63,090 bases of DNA, taken from NCBI GenBank assembly GCA_030167865.1, contig JALAGF010002624.1, forward strand, positions 1 to 63,090, given 5' to 3'. The notes beneath the pieces are model-generated. The model was given only the letters and a program-made list of their open reading frames with translations, had not been told where the DNA came from and ran no database searches. The translations under genes were made by a program, and so were the position numbers. Source of the DNA: Craspedostauros australis. Its lineage: Eukaryota. Shown in pieces: positions 1 to 63,090 of this stretch (positions within the stretch are counted from its first letter, which is position 1; every line of letters begins with the position of its first letter).

Positions 1-516
1 GCAGGCCACGGAGATGCTGGAATCAAATGCAAACGAGATGGTCGTTGGTGCAGATGTAGGCCCCGAGGTCGGCATGGAAGTTGGTCTGCTGGTTGGTCTG
101 CTTGTTGGCTTGTTGGTCGGTGACGAGGTTGGATTGCTGGTCGCCGAGGCAACTGGCTGCCCGGTTGGCCTCGAAGTTGGTGCCCCAGTTGGTGGCGAGG
201 TTGGTGCAGAAGTCGGTGTGCTCGTCGGGATTCCGGTCGACGCAGTTGGTGCCGATGTGGGAGAGCTGGTAGGCGAACTGGTTGGTGCCACGCTGGGATT
301 GCTGCTCGGATTGGTGGAGGGTGCTCCCGTCTGTTTGTTGCCCTTGAAGTTCTTTGGGGTGAAACCGCCGTCGCCCTTCAGCAGTCTGGTTGCCTGCATC
401 GCGACATGAAGTTCGTCGGTTGGGTCAACCAATCTACGGCCGCGAAGGATGGCATCGATCGTCTTGCATTCGGCGAGCAAGATCGCCGTGATGGTAGCTG
501 CCTTGAACTTGAGCAT
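1..516 (-). CDS. Secreted Pro/Thr/Ser-repeat (mucin-like, cell-surface or cell-wall) protein, 5' part; runs off the left edge of the window
   Basis: Manual translation from ATG at 516 is stop-free to position 1: MLKFKAATITAILLAECKTIDAILRGRRLVDP...TRLLKG...PSTNPSSNPSVAPTSSPTSSPTSAPT...PTNKPTSRPTSRPTSMPTSGPTSAPTTISFAFDSSISVAC. It has a signal-peptide-like N-terminus, RxL motifs and about 20 PT/PSxx tetrapeptide repeats. The listed + ORF 14..409 (VG-rich) is its antisense shadow. Confidence 0.85.
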   Translation of the reverse strand, partial: MLKFKAATITAILLAECKTIDAILRGRRLVDPTDELHVAMQATRLLKGDGGFTPKNFKGNKQTGAPSTNPSSNPSVAPTSSPTSSPTSAPTASTGIPTSTPTSAPTSPPTGAPTSRPTGQPVASATSNPTSSPTNKPTSRPTSRPTSMPTSGPTSAPTTISFAFDSSISVAC

Positions 517-3500
517 CTTCAGTTTCCGTGTGATCTTTGCTTCAAGACTCCTTCACACTCGTGACTTTATCGGTACTTTTGGATGTGTTGATTTTGTCTC
601 TTGCGCTTCAGCGTTCTTGCAGGAGGATCGTGCTGCACAGTTGCGCAGGATGCATACCGTACCACGTTGATCATGTGCGCACAACAAGATAGGAGAAGAA
701 AAATGGAAACCGCAACAGTGGCAAGAATGTGGATTGGGTGAGCTGTGCATGCATCATTCACAGGATTGGCAGCCGAGGTGAAGACGATGTCGTGGTGATT
801 GGCGAAGCACTGCACAATCATTCTCGTGGTTGAGCAGTCAGTGCCTCGCCTCTTCCAATACCGCAGCGGCGACACATTCGTGCAGTATGCAATTGTCTGT
901 CGCTGTGCTGGCCGGATGGATGGATACCTGCGGCATGCTGCGTTCGCCGACGACGATGAGGACAACAACGGCCGAGTGGAGCGAGATGCGTCTTTCTCTT
1001 GCTGCTCCGGAGTCATCGTCATGGAACCGGCCATCAGGCAACCTGCTGCGCCATGTGATTTGAACTGGCCTCGAATCGTCGTACGCGGAATGGTTGCTCA
1101 CCTTGAGGTACGCGCGGATGTGTGTGCGCCTGATTGGATTCTGAGATGGGTGTGTGTTGAGGCTGGTGTTTGTGCACTATGCTATAATGTTGTATTTATG
1201 ATTTTGTCTGCACCTGGACATGTTGTGGCGTTGATGCTGAAAATCACAACACAGTTGTGGGTGTGGCCGTGCTTGCAGTGCGTGGCATTGTGTTGTGTCT
1301 TGTTGATTGAACGCGTGCACCCTTGGGATTGATGTGAGCAAAAATGTTGTTGTTGGTGGTGGCGTTGCTGCTGTTGTCGCAGTCACGGTGATTTGTGCCC
1401 CCTTTGGACTCGCCAACTTTGGAACTTGTCGCCGGATTTGATGTTCGCCGCCAATTGAGCAGGGAGTGTTTGATGACAGGCCCAATCCGCACGCGCGTTC
1501 CATCCTTTTGCCGGAAGGGATCACTGGCTGCGGCTCGCTCCACGCGGAAGAAATTCACTCTCACGACATGGGTATGCTACCAGAATCCATGGTGGGGTAC
1601 GACCTCTGTGTTTGTTGGCCATTGGAGCCCGCTCACAATCGTTTCTCATGTACTGGGAAGACAAGTGCTGTCGTGATTGATGGGCACATCGTCCCTTTTC
1701 TTGCAACACCAAACCTGGACCATCCATCAGCGCCATTGTGCGGCAGTGGTCATCACGACAGGCAATGGCTGGGCTGGACATTCGTGGCGACCATCGAGCG
1801 CCTGGCCACATCACCATGCGCTGTACCCCTTCGCGTCGAAGTTGATCTCGCCCCACACACGATCGGATACTTCTGGATGCAGCACAGAGTAGCTCATAGT
1901 ACGAGGAGTAACACATCGTTGTGAAGGGTTGGAGAAGACCAGCGTCGTTGAATGCGATAGCGGCATTGAGACTGGCGCATGCCACGCTGCAGGTGCAGAC
2001 CTTTCGACATTTCTGCCAAAACGGTGACACTCCTGAATGCAGTCTCCAAGCTCTTCCATGAGAAAAAAAAAACATTTTGTGTTCTCCTCCCTCAGTGGTT
2101 CGTCGTCAAAAACATCACGAAGTCGCCTGTTTCCACGTTTGAACATCAAGTCTCGCATCAAAGAGTGACATTCGTAGCGCGATCATGTATGAAGGGCTGG
2201 GATTGCTGGTACTGGTGACGATTCCGACAATGATATCATTGACCATGTTCAGGCGCTTCGTTCTTGTCTTTTACTCTCTGTGACGCGGAAAGCCGATGTG
2301 CGCGGAGCGTGGATGGTCTCGGTGGTTGGCTTCAACGATCCCATTCCCGCCATGCGTGACAACTGTTCTTGTCGAAGAGCAGGCAACGCGATCTTTTTAC
2401 TCCAATACACGGACAAGCAGATTGCCCAGTGCGGCCATGCCAGCACCATTGCGTTCCGAATGTCGCCAAGAGAGAAGAAAGAGGAGGAAAAGGAAACCTT
2501 TTCCACGACAGTTCTTGCACACCATTCAAACCACAAAGGGTCCCAAGACGGGTGAACATACATGCACACGCGCATGCACAGTCCCAGGGGCCGCGAAGAT
2601 CCAAACAGAGATGCATGGAGGTGCAAGATCAAGAGATTACACTCTCGTGGAATGCTTTTCCAGCCCTTCATCGTCACGACGCATGGCCCAAGGCCAAAGC
2701 AATTCGCCTGAGCGGTACCATCAAACTATTCTCAATGATTTGTCATGACAAAGTTGGAATTGTGATGTCGTTCGCCGCTTGTTATTTGTCATATATTGTA
2801 TTTCGCCGTAACCCCAGGGTGTCCTGATGACGATCATCATTCCCCAACATTGTCTCTGGATTGTGGCACCACCGAAGGACACACAAATTAGATTCACACA
2901 TTGGAGTAGACTCCCTGAGTCTACATACATGGAGAGCAGATCCACAACGAAAAGAGCTGCAACACTCACTCCGCATCACCAACACCTGCATGACGTGCAA
3001 TGCTGACTATTTGATGAATGGTTGATCGGGCGGACAAGTCGAGGTGTTAGCATGCTGCTGGCGTCTGTGGTTGTGATGGCATCACCCACCCCTTCGACTT
3101 GCCTGCACACCTCAAGCAGCTCCATTGAATTCCATCGAGTTGACGTTTGCATCTGCAGGCAAGTGCCATCGCCTGTGTTGTGAGGGGGCGGAGTTGCGTC
3201 TTGCTTGTCGTGCACTTGAAGAAAGTGACCTGTATCAGCATGTACCCAGAGTGCTCGTGCTGGTATTCTGCCAACACTTGCGCTGACACGCGACATTGTC
3301 GCTCGACGAGCGCGACTATTCCGGGACAAAGGACAGAAATCACAAGACGACAGATGAAGGAGGCGCCATCCGGTCTCATTGAACAGTACTAGAGAGTATG
3401 GTACAAACAGAGTCCAAGAGGCACGAGCACAACTGGCAGCTTGATCTTGGCATGATCATGAATGTTGCGGGGCAATACGAATTCACCAAAGGATCGAGAA

Positions 3501-3704
3501 TTGCGCAAAGTAGAGTATGGCACCATACACTGGTACGAGTAATCTATTGTGGAGTACTCTAGTAGTATTGTATTGTTATTCCGATCAAGGAGAGCGGAAC
3601 GTGTATGTATTTGTGTTACGACGAGAATTGCGTTGGCGCTTGTGCCATCGATTTCATGAAATGAATCGAGTTCTTATGGCGCTGGAGCATGAAGTGCCGC
3701 GATC

Positions 3705-4937
3705 TCATCTGTTGCTAATGCAGGTCTCACCCTTGCAACAGGACGTGCAGCAGCTGCAAGTCACCTCGATGTCATGCACTCCAGCACTGTGTTTGGCGGC
3801 GACGATGGACTGCGCGTCGCCGCAGTCGGCGGACAGGACTGCGAACGGGCTGGGGCTTGGATCTTCGCAGACGGTCGATTCCAATGTGAGGCCCTCGATT
3901 TGGTTGTGCTGCAGCTCCAATCTCTGCAGCTTGTCCATGTTGCGCAATGTGACGGGAAGAGGGCCGGTGATGTTGTTGTCGGCGAGGTTGATGACAACCA
4001 GCTCCTTGAGGAGGGCAATTTCTGCAGGGATGGGGCCTTGCAGCGTGCATGCTTCGAGGAGGAGGCTGCTGATGCGCTTGTTGGAATCGCACAGAGCACC
4101 TTTCTGGAGGCCGTCATTCCAGTTGCAAATGTGGCTGTCAGGTCGGATGAACCATTCATGTTGCCAGCCGACTTCGAACAGGGACGAGAAGACAACGCCA
4201 AGCGCGTACCGCTCGACGAGAGATTGGACTGTGTCTTGTTGTTCGTCGACGGTGACGTGGGCTTGATGGTTGGTGTCTTTTTCGGCGGTTGCCAACCAGT
4301 TGAGCACCTTGTTCTGGACGGTCTGGGGGTCGTTGAGCAAAGCCATGATGCCCTCATGGCTTCCGCCATCTTGGGATGTGTAAAGAAGAGGTTCATCTTC
4401 AAGAGCCGGCATGATCAATGAGACAATTTCATCGAAGTTTGCATCGTGGTCTCCTAGCGACGGCGATGAGTCCGTGCTGTCTGACTCCGGCGTGTTTGGG
4501 CCTGAGTTCGGAGGTGTTGTCGGCTCGCCGTTGGCGACGCTGCCGCTTCGGTCGCTGCCATCGTCGCTATCGTCATTGTTGGCAGTGAGCCCGACGCTCA
4601 AGCCAATGATGATGGCCAAGACAACAACAGCTCCAACAACCCAAAGTATGCGAGAGCTGCTGCTGCTGCGGGCTGATCGTTTCACGAGAATATCGTCGTC
4701 CTCGTCATCGTGTGGTGCATGCTCTTCCGCAGCGGCTTTGCCAGCCGACCCTTGATCTTCATCGTCGTAGCTTGGCATGACGTTCTGAAGCGTACCATGG
4801 GTAGAGGCAGATCCATCGGAGGAGGTGGGAACAGACTTGCAGGCCTCGATATCGATGGCATCCTTGTGCTGGCCATCGACATGATGCATGTCGACGTTGC
4901 TCGTCTCGACGACCGCTTCAATTGCGTTCGTTGTCAT
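3705..4937 (-). CDS. Single-pass membrane protein with C-terminal leucine-rich repeats (diatom L-domain-like family)
   Basis: 410-aa ORF. It has an acidic N-terminus, one TM helix (ILWVVGAVVVLAIIIGLSVGL), an ERYALGVVF motif, an LRR N-cap (W...ICNW...LC), plant-type LRRs (LQGPIPAEIALLKELVVINLADNNITGPLP) and an ADC...CSCCTSC C-terminal cap. Confidence 0.88.
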   Translation of the reverse strand: MTTNAIEAVVETSNVDMHHVDGQHKDAIDIEACKSVPTSSDGSASTHGTLQNVMPSYDDEDQGSAGKAAAEEHAPHDDEDDDILVKRSARSSSSSRILWVVGAVVVLAIIIGLSVGLTANNDDSDDGSDRSGSVANGEPTTPPNSGPNTPESDSTDSSPSLGDHDANFDEIVSLIMPALEDEPLLYTSQDGGSHEGIMALLNDPQTVQNKVLNWLATAEKDTNHQAHVTVDEQQDTVQSLVERYALGVVFSSLFEVGWQHEWFIRPDSHICNWNDGLQKGALCDSNKRISSLLLEACTLQGPIPAEIALLKELVVINLADNNITGPLPVTLRNMDKLQRLELQHNQIEGLTLESTVCEDPSPSPFAVLSADCGDAQSIVAAKHSAGVHDIEVTCSCCTSCCKGETCISNR

Positions 4938-7900
4938 CGTCGATGTTTGTTCTTTTCAGGGATGGGATTCTGTGTACAGTGCGAATGCGAATGCGAGTAA
5001 GGACGTTGCTGCTGCCGTTGTTAATGATGGCGATGCTGCTGGGCAAACGATGTTGGGAAGTGGGCTCTTCGGGGAGTATGATGGGAGCGGATGATGGTTT
5101 GAAGCCGCGGTCGCAATGATTTTGTGGGAGAGTATGTGACGAAGTTGATGTGGTTGTGAACTTGTTGGTTGCGTCGTTGGTTGGTTGATTGATTGATCAA
5201 TTGATTGATCTGTTGATTGGCTTTGGTTCGGAGGGATGGCTCGATGCTACCGCTGTTGGAAATGTGATGTATTGTGGTGTGATGTTGGCAATATGATGCG
5301 ATGTGATGTGATGAGCGTCCTTTTCGGTTTGTGAGGCCTGGCTACTTGGAACGTTTTCTGTTTCTGGTTGATGGGCCATCCCATCCAAGATCTGTATGTA
5401 CCTTGGGTATGGGTATGGCGCAACCATGCGCGCGTCTGCCTGCGCGCTTGGACGTCCATGAATGCGGCAGGGAGGGATGGCAGCCCTTCTGGACATGTGT
5501 CAACAAGACGAAAGGAAGTGGTCTTGCAACGCGAAATCGCTCGACCGCCGGCTGTTGGTGCCTACCATCTGCGCATGCGCGTACGTAGTCGGATGGTACT
5601 TTGCAACCATACGAGCTTGGTGCAACAGAACATGAAGCTCGTTGATTTTGTGGTTGCCTTTCCTTCTCTTTTTTCGGATTTGTGTGACCACATGCATCAG
5701 TGGCAGGTCGTCGCGCGTTTACCATCGTGATAAGTCCGTTCGTGTCGATCTTGGGATGGGCGTCGCTAGGACACGCCCTGGACACAAGCTGTTGGAAATA
5801 AGCCCAGACCCAACCGCGAACATTCACAAAGCGACAAGTGCACGCAGTTGGCTTCAGTGTTACAAAGCGCAGGTGTCCTGCGTTGTCCATGATCAAACCA
5901 TCTCCCGCTTTCTTCCTTGCGCGACCGACACGCCACTGTGAGTGCCGTGCTTGGACCACGCGACCGCTGCATTCGCCCAATTTGGTGTCTTGCCACGCTC
6001 CCCCAAAGAACTCCGCAGAACGCTTGGTTGTCTCGGCAAGACCAAACAAGAGCGAAATCCGGATGCTCAAAACAGGTGTGGTGGCGAGACACCCTCCCAA
6101 CGGTTTCTCATGACATCCAACCAACACTCGTCATCATTCCGACTCGCCCCAAGAGAATTCTCTGCGCTATGTACGATCCACAAACACAAGCCACGGCCCA
6201 TCCAAGTGCTGCGTGTGTCATGCATCGTTCTTGTTACCGCCGTTTCTTGAGGAGTGCGTCATGTTCGTGTTCGTGTTTGTATTCGTAATGGTCTCGCAGC
6301 ACGTTCACATCCACAGGAACATGAACCCGCAACTCGTACCATACTCATCCAATCTGCTGTCATGCCAACTTCGACCACGAATACACCGCGTCTCGAGTTC
6401 CAGCCGCTCATGAGACGGGACGAAGAACAGCAAGAACATCGCAATGACTGTGTCGCGTTCGGTGTGCGGCTTTTGAGGATCTGCATCTCACATCATGAGC
6501 AAGACCACAAAGAAGGTTGGATGCGGAATCGGCTCAAAAAGATGGGACCTGCGAGCCTTGAGGTGACCATGTGACGAGAGACTAATCAAGCCATGGATGA
6601 CGGTGCGCACCCTCTTGCCACATTGTGTCACCCATGTCATCACTGGGCGGCATCACGATGGGCCAGTGGTGCGCACTACGATGGAACACGGACTTTTGCA
6701 ACTCGCAGCATCGTTGCTCCATTGGTTTTGCTCGCGCCAAACCAACTGTTGGTGAAGCCCCTTCCGAGCGAAATGTGCGGTCGTGCCACACACGTGCACA
6801 CCTTCATAGAGTCCATTGCCTTCTTCGCACAAGTTTCGACCATCATTGGCGAGACAGCGCTCAGAGAAGGATGGACTGCTGCATGGCAGGTCGTGAGGGT
6901 AGCTTGCGCGGTACAGGTACAGGCACAGCACTTGAGGAGCACGAGGTAGGAGCGTGAAACACGACACCGCGACAACGCTGGTCAAGAAAAGGCGGATAGG
7001 ACCCTTGAGTCCATGTCCCATAAGTTCGAAAGCGATCGGGCAAACCGGCTTTTTGGCATTTGACCGCACTGTGCCGTACGTACAAGACACATCTGCTCTC
7101 TTGCATGGTTTTCTTGTTGATCTTGTACTTGACATCAGACACGATACCCAAAGCATATCAGGTCGCGCAAAATGGTCGTGGGAGACTTTCGCGTCGCGGT
7201 TGACCCAAGATTCGTTTGTGTCCATGGTGTCGGAGCAATAGGCTACCCTGCTACCTGGGAGGTTTCATCCCTGGACCAGATCCAAATCCAACAAAGCAAG
7301 CCCCTTCGTTTCGCATCGGTCCACCCACCAGCAGTGTCCACCGCCAGACATAGAGAGAGACCGCAACGAGGAGAGAAACAAGAGGACGGTGTCGGGTCTC
7401 GGGGAAGGAAATGACTGGGCGGAGGGTTACTGCTGTGGCTATTGCCGGCATGCCATGCCATGACCAACACATCTTACATACATGGATACGGACCATTCTA
7501 CTTTGCGCAGACCACGTGCATCATACCACGCCGCATCGTATCTGTGCTGCACCAGAGCTACAGGAAATGGACGAGGAGCAACATCATCTGATCGTTTCGC
7601 AAAAGAGAACATGACATGAATAGAGATGCGTGCGGCTCTCTCATTTGTTTGGTTGGCCCAACAATCATCGTACCCCAGAGCATGTTGATCCACGGCGGGC
7701 CTTGCCCACCATTCTTCCCAACAACAACAACCAGGTTCAGGCGTGGATGATTGACAATGCTCCAGTCGATCAACGTGCGGTGCAAGACGCCGCAGTCTCT
7801 GCGGAGGTGCTGCTCGAGTGGGGCACGCAAAACGCACAACCGGGAGTCGTATCAAACGACAACAAGCAATGCAGAAGCAAGCACCGCGAAAGTCTGTCTC

Positions 7901-8043
7901 AGGTATGTGAAGGGAATGATAGTGTTTCATGTGGATCGGATCGCTATACATTTTATCTGTGTGGAATTGTTGACCTTCCACCGTGGCTTCGTGCGGAGCA
8001 GCTGCGCTGCATGGCGCGCGCATCTCTGATTGGCACGCTCTCA

Positions 8044-8601
8044 TTAAACAAGGCAGATGGATTGCAGCCGTCCAGATCGAATCATGCGTCTCCATTTCTT
8101 GGGAGAGTTGGAGTGGTGGTACCATTTGGAAGCGCGGCGCGTCTTCTTCGTCTTGGAGACCTTTGCTTTGCTGGAGTACTGTGTTGATGGCTTGGCTGCT
8201 GGTGCCTTCTTCGCCACCGACTTTGATAGCGCGGTGAAATATGGCATTGAAGCTGCAGTGCCCTCCGTTGTCATGGATGAGCTGTCATCCACGCAGCACG
8301 CATTCGTGATTGTCGTGGCAAAAGCCGTCTCGCCAAGCACAAGATTAGCCTTGAGCGTTTGCGGCGCCGGCGTACAGCATGTGCTCTTGCTTGGCTGTGC
8401 TGGACGATCTCCGAGATCTGCGATTTGCTTAACCAGCCTCTCCTTTTTGGCTTCCATTTCGGAAACTAGAACTGTCCAGCAACCGTGCTGGCGTTGCAAA
8501 GAGACGCGTTCCTGTTCCATTTCGTTCATTTGCGATTGCATAGATTTCGCCAGCGTTGTCAAGTTGGAGAAGTGAAGCGACATTTGCGGGATGGAATTCA
8601 T
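8044..8601 (-). CDS. Hypothetical protein with coiled-coil N-terminus and basic C-terminus; possibly a decaying gene
   Basis: ATG at 8601 follows a CAA/CAC-rich leader. The 185-aa product has a heptad-like segment (LAKSMQSQMNEMEQERVSLQRQ...EMEAKKERLVKQIADL) and a Lys-rich tail. No family recognised. Confidence 0.35.
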   Translation of the reverse strand: MNSIPQMSLHFSNLTTLAKSMQSQMNEMEQERVSLQRQHGCWTVLVSEMEAKKERLVKQIADLGDRPAQPSKSTCCTPAPQTLKANLVLGETAFATTITNACCVDDSSSMTTEGTAASMPYFTALSKSVAKKAPAAKPSTQYSSKAKVSKTKKTRRASKWYHHSNSPKKWRRMIRSGRLQSICLV

Positions 8602-8890
8602 GATGTGATGCTGCGGTGTTGTGTGAGTGGCTGTATTGGGAAGAGTGTGATTGTGTGTTGTGCGATGTCTGCTGTTTGCGATTGTCTTGATCGTTGTTTG
8701 ATTTTGTGAGCAGATGGTGGTGGTTGTCCAAAAGCAAGAATGAAGTTTCAAGCGTCGGTGGGAAAGATGAACATGCCAAAACTTGATGCCAGAAGTCTGG
8801 TCGGGCTGGTCCAGAAAAGCATTCCGTGACTACCGTTTTCAAGGGTAGAGAGTGGCTCTGTGGAGTTGTTGGGTGCTCTATCCTCCCACC

Positions 8891-8908
8891 AGAGAGAGAG
8901 AGAGAGAG
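8891..8908. repeat. (AG)n microsatellite
   Basis: agagagagagagagagag read directly. Confidence 0.9.
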
Positions 8909-9113
8909 TCCTTTCTCTCTTTTCTCCGCGTACCTACTTTCCTTCCAGCCTACTCGCCGTCGTGGGTATGGCTTGTCCTGCAGTACAACGTCGTCAAGGA
9001 TCCTATAGAGAAGAAGAAGAAGAAGTATCCTGGCTACAGCTTCGTCACTTTATCCCTCTATTCCTTCATATCAATCGCCCCCCTTCTGCTTTCCAAGCCA
9101 ACCTTGCCTTTGC

Positions 9114-10929
9114 CTATTCCTCAGCAACTTTGCCGATCTTGGATTCAACGAAATGGGCAAAATACCGACGCAGAATCTCCGTCTGGATAATGCGATCCTC
9201 GTGGGCAGCATCGGGGTGATACACCAAATCCTCCATCCACAAGGCACCTCTCTGAGCAATCTCCTGCGCCTTTTCGTCATTCTCCACCACCCACTTCATG
9301 CGCTCTTCCAGATTCATAGCGTCATCATCGAGTGGTACATAGTGCTGTGAAGGTATCATTGTGGTGTCGGGGAGCACAGAGCAGAAAGGATTGGTTGAGG
9401 AGGGTGAGTATGTCATGCATCACCAATTACTCAATCAATGCATCAATTCATCAATGCAAGCATGCGATTAGATAGAAACGCCAAATATCCCAATACCTCT
9501 GCGCGTATGACTTACCACCCATGGTTGAAGCAGCTCTTCCATAGCCCAGGACGTGTGACGTGGAGTGGGCATGAGCACGACGGATTGAGAGAGGAGGGCC
9601 CACTTGAGGCCAGAGGCCACGTCGTTGCCCTCGATCATGACAACTGTGGAGAAATGGTGAGGAAGAAGCAACCAACAACAACAACAACAACAACGACGAC
9701 GACGACGACGACGGCACAGGTGAGTTTGTATCGCGAACAATCCCATGCAACACATTCGCGACATCAGCACATTGTCAAGACTTACTCCCTTTGTACTTCA
9801 GCATTTGCTGCAACGCGATCTTGCCCGATTGCAGCGTGCGGCCATTGATGACGGGCGGCAACCGCTTGCGCATGCTCGTGAGCTTGGCATCGACGTACTT
9901 GGAGTTGGCGAATTTGTACGCCAACCGACATCGGATCATGCGATTGCAGTTGTCCACATCCGATCTGCGCTTCTCGTAGTTGCCCTTGGCGCCCGTCAGC
10001 TCGCCACGGAAAATGGCGACGTCCTTCTTGTCGTGCCACGGCGTATCGAGGGCGGCGATGTGGGCGATGAGGCGGAAATGGCGGTGCGTGGCGAACTTCC
10101 ACAGGATGGGCTCGAATTTGGTGCGCAAGTGGCTGTGGGCGTTGTGGAGGACGCGGCGTGGGGATGCGTAACATTGCGCGTCGTCGTTGTCGACAATGAC
10201 GTCGTCGATGGCCGTGGGACTCGCCGCGGCCGATCGGAACTTCTTGATGTGCGGGATGTTGACATTCTTGAAGACATGCGATGTTGGGTTGTCGCCGTAT
10301 TGGAGGATGAGGGGTGGCATGGCGAGATCATGCGCCGGTTCGTAGTCGTAGTACTGATGCTGCTCCCATTGCACATTGTTCAAAGCTGGCAGCAGAGAAT
10401 CCACGGCATCGTAACAGTACATTCTCATATTGGGTTGCATGAGCACGCGCTGATCCAGCAGGTGCTGCTGCCGTTTCTTCGCCACTTGGTGCGAGGCAGC
10501 CTCCGGTGGCGCGTACGGAAACGGTATCTTGGCACACGCAAAGGTCGTCTCACGTTCCACAAAGATGAGCATGTCCGGCTCCACGTTGTTTTGGATGGTG
10601 AGCACGTTGGATGCGTTGATATCGTCGCGATCCGACATGCCCGTCACGATGACGTCCTTCCATTCCTCGCCGCTGTCCGCCGATGGCACGTATCTGTACT
10701 GAATCTTTCCAGCGGCGTAGTCCTCACATGGCGGCGTGTACCAATTGGACATGTAGAGCCGCACGCGTTCTTCCACCGTCGGGAAGCGTTCGGCTCGTGT
10801 GGCTGGCAACGGAATGCGCTGGAATTGCAGGCTGTCCTCGTGACGAACAGAGTCCTGCGTCGATTCGGAAGCGCCATGAGCAGCTTGAGCTGCAAGCAGC
10901 AACAGCGTCGTGCGCTGCATCCGGTTCAT
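9114..10929 (-). CDS. Glycosyltransferase family 90 (CAP10 / lipopolysaccharide-modifying-like), 3 exons
   Basis: Exons 10929-9786, 9643-9516 and 9344-9114 joined at GT-AG sites give 500 aa. Motifs: signal peptide, PWHDKKDVAIFRGELTG, LKYKGIVMIEGNDVASGLKWALLSQSVVLMP, SWAMEELLQPWVHYVPL, WVVENDEKAQEIAQRG. Confidence 0.9.
9671..9713. repeat. Compound (CAA)n(CGA)n microsatellite in intron 1 of the GT90 gene
   Basis: accaacaacaacaacaacaacaacgacgacgacgacgacgacg read directly. Confidence 0.9.
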
Positions 10930-11669
10930 CGGGTTTCGCTTCTTCGTTGTGCAATTCCTTTCCTCACTTCGCTTCGGTTGGTGTTGCTGTTGCTTTGTGG
11001 CAGATATGATACGTATTGTACGCTCCTTGCTGTGCCTTGGATGTCGTTGATGCCCACGTTGGTTGCAACCCGCAATGGAATGAGCGCCACAAAACTGAGT
11101 GGAATACACGTATTATAGAAGAAAGCAGAGGTTGCCCAGAGTGCTTCACACAATCTGATTGTCTTTGTGAGACCGTGAACGAAGAATGGATTTGCGTTGC
11201 TTGTCTCTTTGTGTGTGCAGCATCTCCGTCTTCGTCTCTCTCTATCTCTCTCTCTCTCCCTTGACACCATCCACGGAGATGGATGCAGAACCTCATCCCA
11301 AGACACGAAATACAGCATCGATGTCGATCCACGGAACGAAGTCAACCCGAAACACAACAAGAACAGACAGGACAAGCAAAGACACACACAACACACCACG
11401 AAAACACACACCAAACAAAACGTCTCAACACATTTCCTCCCGCCAATTTTGTCATGAGAAGAATCGGCGTAGACGTTATAAACCGTTATATTCAAGAATC
11501 CGCACGACTTGGACTTCAGACAGCACGATGAAGTCTGCATGTCGACCGTTCGCGCCACGACAAGAATGAAGAAATGGATCTTTTCTTGGTGGCAACAACA
11601 ACGACAACGATCACAGCAACAAGAATAGCGACCACCACCATGCTCCAACAAACACACACGCACACGCAC

Positions 11670-11716
11670 ACAGGCAGGCAGGCACACAGGCAGGCAGGCA
11701 CACAGGCAGGCAGGCA
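11670..11716. repeat. Imperfect (GGCA)n microsatellite
   Basis: caggcaggcaggcacacaggcaggcaggcacacaggcaggcaggcag. A complementary (TGCC)n tract lies at about 16443-16470. Confidence 0.8.
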
Positions 11717-12942
11717 GAACGCAGCAACACCCAGCTGACCGCAAAGATCGCATGTCTTCATACACAATGCCATGATATCCATGACACAACTGAGCAGCGC
11801 GTATTGTCGTGTGATGTGATGTGACACCCGAAGCATGCTTCATGCGCATCCCATTCACAGTTGGTGGAACCTCTGCATTTATGATGCGCCACCGTTTCCA
11901 AACATACCCGCAGCATCATCTTGCTTGCCCATGGGTATTATGGTACCCGCTATGAGCGGAAAACGAGGCACGATCAAAGGATTCCTGCAAAGGGCGCAGC
12001 CGACACGGTCGTTGCCATAACATCCATGTCGCTCGTTCCCATTCTTGGACACAATGCCATGTGTGCAATAACGCACAGTACCAACGGACAGATGGAAAGA
12101 ATGACACCAGTGTGTGCGATTCATCCACAAAATAGTCCCAGTATCTTCTGCATCTGTACGAACGTGACAGCCAATCAAAATCCTCACAACATGACAACAA
12201 TTTATGGCGCGGATCGAAGTTATGACAACGCGCCGCATGCATGCAATGGGCGAAGTATTGCACAACACAACTACGGGCAGATCGCGTTGTTCCATGCGCA
12301 CAACCGCGAGATCCTCGTTTGTGAATGTTGGAGGAAAGCAACATCCGCACCTCATCCAGAATCTCACAATCTCAGGTGGAACGTCCATCGCCATACGAGC
12401 AGCAACGAAGGATGATCTGGTACGTGACAGCAGCACATTCAGCAGGAGCAAGAGGAGGAGCGAAAGATGAAGAGCACAAGTGAGAGCGAAGGACTCAAAG
12501 GTTGGGTGGAAGGGGTCGGTCGATAAGGCAATGTCCTGAATGAAGAAGGCACCATGGAAGCGATGCACCAGCCCTATGCAACATTCTCCCCTCTTGCTGT
12601 ATAGCCGCGTTCGTTTGATCTCTCCGACGTGAGCACAAAATATCGTCATGCTAATCGCCGATCCGCCGTTCCATTGCCCACCATCTTCTCCATCGGCCAT
12701 TTGTTCCCTCCAACAGCTCCGATACTCGAGGAAGGATGCGATCGACTGCTGCTCGCAACAAACCAGCGGTCTCGCACACCACCGAATGCCCAAATCCATC
12801 GTTGATCTCGTCGCTCTTTCGGAGACGAAGAGCACCACCGTTGTATCCATCCATCGATGATGTTCATGCGAAGACCCGTCTCGTCGCGCATCCGTTCGTG
12901 GCTGGCACCGCATCAACACCGTGTGCAGATCTCGGAAAGAAG

Positions 12943-13737
12943 ATGACAACGGACCGGCAACAGCGTCCCGACAGTCATGGTGATTCTCACGATGCAAATC
13001 AGGCGATGATGCCACCATCCCTTCCGTCCAGCGACCATCGTCGCCATCATCAAGCCCCTTGCCAATTCTGGGAACTGCTGCAGGACTCGGCATACGTTGA
13101 GGAGCAGCAGCGGTTGCTCGATTCCATGCGCGGCATCTCCTTAGCCGCGTCACGTACAGCGATAGCATCGCCGGACAACGGCCCTCGAAGATCCCGCTCA
13201 GCACAAGGCGCCTCTCTCTCTGACACATCCCATCACATGACGCTGGCTGCTTCTCGCATGGCGCGATCGCACAGCATCGTCAGCACTTCGCGCAGCGCCG
13301 CCCGACGTCTGCATTCCACTTGCAGCGCCGCGTCGTCATCGTCGACGAAATCCACGTCATCCATATCCCGACTCTCGTCGCTGTCCACGACGGCATCCGG
13401 TGCCTCGACGTACTCCAAATCCCATCGCCTGAACATCCGCAGCTCGCAGCACACCTACCAAGCCATCGCCGATGGCACAGCCACGCTGGCATCCTGCAGC
13501 AACTGCGCCACCATACTGCAAATCCCCAACGACGCCAAGATCCTCTACTGCGTGCAGTGCGAACAGCTAACTATGCTGGATGCTTCACGTGATGGACGTT
13601 CAGGCAATCACCAACCGGGCAGTGCGGGACAGCTTGCTGATCGTGTTGTCGCCAACGCTGTACAACGACAGGAGATCGACGTGGCGGTTGCCCGCAAGAC
13701 AGCACGGATGATGCAACAGCGAGATGGGCATCCATGA
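12943..13737 (+). CDS. Ser-rich protein with a C-terminal CxxC...CxxC zinc ribbon
   Basis: First ATG in ORF 12736..13737 is at 12943. It has a low-complexity Ser-rich middle, then CSNCATILQIPNDAKILYCVQC and a DRVVANAVQRQE helix. Codon usage is C-rich at third positions like neighbouring genes. Confidence 0.75.
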   Translation: MTTDRQQRPDSHGDSHDANQAMMPPSLPSSDHRRHHQAPCQFWELLQDSAYVEEQQRLLDSMRGISLAASRTAIASPDNGPRRSRSAQGASLSDTSHHMTLAASRMARSHSIVSTSRSAARRLHSTCSAASSSSTKSTSSISRLSSLSTTASGASTYSKSHRLNIRSSQHTYQAIADGTATLASCSNCATILQIPNDAKILYCVQCEQLTMLDASRDGRSGNHQPGSAGQLADRVVANAVQRQEIDVAVARKTARMMQQRDGHP

Positions 13738-13984
13738 AGGATGTGACGGACGTCAGCTTGGCTTTTGCGTGCAAACGGTACTATTATATTCCATAATATG
13801 GCTTTGTTAATTCACATCAATTAGTTGCACCATACTTCGTGCTCTTACTTCCGCTTCTCTCGCGTGTTATGCCAATAGCGCAACCTACGCACGCTATGCT
13901 CTGCTACGTACACGATTACTCCAACATCAATGCATCAAAATAGTCACAATGCCATCAACATGTGATACGTGGTCTATCAAGTCA

Positions 13985-15115
13985 TCACACCTTGATGCCA
14001 ACTGAGTCGATGATCTTTCCAAGCATGACCGTGTTCTTCAGCCACGGAAAGAATCGCTGGGTGGTGAACCACCCAAGGTTGAACAGCCCGTCGTCCTTTC
14101 CGAGAGCAATGAAGAACGCACTTGGGCCTACCTTGAAGCGCTTCAACTTGGACTGGAGGCGGGCATCTGTCTCAAGATTGACATCGCCAGAGGCTCCGCT
14201 TGTGACCTTCAGCGTTGCGCTCAAGTTGGCCACAATCACGTCGACGTTTGATGTGATCTGAGTCGCAGAGTTGTACAGAAGCGTGCAGCAATCGCCGATG
14301 GCAAACAACCTTCCACCGGACCCTTTGACACGGAAGTGGTCATCCACCTCGATCCAACCATCGCTGTTAATGAACTTTGGGTCCATGAACGGGTTCACAG
14401 AGTGGATTCCAGTGGCGTAAATCACCACAGACGCATCAAGCTCCATGCCGGAGCTCTTCAGCACGAGCTTCCCGCCGGCCGACTCTGTCGCCTTGTCATT
14501 GAGAATGACTTCGACGCCCTTGCGTTCCAACTTACTTCGCACCCAGTTGCTGGCTGATTTGGTAACCTCCATGCAGAGATGGGGTTTACTATGCACGAGC
14601 GTGATCTTCTTCGCCTTGCCAAGTCGCTTCTTCTGCATGTACGCCACCTCACCTGCCAGCTCGCATCCGATGATGCCGCCGCCCACGATCAACACCGAAT
14701 CGGCGTTCACCAAACGTTCGCCTTCCTCCTCCAACTGCGCCTTGCGTTCTTCGAGGGATGCAAGCCCCGAGGGTCCGCGGCCACATGCGGCCCACCGATT
14801 CGCAGCGCCCGTGGCCACCATGCACACGTCGAACTGGATGGTTGTACCATCGGCCAACTTGGCTTGGTCCGGTGTCAATGTATCGACGATGGAATGGATC
14901 AGCTGGATCCTGTGCTTGTCAGCCCATGGTTGCTGTGGATAGAGTGCCGCGTCCCGATCATCCTCGTCGAATGGTGTGCGGAATGCAAACATTGTGAGTT
15001 CGAAGTACTCCTTCGGCTCCACCACGATGATGTCCGTCGCCGAATCCTTGGCTCGCAACTTCGTGGCGCACATGATGCCGGCGACGCCACCTCCAATGAT
15101 GAGTGTCTTGGTCAT
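13985..15115 (-). CDS. AIFM2: AIFM2/AMID/FSP1-like FAD/NAD(P)H-dependent oxidoreductase (pyridine nucleotide-disulphide oxidoreductase fold)
   Basis: 376 aa with two Rossmann motifs (LIIGGGVAG; VLIVGGGIIGCELAGEV), VATG, KKITLVHS, IEVDDHFRV and LFAIGDC. Confidence 0.85.
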   Translation of the reverse strand: MTKTLIIGGGVAGIMCATKLRAKDSATDIIVVEPKEYFELTMFAFRTPFDEDDRDAALYPQQPWADKHRIQLIHSIVDTLTPDQAKLADGTTIQFDVCMVATGAANRWAACGRGPSGLASLEERKAQLEEEGERLVNADSVLIVGGGIIGCELAGEVAYMQKKRLGKAKKITLVHSKPHLCMEVTKSASNWVRSKLERKGVEVILNDKATESAGGKLVLKSSGMELDASVVIYATGIHSVNPFMDPKFINSDGWIEVDDHFRVKGSGGRLFAIGDCCTLLYNSATQITSNVDVIVANLSATLKVTSGASGDVNLETDARLQSKLKRFKVGPSAFFIALGKDDGLFNLGWFTTQRFFPWLKNTVMLGKIIDSVGIKV

Positions 15116-15725
15116 GATGCTGGGCTAATCTTGGTTGGGTTGTGCGATGGTCTTATACTTTGCAAAGTGATGCTGATGGAAATTATGAGTCTTCTACTTC
15201 ATGCAATCAACTCTAGCAAACAATGCCTGCATTTCATCATCATTCAATGAGCGGTCAGCATTGGTCTACCATACTCATGCCGTGGACACGTATGGTATAA
15301 TACGTCCATAATCTACAGGGATTTTCGAGTCGGAGACATAAAACATGAAATGCTGATTCAAAATACTTACGGTGCTATGGGGTTGGCGACTCGAGACAAC
15401 TTGGAGGCGGTTTCTTGTCGTAGCAGTTGGCGACTGCGCAACATCTCACGATCTTCTTCGAACATCATGGATTTGCAGAATGTAGAACCGCAATCGCAGC
15501 ATGAGCATTCCACTTTGTTCCCAACGAATTTTGATGTCTGGGTGGGGTCTCAAGTTCTCTCTGTTCGCCTCCTTCCAGTGTTGTGGTCGCAACGTACTTA
15601 GTTCATTCACCAAGGAAGTGCGAGCTATTACATAACATTATTTAAGCAAAGACGTTGAGCAACTCAAGTACACGGCCTATGGAAAGAGCATACGACTATT
15701 GTCACAAGCGTGCATATATCCAGGA

Positions 15726-16305
15726 TGGTCGACTACTCTGCTCTACGCAAGTTCGTGGTTGATGCACTCAGGCGCGATGCTCCCTTCGCGTCGAAGTCTG
15801 TCCCTTGTCACACATCCATTGTCTTGTCCTCGGTTGTTCGAGATGTCCGTTTCCAAATCTGCAGGCAGCCTGCGACGTGGTCACACAAGTGGGCCTGTCC
15901 TCCACGCCGCCCGTCTTGGGCTTCGAACAGATGCCGTTCGCCGAGCAGACTGAGGCGTACCATAGCTTGTGCAACTACGAGGGCACCCTGCTGTCGCCCC
16001 ACCGCGTATAACTATCTGGCGTCGTCTTCATGCAGCCCTGCACCGCGGTGATCGGGTTGTTGTTGGCAGGATCTCCACGCATGGGGTCCTTTGCCTGTAT
16101 GGCGGCCATGGCGGGTGTCAATCATTCTAATTTTGTTTTACATTGACATGGACTAGGATACGAGGATATCCTGCAAGCTCCGTTCAACATACCAGATGAA
16201 AATCAAGATGCGGTGCGGGAGCCACCCATGTGCGTGCCAGAGCAACCCATGATTGAAGCCATTCGGATTCAGGCGAGCGATGGACCACGTGCAGTGCGAG
16301 TATGA
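15726..16305 (+). pseudogene. Disrupted C-terminal remnant of a glycosyltransferase family 61 (DUF563/EOGT-like) gene
   Basis: Reading through stops in the 15805 frame gives LGFEQMPFAEQTEAYHSLCNYEGTLLSPHRV*LSGVVFMQPCTAVIGLLLAG...FACMAAMAGVNH...LH*HGLGYEDILQ...AVREPPMCVP...IEAI. This matches the GT61 pattern FE.M.F.EQ...SPHGA.L...FM.P...VIE. Stops are TAA 16009-16011 and TGA 16144-16146, with a probable frameshift near 15800. Confidence 0.7.
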
Positions 16306-16610
16306 CTAGAACTTAACAAAGTTGGAGTAGAATCTTCAGTTACCTACATATATTACCACGCAAGCACATTGCTCTGATAGAGAACTTCCGTCCACAGTTA
16401 TCAGAACGAGCATGATACTGGAATGACAGTCGCAAGCTTTCTTGCCTGCCTGCCTGCCTGCCTGCCTGCCTCATCGCATCTACTCGTAGACCGTCCAGAG
16501 CTCCCAAGAAAGATGTATCAGACTCCACAGAGAGTAATCACAGCCGTCTCCTTTCACCAAGAGCACATGCATTCGAATTCATGCCAGACAATACCGCATT
16601 GGACTACCGC

Positions 16611-17228
16611 TCAGCGCTTCTTCTTGTTCGCCCTCATCTTTTTCGAAGAGGGTCTTGATGTGGAGTTGGAGGTGTTTGTTGCAGCTTCGGCTTGAGGTGC
16701 GCCCGGTCCTTTTTCTGCAGGATTGTCGGGAACTTCAGGTTCTGGTTCTTCTTCCTCTTCCTCCTCTGGTGGACTCGAGATGTGATTCATGTAGGGCAGC
16801 ATGAAGATGGACATGAAGAGGAAGCTGCGTATCTGCCAATACAGCTCGGAATCGTACGGCGTCACCTGGCTCAGATAGGCGACCACGACGAGCGGCGGGA
16901 CCGTGGCGTATCCCAAGAGCTGATTCGACCGCGCCATCTTCATGATGTGCGGCGTCACGGGGATGCACACCATCGATAGCAGCAACCGATCGACGTTCCT
17001 CCAAACTTCGACGTTGTCTTTGGTGGGTTCGTTCAGGTAGATGTGATTGAACATGCTGCAGCCAAAGGCCGCGAGCCATGCGAAGCTGCGGATACCGAGC
17101 TCCTTGCGGTCGATAGAGAACAGCGGGATGGCGGCGCAGGTCGATGCGACGATGATGGCACGTTCCAATATTTCCGAAATCTTGGAAATGTTCTCGCCGT
17201 CGCCTTGGTCGGCACCAGATGAATCCAT
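16611..17228 (-). CDS. Small multi-pass membrane protein, CREST/HlyIII-like (SxxxH...D)
   Basis: 205 aa with about 5 hydrophobic segments, CSMFNH followed by WRNVDR, and an acidic then basic cytosolic tail. Confidence 0.75.
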   Translation of the reverse strand: MDSSGADQGDGENISKISEILERAIIVASTCAAIPLFSIDRKELGIRSFAWLAAFGCSMFNHIYLNEPTKDNVEVWRNVDRLLLSMVCIPVTPHIMKMARSNQLLGYATVPPLVVVAYLSQVTPYDSELYWQIRSFLFMSIFMLPYMNHISSPPEEEEEEEPEPEVPDNPAEKGPGAPQAEAATNTSNSTSRPSSKKMRANKKKR

Positions 17229-17823
17229 GGTGATGAGTCCTGCGTCCTGTGTCGTCGTCTATGCAGGTGAGTGAAGAAGTAATCCACTTAGGAGTGAAAT
17301 GTGGATGGACGCGTGAGCAAGTGTCGTCGGCTTGTCTCGTTGGATCTCACGAATACTGTTGTTGTAAGTGTGAGTGCTGCCCAAATGGATCGGTCTTCGA
17401 CACAGCAGGAGTGCCAACCATCCGCCATGGTCCACAGCCTTTCCCAACGCAGGGGTGGTGGTGCTTGTGTGTTCTGCTGCATTTGTTCAGGACCATCAAC
17501 TTCTCGTTGCGGTATTGGAAGTTTGGACAAAAGATCCGGCTCCGGTTCGCATCGTTGCACTGCGGTGCAGAGAATCGCCAAAAGTACATTCATAGCGTTT
17601 GTTTGATGGGTGTGACGCACGTTTGTTCTTCGCTTTCTGCAGTTCGCGTCCGAATGGCACAATGCGCGCGGAGGATTGGATGAATGTGAACAGGGGTGAT
17701 GCCTGCAACCACCACAGCGATGAGTATGTACCACCCTCTTCACCACAAGTACCAATACGAGCAGCCCCATCAACGACGCCATCAACAACACGCTCCATCG
17801 TTTCGTCAAACTTCCTCCACTGC

Positions 17824-19968
17824 ATGCGGCGGCGGTTCCAGTTTGCTCACGTCGTCCTCCTTCAGGTTCTGAATGTGCCTATCCGCATCGAGGCTTGGAC
17901 GACCTTCCGATTGCTGATACCTTCCCTGGTCGAGCCGCATCCAGAGGACGCATCTCGTGCACGAACGCTCCCGACCGCATCCGTCAGCACGGAACTCCAA
18001 TCAGATGATACGACATCCTGTACGAGCGAATCTGTCGGCAAAGAGAGGACATCGTCACGACGACAGCGGCGCAGAAGTGGCGACAAGCATCGAAGTGGAA
18101 CTGGTGAATTGATCGACGCGAAACCATCCAGCCACCTCGATGATCCATGGGAGTTGCAAAGGCGTCACATCAAGGCGATACTCCAACCATCAGTCGGTGA
18201 ACTCTCTTTCATCGCCGGTGTGACGAGTAATGACCGAAGCGGCCATCACCCATGCGCTCTATTGCGCACCGAATGGAGTTTCAATCAAAGCAATGATGCA
18301 GATTTCTCGCACAGGCTCTCCACCATCCCGGCCCATCAAATACGAATAGAAGCATTTCGATTCGACGAAGCAGAGTTGGACCATTGGACGTCACGGTACA
18401 ATAAACCAGTCGTTGTTGGACCAGTTCAGGAAACAAGGAGGGAGGATCGATTTGTGGCCGAGCTCCAGTCGGCAATCCTCAATTGGCAGTGCCTTGGGAA
18501 TTTCAAACGCAACTGCAACCATGTCGATTGGAACGAGGATCCCTTTCGTAGCTCACCCGTCGATGAGGAAATGCATGATTCAAGCTCGCCATTGCCACCA
18601 GTCCACGTATCGTTCCAAGTTTCCTTCATTCCCACCAGGCAACAACGCACCAATTCGCGGGAGCGACGATCGTCGAGGAAGCCTAGAAATCGAAAGGAGC
18701 CTCGCTCAGAGCTCCAGCATCACATTGGGAAATGGATCTCGAACGTTCTCGTGGAGCACGACTACATGTTCTTTGGATCGGACCAAGAAGATGAGAGCGC
18801 CTCGAGCAGTAGGATTCGGCGAAAGCAACGCGCACGATTCCGCAAGTGTTCTGCGAAGGAGACTCCGATGATGCATTTTTATGTTCAAGAAATTCATCCC
18901 GTTTGCGACAGAGGCAACAGCAGCAGAAACAACGATACTGCGAACACCAAAACTGCATGGGCTTTGGAGCTCATCACGCATGAACGAATCTACCCGTTAT
19001 CCGCACGGAAAATGATGAACGTGATTTCTTCGTCCACCTCCAGATCGCCAAGTGTGATGCGACAAAATGCGCAGCATCGGCAGAAGCAGCAACGAATTGA
19101 GTCATTCTTCGTCGCAAGGACAGCAGAAATCGAACGCGGGGATGTTGTCCTCGATCCCAATTGTGGTCGCGGCACGTTTCTGATCGAGGCCGCAAAGTAC
19201 TGGCCGCTGGCAACGTACCACGGCATCGACGTGAATGCAGGACATGTGGAACATGTGCGGATGAATGCCAGATCAACAAGCACCCGCATTCATGTGCAGC
19301 GAGTAGATGTTGGGAGATACTACCAGAATGCCCCCAAGCCGCAAAGGAAGGCTATCACGAAAATGTCCAAACCTTCCAACGTCGGAACGGAAACCAATCC
19401 ATCAATACAGCAACGGCCCGTGTGGGCCTTTGCCAATGGCTCTGTCGACAAGATCATGTCTCGCTTCCCCACATCCAAGCACAAAGGCACAATCTCGCCG
19501 GATGCGACAGCTTCTTTGTGGATGCAGGAGTGCTGTCGCGTCCTGCGTCCAGGCACCGGCAGAATGGTACTGCTCGTCAACACAGAAGACTTTGAGCCAT
19601 TTCTGTCGTGGATGCACGACGCAGCCATCGATACAGACGGATGTCATGTCGTTCAAGTTCGACAGCCATTTCGACAGGGTAACCAGCTCATGTATACTGT
19701 GGTACTCGCGAAGGGAGGCACAGAGCTTGGTGCAGACTTGACGCCGATTGCTCGTTTTCCATGGGAGTCTGTCCACAAAGAAATGAAGCAACGACAGTCG
19801 CAGCAAAGCGAGAGCATGGTCGAACCAGGTGGAATCAACGCGAACAGACAAGATGAGAAAGATCGCATTCAATCAGGTGTTGATTTGGTTGACAAAGGGC
19901 GGTGGTCACGAATTCGATCTCAAACATGCCCGCTGATGGTGCCGTACACATCCAAGCACTTCAATTGA
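17824..19968 (+). CDS. SAM-dependent RNA methyltransferase-like protein (UPF0020 / THUMPD-type); start may be 17662 or 17824
   Basis: Within the 789-codon ORF 17599..19968. It has GDVVLDPNCGRGTFLIEAAKYWP (motif I), YHGIDVN, FANGSVDKI and ECCRVLRPGTGRMVLL. Confidence 0.8.
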   Translation: MRRRFQFAHVVLLQVLNVPIRIEAWTTFRLLIPSLVEPHPEDASRARTLPTASVSTELQSDDTTSCTSESVGKERTSSRRQRRRSGDKHRSGTGELIDAKPSSHLDDPWELQRRHIKAILQPSVGELSFIAGVTSNDRSGHHPCALLRTEWSFNQSNDADFSHRLSTIPAHQIRIEAFRFDEAELDHWTSRYNKPVVVGPVQETRREDRFVAELQSAILNWQCLGNFKRNCNHVDWNEDPFRSSPVDEEMHDSSSPLPPVHVSFQVSFIPTRQQRTNSRERRSSRKPRNRKEPRSELQHHIGKWISNVLVEHDYMFFGSDQEDESASSSRIRRKQRARFRKCSAKETPMMHFYVQEIHPVCDRGNSSRNNDTANTKTAWALELITHERIYPLSARKMMNVISSSTSRSPSVMRQNAQHRQKQQRIESFFVARTAEIERGDVVLDPNCGRGTFLIEAAKYWPLATYHGIDVNAGHVEHVRMNARSTSTRIHVQRVDVGRYYQNAPKPQRKAITKMSKPSNVGTETNPSIQQRPVWAFANGSVDKIMSRFPTSKHKGTISPDATASLWMQECCRVLRPGTGRMVLLVNTEDFEPFLSWMHDAAIDTDGCHVVQVRQPFRQGNQLMYTVVLAKGGTELGADLTPIARFPWESVHKEMKQRQSQQSESMVEPGGINANRQDEKDRIQSGVDLVDKGRWSRIRSQTCPLMVPYTSKHFN

Positions 19969-20125
19969 ATTGAATTGATGCTACGATGTCAGCGAGGGCA
20001 ACGGACGCAGGTGATCGTGTGTTGGTGTGTTTGCCATCATGACAAATTCAAAGTCGGCACTGCACTTCGGAACACCCTGCAACACCATCCCTCATAACAC
20101 TTCCCAATGCGCCACCTCGTGACGG

Positions 20126-20577
20126 TGACGTCGTCATCAACAAGTGATTGAATGGAAGCGAAGCAAAATGAGAATGTCCGTCAGCAACCCCCTCGCCCTC
20201 TGTCTCGGATGCGGAATGGGATCGCATCACGCCGCGCCACATCATGGCATACCACGTCGCATCTCGTGCACACAGACGAGTACGTGGATCCTTGCATCGC
20301 ATGTCTGATGTCGACGTCAACAAGAACATTGCGGAAAGATACGGCACAAGATACAAACACACTTGGAATTGTGGCCAGCGAGGAGGTATTTCTGCCAACT
20401 CGTGAACAATGCATGACGTCAACTGCAGGGTCGATTATTATTGGATGATGTTATTCACGAGACATACGTCATCGCGTTAATTGTCCACGTCGTCTTTCTT
20501 TTTGTGATGACGTCTCCCAACGTTTTCATTGGATGTATCGTGTCGTTAGACGTCACAGATGACGTAGGCAATGACGT
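20126..20577. promoter_or_regulatory. Cluster of eight TGACGT/ACGTCA (CRE/bZIP/aureochrome-type) sites upstream of the cyclin gene
   Basis: Sites at 20126, 20314, 20414 (palindromic TGACGTCA), 20466, 20508, 20550, 20560 and 20572. Confidence 0.65.
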
Positions 20578-21352
20578 TTTTGTCAGAAACAGACGTTTCC
20601 TTTCCTTGTGTCAACCAAACACGGGGAAGCGAAGGCAAAGAGAGAAGCGGCGAAAGAGAACAGGTTCTGATCCGCATTGGCTGCTCGCTTGCTCGCACAG
20701 CGAGTTGTTTGGACGCACGCAGCGAAGCGGCCAGAAAGGAACAAGGAGGTATCCGCACACACGATGGTGGGCGACCAAGGACAGAGAGAGACAGACATGG
20801 AAATGGTCACCGTTTCTGCCTTCACTGGAGTTGCATTTTCGATCAAACAGCGTGTTTCGTCTTTGGCTAAACGTCGTGCAGTTGCATGTGACCGTTGCAC
20901 TTGCTCTCCGTGAGCGAAGAATCAACTGCAGCATCAGCAGAATTGTTGGCCAAGGGTGATGGCAGGAACACTGTCCACACAACCACACAGCCCAGTGATG
21001 ACGATCAACAGAACAAACACGCAAACACTCTGCGAACAACCGGACGCGCAACGTCGTGTTGATGAATGATTTGGACTGACGAGCCCCACTCTCGAGTGTC
21101 TTGATCAAGACCCATCTCATGTGATCATTCCAATCAGGCAATCGTTGCAACTCACACCAATCGCATCACAATCATAGCATCATACTGGTGCAAACCTTCG
21201 CTTCCACACTTGCCACACCGACAACAACGCGAGCCTTTTGCCTCCCTCCAGTCTTCTTCGCATCACACATGCTCATAAAATTCGAACCAACGAGCACTCA
21301 TCATCTCAAAACAACAATAACAATAACAACAGCATCAACAACAACAACGACC

Positions 21353-22627
21353 ATGCACAATATGCACATCCTCGTTTCTGTTCAGCCAAACTCTGAGTTG
21401 GCTGCCAACATGAATCCACTGCGACCACATGCGCATCAAGCAGACTGCTCCTGCGTCAACCATGGTCATGCTGGTACTTATGACAACCAACAGCAACAAC
21501 AACACCAGCAGCCGCCGCAGGAGCAACTGCTACAGGAAGACCAGCCCGCATACCTGCGACAACGGCAGGAAGAGGTCCGTGATCGCATTCAGCACATGAA
21601 GAAACTCGAATCCACAACGTACAACCGATCCGCGCACGCGAAGCATCCCTTCCTCATGTGCGACCCCCAGCAGAACAAAACGTGGCGACGCCAAATGATC
21701 GATTGGATCGCCTCCATCGTGGGGCATTGCAAGCTGCAGCCCGAGGTGGTGAGTGCTGCCGCCTACTATATGGACGTGGCTGTGTCGTCGTCGTATACTT
21801 GCACCGGTGAAATCTGCGACACACGCTCTGCGGATACCATCGCCATCACGCCGCAGCAGTACTCCTGCCTGGCACTGACATCCTTGGTTCTCGCATTGAA
21901 GGCTTTCGACTCTCCGCATCAGCGGCTTCTCAAGCTCACGGCTTTGGTCGGGCTGGGTGACGGCAGCTTCGACGTGCAAGATGTGGAGCACATGGAGCGC
22001 CAATTGCTGCGCGTGCTCAAGTGGAGAATCCACGTCCCCACACCCAACTGCTTCGTGAATCAGTATCTCGCGCTGATGACGGATTGGAAGATCGACGATG
22101 ACATCTTTGATCACAGTTGCGAGTCCGATGATGAAAGCCGCGATCACGACAGCTCCGTCTTTGCGGATCACATTCGCACACTCGCAGAGGATGCCATCAT
22201 CGAGTCCATCCGCAATCCCAATTACGTTCATTGCAAGCCATCCAAACTTGCGCAAGCGGCCATCGGCGTTGCCATCCAACAGCTGTCACAAGGCATCGAT
22301 CTTCGCCGCCCGCCGTCGTTTGCTTCGGATAGCATGGCGCTCTCTGCTGTATCGTTCCATTTCTTTGAAGATCAAATCAAGGCTGCGGATGGCATCGATT
22401 TCGATACGCTGCAGGCGTATGCCGGCCAATGGAAGCGCATCATTGCGCTCGGCGACGATGTGGTCTCACAAGCCACGCCCATGGCGGCGGATGCACCTTG
22501 CGACGCCACGGGATGCCATCCACCGAAAGCCCACGCAGGCCAACCGTCGACGCCCACACAGAAAACGCATGACACGTCGCAGCAGTCTCCCATCCAGGTT
22601 GTGGAATACTACGAGTACGAGACATGA
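21353..22627 (+). CDS. Cyclin (diatom-specific cyclin-like)
   Basis: Cyclin N-box WRRQMIDWIASIVGHCKLQPEVVSAAAYYMD...YSCLALTSLVLALK...DVEHMERQLLRVLKWRIHVPTPNCFV and C-box KPSKLAQAAI. ATG 21353 follows a CAA-rich leader; an alternative ATG is at 21269. Confidence 0.92.
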   Translation: MHNMHILVSVQPNSELAANMNPLRPHAHQADCSCVNHGHAGTYDNQQQQQHQQPPQEQLLQEDQPAYLRQRQEEVRDRIQHMKKLESTTYNRSAHAKHPFLMCDPQQNKTWRRQMIDWIASIVGHCKLQPEVVSAAAYYMDVAVSSSYTCTGEICDTRSADTIAITPQQYSCLALTSLVLALKAFDSPHQRLLKLTALVGLGDGSFDVQDVEHMERQLLRVLKWRIHVPTPNCFVNQYLALMTDWKIDDDIFDHSCESDDESRDHDSSVFADHIRTLAEDAIIESIRNPNYVHCKPSKLAQAAIGVAIQQLSQGIDLRRPPSFASDSMALSAVSFHFFEDQIKAADGIDFDTLQAYAGQWKRIIALGDDVVSQATPMAADAPCDATGCHPPKAHAGQPSTPTQKTHDTSQQSPIQVVEYYEYET

Positions 22628-22893
22628 ATGAAGATGTGTGGAGTTCTCCGTGCTCCTGCCAGCGAGCAGATGCAACACGTGCAATATATGTAGACCGTAA
22701 TCTAAACCAATGCTAAACAAGAGACCGACTCAAGATGTTGACAGCAACTATTGTGCTCTGCAATAGAGTCATCTACTGTCTGGAGTACTCCATGTTCAAT
22801 CAGGATGGCACAGATACTCCTCTGGTATACAGTACCGCGCTGGTTCGTTATTCGTAAGGGTGTCGAGATCTGCTGCATTCGATCACCGTCCTA

Positions 22894-25151
22894 TCATCGC
22901 ATGTTCCGTCTGTTGCGCTTCCATTTGCCTTCCACGACATTGCGAGACCATTCCTCCGGGAGTTCCTCCACCGCCACATCGTGCAAGGCGGATTTTTTCG
23001 TCAGCTTCTCAAACAGCTCCGGCGTCGCGCTATGCTTGACCTCCTGCAAGACGAGATTTCCCAGCTGACCGTCCCGGCAGCACTTCTTGAAGATGAGCTC
23101 CGCGACCTGCTCCAGCGAGTCGGGATCCTCCATGAGGTTGCTGCAGACCTTCAGGAATGTTCCATACGTCACCTGATCCGGCGAACCGTAATTGCTGCGT
23201 TCCAGTTCCTTCATGCGTGTGTGCGCAATGTCCATCACCTGACCGAGATCATCCGTCATGGCGGACGTGTAGGCGCAGGCATTCAACACGGCATTCACAG
23301 CCACGACGTTTGGTCGGACGGATTCATTGCCATTCTCGTACAGCGCAAGCATATCCTCAAACAGTTCGTTCGCGCGCTGGGCCTTGCCGTAGCTTTGGCT
23401 TCGTCCCCAGGCTGTCGAAGCAGTTGTTCAATCGAAGGGCAATTTTCGGTCAAGTGCAATCAAGATGGCGCGGTACGAGTGGGGTGAAGCCGGGGTTGAA
23501 GTTGAAGTGGAGGATTCAGATCAGTGGTGCGGTGACGCGAATGAAAGATAATCAGAGAATGGCATTCAATGCGGTGTGAGATGAGATTGACGCTGCGCAA
23601 CACAAGACGACGATACGACAGACGCAATATTCCCAATAGAGAAGAAGGCAAGGCAAACTCACCACTGATGACCGTGGAAAAGCTGCGGACGTCCGGTTGC
23701 AGCAAGATGTTGCCTTCGTCGGCCAACTTCGTCATGCACTTTAGCAACGACTCCGCCTTTTCTTCCGCCCCATACTCCCGACTTCTGGCCCACGCGTTCA
23801 TGACGGAATTGAAGGATCGCGTGTTGTACATGACGGTGTCGTACTCGCATTCCTGCATGCGTTTCAGCACGTCCTCGGCATGCTGGGCCGAACCAGGCTC
23901 GCCGCTTTTGGCGTAGGCGTCGATGACGGCGTTGTAGCTGACCGTCGTGGGTTGGCAGTCCAAGTTGCCCGACTGGAACTCGGCCTCCATCTGAGACAGG
24001 ACGGATTCCGCGCTGTCGGCGGAGAGGCGCTCGCGGGAGTTGGCCCAGGCGGTGATGAGGCTGTTGTACGTCGCCGTCGTCGGTTTCAGCTCCGTCATGC
24101 CGCTGTCGTGGAGCGCCCGCAGACGATCCAACACGGCCTCGGCGCGCAGGGCGGCGCCCGGCTGCCCGCTCTTGGCATGGGCGATGATGGCGCAGTTGAA
24201 GCACCTTGTTGTGGGTTGCATGCTGGTGTCACCATTCTCATACATCTCCAGCATGGTGTCGCACAGGCGTTCGATGTGCTCGGCGGCATGGGGCTCGCCG
24301 TTGTTGGCGTACGCTTCGATGACGGCGCAGTAGGTGAATCGGTTGGGTTGGCTGGCACTGTTCTTGCCTTTCTGGTAAAGCGAGTCCATGCGTTTCAGTA
24401 TGCTCTCCGCGATGGCTCCCGCGTCCTCCAACGAGGGGGACTTCGCGAGGGCGTTGATGACCTTGGTGTAGGACCGAGCATCGGGGCTGACATCGAACGG
24501 GCAATCCTCTGCCAACTTGTTGGTCTTCGCTCGATGCAGCTCCTCCATGCGTCGCAGCAACGCCATGGCCTGATCCGGGGCATCCGTCTCACCGGATGAC
24601 GTCCATGCGCCGATGAGGAAATTGAATGTTTTCAACCCGATCTTCATCTTGGAACCGATCAGGTTGCTGTCCTTGTTCGTCGTGCCGGCGTCTGCAGAGG
24701 ATTCTGAAGCACCGACCCACACGGAGGGATGCGTTGCACGCAGCAACTCCGTCGTGCGCTTGCGCAAAAACCGAACGTCGCCATCGAACGGCTTGACCTT
24801 GCGACGCGGCTGGTGCTTCTGGTTCGACGCCGCTGCCTCGCCCAATACCTCCTCCACATCAACGTCCTCATCGTCGTCGTCATCCGTGTCTTCTATGGTG
24901 GCAAGGAACTCGTCTGCGTCGTCCATTCCTTTGTCGGGTCCGACCGAGGCGACGCCGGAACCGCTTTCCGTCGTGAGGTGCAGCGATCGATCCTGTGGCC
25001 TGCTGGTTGTTGGGACGACATTTCCCACTTTCGACACGGATTTACGTTGCACGCCGCTGTACATGTCATTGGTGAAGGCCTGGGGGCTGTTCTCCGCCAT
25101 GCGCAGCATGATCAACGCTGCCAGCAGGCAGTTTCGTTTTCCGACGAGCAT
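22894..25151 (-). CDS. Pentatricopeptide repeat (PPR) protein, 2 exons, probably plastid-targeted
   Basis: Exons 25151-23663 and 23411-22894 (GT-AG intron) give 668 aa. Repeated PPR units include PDARSYTKVINALAKS, PNRFTYCAVIEAYAN, PTTATYNSLITAWANS, PTTVSYNAVIDAYAKS, PDVRSFSTVISAWGRS, PNVVAVNAVLNACA and PDQVTYGTFLKVC. The N-terminus is MLVGKRNCLLAALIMLRMAENSPQAF. Confidence 0.93.
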
Positions 25152-26892
25152 CGTGGAGGTCTTTTGAGGCGGAATTGGGCAATGCGGACGAAGTGGGGAC
25201 GGACTGAGAGACGGATGTGCTTGATTGATTGATTGATTGATGTGATCAATGAAGACAAATATTTCTATTTTCGATGTGTGTATCGTATCACTGCTATCGC
25301 CAATGCCGCGATCACTCAGACCGAAACGAAGAGGAGGGAATAAGGTCGATGTTGATGTTGTAGCCAACGTCGTCGATGGCGATGGCGAGAGTCTCTGATG
25401 TCCTTGGCCGAGTTCTGTTTCTGGAGATTGTTCTGCTTCGTTTTGCAACTGAGACGTACGTGTACTCTTGGAGGTGTGTGACACCACCACGCAACTCGAG
25501 AGGCCTTCAAGGTGACGGTCTGCTCTCGACCACAATGGCATCAACAACCCATCAGCCAACTTGCCACAACCAACCAACCAACCGACCGACAACAGCAACT
25601 CGGTCGTTCCTGTAATTTTCTGCCCATCGAACAAAGTGCCACCCAAAACTGCATGGAAAATGATGGCCATCAACACACGCAGAGAATACGTTGAATGAAG
25701 TACGTCAGTCGTTCGTTGATGTTGTTGTTTTGTTCTGGACAATTTTGGCTGATACCGATTCGATGGACTAACATTGACCTGAAGTTAATCTATCAAGTCG
25801 ATCTACTCTCACGACTGCGTTGATCGAAGTTGTCCATTCATACAAGGGTTCGCACGATGAAAAGGATTTCATTTCCCATTTTGGCCTCGTCCAAAAACGC
25901 CAACAACACCAGTGAGAACGGCGAGCCCTTTTATTAAGCTCACGTACTTAATAGTAGCGGAAGAGAATTCTTGTGTGGGTTTACTCAACCTCTATCATTA
26001 AGTGTGCCTGTGTAGAACGACGCATCAAATCGGCACCCGAACATGATCGCGAGTCAACACCATACAGAGAAATGTCCACGGTGCCGCATTTTGTCGCAGT
26101 CTCTGTCTGGTGTGACAACAATGGTCACGGAACTGCAACCAACGATCACATCAGGGTGGACCAAAGAGGCACAAATCCCACAGTCGGATTGTACTGCGGC
26201 TGCACAGACTTGTTGGGACTGACATTGGAATTCGACAGTTGCGTCAGTTTTCACGTTGGCTAGATTATCATTTGTATCGGTAAACGAGTCATCCCCTGTC
26301 GTGGGGAGGCTCGGGTTCGTTGTTCGTCTCTGATTGCGGTACCTCCGCGTACAACGCCGGTCACATCCGTTCTTGTCCAAATAGTTCTTCTTTTGCTCTG
26401 TTCCGTAGTGACCGCACCAATACCATACGAACCAGCACTGCGTGCCAGTCGCACCGATACGATTTGGGTGAAGCCGTCATGAGGGTCAAGGAATCAGGGG
26501 TGTAGGAACGGACAAATTGCAGGCTCTGCTCTGTTCCGCTCCAACAACCACTCAGCCAACAGCTGCCCAGCGAGTCCAAACGGGGCTGTTTCCATTCATT
26601 ACCACACCATACGACTACGCTGCCGTAACAGTCTGAAAACTCCCACTTGTTGTCGAGAGCGCTGACAGCATCCTTCCACGACCATACTTCGCTTTGGCGG
26701 GCCTTGTTGCGCACGCCTCAGCATCTGTTGTTACCACCACTGCAGCCAACGCTGATACCCAAGCTTGATTGAGACCACACACAAACATCGAAGTGGCCCA
26801 AATAACGGGACACTCCGGCAGAGGCGAGGCGAGACCACCGCTGGGGAACGTCGGTGGGCGGTTGACTGAGGCAAGCGCAGATTACTCGCACC

Positions 26893-29207
26893 ATGGTGAT
26901 CAACCTGCAGTTCCCTTGGAGGCTGCATCGCATGCTGGATCAGGCGGAGGATGGCGACTTCAAGGGCATCGTGAGCTGGATCATGGAGGACAAGGCCTTC
27001 TCCGTGCATGACATCGACGGCTTCGAACGTGTCGTCATGCCCAAGTTCTTCACATCGCACAAGTACAAGTCCTTCCAACGCAATCTCAACATCTGGGGCT
27101 TCGTGCAGATACGCCTTGGATACAAGGCGCGGTGCGGTTACTGCCACCCGTACTTCGTGCGAGGTCAGCCGAATCTGTGCTGCCTCATGACGCGATCCAC
27201 TATCAAGACAACACGTGCTGCTGCCGAGGCACAGGCTGCGTTGGAGGCGGCGTCGTCAGCGGCCACGGTGTCCGGGACAGGCCTCGTGCCCGCATCTGTC
27301 ATCGTGAATGGGAGGGATGCTTCATCAACACCTGCAGCAGCAACAAAGGATCAATCCACGTTCACTTCGCAGGACACATCCCAACTTCAGAAGCAGCAGT
27401 CTCAGAGTCGTCAGGCCACGGTGCCGACGGGCAGGCACCTGGGGCAACAGTTGTCGGTTGAGCTCCTCATGAGCCTCGCCAATGGGGGGACTGGCGCCAT
27501 GTCAGGCGGTAATGATCGCTCGGCCGCACCTTCCCCAGCAACACCCATGCATGAGAGCTCTGCAACGGCACAGCAGTCTCAAAGTCAACAGAACCAGCCA
27601 CTTCACACTTTGGTTCCCCCACAAGCTCAGCGAGGGGTGTATCCGCAGCAGCAACAGCAGCAAGAAGAGCAGCAACAACAAGAAGCGCAGCAGCAACCTC
27701 TGACGGTAGGATTGCCTCCAACGGTACCATTGGCATTTCCTCAGAGCCTTCATCGCGTTCTGGCTCTAGAGGAAGAGCATCCATTCATCTCTTGGATGCC
27801 GAACGGTCGCAGCTTTCGCATCATCGACGCTTCCAAGCTCAGCACCGACAAACTGCGGGCTTGCTTTGGACACGACAACCTCGCGCAGTTCTTTCAGTCG
27901 CTGCTTAATTACGGATTCACCTTCCTCATTGCGGGAGCAAACTCGGGATCGTTCTATCATGAGGTAAGTGCGAAAAAAGACGGCAGGGAAGGGGAAGAAA
28001 GGAGCAACCTCTTGTCTCAGGATCGTCTTGCATCTTTCGTGGTGCTTGGGTGAGCTCCAGAGCTTATCGTTTCTCACCAGCAATCTCTCGTGTAAATGAA
28101 GCTGAATGTGATTCCGAGACAATTAGGGGGGTTTCTCAACGAACCTTGACGCACCCACCATACATGCCCGTATGGCACGCCAGAGCATTCCAAACCAATC
28201 GGTTCTATCAAATCTTTGAGCGTGCAGAGAACCATTTGTTTGTTCAAAGCGATGACAAAACCATCAAAACTGCCTCCCTCATCGCTCACAGCCACTTGTT
28301 CAATCTGCGTACTCCACAAACACACATTGCGTATCCTTCCGAAATCGGCATTGCTCCACATGTGAATCGGTGCATTGGGTTGCACTACCCCGCTTCGATG
28401 ATACACGTTTTGCGTCATGACTCCTATTGGATCCCCCAGCTAATGATCCGAGGGTACCCACATCTCACGAGACACATGTCATCGCCTGAAGAGTCCCGAA
28501 AGTACAAACCCGATTTCAACACCGATCCGATATTTGCGCTATCACCCACTGCTGACGCAGCTACGAGCACCAGTATCGATGGTACTCCATGCAATCCCAT
28601 CGTACTGGGCGACGGCGGTATCTTGTCTCCCCGTAAGCAGGCACTTGAGCAACAGATACAGATACTGCCACCGCAGCCGCAGCAATTGTTGCAGATAAAC
28701 ATGCAACCACCGATTGTTGCTGGCCTGCCACCGATTCACATGGCGCCTGGTCAGGTCCAAACACAGCAGCCGCCAATCTTCGTACCACTTGGTGGCGCAT
28801 TGATGCCTCCTCCCGGAGTTTCAGCAATCGTTAACAGCACCCAAGCCAGTGCGCAGACCACCGACTCCGACAGCGCCACCAACACTGAAGAACAAAAGAA
28901 CGAACTGTCGACGAATTGGCAGAATCTCCTTCCCGACGCCAGCTACAAACCTCTCGCCAACACCACTTTCATCCCACCTGGTCCTTTTCCAACGGCAACG
29001 CTACCAGCGTTCCAAATCAACGGCGCCGAAACGACACCAGCCCCACCGACCGTCGCAGTTATGCCGGACGGCAACGGCAATGGCGATGGCAACAACCAAA
29101 ACCAGCCGCAGGCAGCAGTGCTCGATTTCGTATTCCAGTTCGCCAACAGTCTTGTTCAGCAACAGAACAATGGCGATCCACAAGGTCCAGACAAAAAGGG
29201 GTCGTGA
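26893..29207 (+). CDS. Heat shock factor (HSF)-type transcription factor with two HSF DNA-binding domains, 2 exons
   Basis: Exons 26893-27963 and 28440-29207 give 612 aa. Domain 1: FPWRLHRML...IVSW...F...SFQRNLNIWGF...YCHPYFVRG. Domain 2: FPQSLHRVL...ISWMPNGRSFRI...NYGF...FYHE|LMIRGYPHL, split by the intron. Gln/Pro-rich linkers. Confidence 0.9.
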
Positions 29208-29617
29208 GATACCATGCCATACAGTTACCGCAGCTCATGCCACGCGGATGGAGAGTGCGACAGCAACAAATCGTGCGTGAGAACAACTTGCATAGATCGT
29301 ACACACACGCACATACGCTCTGCAGCCGATGATTCGCAGGTATCCAACCGATTTGAGGTCGGCAGAATAGCGAAGCATCCGTGATAGAGTCTTGGGGGGA
29401 GAGTAGTGAGTTGATGTACCACTTAAAGAGTACCTAATTTTGTCCGACTTTGAAATGACATCACCAAGATGACCGGGCTCTATCTGCATTCTCCTATTCC
29501 TCATCGTGTCCAATGTCGGCCCACTTCAAGATTACTGCAGCATGTGAGGAGAGTATGCTCGTACATAACAGGGTGTATAATAGACGATGTCAGATAATCG
29601 CGACGATGTGCTATGCT

Positions 29618-31444
29618 CTACTCCGTCTTGGTGAAAAGGGCAAGAAAGAAACCTCCAGTGTCGTGATCCTGCGGCCAAAGGCGCACGCATCGTTCCAAGT
29701 GAAGGGACTCGTTCGTGTCCGATTGGCCCTTTTGTGTGGACCACAAGGTCTTGGGCAAGGCATGATGCTGATTGCATTCTCTAGCTTCTTGCCACGACGC
29801 AAACCACTTCAGTTGTGCGGATTCTCCATCATCGCTGTCGCTGTGGTCCTGCTGCTTGTCCTCGTCGTCGTTCTTGGCGCCGTCCTTATCCCCGTCTTTG
29901 TTGTTGTCGCCGCCGTCATCCAAGTAAGTCGCCACGCGCCAGGTCGATATGCCGGGCCGATGCGTGAATCCGTTCAATTGCGGCATGTCCAGCAATTCCA
30001 CCGCCTCCACTTTGCGCAAAGCCGCCGCCACGACGGCTTCATCTTCGATGGGATTGAGGGAGCAGGTGGAATAGCACACGATGCCACCGACCGGCATCAA
30101 TTGCAAGGCGCGCACCAAGATGCGCAGTTGCGTTGTGTGCAGTTCGTTGCCCAGCTGGGGCTTCCACATGGGCAGTACGTGCTTGTCCTTGCGGATCGTG
30201 CCGTCGCCGGAACATGGGACATCGCAGACCAGGATGTTCCACGCAGTGCGCGTTGTGGGCAGTTCGATCTTGCTGGCGTCTTGGCAGGAGTACGTGATGC
30301 GTTCGATGAGGTTGTCGGCAATGCCAGATCGTTGCACGGCCTGCTGCAAGCTATCGAGTCGGGATTGCAAGATGTCGTTGGCGATGATGCGTCCTGGTTT
30401 CTTCGTTTTGGTGGGTGCACCTGCGATGATCTCCAATGCCTGCATCGTTTTCGAACCAGGGCTGGCGCACATATCCACGACGCGCGCGCCGTATCTTAAC
30501 CCGTCAATGAAACTGTCTCTGTCGCCGCCATTGCTTTTGCGCTGTCTTCGTTCTTGCGCCAATCGATACAGCACCATGACAGGTAACATACTGCCGATTT
30601 CCTGACGCGCCAAGACACCGGACTCGGACCACGCCACGATCTGACGATGCAGTTTCGGAAATTGTTGCGACAGCGCCGCCTTGAACAATCCAGATTCGGA
30701 CGTTGCCTGGTAGATTTCGGAATACTCGTCACTCCAGGCCACCTTGCGGAATGTATCATCCTTCAGGATGTAGTCGCGCACGTCATCGAGCTGCGACTGC
30801 GGCAACAGTGATTTGCGAAGCCGCAATGTGAGCGGCAATGGCCGAGAGAATGCGTGGAAGAATGGGAGGTATGCGAGTGACGCGTTCTTGCTGTTGTTGT
30901 TGTTGTCAGTGGCGCTCTTGGAATGTTTGCTCCATGCCTGAAGGAGGGGACGATCATCGCCTTGCAACAGCGTTTCCATGTGCGCGAGCGTTGGCAGTTG
31001 CGTTGTTGTTGTTTGCGAGTTGGACGGCTCGATGGTTGTTTGTGGCGTGGCGTCATCAAGCGCCTGCGGCTTGGTGTTTTTCTTCTTCTTGCGTCGCTTC
31101 TTGGCAGCACGTGACATGCCTCGTTGCTGTTGTTGCGGTTGCGGTTGCGGTTGCGGTTGCGGTTGCTTGTTGCTATTGTTCTCTTGTGCGTCGGACGACG
31201 ACTGCTGACCGGACCTGACCGTGCCCCTGAATGCGACGAGATCATCGCCATCGACCGTGCTACCGCAGACGGTACCTGCAGGTTGCTGCATGTAGTACTG
31301 CACGAAGAGGTCATAGCCAGCACCTGAACGGCGGAACCAGATGTTCTCATGCCGTTGCTGCTTGCCACGCGCCTGCGACAAGGGGTTCATGCCGCGTTTG
31401 CGCTTGGATTTCGGTTCCGTCGCCAGTTCGTCGCTGCGCATCAT
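29618..31444 (-). CDS. NSUN2: RNA (cytosine-5)-methyltransferase, NSUN2/Trm4-like (NOL1/NOP2/Sun family)
   Basis: 608 aa with RQEIGSMLPV, VVDMCASPGSKT, IIAND, LVCDVPCSGDGTIRK (motif IV Cys), YSTCSLNPIEDEAVV (motif VI Cys) and RLWPQDHDTGGFF. Confidence 0.88.
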   Translation of the reverse strand: MMRSDELATEPKSKRKRGMNPLSQARGKQQRHENIWFRRSGAGYDLFVQYYMQQPAGTVCGSTVDGDDLVAFRGTVRSGQQSSSDAQENNSNKQPQPQPQPQPQQQQRGMSRAAKKRRKKKKNTKPQALDDATPQTTIEPSNSQTTTTQLPTLAHMETLLQGDDRPLLQAWSKHSKSATDNNNNSKNASLAYLPFFHAFSRPLPLTLRLRKSLLPQSQLDDVRDYILKDDTFRKVAWSDEYSEIYQATSESGLFKAALSQQFPKLHRQIVAWSESGVLARQEIGSMLPVMVLYRLAQERRQRKSNGGDRDSFIDGLRYGARVVDMCASPGSKTMQALEIIAGAPTKTKKPGRIIANDILQSRLDSLQQAVQRSGIADNLIERITYSCQDASKIELPTTRTAWNILVCDVPCSGDGTIRKDKHVLPMWKPQLGNELHTTQLRILVRALQLMPVGGIVCYSTCSLNPIEDEAVVAAALRKVEAVELLDMPQLNGFTHRPGISTWRVATYLDDGGDNNKDGDKDGAKNDDEDKQQDHSDSDDGESAQLKWFASWQEARECNQHHALPKTLWSTQKGQSDTNESLHLERCVRLWPQDHDTGGFFLALFTKTE

Positions 31445-32049
31445 CTTGGTGTACTGCAGTGCGATGTGTGTATGGTGGGTATGGGTGAGTGATCGAATGA
31501 GCGAATGATCGAATGAGCAGGTGAAGTGCCACTGCTCTGGAGTAGAGTGGATGGATGGATGGATGTCTTACGATGTATACCACGAGTGCTCAGTCATCCA
31601 TTCATCGCAAGCGCGATGTGCCGATGAATCTTGGAACGAAGCGAAGGTATCTTGTGCTGGTGGCTGGTGTGAATCCGATGGGTCGACAGATTCAAGAATC
31701 GCCAAGTGTCAGCAGATGCCTGACATACGTGCAGACGAGAGGAACAAGATCATCGCGATGACTGCCACGCAACACAACAGAGAAAGACACAGCCCAATCC
31801 ACAGGAGATCAACACAACAACACCACTGCGCACAAACAAGACAGAAGATCCATCATCCGTTCTGCAACAAAATCGTAGTCGCTTGACTGTCGACGGTGCT
31901 GCCATCTCGATTGCTACAGAGTTTAGTGCTATCCTCAACTGTACTCCCAAGCCAATTCCAACGGAAGACCTAACATCTGCATCCGCATCGTGCATTCATT
32001 GCAGGAAGAAGGAAAGGAAAGGGACAGCAGGTTGGCTCCACGACAGACC

Positions 32050-33672
32050 ATGTTGAGTATGCGAACCCTGGTGTTTGGAACGTGCCTCCTGGCGATCGGC
32101 TGCCGCATACCGTTGGCATGCGAGGCCACACGATCCGATGCATTGATGCGACGACCGCATTCGCTACCACGCGGAGGCAATTCCGACAACGACGGCGGCA
32201 TCGACGTGATGGAAGACGACGACTGGACGCATCTGCGCGAAAAGGCCACCATATTACGCAGCCAAGGCAAGGAGCTGCACGATGAAGGCGATTTCGCGCA
32301 TGCGTCCAGCATCTTCCATCAGGCATCGCAGACGCTGGAACCCATCATCCATCAGATGCAGGATGCGTCCGATCAGATGGAGATCACGCAGGAATACACC
32401 ACGTGTCTGCTGCATCAGACCTTGTGCGCCCTCAAGGATGGCCAGCATGAGGAATGCATCGCGGCGTGCACGAAGTTGCTACAAGACGGGGTGGTTGAGG
32501 AAGGTGATGATGGCGATAATGATAATGATATTGATGTTGATGAAGATGACGATAGCAGCATGAACGGCAACGAAGATGAAGCAGACGAAGCGGTAGGTGA
32601 CGAGGACAATGATGATGATGGCGATGAAGGAGAATTGGATGAATCGGCTGAAGCGGATGATAACGCTGCCGATAACGCTGATATCGATGTGGACGTGGAC
32701 GTGGACGTGGATGATGGCGATAAAGAGGAGAGCGAAGTAACGGTGGAAGACTTGATCAATGCGATGCCTTCGGCTGCTTCGGTGCCCACCACAAGCAAGC
32801 AGCAACAGAAGGTACCGTCCATCCCTGTCGCCCCACCGGTGCGTGCCAGAGCGTACCACAGACGCGCCAAGGCCAAGCTGGCCATCGGCGATGACGAGGG
32901 TGCCTTGGCGGATGCACGATCCGCCGCCTTCCTCGGCGATTCCAAAGGCGTTGCGTTGTACGGCAAGCTCATGAGAGACTCCTCCTCCAGCGACTTGTTC
33001 TCGCCAGATGGGATGACGTCACCCTTCGGCTCCATGTTTGGTTCGCTTGGCTCCCAGCCTTCGTCGTCGGATCCATCCAACGCCCTGCTCGAATCCTTGC
33101 TCAACAAGAGTCCGCTCCTGTCGGGTTCTTCCGACGCGTCATCCAATTCGTCGCCGCTGTCGTCGCTGCTCACGGGAGATTTCAACCCAACCTCCTTGCT
33201 GCTCGGCGGTCTTGGAGGTGGAAACAAGAAGGCGGGCAAGAACAAGAAGAACGATGCCAGCCTGGCCAAATCGGTCCTCAAATCTGTATCCAAACGACTC
33301 GAAGACGACGCCACGCAGGACACGATATGCAAGTTCCTGCACAACACCAACGAAGGTCAGTTCAAGCAATGGTCCAGCATGGCGGGCATGCAACTCAGCG
33401 ACAATCACATATCGCAGGTCACCAACATCTGCCACAACATCACGCCCAAGACAATCAAGCGCACCGTGCGCACCACGAAGGGTGCCGTCTACGTCGTCCA
33501 ATTCTTCCGCAAGGTCGGCCGCATCCTGCACAAGTACCGCTCCGTCCTCTTCGCTATCGTACTGCTGCAGTGGGGCAAGTCAGCCGTTCTGCGGCCCGTT
33601 CCCGTGCGACATTCTGCCATGATGGGCAAGCAGCAAATGAACAACGCGCTCAAGGCCAACAAGCGGAAATGA
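32050..33672 (+). CDS. TPR-containing protein with N-terminal signal peptide, acidic insert and C-terminal membrane anchor (OEP61/TPR7-like architecture)
   Basis: 540 aa from ATG 32050. It has a signal peptide and RGG, TPR helices (LRSQGKELHDEGDFAHA; CLLHQTLCALKDGQHEECIAACTKLL; RAYHRRAKAKLAIGDDEGALADARSA), a D/E-rich insert and a hydrophobic VLFAIVLLQW near the C-terminus. Confidence 0.85.
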   Translation: MLSMRTLVFGTCLLAIGCRIPLACEATRSDALMRRPHSLPRGGNSDNDGGIDVMEDDDWTHLREKATILRSQGKELHDEGDFAHASSIFHQASQTLEPIIHQMQDASDQMEITQEYTTCLLHQTLCALKDGQHEECIAACTKLLQDGVVEEGDDGDNDNDIDVDEDDDSSMNGNEDEADEAVGDEDNDDDGDEGELDESAEADDNAADNADIDVDVDVDVDDGDKEESEVTVEDLINAMPSAASVPTTSKQQQKVPSIPVAPPVRARAYHRRAKAKLAIGDDEGALADARSAAFLGDSKGVALYGKLMRDSSSSDLFSPDGMTSPFGSMFGSLGSQPSSSDPSNALLESLLNKSPLLSGSSDASSNSSPLSSLLTGDFNPTSLLLGGLGGGNKKAGKNKKNDASLAKSVLKSVSKRLEDDATQDTICKFLHNTNEGQFKQWSSMAGMQLSDNHISQVTNICHNITPKTIKRTVRTTKGAVYVVQFFRKVGRILHKYRSVLFAIVLLQWGKSAVLRPVPVRHSAMMGKQQMNNALKANKRK

Positions 33673-33794
33673 AGGTGAAGCGACTTGGATGGGGAGCGAG
33701 CGAGCGAGTGATGGCGAAGCGATATGTCAAGAGATGGAATGTATGGTAATACGCGATAGTACAGCTACATTTGATTCATGGAAGGACGCGTATG

Positions 33795-33822
33795 GTGTGA
33801 GTGTGAGTGTGAGTGTGAGTGT
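33795..33822. repeat. (GTGAGT)n hexanucleotide microsatellite
   Basis: gtgtgagtgtgagtgtgagtgtgagtgt read directly. Confidence 0.85.
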
Positions 33823-34965
33823 GATGGAGTGGGTGAGGTGAGTTGAGGCGAGTTGAGGCAAGGTGGGAACTGCAGGCTCCTCGTGCCAGATCAGGAACAA
33901 GCCATGGTACCACGGAGGAGACGATACCATGATTGGTACTACTACCATGATTCCTGTTGCCACAAACTCAACCACCCAAACGAACTCGACCAACTTGGAA
34001 CTGGGACTCGCGAGTTCCCAAAGTCCGTCGGTGTCGGCGATGTCCAGGACAGGTGATGGACAAGATGAGCAGAGCTGGGGTACTGCGATGGCTCTTGCCG
34101 CTGTCTATCTCGAAACCCAAAGTCTTTCGGTGTATCGTATGAGTAGAATAGTCGTAGTCAACGATGGTGCCGCCTCCTCTTCAGCCCAGCGAGAGAATTC
34201 CTACCGCGATGGACGAGGTATGGCGACCGGATGTCCTCTCTTGTCCATTGCAGATTCCTCCGATGCCACAAAGAAGGGTCACACATGTTGCCATCACCTT
34301 GATGTCCTTCGAATCCTCTTCCCCCATCCCCTTGCCCTCCCCCTGTTGCTTTCAAGCACGACTATGTGCCTGATGTGCATCATAACTTCTTTTTGCCAGA
34401 CCCTTGCGTATTTCTTCGCCGTTTCGGCAATGTCGAACTTCACCGACTTCAACACGAAAAGACGAAAGAAAACGTCGTTTTGGAACGAAACACTTCGCCG
34501 AAGTTCGGTGATGACGTTTTTGCGCGACATGGACGAACACGATGCCACCAACGTCGCCGACACGTCAACAGCAAGGGGGAGCGGCAGCACAGAAACAAAG
34601 CAGACACCGACACCTCAGCAGAGAGTCACCACATGTCCGCTCCGGAACAACAACCGCCAACACAACATCGCCATCCATCAGCATCATCGCCGACGACATC
34701 ATCAACAAGTTTGGAGTTGTTCAACTGAGGGAATACCTGCCAGTCGACGCTAAAGGATCCTGAGCCGGACGCATACGAAGATTCATTCGAACTTCTCCAG
34801 AGAGCGCATAAAACAAACCCAATAGCAATTCGATTCAACTCGATACTCGCACCCCACCCTACTTCAGACCACAGACGATACGACTCAAACCAAGCGCGCC
34901 ACCGAAGACGAAGTCAAGCACATACACCATCGCAATCCAAACGCAATCCAAAAGCAACGATCAAC

Positions 34966-36012
34966 ATGGCACCCAAGGCAGGAGCACGCACCGCACTCGA
35001 TGAGATGGGATCGGACGGGTCCTTCAAACGCCGCGATGCTGCATGGAGAAATTGGATTGAGACTTCGCCGACGAGCAAGTTCCAACCAGAAGCTGATCGC
35101 TATCATCTCTACGTCGCCATGGCATGCCCGTGGGCCCACCGCACCCTCATGGTGCGCGCTCTGAAGGGACTCGAGGACGTCATCACCGTGACGGTCGTGC
35201 ATCCCGTGTGGAGAAAGACCAAGCCAGACGACGTCTCCGACAAGCACACCGGCTGGGTGTTTGGCAACCCTGACGCACCGCCCTTCAAGAATACTATCGG
35301 CCTCGGCGGGCCGTTCCCAGCAGCCTACGAGATCAACCAGCCCGATCCGCATCACGAAGGAACCTTCAGCATCCGCGACCTGTACGAAAAGGCAGGCGAT
35401 GTGGATGGCAAATACACAGTCCCGATCTTGTGGGACAAGAAGCTGCAGACGATCGTCTCCAACGAATCGTCGGAGATCATCCGCATGCTCAACACCGAAT
35501 TCAACGATTTCGCCAAGAATCCCAATCTGGACCTGTACGCCAAGCACATGCGTCCGAAGATCGATGACGTCAACGAGTGGGTCTATGCCACCATCAACAA
35601 CGGTGTCTACAAATGCGGCTTCGCGACATCGCAAGAAGCCTACGACAAGGCCATCGACGAGCTGACAGCATCCTTCGACCGTGTCGACAGTATCCTGCAA
35701 AACCAGAGATATATCGCCGGCAACGAATTCACGGAAGCTGATATCCGCCTCTTCGTCACGCTGGTGCGATACGACGAAGTGTACAACGTCTACTTCAAGA
35801 CGAACACGAGAAGCATCTCCATGACGCCGTCCATGCTGAATTACTGCCGAGAGATCTACCAGATGCCAGGCGTGGCTGACACGGTCAACATGGAGCAGAT
35901 CAAGGTCCACTACTACGCTTCGCATCCCAACTACAACCGCTGGTCCGTCGTCCCGCGTGGCAACGACTTCGTCGGTAAGCTGCAAGAGTCACATGACCGC
36001 GATCTGCTGTGA
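34966..36012 (+). CDS. ECM4: Glutathionyl-hydroquinone reductase (Xi-class GST, ECM4/YqjG family)
   Basis: 348 aa with RYHLYVAMACPWAHR (CPWA active site), YTVPILWDKKLQTIVSNESSEIIRM, INNGVYKCGFA, TEADIRLFVTLVRYDEVY and IKVHYYASH. Confidence 0.95.
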   Translation: MAPKAGARTALDEMGSDGSFKRRDAAWRNWIETSPTSKFQPEADRYHLYVAMACPWAHRTLMVRALKGLEDVITVTVVHPVWRKTKPDDVSDKHTGWVFGNPDAPPFKNTIGLGGPFPAAYEINQPDPHHEGTFSIRDLYEKAGDVDGKYTVPILWDKKLQTIVSNESSEIIRMLNTEFNDFAKNPNLDLYAKHMRPKIDDVNEWVYATINNGVYKCGFATSQEAYDKAIDELTASFDRVDSILQNQRYIAGNEFTEADIRLFVTLVRYDEVYNVYFKTNTRSISMTPSMLNYCREIYQMPGVADTVNMEQIKVHYYASHPNYNRWSVVPRGNDFVGKLQESHDRDLL

Positions 36013-38491
36013 AAGCTGTCGTGGTATCATGTCATGCTCTGAGTTGATGCAGTTCGTAATGTTGATGGGAAATAGTATGCGGGACAATGCCCAATGGATA
36101 TGAATGTAGTACTCGCGCTAGTATAATACATGTACCGTTACCTGCCGACAATCACAGTACTCCTCTCATACCATAGCTCCACAGCTTGCCCGATGGAATG
36201 GTTGGTAGATGGGGATTGTAGATCCAGTTTGATTTGTTGCCGCCGTGTTGATCGTTCGCAAAGGTAAGGAGATGTCGAGACAGCAGCGTACCGGATGGTC
36301 ATCGCCGACGAAGTCAATCCGGCGAGGAGATGCTGAGAATCGATGGGGCAAATGTCTCGCTTGTCACCTCGAAGGTGTCACTGGCATTGTTGTACGTACA
36401 GATGATCGCAGCCATGATGACCAAGGAAGTGTGATCTCGCAAAGTGCGTGTTATGCTTCGTGTGGAGCCACGTAGAGTACATACCTTCATTAGTTTGAAC
36501 AATGCTCTATCCCAGAAAGCTTGTGAAGAGAGGCCTGAGAGTCCATGCAAACCAGCAAACAGCGAAGAAGGAACAAAGAAGAAGGGAAGAGATTGGATGG
36601 AGTCGAGTGGAGCAAACCAGACGAGCAAGGCCTCTTTGGAACGGTCATTGTTGCCACGCAGTCTCAGGAGCACTCTGTTGTCGAAGGAGAGAGGAAGAGA
36701 GGATAGGGTATCCGCACTTGGAGTAGTACTTTTCTCTTGTCGCCTCCACTCTACACTCGAATGGGTAGATCCAAGCGATCAAAAGTCACCCATGTTTCTT
36801 CCCAAAGATGTCGGTGTCGAAACAAAGACCAACATTCTCGTGAGCGGATGACGAGATTCCCCATTCCGGTGTTACGGACACGGCAAATGATGCCCCATGA
36901 AGCGGCGCCTTCTTTCGTGTTCCATTCACGCGCGGCGGAACGAAAAACTGCGAGGAGCAACCGTACAGTTGCTACCGTGTTCTGCCGCGTCGTGGTTGTG
37001 CGAGCACAGTACGTGGCTCGTACGCCAAGGCTGTTGAATCGTCCACGTCTGTGTTCGTCGCTGGTTAAGCCGCGAACTTCCCATCGTCTTCTCTCTTCGA
37101 TTTTCTACTACATACAGTGGACCTGATCTCATACGCCCTTCATTCCACAACTGATTTACTTCGTGTCCATTCGTGATATGTCTCTTTCGCATGTCAACGC
37201 CATTCGATACTCCAGAGTGAATGATAATTAATCGGCAATAGCTTCGAGATGCCCTAAATGAACGGCGTTGCGAACTATCCACCTGACAAAAGCATCAGGC
37301 CAACGCATTTGTGTTTTGCCTTCCTCCACAAGATCCCCACACAACCAAACAAGACGCGCAAACTTGGAAATGGCCAACTCCAGCCAGTGCCATGGTGCCG
37401 AGATGATGTTGGCTCTGCCGATCACGTTGGAACCCAACCGGCGGTTGCTTTCACGCGACATTGTTGAATGCTGTGGGAGCCAATACGCCACCACTGTGTG
37501 CTCCGAGGTCCCTTTCCACCCACAACAGCACTGCAATCATTCTGATCCATCTCGAGACTCGTTACCTACGATACTGCGATACGGAATTGGCGTTGACTTA
37601 TTGTACGAAGCAAGGGAGAATACTTGTTTGAACTAGAGCAAAGCAACTCTCCACCGATCATCACGAGTGGCATTGATCAATCACCAAGTACTGATAACCA
37701 AGTAACCACCGTCGGGATTACCTTTTGCCTGACCGGTTGTCGTCATCATCCACCTATCCATTCATCCATCCATCCATGGCCACGCCGCCAGTTGCAGACG
37801 AATCCGGAGCCTCATCATCATCATCGACCATCCATCCAGCCCGTTTCCGCACGCTTCGGCTTGGCTCCTTGGGCAGCATCTCTGTTCCCACTCCCCTGCC
37901 GGACTTTGTGCATACGATCTATCAAAGGATCCTGGCTGATCTTGTTTGGGCGCACACGCATCCATCCATCCACGGGAACGCTCCCTTCCACAAACCTCCA
38001 ACCACAGCGCGCAGTGCACAAAAAGCCACTCCGCTTCGCTTCAGCTTCTGTCTCCTGACGGACTCTGCTCACTCTCGTGTTGGTGTGGTCCCAAGTTCTG
38101 CCCGAGGCTTCATTTGATGTGGAGGCGCCGCTTACCCGAACCGTGACAAACAAGAGGCAACAGGAGTGGATTCTCCACCAGCGATCGTCAAGGGATCATT
38201 CCGCTGCTTGTAAAAGTCTCATACCACACTTACAAGAAGAACACGAGCACGTGTATGATAGGCTTCACATTGTGAGCAAGAGCAAGAACGAGAGAGAGAG
38301 ACAACGATAGTACGAGAGGCGAAGATCCTGACTCAGTTCAACGACAAAGGCAACAAAGGGAGGACAAATTGTTGCAAGAGCAGTAGATTGGAGCAGAGCA
38401 CAACAACATCGAACCAAAGGAACACTCTCTCAGAACCGTGACATACTACTAGGCACGAATACGCGCACACACACATCAATAATCAAGAGGG

Positions 38492-41233
38492 ATGGCGGAG
38501 ACCACAGCCCAAAAGGCGCTCCTGGCGATCCTTCCAAAGATCTCCTCCGTCTTCTCCTTCGCGGGGAGCGCATGGGTCGTCGCGGAAATCCTCACGCATG
38601 GCGGCACGCGTCCCAAGCGTCGGCATCCGTACCATCGATTGCTGCTCGCCATGTCGGTGTACGACATCCTGGAATGCTTCTGGAACTTCGCCTCGACGTG
38701 GCCCATACCGAAGGACTCCGACACCATCTGGTCCGTCGGCAACACCGGCACCTGCAGCGCGCAGGGATTCTTCCTCATGCTGGGCGTCGCCATCCCAATC
38801 TACAACGCCCTGCTGGCCGTGTACTACCTCCTCGTCATCAAGCACGGCTACGCCGAACGCATTCTGCGCACGCGGGTGGAACCGGCCATGCACCTCATCG
38901 CCGGCAGCTGGGCCTTTGGAACGAGCCTCGCCGCGGCATTCATGGGATTGTACAACGACGCCAACCTCTGGTGTTGGATCTCGTCCCATCCGCGAGGGTG
39001 CAAGGATTCGTTGCGGTACGGCAGCGATGAAGCCAATTGCGAACGTGGTGACAATGCGTGGGTATACCAGTGGGCATTTTACTTCGCTCCACTGTGGTTT
39101 TCCGTTCTGGTGGCGAGTAAGTGCAGCATGCTGTGTGCTGATGCTCTTGACGTTGCTTCTTGCACGCAGATACCACCACTGTCGATATTGCCTCCATGAA
39201 CCTTTGCCTCACACTTGCTGCACCACACTGTACCATACGTACCTATTAATCCATCTCTTCGTCTGCTCCTATCCTGCCCTCCTCGTACACTCAACACGCA
39301 CAATCTCACTGCACCCCGCACCTCGTACGCAATCGCAGTCTACTGCACGGTGACGGTGTTCATCTTTGTTCGGCGACTTGACGAGAAATCTCTCAAGTAC
39401 CGACGACCGGAGAGACACCGTACCTTCGACCGACTTTCCAGCAACATGGCAACACCGTCCGGAATTCTGCGCAAGAACCAAGCGGCATTCGACTGCGAAA
39501 GCGATGATGACGATGACTGTGACAGCTGCGACGACAGTGGTGAGTACAGAGATATGAATGAGAATGATGACCATCATCACGATCACCCTGCGAGCAAGAC
39601 CCATGACACCGGAGGTTACGAAAACAACAGCAACAGCGACAATACCAAAAGATCCGTGGCGGCTCCTTTGTCTGCAACCGAAGAGATTAGATCACAGTCA
39701 TTCGTGACCACCACAACGAACGGGACCGTGCAAGCAGCTGTCCCGCCCAGCAAGTCGCAACAGGATCGAGATCAGATTCAGGATGCGTTCTCCTCCAGCA
39801 TAACACAATCTCACGACAGAAGAAGCAAAGCCAGTAGCACCAGCCAGCAGCCTGCAACGAAAGTGCGCGCCAGCGTATTGTCATTCGACCCCTCCACGCA
39901 GTCGTTGGCCGCCAAGCATGAGCTGGAAGAAGACGAGAGGGAGGATCGCTTCCTGGAAGGCGGACATGACAGTGATGACAATTCGAGCATAGTCTCACGC
40001 GTGGGAAGCGTCGCAGCTGCATCCGCGAAGATGGAAAGCATGGCGTTGCAGCTGCGCGGTCAGATCCAGACGTGGAAGAACCAACGCAAGGTGTACCGCG
40101 ATGATTATCCCCGCACGGTCGACGTCATGAATCAGGCGGTCTTTTACCTGGGCGCATTCTTCTTGACGCACATGTGGAGCACGACCAATCGCCTGCTGCA
40201 ATTCGCGAATGGAGGCGAAACGGTATACGCTCTCATTCTGATCCATTCCTGGTTCGATCCATTTCAGGGATTCCTCAACTTCCTCGTCTATCAACGCCCG
40301 AGGTACCTCTACATTCGCAAGACGCGGCCAGAGATTGGTCGGTGGGGTGCCTCGGTCCGAGTTCTCCACTTCTCGTTCATGAAGCAGCGCGAGGCCCGGG
40401 CCGTGTTCCAAAATTCATTGTTCAAGAACAAGCATGCAACCAACGAGCTGGCCCACCAATCTTCTTACAGGGTGAACAGAAATCACAACTCCAACATGGA
40501 ACGTAGCCTTCAGGAGATGGCCTACGATGACGATTCCTCGTTGCCCAGCAACGCAGTGCGTGGTGGCAGCGTCGTGAGTCGGGGCAGGAGTGTAGCCACT
40601 GACGGCATGAGCGATTTGCACCAATCCATCCGCAACATGATGGAATCCAGCTCGACCATGGTGGAAGATTACGAGGCAGAATGCAGCGACACTTCCCCGA
40701 TGGATGGCGCGAGCAGTACCGACGGCAACACCAGCAAACGCAGCCTCACGCAGAAGCAAGGCGCGATTGATGAGATGCAAAGATTGCAGCGCCAACAACT
40801 GAAAGATGGCGAGAAAAACGACGACGATGATGGTGCTCGCCTTACGTCGCAGACCGCTCGTACGAGCGCGACGTACCGTATCAGCGCTACTGACTTCTCA
40901 ATCAGTTCATTATCGCTGCCAGCGAGGGATCATCCGGGAGCACCGGATGGTTCAAACGACCAATCCGGCACACCCGATACGAACACGCGGCAGAACAGGA
41001 CTGAGGAGAATGTCGCGACACCACAGAATAGTGACCAACCAATGACGGTCGCGACAAGGATATCGATGTGCGGCAGCGTCTCTGAGCAACCCCTATCTCA
41101 GCAGTCTCTGATTTCGCCGAGCACAAATGAACGTGTCAATGCTGATGTCGATAATGTTGGCCAGGCCGGTGCCGGTTCCAGCGTGGCGAGAATCAACATG
41201 AGCTTCTCGGATGAAGAAACACCAATGTGCTAA
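38492..41233 (+). CDS. Seven-transmembrane GPCR-like receptor (Git3/cAMP-receptor-like), copy 1, 2 exons
   Basis: Exons 38492-39116 and 39339-41233 give 839 aa. TM1-5 include PYHRLLLAMSVYD, CSAQGFF, YNALLAVYYLL and LWCWI. A long ICL3 precedes TM6 (QAVFYLGAFFLTHMW) and TM7 (WFDPFQGFLNFLVY), then a long Ser-rich tail. Confidence 0.9.
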
Positions 41234-43266
41234 GAGAGAGAGAGTTGGGAAACAACGGAATGGACTGGAACGCAATTCAGTTGGAGCAACATATTATATG
41301 ACTACGAATGCAAGCAAACGCAGCTTGTGGTGCTGTCGCAACCGACGGGATGTGATTCCAGCATCCCGGCTGAGTTCTGCAGTCTATTCATTTCATATAC
41401 TTGACAAATGTTTCGCCTGTGCGCTGTCGGTACTCACGGAGAGTGTCCTTTCTCATTCTTCGAAAGTGGTGATCACTGTCGTCACGGATAAATAGAGACC
41501 TCGCGCTATTCCCTCGGCTATGTTGATCGTGTTCGTGACTTTTCGATTGGAACTGTCTGTCCCTTTTGGGACGTCTTGCGCGGAGGAAGGCAATAAGCAA
41601 GACGACGAATCGAAGAGCCATGAGAAGCGATGAGTTTATCGCTTGTGCACTTTGTAGAGGAATTGATTGGCACAGAGCGCGTCATGGATGAAGCGCTTCT
41701 TTCGTTGCTGTTACTGGCGTGGTTAAATATGTGGACACGTCACGCGGTGTCCAACAATAATTATTGGTGGTCACTTGTTCGGAAAGGCTTTCTGCCCAAG
41801 CGCCGCGTCTGGACAGAACGCTACTTGGAACCGTGGGCGCGTGGGAGTACCCGCGCCATGGGCAAAAGAACGATTGCAGGTATGAACGACGACCAGCTTC
41901 GGCGTGTCCCAGCGACAGAGAAAGACGCAGGGGATGACAACGAGCCCGGAGAGCAGCGAGTGTGAGACACCCGAGAGGGACAACAAGGAGAGGAAGTATG
42001 TTGCGTTCCGACAGTCGGAAGAATGGCATCGTCCGAACAGTCGCGAGACAGGGACTTCCGAAGCGCAGCGACAGCAGAGGATCAACAACATCTGAAGGCA
42101 AATAGGTAGTAAGCTGAAGCAACACACTTCGTCCGATCCCAGAGGAAGCCGAGATCCGATCACGAGAAGCTCACCTCGACCAACAGACCAACAGACGACC
42201 GCAGCGAGAGCAACGACAGAAAGGACCAACAGGGTGAGTGTCCCTCCGTTTTTGGTGGACATCCGAGTACAACATCCATCACAAGGACGGATCCATCCAT
42301 CTCGAACTTTTCGCCACTCTCCGGGAAGCGATAAGGCCCGCCCTCATTGCAACAGGCAACCGGCCTGTGCGAAACATTCTTGCCCTGCCACTGTATTCGG
42401 TACCGTAGAATAGCCACGTTTGCGAAGCCTCAACCAGGGACGCAATCAACCAAGAGTGATCTCGATGCCGAATTCGGGGGGAAATACTCGTAGAGCAGAG
42501 TAGAGCAGTGTCCTTGTAGTCGTACATGAGACGCAATCCCATCAAACAAACCAAAGGAATCAATCGAGAGAGTGTCATACGACGTAGGTAGTCGATCAAA
42601 CTTCGCGTCCGCTGGTCTGTGCCCCCGCGAGCGGAAGAGACCAAAGACACATCCTCGTTTTGATCCCTCTCGGATCATCGCCCCTGCCCAACAACTTGCA
42701 ACTCGTGCCCAATCACGACTATCATCCATCATCCGCAAGCTGCTTGACGACTTGTTTGTGAGGAATACGAGTGTACACATCATTGGTGACGTTCGGAAAA
42801 CGAAGACCGCGCTGAAGAACCTCAGGAGAACCTTCAACACGAGCACCAACAATAGGGGATTTAAAGGCCGGCGCTCAACACGTGCATCCTCGTATCACCA
42901 ACAACAGCAACCAGAGTACCCCCGGGAGTTGAGTCTTCTCCAATCCAACCGACCAACTGATACAGGCACAATCCTCGTATGCACAGAACGAGCATCGTTG
43001 CGACTATCTCATCCCAACATTGTTGCGACACATACCGTACTTGCACTTGTAGTAGTACCACATCCATCCAACTGCCTCCCTGCTGAGACCGAACAGCAAC
43101 ACGAACGACAACAACGGACGGTGGCTTTGGTGGCGGCGAAAGAAGGAAGCACGGCACAGTACGAGTAACCACCACAGCCATTGCAACAGACACCGCCGAC
43201 AATACACACTCACCACCTCCGAGAAGCAGCGACGACGACAGGGGTGGCAGAAGGAGGACACACAGG

Positions 43267-45930
43267 ATGGGCTTCAACCGAACGGAGTCTGGCATCCTGG
43301 CTGTCCTGCCCAAAATCTCATCCATCTTCTCCATCTTGGGTAGCACCTGGATCATCATCGAAGTGCTAACGCACCGCGGAACCAACCCAAAATGGAAGCA
43401 CCCGTACCATCGATTGCTGTTTGCCATGTCCGTCTACGACGTCCTCGAGTGCATCTGGAACTTCGCATCGACGTGGCCCATGCCCAGCGACTCCGGAAGG
43501 ATATGGGCCATCGGCAGCGAGGCGACGTGCAGCGCGCAAGGATTCTTCCTCACGCTCAGTTCCGCTGTGCCCGTCTACAATGCCTTGCTGGCCGTCTACT
43601 ACATGCTCGTCATCAAGTACCAATTCACGGATCGTCGACTGCGCACGCAGGTGGAACCCATCATGCACCTCATTGCCGGTGGCTGGGCATTCGGCACGGC
43701 CATCTCGTCGGCCGGCATGGGCCTCTACAATGATGCCACGCTGTGGTGCTGGATCGCGCCGCATCCGCCGGACTGCAAGGATACCTTGCGGTACGGCAAG
43801 GAGGAAGGCAACTGCGAACGAGGCGACAATGCCTTCGTCTTCCAGTGGGCATTCTACTTTGGTCCGCTGTGGTTTTCCATCATCGCCGCCAGTAAGTGAT
43901 TGGCGTTGCGTTGTTTCGTGCAGTGCCGTGTCATATGGTACCATGTCATGCCATACTGAGATCGTCGGAGTTCCATGCCTGCTCGACATCAAGTAAACGA
44001 AAGAGTTTCGAGTTGAACCCGCAGTGTGTGGGTGTGTGGGTGTGTGGGTGTGTGCCAATCATTGCACCACTCCATTCTACTCCACTCCATCTTCATTCTC
44101 ACACCTTCGCTTACACTGACTGACACTGGCCGTTACGGCATTTCCACGAACGGCGTTCATCGTTACCTGTTTCGCATCCGCACAGCCTTTTGCACTCTGT
44201 CGGTTTACTTCTTCGTCAGATCCATCGACAAGAAGATGCTGAAGTATCGCAAACCGCAGGAGATTCTGCGCGCGACCCGGGTTTCAATGAGACTGGGACC
44301 CACGATGGATCGCGAGAGCTTGAGCAGCAACGCGGAACCTGCTGTCGTCCGGGTAAGCACTCGCAACAGCAATGCCAACAACGACGATGACCAAGACAAT
44401 GGCCGGCCACCAAAGTCGGCACGGTCACTTTTTCGGAGCTCAGGCGCCACCTTGTCTCAATCTGAACGAATATTGCAAGCCAAAGCAGAGCTGGAGGAAG
44501 ACGAGAGGGAGAACAAATTCCTGGGTGGCAGATCGGAGCATTCGAGTCATTCCGCATCGAGCCGCGGCAGGATATCATCGTCAGCGTTGTCGGACAGCGT
44601 GGCGCTTCAGTTGCAAAGAGCGATCGAGGAGTCCAAGCAGCATCGCAGAGCAACTCGGGATGATTATCCGCGCACGGTGGCCGTGATGAACCAGGCCATA
44701 TGGTACCTGGGCGTCTTCTACCTGACTCATGTTTGGAGCACATCCAACCGGGTATTGCAGCAGATGAACAGTGGAGAGACCAGGTTCGGAATCATCCTCA
44801 TGCATTCCTGGTTCGACCCGTTCCAAGGCTTCCTCAATTACCTGGTGTACCAACGACCGATGTTCATATACCTGCTCAAGACGCAGCCAGAGCTGGGGTA
44901 CTTTGAAGCGTGCGCACGATTACTCCAGTTTTCATTCCTCAAGAAGAGGCAGGCAAATCGGGCCTTCTCCCAAAGAATGAGCAGTGTGTACGACTGCGAC
45001 ACGAATGACAACGACAGCTCGTCATCATCGAACGACTACCAGAACAACTTCTACACCAACCATCAACATCATCATCATCGTTATCAGAGTCGATGGCGAC
45101 AGCAGTATGAGATGGAAGCCATGGAGGAGCGACCACGCAGTTCTGGTCTTCACGATGAGATTGCACCATGTGAGGCCGACACTCCTGTGCCGCCTTCACC
45201 ATGGCACGAATCGAACGGAGAGCCAGCGAGCAATCTGAACGGTGTAATCGCATCCAGCGGATCGCTGATACAAAATGAAAGTATTGCAAATCTAAGCATC
45301 GGTGTGGTTTGTCATCCTGGTGCGACTCTGAATCAGTCCAACAACAGCTGCCTTACAGAAAAGATCACGCGCAAACCTAGCGGAGAGATCGGCAACCACG
45401 CGAATGCGCACGCAACTCATAAGCTGACCGACGCAACCAACCAGAGGAAAGGAAAGAATGATACTGGCGATGCAACGTACAGGACCATGCCGACACTACG
45501 TCACGAGTTCGGAACAGCCGGAGCTTCCTCCAACTCGTTGGGCGAGATCTCGATGAGTTCCACATCCGAGACGCTGAAAGATTTCTCAACGCCGCAGGGT
45601 GCTTTGCATCTGATGGGGGCCGAAATAGGTGACTCCAGGAACGCCCACAGTCCAATGGCAGCAATGCATGCCGCCAATGCGACTATTTCCAATCAGCAGA
45701 GCGCATCACAACAGCAACACGAGACGACCAACGAACAAACGGCTAGGAGGGATCCGACCACTCAGCGGCAACACGATGATGCGGATGCGATTGCGAAAGA
45801 AGGTGCCCCTGTCATATTTGAAGGTCTGCCACCGGAAACACTGGTTCGCAGCATCTCCATGACTGGCTCTGTTACTCAGGACACTGTGTCACATAGCTCG
45901 AACGCCTCTTCCGCAATCGAAGGTCCATGA
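43267..45930 (+). CDS. Seven-transmembrane GPCR-like receptor, copy 2 (tandem paralogue), 2 exons
   Basis: Exons 43267-43891 and 44186-45930 give 789 aa. It has the same motifs, the same 625-nt exon 1 and the same phase-1 intron position as copy 1. Confidence 0.9.
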
Positions 45931-46617
45931 CGGGCATCGATTGGGACCAGAGGGGGCGACATATGTACCATACCCAGAACAGCATCGGTGGGTGTTTAGG
46001 AATAGAGCACAATTGCTCCACCCAGCTCTAGTCCACTCATCTCAACTTAACTCAGCGTTTCGCCAACAGAACTGAACGTTTGGCGATGCGATCGAAGCAC
46101 GACGACAATAGTTTCCGCGAGTAGTCGTATTTACAGGCAGTCTCCAAGTCGGGCTCTTCCGTTCTAGTATGCCTTGTTCCAAATGGCACGTAGTCGCACA
46201 ACAACACACCTCGCATTACCATGAACTTGAACGCCATCCTTTCGTTCTCCACTCGATCACTCTCTATACCATTCAACTCCCGTCAAACCAAACCACTACG
46301 ATCCTCGTGTTGTGTATGATTGAATTCACTAATTTTTATTTCGGGTAATCACAATCAGCACCATACTCGTTTCCCATGAGATTTGCTCTCGCTCCCTCTC
46401 TTGTGTCGAAGCGAGATCATCAATTCTTGATGTTTTGTGCTCGTACGGTGTGATGTTGTGTTGTGCCTTGTTGGGTAATGTGGGACATGAAACAGTTGTG
46501 TTTGTGTGTGTTTGTGCAACAGGCTGCTGGCAGTAGGCACGGATGGTAGTAGAGTAGCTGGCTGCTGCTTTGTGAGAGCGCAAGACGATCTGCGCCGCTT
46601 CACATGCGACGGTGTGT

Positions 46618-49600
46618 TTAACCGTCGTTGGTTCCACGCTTGAGCCTCTCAGCCTCGGCAGCGTGCATGTTGAACACTTGCTCGAGGGAGGTTTGGCTGA
46701 CCCCGTACTCGGCAACAGCAAGAGAATCCTTGTTCTCCTCGATGCTCTGGAAGATACTGGAGATCTTGACGCCACGGGAGCTGACTTCGTACCGAGCCTT
46801 CGTGTCCTGGCGTTCGCGCATGGTGGAGTCGGGGTAGTTGGTGGCGACGAAGTTGTGCAGCTGGCGCATGCGGACCTCCACGGTGGCGAAGGATGCGACC
46901 TCGCCGATTTCCACGCCGACTGGTGATGACGCAGCCTTGTACACGCCATATCCGTTTGGATTGTCGAGATTAATCATGTCGGCAAGGTAGCCGTCGCCAG
47001 TGACAGCGCGAAGTCCCTGCTGGACTTGATCCAACGTCAACATGACGGCATTAGTATCGTCGACAGCAACCTCGACGTCGGTGTCGGCTTCGACCTGCGT
47101 ACCCGCGGACACGCCGGCGCCTCCCGCGATGCGTTCCAAGTAGGTCTTGTAATCGACATCTCGGGTTTCGGCGTCCTTGATCTTCATTTCCACCTGGTAT
47201 CCCTGGCCGAACTTGTCTTTCAGATGCTGTGCTGATCCGATGCAGCGGATCTTTCCTCCGGCCATGATGGCGATGCGGGGGCACAGTGCCTCAGCTTCTT
47301 CCATGCTGTGGGTCGTCAGGATGACACTGGTTCGCTCTTCCTGTGGGATGTTTCCGCCATTGACCATGTCAGAAACCATCTGCCAGATCTCACGGCGGGC
47401 GACAGGGTCTGTTCGAAGGTGAAGTTATTTCGTTGCGTTGTGCAGGAGTCGGAATGGAGATGGAAATGCAAATGGAACAATCGAACCAAAAAGATTTGGG
47501 GTGAACGGCAACGGAAGTAGGAGGTTAGCGAACATTGCGCACGGACAGGCACAAGTGCGAATGTTGGTGATCACAATTGCATATCGCCGAATGTATGTAT
47601 GGAATGGAATGATGAGCGTTCGTGAGCAGCCCGCAACGTGATCGGATGGAAAATGAGGAGACTTACCGACGCCTGTGGAGCACTCATCCAAGAACACGAT
47701 CTGAGGCTGCCCGATCGTGGCGCATGCCAAGGAAAGACGGCGTTTCATGCCACCGCTGTATCCCATGCTGACACGGTCGCTGTCAAAGTCGTTGAGACCG
47801 ACCTCGGCCAGCTTCGAGGCGGCTGCCTCTTTCACGAGGTCAGGCGGGACGCCCTTGATACTTGCGTAGAGCTCGATGTGCTCTCGTCCTGTCATGTTGG
47901 TGAAATGGGCATCGAACTGCGGGCAGTATCCGACGCGGCGTCTGGTCTTTTCAGGTTCGCGCGAGACGCTGAAGCCAGCGAGTGTGGCGTCGCCTGTTGT
48001 GGGTGGGAATTCGGCTGTGAGCATGCCCATCGTGGTGGTCTTTCCAGCGCCGTTGATTCCGAGCAAGGAGAAGCACTGTCCCGGTGGGATTCCCAACGAG
48101 ATGTTGTTGACGGCGACCTTTCCGTTGCTGTAGACCTTGGAGAGTTTATCGATGACGATCATGTCGTTGTTGGCACCGCCGGACTGGACTCTTTCCTGTT
48201 CAGCGATCACATCGCTATCATCTGGGACCTCGGTCTGGAGCTCGCTGTGCTGGCGGACCGGGCAGAAGATCATTCGCAAACAAAGGATGTCGATGACCTT
48301 CTGGTACATGATGACGGCTTCGGGGTTGGAAGATAGCTGATCGATCTTCATGGCGATGAGAAGGTAAATGATGCTCTGCCACGCGAGGAAGATGATTTCG
48401 TACAGCGCGATCTCCTCATCCCACGCAGTGATCTCGGATCCTGAGAGCAGCTCGATGATTTCGATGTTCATGCAGGAGAACAGACCCTTGCTGAGGTTGA
48501 AGGATGGGATAAACCGGAGAATCCATTCAACGGCCTTCGTAATGTTCAGAAGGTTCTCGTCGGGATTTTCTGCGGATGTATGGTATTGTAGTGGCGAGGA
48601 TAGACAAGGGGGGAGTATTGCAGGTGCATGCGAAAATCGCGCAGAATGGCGCAGAGGAAATGTGGTGAGGTGATGAGATACAGTCACAAGCGAGGAATAC
48701 TGCATGGTACGTGACGTTGGCCATTGGCCAAGAAAGCGCGCTTGTTCGTGCACCAAGTTTTGTTCCAAGACAATTGTAAGTACGAGTACCATACACATGC
48801 ACGCGGTTGGAACTTACCATTGTCTTCAGCAATAATTCGCATGATGAATGTGGCCAGTGTTCCACCAAGGCCGATGAGGAAACCAGAAATGATGAGAATC
48901 AGGTTGCACATGCTTGGGGAAGTGAAGAAGAAGGAGACGATGTAGGAGAAGGATGCGGCTGCGGGCCCGAAGAAGATGAGCAGGCAGATGATGGCGCTGA
49001 TGACGTTGCGGGTAGATGTGGTGAACACGCTGATGTCGAAGATGAAGAGAAGAATGATGGTCAGCCACAGTGGGAACTGGTAGTTGGCCACATCCCAGAG
49101 CCAGGTGGAGACCCAATAGGCTGCCGGCTTGACACCAGCGACAGTCTGGAGGTGCTTGGCCTTCGATTCTCTCTCAGTGACGACGAAGGTGGCGAACGAT
49201 CCGGCAATGAATGGGAAACTCAGAGTGACAAGGAACCAGGTGACGAAAGCGTTATCTCCTTCGTCAAAGGCTTCCTCCACCGATGTCTTGGGCAGCGGGT
49301 GAATTGTGGTGCGGATCCTGAAGTTGTTGTCTCCCGTGGCCTCGCGCACGATGGCTTCATCAGCGAGGGTTTGGTACAATGGCGCGACGTGAAGTGCGGT
49401 GTAGTTGTATCTGATGGTATAACCGATTCCTCCGTAGTTTTGACATTCGTTGGGGTTGACGTAGTCCTGACCAACGACTTGCTCTTGGCACCTCGCGATG
49501 GTGGCATCGGCGTAGGAAGAGCCAGTCCCGTTCGAGTCCAAGACACTGTCTGGGAAGTGAGTGAAGAAGAGAGCACCGTAGGTGCTGGCAGCGAAGCTGG

Positions 49601-52600
49601 AAGCAGTGTCGAAAAGAAATTCGGAGGCATCGAAGACATTGGATTGGTCCGTTGGCACGCCGAAGGCGCCGAACTCTTGTAAGCCATCCGCGATCTCCTG
49701 AGACTGGGTGATGGTGCACTGCGGCAGATCGGGCAGGGTTGCTGCGACGCCGCAGAATGTGTAAGACTCGCCGGTCTCGTCGAGTTCCACGATGGGGACC
49801 GGATCAGCGCAGCGGGCGTTCTGGCAGAAGTATGACGAATTTGGCTCGTTGAATGGGATCGGGTTTCTATCGATAGAAATCCCGTCATTGTAATCGTCGA
49901 GAGTGAGCTCCAAGGATTTCATGTCGGGCTCAACGACGACGTATTTGTTGAGGATGAGGCCGATGAGGACAAAGAAGGATGGGAGGATGGTGGTGCACAC
50001 CCAAGCTTTCTTGTCTCTCTTGAAGTTCAATGCACGCTTCTGGAACAGCGCAGTGACGTGGGTGTTGAACAGATCTTCCTTGTCGAAGTCGATGCGGGAG
50101 CGGGAGGACTTCTCGCCGTCGTCTTCGTCCTTCATCACGCTCTGATCGGCAGGGGGTGCCGACTCGTCACCGTTGTCGATCTGCATGCGGGAAGAAGCCA
50201 TGCGGGATTTGGAGTTGTTGGCGCTGTCACCTCTTGCGACGAGCAAGAAGACTTCATCGAGAGTCGTGATGCCCACACCGTATGTGACGATGTTGCCATT
50301 GTCGACCTTATCGTCCAAGCCATCGAACATGCCCTTGAAGCTGGAAGCGGCGGCGAGGGGGAGCTGGAAGCTGAGTTCTGTTCCCACGTTGCTGAGCAGT
50401 GTGCAGTCCGGAACGGAGCCCTTGACGATCTCGGTGAGACTGTCATCGATCTCCTCCTTCGTGCCTGCCACGACATCTTGCGGTTGCTTCTCGATTGTGA
50501 GCTGGTATCCGACGCCATAAGTCTTCTTCAGGAACAGCGAGCTTCCGATGCAGCGCAAACGTCCTGCGGACATGATGGCGATGCGGTCGCCGAGGATATC
50601 GGCTTCGTCCTGTGCGTGATGGATGATACAATACGAATGAGCCGACGTTAGTTCGGATGCAAGTGCAAGCGCGAGTGTGAGCGCATATGTGAATGGATGT
50701 AGAGATGAGGTAGTAGCAGCAAGTCAAAGCAGGTGAGCACCAAGCTTCGTGTCCGGAGCATGGGGCGATGGCACGGTCGATTACAGCGGTGTGCACGGAC
50801 ACGATTGGGAGTGCAACAGAGCCAAGCAGAGCGGAGCACAAGCCGACGTACCATGAAATGGGTGGTGAGGATGATGCAACGGTCGCGACGGTACTGACGG
50901 ATAACGTTCCAAGTGAATCGTCTCGAGAAGGGGTCCTGTGGTGTTTTTTTTTTGCAAAGGAAGAAACATATGGAAAGAGAGTCAAGAAGGAAGACGAAAG
51001 AGCATATTGTGTTCAAGTGTGAGATTCATTGATTCGCTCGCTCGTTCGTTGGTTCGTTCGTTGGTTCGTCCTTGGTTCATGGCTTGCGGCGTCTTCTTGA
51101 GTATGCACCAACTTACCATGCCGGAGGTTGGTTCGTCAAGGAGCACGGTCTTGCTGTCGCCGCAGAATGCAATGGCAACGGAGAGCTTGCGCTTCATGCC
51201 ACCGCTGAGATTCTTGGAGAACGTGTTGCGCTTCTCGTGCAAGGCGACGTCTTCGATGCTTTGGTCGATCTTCTCTTCGGCTTCCTGGGCGGACATTTTG
51301 TTGTACATTCCCTTGATCCTGGCGAAGAATTGGACGTGTTCCCTGACGGTGAGCATGGGGAAGAGGCAGTCGTGCTGCAAGCAGATGCCGATCTCTTGTC
51401 GAATGGAGGTCATGTTGGTACGGATGTCCCTGCCGCCGATGGTTGCGTATCCCTCCGTCGGAGCGATCATACCGGTCAACATGCTGATCGTGGTGGTCTT
51501 TCCTGCGCCGTTGTGTCCGAGCAGGGCGGTGATCTGGTCTCTGTACAGCGACATGCTGAGTCCGTCGACGGCAGTCTTCTCTCCGAAGGTCTTGCGGAGG
51601 TTGCGGACCTCGATGCTCTTGCCTTGGCGCTTTTGTGCCTTGACGGAGTCCGAAACCTCCTCGGCTGGGATGCCATCTTGGTACACGACCTCCTCGTCTT
51701 CGTTCTCGTCCGTCTGGGAATTGACGCTACCTGGGCACCAGTAGCTCTTGGTGAATGGGAAGTACCATGGGAGAGGCTGTCCGAGTTCGAGCACGATGAC
51801 ACGGTTGGCGTACCAGGTGAGGACACCCCAAAGGACGCAGTCGACGATGAGGTTGTTCAGGGCGTTGGTAAAGGTGTAGCCAGATGGGTTGTCGGTTTCG
51901 TCGATGCTTCCAGGCTTCAGACCGATTCCAGCATCTTCCAGGCGACCGATCTCGTTGATACCGTAGGAGAATGCTGCGACGGGGTGGAGGGAGATGAGTC
52001 CGATGGTGCCGATGTTGCCGTCCTCAAAGGTTGTGATCAAGGTGAGGAAGTATCCGCAGAAGAAGAACAAGAGTCCCACCAGGGTTGCCTTGGTGGCCTT
52101 GGCGAAGAAGGCCGAGATGAACAGGCAGAAGACGATGACCGCGGTGAAGGTGAAGATCCAGAAGAAGAGAATGTAGCCGAAGTCCGAGTTTTCGTAGAGG
52201 CCATTGAATGCGAGCGCTGTGACGACGGCGGTGACGAGATGGAAGCTCCAGAAGGTCAAGAACCAGGACCAACCGATGTCGGATTCGGTGACACTCATCA
52301 TCTTCATGAGCTCCTTCTGGCGCAGTTCCTTCTCCTGTACGACGTAACGGATCATGGCCGAGACGGGGTAGAGGAGTCCCAAGGTGATCAGCAGACTTGC
52401 GAACTCTGCGGATGGGCATGGGACGAGCGCGGATTGTGACATCGAGAACGTGCAGAATTTGGTGGTGGTGAGAAGAGCGATAGCGATAACACGGCATTGC
52501 ACAATGTAGTACAACAACAAACCAATCCGCTTGCGAGTAACGATGCTGGAAAAATCTTCGTTGCGCAACACCGTACCGTAGGACGGAACTTACCGGCAAT

Positions 52601-53982
52601 TGCTTCATAGAAACCGTTCTCTTCGTACTCGAAGGATGGGAATGGAGCGTACTGCACACCGTGTTCGGAAACGAAGAAGCCCAGGTCCTTGGCGCCCTCG
52701 GCCTCCATGATCCAATCGCCAACGAGACGTTGGATGACCAAGGCGCCATTGTAGATGTACTGGTTGGTGCAGCTGGTTTCGTTCATGCCGATCTCCGGAA
52801 ATCCGTCGTCGAGGGGACAGGAGTTCGAGTCATCTTTGGCGTAACGTTCGAAGCTCTTGTAGGTGGGCGGGGTGGTGACGGTGGCGGGACGTGCGGCTTC
52901 TTCGGGGGCGTTGAAGTTGGTGGAGTTGACGCGGATGCGGTAGTCGTAGTTGATATCGGGGTTGGTCAATCCATCGAAGACGATGGCGAGGGTGATCTTG
53001 GGCGTGTCTCCTTTCTTGTAGTTGCCGGATTTGACGTAGCTCTCCAAGGCGGAGTTGCTGTCAAAGCGCTGCACGAAATCGAAGGAGAATGGGAGGTTGA
53101 CGTCGGGATTGGACTGGTTGAGCTCGGGGTAACGGGTGTAGATGTATTCAGTGAAGTCGTCGGCCTGTTGCTTGGCGACGGCGTCGTCCGCGGTGCGGGA
53201 GACGACGCCAAGGGCCGAGTACTCGCAGAGTTCGGAGGCATCCGGCTTGCCGTCTTCGACATTCTTATCGCACTCCGTGCTGTCGCACTTGACGAAAGGG
53301 ACCTGCCAGTTGAATCCGTCATTGTTCATTCCGCTGATGCGGAATTCGTTGCCGTAGATGCCGCCGAAGAATTTGGAAGGGATCTTGTCTTGGATGAAAT
53401 CAGGAAGATCCAAGGTGCTCTCGAAGAGTTCTTCACCCGAAAGGTCGGCGATACATTTGCGTTGGGCCTGCAACGCCTTGACGTAGTCGCCGAAGGAGTA
53501 CGGGACGATGCTCTCATCGGGGAAGGACGCAGCGACCGTTTTTGCCGAAAAGCTGTCATTGCCTTCGAGCGACGACTTGATGGCGAGAAGGATCGCGACG
53601 AATCCGACGGGGAGGGCGAACTCAAAAAGCTGATTCATTTTCAGAGTTGTGGAAATTCAGGACGTCGTCGCCGCCGTCGCCATCGTCGCCGTTACGGTTG
53701 TTGTTGGTTTTGCGAAGAGGGTGGAAGGAGAACGAAATGCACGATTAATGGACGATTGATGGAGGGTTGGTGATTGGTGGTGAGTACGAGTACGAGTATA
53801 AGCACGATCGTGTCAAGATTGCACCAGCACAATGTAACACAATATCAAAGCCAACGGCGCTGGCATATTCCACCGTTTTTGGGACAAGGTGCAAAGCAAT
53901 TACTCACGGTACCGATGAGGTTGCGCTTGCGGTAGATGAGGTTGCGGCGCATCAAGGCGCCGAAGGAACGGGAGCACAACAT
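46618..53982 (-). CDS. ABCA: Full-size ABC transporter subfamily A, 7 exons
   Basis: Exons 53982-53908, 53629-52594, 52405-51117, 50935-50852, 50609-48818, 48569-47667 and 47408-46618, all GT-AG, total 5970 nt (1989 aa). N-terminus ALMRRNLIYRKRN. NBD1: GHNGAGKTT / LSGGMKRK / LLDEPTSGMD. NBD2: GINGAGKTT / YSGGMKRR / FLDECSTGVD. It ends with SQTSLEQVF. Confidence 0.95.
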
Positions 53983-54737
53983 GGTGGTGTTGTTGCTGCT
54001 GCTGGTGGTGGTGGTCGTGGGAAACGAGGCGTTGCCTGGTGCGTGGGAAACTGTGCTATTCTGCGTCGGGGTCGAGCGGAAATCCTTTCACTGCGGGTGT
54101 TCTGCTGGACCGGATTGAGTTTATGACATGATGAAAGGAAATTTTGAGATGCAATTCAAACAGAGAGTGTGAGGATCTTGGTCATGGGCAGTGCTGATGT
54201 TGTTGCCGTTGCACAGCTCAATTGCGCACAATGGTGGAGCATTCACAAAGCGTTCTGCTTTGGGAACAGCTGGCAGCCAATCTGCCATGGCTGATTCATG
54301 GTTGAGGAATGCGAACGTCGGTAGCGCCATTTTCTCTCTATCTCTATCTCTATCTCTCTTGTCTTGTGCTTGCCTTTCGTTGTGCGTGTTCGAATTCTGA
54401 GTTCGCGGGACAAGTGGGGGAGAAGGTATGCGCTATTGGTATTGCCAACGTGGGACGTATGCGCGGGTGGTGGCTGGGGCCGTATCCTTTGGGCTGATCA
54501 AGAGATGACTGCTGGCGATGACCGGTGCTGTTTGTTGCGCTGTGATGTGATGTAATGTGATCTGTTTGACTTTGTTTGTTTTCTGGTTTTATGAGAGAGG
54601 CGGGATGATGTCCTGTTGCGTCCTCCAGGTCCAGTTCGAATGCAGATGCAGATGCTCGTTCGTGCCGATGATGCAGCCAAAGCGAGCGATGCTGGTTGGT
54701 TGGTCTTGGTCGTTCCTGCACTTGATGTGTCTATGTC

Positions 54738-54769
54738 ACGAGTGCAAGTACGAGTGCAAGTACGAGTGC
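54738..54769. repeat. 12-bp tandem repeat (ACGAGTGCAAGT, about 2.7 copies)
   Basis: acgagtgcaagt acgagtgcaagt acgagtgc read directly. Confidence 0.85.
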
Positions 54770-57345
54770 GGGTCCGTGTTCGTTGCTCTTACTTACCAAC
54801 GATCACCGAGTGGCCTTTGTGCAGGATGGATCTGTCAGGAGGCAATCTTGCTTCTGCGCAAGTATGATGTGGTGTGTTGCTCAAGATGAATGCCCCCGGT
54901 ACTACTCCACGCTTCTGTTGAGGTTCCGGCCGCTGGAGAGTTGTTGTTTTTGTGATGTTGCTGTGCGCAAGTCTTGCCGAGTAGGAACAATGTGGATCTG
55001 ATCTGCACGATTCAGCCTGGGAAGCCAAATGAACCGCACTGCGCAGCGAGACCCAAGATCGCGAAACGTCTCTCCCACCAGCCTTCACTCGATCTTGGCC
55101 CGCGGATTCTGGTGCCTCGTATCTGCATCCGTGGCGCGCTTCAGCCATCACAACACGGCGCCAAACTGGGGTGCTGCGACTCCCCAGGCAGCGCAACTTT
55201 TCAGGCTGAGTCTTTATCCCTCCAGTCATCGTTTCGCACATTCGTCATGAGGAGTGTCTGCGCAGGAAAAGCTCTGAACAAGAAACCGCTCGTTCTGCGC
55301 GCCTGTGTGTTGAAGTGCAAGTAACGAGTTGTTGTGCGTGACGTCACGTTGGTGGGTAGTTTCGTGATTCGTCAAATCAGGGTTTCGACAGACAATCGGG
55401 TTCGGTTTTGTGGATGGAGAACATCCAAGAACTCGCTTACTGGCTCATACCACGAGTCGACCACGCCGATTACATGAATTTGCACATTCCCCTGTGTTCT
55501 TGGTTTTCGCAGTACCCAACCATCTCCGTTCCCATTACCACAATCTCAACAAGATCGCAGAATCATCAAGGCGGGTGCTCTCTCCAGTACTCTCTAGCGT
55601 GTTCTATGATAGACTATGAGTCCCACGGACACGACAAGATGCTCCATTCCAACTCTGGAGGCGTTGCGGGGATCGAGAAGCCCCAAAGCGCAGGAGATTG
55701 CAGGGTACAAAGCAGTCTGCTTTCTTCTAATAGCGCAGACCATCGAGAGGGAGAGTGTTGAGGGAACGAAGACAATGTCATTGAAGGCAGCCAGCGCAAC
55801 AACTTATCATCTCGTTCGTTCTCGTCTCTCCCGCGCGGTCCAAGAAGGAAGATGAACAAGTGCTCTCACTTCCGACAAATCTTCAGAAGAAGCGTTGTCG
55901 TACAAAAGTCGAAGCCCCGCTGACGTGTGCGAAGAAAGAGATGTGTGGTGGCGAGGGCAATGCCGATGGCGACACTCCCATGAACATGCGGTTGATGACG
56001 AGTCTGCTCATCGGCACTTGGGGAGAGAGCACAACAGAGCAGGTCGTTGAGGAGGGACAATGCCATCCTCAAGCTTGCCCAAGAGAAATGCTGACAGCAA
56101 CGCTGGAATGCGATGCGGTAGGATCCAACACGCAGGCACCGCTCTTGAACATGAAAACTGATGGAGTAGAATCTTCCAATCATTCCCGAAACAGAGCTGT
56201 GTGGCACACCAACACATCTTGATCGTCAGCATCGTCGTACGAGGAGGCCACCTGATACATACAATAGAATTGTTCATGTACGAATCCGATTGGAATCTGA
56301 CACCGGATCCCAAGGACGAATTGTGTTGTGGAGGCGCGCTGATCACCTTCTATCACATCAGCACGACCAAACAGTGGTCGTGTCGCTCGAAGGGGTATGT
56401 GTCTGTGCACGGCGGCGTATGTTGAGTGTGATTGTTGTGTGCGATGGTCGCTGCCTTTGATGGCTCGTCGATGTGTTGAACTCTTGGCCGGATTGGGGAG
56501 CGACAAGTGGGGAATCCAAATGTTGAATTTCCGATTGGCCTGATGTGAAAAGGCTCTCGAAATTCGTCGATAGGCCTTTCGAACCTCGATGAATCTGGTC
56601 GGTTCTGACGAAATGAAGATGAACGAAGTGAACGGGTCCATCAGGCCATGTTCGCAGAGTATCCACCTTGATGATTCCTCCTGCCAGCACACTCTGTAGG
56701 CATTCAAAGCATCGACATCGAGGACATAAATGGCAAAGGAAACACAGAGGAGAGCGATCTCGTCGCACTCTTAGGATTAAGTCGCTGCCATTGAACTTTG
56801 GAATACAGTTGGAAGGAGCGGGTGCTCGGTGAACGGCTAGAAACAGAACTGGAGTTGCCGAGTTCGAAGCGCTAGATTGTGCGCTGCTTGGCGGTTGCCA
56901 ACAAATCACAACGCAAGCATGGCGGTCAAGATACGAGTATGTCTGCCTCAACTCATCTCATCTCATGCGAAGGTGCTTTGGGGCTCTCCCTTTGTTTTTA
57001 TGCGCCTAACCCTAGTTGCGTGGTGGCGCACTCCGCGTTGCTCGTGATGCTTGTTGCGCAAACAATGGCTAGCTCTCCAGGTCACAAGCAACCCACTGCC
57101 TGCGTAAACAGCACACAAAGCGAGTGAACCCACCGACAGGTGCAAGTGCACCATCTGTTCTATACCATATTTAGTAGCGTGCTTCGATGCGGGCGACCCT
57201 GTTCTATTATATGCGTCTGCAATGAAAGACAAAGACAAACCATCAGGAGTAAGGCAACAGCAACAACACCGAAGCGAAAGTGCAAACAATGCAATCTGAG
57301 AGATTAGAAATGGATAATTCGCCCCCACGACAACCAAGAAAAATA

Positions 57346-57417
57346 AGGCGAGTGGCGCAACGGTAGCGCATCTGACTTCTAATCAGGGGGTTGCGGGTTC
57401 GAGTCCCGTCTTGCCTA
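57346..57417 (+). tRNA. tRNA-Arg (anticodon TCT), intronless
   Basis: Cloverleaf: acceptor AGGCGAG/CTTGCCT, D-stem GCGC/GCGC, anticodon arm TCTGA-CTTCTAA-TCAGG, T-arm GCGGG-TTCGAGT-CCCGT, discriminator A. Confidence 0.93.
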
Positions 57418-57420
57418 CAC

Positions 57421-57425
57421 TTTTT
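57421..57425 (+). terminator. RNA polymerase III oligo-T terminator of the tRNA
   Basis: TTTTT three bases after the tRNA 3' end. Confidence 0.75.
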
Positions 57426-57900
57426 GTTTGGGCGTCCGTTCAACGCGGCTTCGCCTTGGGTATTTGTTTTGCCTGAAAGTTGGGTGAGTTGTTCGCTATT
57501 TTTCGGTTTTTGTGCGAATGACCATGACCATGTTTCTCCCGATCGTTGGCGGAGAGTACAGTTTGTGATAGCAGTGTGATTTAAGCCTACGGCTAGGGAG
57601 TCGGTGGACATTTGCAATGACCGCACCAAATGGCGGTGGAAAACACACAAATCGAACCAAAAGGGCGCGATGCGGCCGCAAAGATCCTCTGCTTGGTTTA
57701 GCGCGAGAGCGAAGCCCAAAAAGATACTCTTTCGTCTCTTTTTCTCGGGTTGGATGTCAGCCCTCTTTCTCTTCGGCGGTGCTTGGCGACAGCCCCAACA
57801 CAGGTTGTGGCTCGTACCACGGCCTTCACAGCCGCCCCGTGGAATAGTTCTGTGCACACCAGCCGTAGCCGAACGACATCGATCGCCCGAGGCTGCCTGG

Positions 57901-57948
57901 GATTATCGGAGATTGTCAGAGATTGTCAGAGATTGTCAGAGATTGTCA
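57901..57948. repeat. 10-bp tandem repeat (GATTGTCAGA), 3 perfect and 2 imperfect copies
   Basis: gattatcgga gattgtcaga gattgtcaga gattgtcaga gattgtca, about 75-120 bp upstream of the TPR gene ATG. Confidence 0.9.
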
Positions 57949-58023
57949 CTTCCACAACATCCAGAAGGACGACAGCATCATCATCATCATCATCAACGAC
58001 TCCCACCCGCTCACTCAATCACC

Positions 58024-58581
58024 ATGACGGACCGAATCCAAAAGCTCGAGGCCGCCCAGAAGCACTATGACATGGGCAAGGACCTTTCCTGGAACAAGGG
58101 GGACTTTGACACTGCGCTTGTCGAGCTGAAGAAGGCTCTCGACATCCGCCAGTCGGTATGGGGAATGTTCCACGACGAGACCTCCAAATCGTTCTACGAG
58201 ATCGGCCGCGCCCTGTTCGCCAAGAAGCTGTACACTGACTCCCTGGTGGCCTACCGCAGATGCTTGAGAATCCGCGTCACCCTGTACGGCAAGTTCCACA
58301 CGGAGACCAAGAATGCCGACCACTGCGTCCGCCTGGTCGTCCAGGCCAAGGGATTGTACAGCGCCCGGGAAATCAACGAGGCCGTCGACGCCATCTACAG
58401 ATCCATCGAGCACGAGATCAACGGAGACACCTACCGCAAGGCCGGACGCAACGCCGAGGCACAGCTCGAGTACATCAAGGCGGCTGGCATCGAGGAGTAC
58501 TTCTTCGGAAAGACCGGGGAGATCATCAACAGCATCAACCAAAAGGCCGGCATCAAGACGCCACCACCACCAGGACGTTAA
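58024..58581 (+). CDS. Small TPR protein (kinesin-light-chain-like TPR units)
   Basis: 185 aa from accATG at 58024: GDFDTALVELKKALDIRQSVWGMFHDETSKSFYEIG...YRRCLRIRVTLYGKFHTET. Strong GC3 bias. The upstream part of ORF 57604 looks non-coding. Confidence 0.88.
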   Translation: MTDRIQKLEAAQKHYDMGKDLSWNKGDFDTALVELKKALDIRQSVWGMFHDETSKSFYEIGRALFAKKLYTDSLVAYRRCLRIRVTLYGKFHTETKNADHCVRLVVQAKGLYSAREINEAVDAIYRSIEHEINGDTYRKAGRNAEAQLEYIKAAGIEEYFFGKTGEIINSINQKAGIKTPPPPGR

Positions 58582-59903
58582 GCGGTTCCAGCCAGGCCAG
58601 CAGAGTAGTCCAGCATGGAAGCACAGCAGTGGAACTAACACCACCAGCCAACCTGGCATCGGCACGTGCTGCATTCTCTTCGCATCTTCGTGAGTGCGAG
58701 GGGATGCCACCAATACAGCACGAGGTCGAGTGGATGGTTTCACCCAGTCGGACTGCTCTCACACCCGAGTCACAAGTCACACACACACACATACCCAAAA
58801 ATATAAAATAAGCTTCATCCGTTCTGCATGTTGATACAGCCACCACCATCCTCACTTCCAACGCAGTGGCTCGTAGAGCAGTCCAGCTCCTCTTTTGCGC
58901 GTTCACGCACGCGTACAGAGATCCCACAACGACGATGATGACGACAACGGCAGTGATCTCACCATGTGCGGCTGTCAGCATGTTCGTATCCAACATTCGT
59001 GTTGGCACCAAACAAAGCGCTTCTCCCTCGTTTTCATTCTGAACGAAATGACCGCGCGGACATTGATGGGTGGCAGTGAACGTACGAGCGACGAGCGATG
59101 GTACTCGTCGTGCGACGACTCACTTGTTTGTAAAGATATCATGCTGGAAACCTAAACATTGCTTGCGCAATTCTAACTCTACTATTGCTTGGGCGCTTGC
59201 TATTTGGCTTGAACTATTGTGTCCACTGCCTCACCGGTACTCGTATTAGCACAATGATAACGATGGATTCCTCTAGCTCGAACATGTTCGTTAGCTTCCG
59301 CGGCGTCGTACTCGTCTCTTTCCCGGATCAGGCGATGATTCAGTCCTCTTCCTGTCTGGGAGTCGCTGCCTGCTCGTGTGTATTGCATAATATTATAGAA
59401 TATAATATGTTGCAGTGTTGTGAAGAGTATGTATCCGTACTGGAGTGCAGCAGACGCAGTCCGTGCAAGGGATAGGAATATGAGCACCACGAAGCAGTTG
59501 GTGAGTGAGGAAGATCATGCAATAGTTGGCGGAATAGAATGATTGATTGATGGTTAGATAGACCAGGACGGGAGAAGCAGAAGTTGCGCTGTCTTGGGGG
59601 GGGGGGGGACGATCTCGATTGCTGTGCCGTTGCAAGAATCAGACAAAAAGCGTAATTCAAGAGTTATCATCAATAATACTCAGACAGCTCCAATAATGGT
59701 TGTCATCACATTCATGCAGCGAAGCAATCGTTCCCCATTCCCACCGCTATCGCAACCTGCACTCCCTACGACTCTGTTATTGTCTGAGACGAGAAACATC
59801 TTACCTTGGTTTGATTGGACTCGAATCGTTGCTGCTGCTCCCTCACGATGTTATCCAAGACGGGTGAATTCCCAGCCTGCACCAAGTTGCTCCCATGATA
59901 CCA

Positions 59904-62084
59904 TCACGACATTCTCGTCGCGGGCGGAGGACTGGGAGGACCCTTCGTTCCAATGTTGCCTCCACTGGTCACGTCAGGATCACGTCGTTTGTAGAGCATG
60001 TACTCCGTGTACTTGACCTCCCCACCAATGGTCTGCTCTTCGGCTTCGTGCATCGTGGGGATGTACACCATGCGATGCAACATGGACGTCTGCTCCGCGT
60101 CCAGAAACGGCTCTTGTGCCAGCAGCGTCCAGTCGACATCGCTCTCGAGGCAGTCCGTCGAATCCCAGAGGTCGATCATGTAGTCGCATTCTTCCTCCGA
60201 CTCCACCCAGCTGCCTGACGTGAGTTCGTTGTTGTCGTTGAAGTGACCTTCGGTGAGCGCGACCGATTCTGGTCCACTTCCGTACCAGGTGAATGGTCGG
60301 GGCAGCTGCCCGTCGAAGGAGGATGGACGAAAGCCGAGCTGGACATCTTCTGGCAGATAAAAGCTCGATGGGAATCTGTACCATTCGCCGCATGTGCAGA
60401 CAGTGGTGCGTTTCTTCGTTCTCTTGCTTGAAGACTCCTGCGTGCCGGCCTCCTTGCGCCTGCTCTCAACGATGTCGGTGCCAAGCTGCGCATAGATCGA
60501 CAGCGGTGCCATGTAGTACTTGGACAGCGCCGTGGCTCGACCGATGGAGACCACCGTGGATGCAGCTCCGACGAGGACTCCCAACATGAGCGACATCCAC
60601 GCAACCGATTTCTGTTTCTGCGCTGCGCTCGTTGGTTTGCTCATGAGGAAAGAGCCGAGCGCGGAGAAGATGGATGCGAGCATCTCCGAGAGCTGCTGCA
60701 CCGCCCATGCACCACCGAGGCAGAGGCATGGGTAGACGGGGAACAGGAAGCGTTCCTCCTTGTGGGGTCTGGGAACGACGACGAACAGCCACACGTACAT
60801 GGCCAGCAGGATGGTGAGGATGTCGCTCGTGGCAGGCTTGCTGGATGATGCTGGCTGCTGTTGGCTCGATGAGCCTTTGGCCTTGGGTGCCGAGACGAAG
60901 AGCGACGCAAGCATGCCGAGGATGCCGCGCACCAGCCACAGCGGCACGGAGGCAACGCCAAGCGCAGCCACGACGTTGAAGTTGAGGACGAGATTCCTGG
61001 CGTAGTAGGACAGCGGCTCGATGCCGTACAGCTCATCACCACCGCTGGACGTGTTGTAGAGGAAGATGTTGAGAATCGGCGAGATGATGATGCCGTATTC
61101 CTGGTAGTCGATGCCGAGCACAATCAGCTGGACGATGGCGGCGATGACGAGAGCCTTGATCAGCACCGCCACAACAGAGAGAAGGCCGGCGAAGAAGGAT
61201 CTGGACGCAGGCTTGGTTGCAGTGTCATCAGTGATTCCGTTGAATCCGCGGTACAGCACGCCCAAACCGCAGGGAACGAACATGACCACCCCAAAGGGCC
61301 AGCCGATGGCAAGCGTGGCCAGGACGGCCCAGAAGATGAACGTGGTTGGCTGGTGTTTGAGGTAGGCCGTGGTTGCTTTGAGCCAGCAGAAGGTGACGGT
61401 CGTCGATGGCAGCAACGCACCTGCCATGTGGCACATGCCTGCCGACACGAGCATGAACAGACCTGCCAGGTTCGGCACGGTGGTGGCGCTGTTGCCGTAC
61501 CGCGATCGCAGGGCCCGGATGAAGCCGACTTCTGCCATCGCCATGAACGCGGCGAGCGAGGCTCTCAGGAGCAGGAAGGTGGCCAAGCGATCATGCGAGA
61601 CGGGGTGCTGGTACTGCGTGTGGATGGCGAGGGTGGAATCAATTCCAGATGGCTTGCCCACCAGCAGGTCCGGCCAGTCCGGCGCGACGGCATCCAGCAC
61701 CGGGACGGCGACCGCGTAAAGGAACTTTCCGTAGACGCAGAGGGGGTAGAGGTAGGCGTAGGTTCGCAGGCCGAACTCATGGGCGTACTCCCAGGTCTGG
61801 AAGCCCGAGTCGAACATGAGGTAATGCAGCGGCTCCCAGTAGTTGTAGACCTCGTCGCAGTCCATGATGGGGAGGCGGTTGGACCATCCCACTCTCCAGC
61901 AGATGTACAGCGGCGGCAGAAGGCTTGCGAATATCGTCCACATCATCGATGATTCTGTTGCCTTCGATTCTATCGTCGTCGTCGTCGTCGTTGCGCCGGC
62001 TGGTGGCGGCGAGGGTGGCGCTGATGCCGATGTCGTTGACGGCGGCGGCCGTGGCTTTCTCCTGGATTTTGGTTTGCGCGCCAT
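59904..62084 (-). CDS. ALG9: Dol-P-Man alpha-1,2-mannosyltransferase ALG9 (GT22)
   Basis: 726-aa multi-pass membrane protein with IMDCDEVYNYWEPLHYL, FQTWEY...LRTYAY, GWPF, LYGIEPLSYYARNL, PHKEERFLFPVYP, EWYRFPSSFYLP, FDGQLP and FNDNN. Confidence 0.95.
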   Translation of the reverse strand: MARKPKSRRKPRPPPSTTSASAPPSPPPAGATTTTTTIESKATESSMMWTIFASLLPPLYICWRVGWSNRLPIMDCDEVYNYWEPLHYLMFDSGFQTWEYAHEFGLRTYAYLYPLCVYGKFLYAVAVPVLDAVAPDWPDLLVGKPSGIDSTLAIHTQYQHPVSHDRLATFLLLRASLAAFMAMAEVGFIRALRSRYGNSATTVPNLAGLFMLVSAGMCHMAGALLPSTTVTFCWLKATTAYLKHQPTTFIFWAVLATLAIGWPFGVVMFVPCGLGVLYRGFNGITDDTATKPASRSFFAGLLSVVAVLIKALVIAAIVQLIVLGIDYQEYGIIISPILNIFLYNTSSGGDELYGIEPLSYYARNLVLNFNVVAALGVASVPLWLVRGILGMLASLFVSAPKAKGSSSQQQPASSSKPATSDILTILLAMYVWLFVVVPRPHKEERFLFPVYPCLCLGGAWAVQQLSEMLASIFSALGSFLMSKPTSAAQKQKSVAWMSLMLGVLVGAASTVVSIGRATALSKYYMAPLSIYAQLGTDIVESRRKEAGTQESSSKRTKKRTTVCTCGEWYRFPSSFYLPEDVQLGFRPSSFDGQLPRPFTWYGSGPESVALTEGHFNDNNELTSGSWVESEEECDYMIDLWDSTDCLESDVDWTLLAQEPFLDAEQTSMLHRMVYIPTMHEAEEQTIGGEVKYTEYMLYKRRDPDVTSGGNIGTKGPPSPPPATRMS

Positions 62085-63090
62085 GGTGCAGTCAGTTGTG
62101 ACGATCTACAAGAGGTGTATTATACGAGCAGACGCAGACGCAGACGCGGTTGTGGCCGATACTGCAGCCGTTGCTGTTGATATCACCGTGCAGGAACGAG
62201 GTAGATCAACAACGTACCAGATCATCCAACAAAGCATGCGATTGTTGGTGATTGTGATGACCATGATGATTGCTGGATGATTGGTGGTGGCAATTCCGCA
62301 GCCGCACATCAAACAGGCTCGGTCGTGGTCCTTGGTCTCCGCCCACCGCATGGCATCATGCTCCGCAGACGATCCATCGTGGTTCTGATGGGATGAGAAC
62401 ACCAACAGGAACATGGGAAGCAGAGGGATGAAGCACGAACCATCACTGCATGGCTGGGATCCCTCGCTGATTCCGTAATGACATTGCTTCCACGTCGCGT
62501 GGGTGTCACGTCGAGAACATGTTGGTGTTGTTGCTGGGAGCGGATGTTGGCGGGAGTACCACTGTGTTGATGGAACTGTTCGCGCGAGTTTGCTTGCGCA
62601 ACACAACACCAACCATTTCTTCTCCACATCTCGTATCTTTGGACAGAAGGCAAGACTTTCATTTGGGCAGGCATATTTTGATGATGTCGACAACGTCATC
62701 ATGTGGACGTCTGTCCATCAGCCGGTTGACAAATGGATCTCGCAGGAGATTCGCGTTCAATTTCGGGTTCGGATTGTTGTGGAGGCAGCTCGCTGGAACA
62801 AATGGAAGCGACCGCTTGGCCAGCAGAAGGAAAAGAACAATGGTCGCCTCTGTTGCGTTTTCGTTGCGAACTCTCTTGGTTCCGCCACAACTGCTGGAGG
62901 TCTTGCGAGAGCGCCATCCTCCTCGTTGTCCTTGCCCTTCCTTCCTCCGCTCTTTCCTTCTTTGTTTGTTTGTTGCTGCCGGTGACGGTTTGTTGGTGGT
63001 GGTTACCCTTGGGGGGGGGGGGAAAGACGGTAATTTTGCATTTCCCATGATAAGGCAACAACAGTTTCTTCCATAATCAGCAGTTCAAAA

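What the first reader, a model, noticed from the sequence alone, without database searches (positions are those of the whole stretch)
20126..20577. Dense TGACGT/CRE cluster upstream of a diatom-type cyclin: candidate blue-light (aureochrome/bZIP) cell-cycle switch
Seen: eight TGACGT/ACGTCA hexamers in about 450 bp (20126, 20314, 20414 palindromic TGACGTCA, 20466, 20508, 20550, 20560, 20572), seven of them within 264 bp. Extra ACGT cores lie nearby, and the cluster is 0.8-1.2 kb upstream of the cyclin ATG. A uniform-base expectation is about 0.2 sites in this length, and elsewhere in the window I saw only scattered single sites. Established: stramenopile aureochromes (bZIP-LOV) bind TGACGT, and in Phaeodactylum the cyclin dsCYC2 is induced by blue light via AUREO1a with a bZIP partner. 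Inference: this is a homotypic bZIP enhancer gating this cyclin by light.
Basis: partly seen in the sequence, partly recalled or inferred. Interest (0 to 1): 0.75.

Follow-up and report, generated by a model that had tools for sequence, protein, structure and literature searches.

The report
bZIP-site cluster upstream of a cyclin
A non-coding spacer upstream of a divergent cyclin gene carries an unusually dense cluster of TGACGT sites, the kind bound by bZIP transcription factors, so it is probably a signal-responsive control region, though the signal cannot be read from the sequence.

Summary
All eight TGACGT/ACGTCA sites are at the stated coordinates, with seven in 264 bp and eight in 452 bp. 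No dinucleotide shuffle of the window exceeded five sites (0 of 2000). The window as a whole is not enriched (49 strand hits against 46.4 expected). Five more ACGT cores lie among the sites.

The cluster is unique, non-coding DNA and not a tandem repeat. It lies 157-609 bp past the stop of a methyltransferase-like ORF and 691-1143 bp before the first ATG of a cyclin ORF. The cyclin is real but divergent: Cyclin_N E 9e-13, and a two-domain model matching cyclin A2 and D1.

Most likely this is a homotypic bZIP-site regulatory module for the cyclin. The blue-light/aureochrome reading is a fair analogy to Phaeodactylum dsCYC2 but is untested:
- The organism was not identified.
- dsCYC membership could not be tested.
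- The same hexamer also serves the CO2/cAMP factor PtbZIP11.
- The sites lie further from the gene than the characterised diatom elements I could locate.

I rate it a new member of a known kind, of moderate interest.

The parts
20126..20131 (+). TGACGT site 1 (context TGACGTCG; contains the C-box GACGTC)
20314..20319 (-). TGACGT site 2 (reads TGACGTCG on the minus strand; GACGTC core)
20414..20421 (.). Site 3, the full palindromic CRE TGACGTCA (preceded by A: ATGACGTCA)
20466..20471 (-). TGACGT site 4 (minus strand, GATGACGTAT)
20508..20513 (+). TGACGT site 5 (GATGACGTCT)
20550..20555 (-). TGACGT site 6 (minus strand, TGTGACGTCT)
20560..20565 (+). TGACGT site 7 (GATGACGTAG), core 12 bp from site 6
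20572..20577 (+). TGACGT site 8 (AATGACGTTT), core 12 bp from site 7
20254..20257 (.). Extra ACGT core, context CCACGTCG (G/C-box hybrid)
20282..20285 (.). Extra ACGT core, context GTACGTGG
20487..20490 (.). Extra ACGT core, context CCACGTCG (same octamer as at 20252-20259)
20520..20523 (.). Extra ACGT core, context CAACGTTT
20593..20596 (.). Extra ACGT core, context AGACGTTT
19969..21268 (.). 1.3-kb non-coding spacer between two + strand ORFs. It is unique in the window, shows no coding signal in any frame, and its two ORFs (20507-20959 +, 20611-21120 -) have no Pfam match and negative codon scores.
21269..22627 (+). Cyclin ORF, 452 aa. Cyclin_N at residues 108-254. The model has two helical cyclin folds over residues 94-394. 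An in-frame stop lies at 21122-21124, and the 147 nt before the ATG are ATG-free.
17662..19968 (+). Upstream ORF, 768 aa, with a methyltransferase domain at residues 484-552 and weak codon bias. Its stop codon lies 157 bp before site 1.
20154..20163 (+). GGAAGCGAAG, copy 1 of a second motif confined to this spacer
20625..20634 (+). GGAAGCGAAG, copy 2, 48 bp past the last TGACGT site
21196..21205 (-). GGAAGCGAAG, copy 3, inverted, 64 bp before the cyclin ATG

Best explanation
The 20126-20596 stretch is a homotypic cis-regulatory module. It holds eight TGACGT sites (one a full TGACGTCA palindrome; six of nine oriented instances read TGACGTC) and five further ACGT cores, each an independent copy of a bZIP-dimer recognition site. 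The most likely function is to recruit bZIP dimers and set transcription of the next gene downstream on the same strand, a divergent A/D-like cyclin. Many weak or asymmetric sites packed into about 450 bp would give a steep, signal-dependent response.

Shown here: the sites exist, they are clustered far beyond chance, they are not copies of a longer repeat, the DNA is non-coding, and the downstream gene is a cyclin.

Inferred: that bZIP proteins bind, that the cyclin is the target, and which signal acts.

The leading candidate input is blue light through an aureochrome (alone or with a bZIP partner), by analogy with P. tricornutum dsCYC2. I put that at about 0.25-0.3 absolute. A CREB/ATF-like cAMP/CO2 route is about 0.1-0.15. 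Some other bZIP takes the remainder of the 0.6.
For: Clustering:
- 8 sites in 452 bp and 7 in 264 bp, against a maximum of 5 in 2000 dinucleotide shuffles.
- Local shuffles give a mean of 0.84 and a maximum of 5 in 5000.
- It is the second most extreme cluster of any hexamer in the window.
- Site density is 17.7 per kb, against 0.43 per kb in the rest of the non-ORF DNA.

Nature of the DNA:
- No longer repeat unit links the sites, and the spacer is unique in the window.
- There is no coding signal or Pfam match in the spacer.
- Rfam finds nothing there.

Link to the cyclin:
- The cyclin has 7 sites in its upstream 1 kb, while the other 22 putative ORFs have at most 2.
- The cyclin is genuine: Cyclin_N at 48.5 bits against a cut-off of 23. 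The model matches cyclin A2 and D1 with target-normalised TM-scores of 0.74-0.77.

Literature:
- TGACGT is the aureochrome target, and PtAu1a binds a dsCYC2-promoter probe with 9.6-fold higher affinity in blue light (PMC4721966, passages).
- dsCYC2 and other promoters carry more than one TGACGT/NNACGT site (PMC4937327, discussion passage).
- PtAUREO1a and 1b activate the dsCYC2 promoter in yeast one-hybrid (PMC10967249, section 22).
- A Seminavis dsCyc2 homologue is induced by blue light within 15 min (PMC8413402, passages).
Against: - No binding, expression or transcription-start data exist for this locus.
- The cluster is 691-1143 bp from the cyclin ATG and only 157-609 bp from the stop of the upstream ORF. 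It could belong to another transcript.
- If transcription started just after the cluster, the leader would carry 9 upstream ATGs. The start is therefore more likely within about 150 nt of the ATG, which makes the cluster distal. Characterised diatom CO2-responsive TGACGT elements are proximal, at -86 to -42 of the transcription start (PMC7378808) or within about 300 bp of the ATG (PMC11142338).
- Conservation in orthologous promoters could not be examined.
- The organism is unidentified.
- Only one core-to-core spacing (102 bp) falls in the 100-150 bp range noted for dsCYC2 (PMC4937327).
- Helical phasing of the sites is not significant (p = 0.23).
- One 63-kb window cannot give the genome-wide frequency of such clusters.
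Confidence: 0.6

Rival explanations
1. One reading: the array is an aureochrome (bZIP-LOV) target, with or without a bZIP10-like partner. It gates this cyclin, and hence G1 exit, by blue light, as AUREO1a gates dsCYC2 in P. tricornutum. This is a sub-case of the best explanation.
For: TGACGT is the 'aureo box' (PMC4937327). PtAu1a binds a dsCYC2 promoter probe better in light (PMC4721966). Yeast one-hybrid shows activation of the dsCYC2 promoter, tested as about 1 kb of upstream DNA (PMC10967249, section 22). The Seminavis dsCyc2 homologue responds to blue light (PMC8413402). The gene here is a divergent cyclin whose only detectable PDB sequence matches are weak ones to cyclin A (best E 7.8e-4), as expected of a lineage-specific cyclin.
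Against: - It was not shown that the organism is a photosynthetic stramenopile: no named relative appeared, the atlas gave no taxon clue, and no ASAFAP-type presequence was found in 74 ORFs.
- Orthology to dsCYC2 is untested.
- The motif is shared with other bZIPs (PMC11142338, PMC7378808).
- Yeast one-hybrid activation by PtAUREO1a was the same in light and dark (PMC10967249, section 22).
Confidence: 0.27
2. The array is a CO2/cAMP-responsive module of the PtCA1 type. CREB/ATF-like bZIPs (PtbZIP11-like) bind TGACGT/ACGTCA on both strands, coupling the cyclin to carbon supply or to cAMP signalling in general. This is also a sub-case of the best explanation.
For: TGACGT, ACGTCA and TGACGC are the CCRE1-3 elements of PtCA1/2 (PMC7378808, passage). 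TGACGT/C motifs on both strands mark the CO2-responsive PtBST1, PtCA1 and PtCA2 promoters (PMC11142338, passages). The sites here lie on both strands, in the order + - (palindrome) - + - + +.
Against: There is no TGACGC in the spacer: 0 there, of 31 in the window. Known CCREs lie at -86 to -42 of the transcription start, whereas these sites are at least 691 bp from the ATG. The gene is a cyclin, not a carbon-concentrating component.
Confidence: 0.12
3. The cluster is a real bZIP module but serves a different transcript. Candidates are an unannotated non-coding or antisense RNA starting at the 3' end of the methyltransferase-like gene, or the 3' end of that gene itself.
For: The cluster is nearer the upstream stop codon (157-609 bp) than the cyclin ATG (691-1143 bp). 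bZIP sites work in either orientation. A leader running from the cluster to the cyclin ATG would hold 9 upstream ATGs.
Against: No coding signal or Pfam or Rfam match supports another gene in the spacer. The cyclin is the only annotatable gene whose 5' side faces the cluster.
Confidence: 0.15
4. The region encodes a structured RNA on the minus strand, and the motif copies are its paired arms.
For: The minus strand of 20300-20600 folds at -89.2 kcal/mol, z = -3.24, with 0 of 100 shuffles as stable. With the hexamers held fixed and only the spacers shuffled, z is still -2.53 (5 of 200 as stable).
Against: The plus strand gives z = -1.21. Copies of a near-palindromic motif in both orientations pair with each other by construction. 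There is no Rfam match, no covariation data and no evidence of transcription.
Confidence: 0.03
5. The cluster is non-random but without function, for example a product of local small duplications.
For: Two 19-nt stretches that include sites 1 and 2 are 84% alike at 180-bp spacing (family D5). Sites 6-8 lie 12 bp apart.
Against: The flanks of the eight sites otherwise differ. Tandem Repeats Finder reports no array in the cluster. The exact hexamer is kept in all eight sites while the surrounding bases vary, which is the pattern expected under selection on the motif.
Confidence: 0.07

Closest known systems
P. tricornutum dsCYC2 promoter with AUREO1a (and 1b, bZIP10)
   Same: Both have TGACGT-type sites, more than one, in the roughly 1 kb upstream of a divergent cyclin. 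The bZIP-LOV factor binds such a site better in blue light, and the promoter is activated in yeast one-hybrid (PMC4721966, PMC4937327, PMC10967249).
   Different: This locus has eight exact TGACGT sites plus five more ACGT cores in about 470 bp, with spacings of 12-186 bp rather than the 100-150 bp noted for dsCYC2. Species, orthology, binding and light response are all unknown here. I could not read the primary paper (Huysman 2013, not held), so I do not know the number or position of sites in dsCYC2.
CO2-cAMP-responsive elements CCRE1-3 of PtCA1/PtCA2 (PtbZIP11)
   Same: The hexamers TGACGT and ACGTCA are the same and occur on both strands (PMC7378808, PMC11142338).
   Different: CCREs are three elements at -86 to -42 of the transcription start and include TGACGC. 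Here there is no TGACGC, the sites are at least 691 bp from the ATG, and the gene is a cyclin.
Metazoan cAMP response element (CRE, TGACGTCA) bound by CREB/ATF
   Same: The core is identical, and one full palindrome lies at 20414-20421. The half-site logic is the same (CRE consensus as quoted in bioRxiv 10.1101/2022.05.19.492614).
   Different: Seven of the eight sites here are half-CREs with a variable second half. A cluster of eight is far denser than typical CRE promoters; that comparison is my own recollection, not from any call.
Fission-yeast M26 heptamer ATGACGT bound by Atf1-Pcr1 (recalled; not checked in any call)
   Same: Five of the eight sites carry the heptamer ATGACGT.
   Different: M26 is known as a chromatin-opening recombination hotspot rather than a cyclin switch. 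Nothing here bears on recombination.

Membership tests
Homotypic cluster of bZIP (ACGT-core / CRE) binding sites | Several exact copies of the recognition motif | tested here: met
   8 TGACGT sites, including one TGACGTCA, plus 5 further ACGT cores
Homotypic cluster of bZIP (ACGT-core / CRE) binding sites | Clustering beyond a composition-matched background | tested here: met
   0 of 2000 window shuffles and 0 of 5000 local shuffles reach the observed count. It ranks second among all hexamers. The test covers this 63-kb window only.
Homotypic cluster of bZIP (ACGT-core / CRE) binding sites | Lies in non-coding DNA on the 5' side of a gene | tested here: met
   No coding signal from 19900 to 21100. 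The cyclin ATG is 691 bp downstream.
Homotypic cluster of bZIP (ACGT-core / CRE) binding sites | Occupied by bZIP proteins | not testable with these tools
   Needs EMSA, DAP-seq or ChIP.
Homotypic cluster of bZIP (ACGT-core / CRE) binding sites | Sites conserved in orthologous promoters | not testable with these tools
   The closest relatives (P0001 at 54% identity, P0003 at 39%) sit on contigs of 1749 and 2395 bases in collections that cannot be fetched here.
AUREO1a-dsCYC2 blue-light cell-cycle switch | Organism has aureochromes (photosynthetic stramenopile) | tested here: inconclusive
   The organism was not identified: hits were unnamed, the atlas gave no useful taxa, and the ASAFAP-type motif scan found 0 of 74 ORFs.
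AUREO1a-dsCYC2 blue-light cell-cycle switch | Target gene is the dsCYC2 orthologue | not testable with these tools
AUREO1a-dsCYC2 blue-light cell-cycle switch | TGACGT in the roughly 1 kb upstream of the gene | tested here: met
   7 sites within 1000 bp of the ATG, and 8 within 1143 bp.
AUREO1a-dsCYC2 blue-light cell-cycle switch | Sites 100-150 bp apart (PMC4937327) | tested here: inconclusive
   Core spacings are 186, 102, 50, 44, 40, 12 and 12 bp. Only one lies in that range.
AUREO1a-dsCYC2 blue-light cell-cycle switch | Rapid induction of the transcript by blue light | not testable with these tools
   Needs expression data.
CO2-cAMP-responsive elements (PtCA1 type) | TGACGT and ACGTCA on both strands | tested here: met
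   Five + and four - strand hits.
CO2-cAMP-responsive elements (PtCA1 type) | TGACGC variant (CCRE3) present | tested here: not met
   0 in 19969-21268, of 31 in the window.
CO2-cAMP-responsive elements (PtCA1 type) | Within about 100 bp of the transcription start | tested here: inconclusive
   The transcription start is unknown. The sites are at least 691 bp from the ATG, and a leader from the cluster would hold 9 upstream ATGs.
Cyclin (CDK-activating, A/B/D/E-like) | Cyclin_N domain above Pfam's cut-off | tested here: met
   48.5 bits against a cut-off of 23, E 9.1e-13, residues 108-254.
Cyclin (CDK-activating, A/B/D/E-like) | Two tandem cyclin folds | tested here: met
   The model is helical over residues 94-394, with 134 residues at pLDDT 90 or above (mean 67.3). 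Best matches are cyclin A2 (7b7s_D, E 2e-7, target-normalised TM-score 0.74) and cyclin D1 (6p8h_A, 0.77).
Diatom-specific cyclins (dsCYC) | Clusters only with diatom cyclins in a cyclin phylogeny (definition in PMC2872877) | not testable with these tools
   No named diatom or reference cyclins were available. Indirect evidence only: PDB sequence matches are weak (best cyclin A2, E 7.8e-4), while 18 unnamed library clusters match at E <= 1e-30.

The most novel reading that the evidence does not exclude
The 13-core ACGT array is a distal, enhancer-like platform that several aureochrome or bZIP dimers occupy cooperatively. Light-driven dimerisation would then be converted into an all-or-none burst of a G1 cyclin, in a species other than P. 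tricornutum. That would show that the light-to-cyclin wiring is conserved and works through site multiplicity, the looping or higher-order complex suggested but never shown in PMC4937327. The three GGAAGCGAAG copies that bracket the array and approach the ATG could mark a second factor tethering the array to the core promoter.
Probability: 0.15. Interest if true: 0.6.

Novelty: new member of a known kind. Interest (0 to 1): 0.37.

Why it matters
How photosynthetic protists tie cell division to light or carbon supply is known in molecular detail for one promoter in one species. If this locus responds to the same kind of factor, it would be a second and much denser natural example. It would give a compact 450-bp element for dissecting how site number and spacing shape a bZIP or aureochrome response, and a candidate light- or cAMP-inducible promoter part. 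As it stands, it is a statistically solid candidate, not a demonstrated switch.

Tried and rejected
Identifying the organism and naming the cyclin:
- Three word-indexed protein searches returned only two unnamed relatives, P0001 and P0003. Low-complexity words probably swamped the candidate lists.
- The full HMMER scan gave 1561 unnamed hits.
- Two atlas searches gave only generic cyclin or mannosyltransferase clusters, with no useful taxa.
- A scan for ASAFAP-type plastid presequences found 0 of 74 ORFs.

Other readings of the region:
- Helical phasing: for the 8 sites at a period of 10.5 bp, R = 0.43 and p = 0.23. A post-hoc subset of 6 gives p = 0.02, which I do not trust.
- Longer repeat, tandem array or mobile element: none.
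- Hidden gene in the spacer: no Pfam match and no coding signal.
- Known RNA family: none. The only Rfam hit in the window is a tRNA at 57346.
- Structured RNA: the minus-strand z of -3.24 falls to -2.53 with the motifs held fixed. I kept this only as a low-probability rival.

Literature that led nowhere:
- A search for diatom core-promoter or transcription-start rules found nothing usable (one search was a syntax error).
- Huysman 2013 (PMC3584536) and Ohno 2012 (PMC3252111) are not held. Their content is cited only through papers that quote them.
- I found no paper describing a dense TGACGT array upstream of a cyclin outside P. tricornutum. These searches cover only the held open-access library.

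Full report
**The observation.** Seven lie in 264 bp and eight in 452 bp. The window as a whole is not enriched for the hexamer, with 49 strand hits against 46.4 +/- 7.1 in dinucleotide shuffles. What is unusual is the clustering.

**How unusual the clustering is.**
- In 2000 dinucleotide-preserving shuffles of the window, no 264-bp or 452-bp window held more than 5 sites.
- In 20000 uniform re-placements of the 45 distinct sites, 7 in 264 bp and 8 in 452 bp never occurred.
- Shuffling only 20100-20600, which keeps the local composition that the motifs themselves inflate, gives a mean of 0.84 and a maximum of 5 in 5000.
TGACGT comes second, with an approximate scan E of 2.4e-6. It is beaten only by GTTGGT/ACCAAC in an apparent coding repeat at 44-300.
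- Outside the cluster, the most I find is 2 sites per 264 bp and 3 per 452 bp.

**Anatomy of the cluster.**
- Five more ACGT cores lie among the eight sites: CCACGTCG twice (20254, 20487), GTACGTGG (20282), AACGTT (20520) and GACGTT (20593). That makes 13 cores in about 470 bp, against a local-shuffle mean of 3.96 and maximum of 11.
- Six of nine oriented instances read TGACGTC, five contain the C-box GACGTC, and five carry ATGACGT.
- Apart from the core, the flanks differ. No longer direct repeat or tandem array links the sites, and the 1.3-kb spacer matches nothing else in the window. The sites are therefore independent copies of a short motif, which is the pattern expected of selection on a binding site.
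- Core-to-core spacings are 186, 102, 50, 44, 40, 12 and 12 bp. Helical phasing is not significant (p = 0.23).
- A caveat: over the whole spacer, the count of 15 ACGT cores is within the range of local shuffles (maximum 16).

**Surroundings.**
- The cluster lies in the spacer 19969-21268 between two + strand ORFs.
- Upstream is a 768-aa ORF with a methyltransferase domain and weak codon bias, ending at 19968.
- Downstream is a 452-aa ORF starting at 21269.
- The spacer shows no coding signal in any frame. Its two ORFs of at least 100 aa have negative codon scores and no Pfam match. Rfam finds nothing there.
- The cluster is 157-609 bp past the upstream stop and 691-1143 bp before the first ATG of the downstream ORF.
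- The cyclin reading frame is closed by a TGA at 21122-21124. The 147 nt before the ATG are ATG-free, while 9 ATGs lie between the cluster and 21268. The transcription start is therefore more likely close to the ATG than at the cluster, which would make the cluster a distal element. This is inference.
- Of 23 ORFs with a positive codon score, only this one has more than 2 sites in its upstream 1 kb; it has 7.

**The downstream gene.**
- It has a Cyclin_N domain (E 9.1e-13, 48.5 bits against a cut-off of 23).
- A model built on 20 relatives is helical over residues 94-394 (mean pLDDT 67.3, with 134 residues at 90 or above).
- The model matches cyclin A2 and cyclin D1, with target-normalised TM-scores of 0.74-0.77 at 16-19% identity.
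- By sequence it barely reaches the cyclins in the PDB (best E 7.8e-4).
- It has 18 unnamed library clusters at E <= 1e-30 and 284 at E <= 1e-10. The nearest relative is 54% identical over 53% of its length.
- It is thus a real but divergent A/D-like cyclin.
- Whether it is a 'diatom-specific cyclin' cannot be decided here.
- The organism also stays unidentified.

**What the cluster most likely does.** TGACGT and its relatives are bZIP-dimer sites. The literature I could read gives the following.
- It is the 'aureo box'. PtAUREO1a and 1c recognise its ACGT core (PMC4937327, abstract).
- PtAu1a binds a 24-bp dsCYC2-promoter probe carrying it with an EC50 of 860 nM in the dark and 90 nM in blue light (PMC4721966, results passage).
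- dsCYC2 and other promoters carry more than one TGACGT/NNACGT site, and an enhancer-like loop was proposed (PMC4937327, discussion).
- PtAUREO1a and 1b activate the dsCYC2 promoter in yeast one-hybrid, equally in light and dark (PMC10967249, section 22).
- A Seminavis dsCyc2 homologue is induced by blue light within 15 min (PMC8413402, passages).
- The same hexamers are also the CO2-cAMP elements of PtCA1/2, at -86 to -42 of the transcription start (PMC7378808), and targets of PtbZIP11 (PMC11142338).
- P. tricornutum has 23 bZIPs (PMC7670200).

**My commitment.** I commit to a bZIP-bound homotypic regulatory module acting on the cyclin, at 0.6. Within that, blue light through an aureochrome is the leading but unproven input (about 0.27), and a cAMP/CO2 route comes second (about 0.12). 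Against the cAMP/CO2 route are the absence of TGACGC, the distance from the gene, and the nature of the gene.

**Rivals outside that frame.**
- The module may serve another transcript, such as an antisense or non-coding RNA at the 3' end of the upstream gene (0.15).
- It may be a by-product of small duplications (0.07).
- It may be a structured minus-strand RNA (0.03). The minus strand folds with z = -3.24, and still -2.53 with the hexamers held fixed. The plus strand gives -1.21. Inverted copies of a near-palindromic motif pair by construction, and there is no covariation or Rfam support.

**Comparison with what is known, and novelty.** The locus works like the dsCYC2 promoter and like CRE or C-box promoters in general. 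It differs in the number and density of its sites and in their distance from the gene. It fails one defining feature of the PtCA1-type CCRE set (no TGACGC). Membership of the AUREO1a-dsCYC2 system rests on features I could not test. I found no paper describing such a dense array upstream of a cyclin outside P. tricornutum (searches, over the held library only). I rate it a new member of a known kind: a well-supported candidate element, ordinary in kind and unusual in density.

**What stayed unchecked.**
- The genome-wide frequency of such clusters.
- Orthologous promoters (contig collections closed).
- The primary papers of Huysman 2013 and Ohno 2012 (not held).
- The supplements of the papers cited.
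- All binding and expression evidence.

Noticed in passing
window 20154-20163 (+), 20625-20634 (+), 21196-21205 (-): The 10-mer GGAAGCGAAG occurs exactly three times in the 63-kb window, all inside this one spacer. Two copies bracket most of the TGACGT array, and one inverted copy lies 64 bp before the cyclin ATG. One-mismatch copies lie near other ORF starts, for example at 17628, 31637 and 44105. It may be a second factor's site.
   Followed up: partly
window 20420-20427 (+), 20877-20884 (-), 20923-20930 (+): CAACTGCA, which contains a Myb-like CAACTG core (my recollection), occurs three times in the spacer and only twice elsewhere in the window. The window-wide count is as expected by chance (5 against 4.1).
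   Followed up: partly
window 21269-22627, residues 440-441 of the cyclin: A serine-proline pair near the C-terminus (SPIQVVEY here) is kept in at least 90% of the 20 aligned relatives. The surrounding tail is otherwise unconserved and modelled with low confidence. It could be a CDK-type phosphorylation site or degron.
   Followed up: no
window 20300-20600, minus strand: The minus strand folds more stably than its shuffles: z = -3.24, and -2.53 with the TGACGT hexamers held fixed. The plus strand does not (z = -1.21). This is probably a by-product of inverted motif copies.
   Followed up: partly
window 44-300: This is the densest hexamer cluster in the window: GTTGGT/ACCAAC, 9 copies in 264 bp, with 12- and 24-bp periodic units. 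It lies inside an open frame on the minus strand (26-424) that has a positive codon score, so it is probably a coding repeat.
   Followed up: partly
window 26893-28053 (+): The ORF gives two separate matches to the HSF-type DNA-binding domain (Pfam E 2.5e-30, 2 stretches), separated by a glutamine-rich region. This would be a double-domain heat-shock-factor-like protein.
   Followed up: no
window 47425-53638 (-): Four consecutive or overlapping minus-strand ORFs carry ABC_tran and ABC2_membrane_3 domains. Together they look like one ABCA-type transporter gene interrupted by introns or frame changes.
   Followed up: no
window 57901-57948: A 10-bp tandem repeat (GATTGTCAGA, 4.8 copies, 94% matches) lies inside the TPR-containing ORF 57670-58581. 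The period is not a multiple of three.
   Followed up: no
window 11666-11716 and 16443-16471: A perfect 16-bp tandem repeat (GCACACAGGCAGGCAG, 3.2 copies) and a related TGCC/CAGG microsatellite lie about 4.7 kb apart.
   Followed up: no
window 31132-31166: A perfect hexamer repeat (GTTGCG, 5.8 copies) lies in the N-terminal part of the RsmB/F-type methyltransferase ORF 29618-31444 (-). It contributes to the CCGCAA/ACCGCA clusters seen in the hexamer scan.
   Followed up: no
window 57346-57418 (+): A single tRNA-Arg (anticodon TCT) is the only Rfam or ARAGORN hit in the window.
   Followed up: yes
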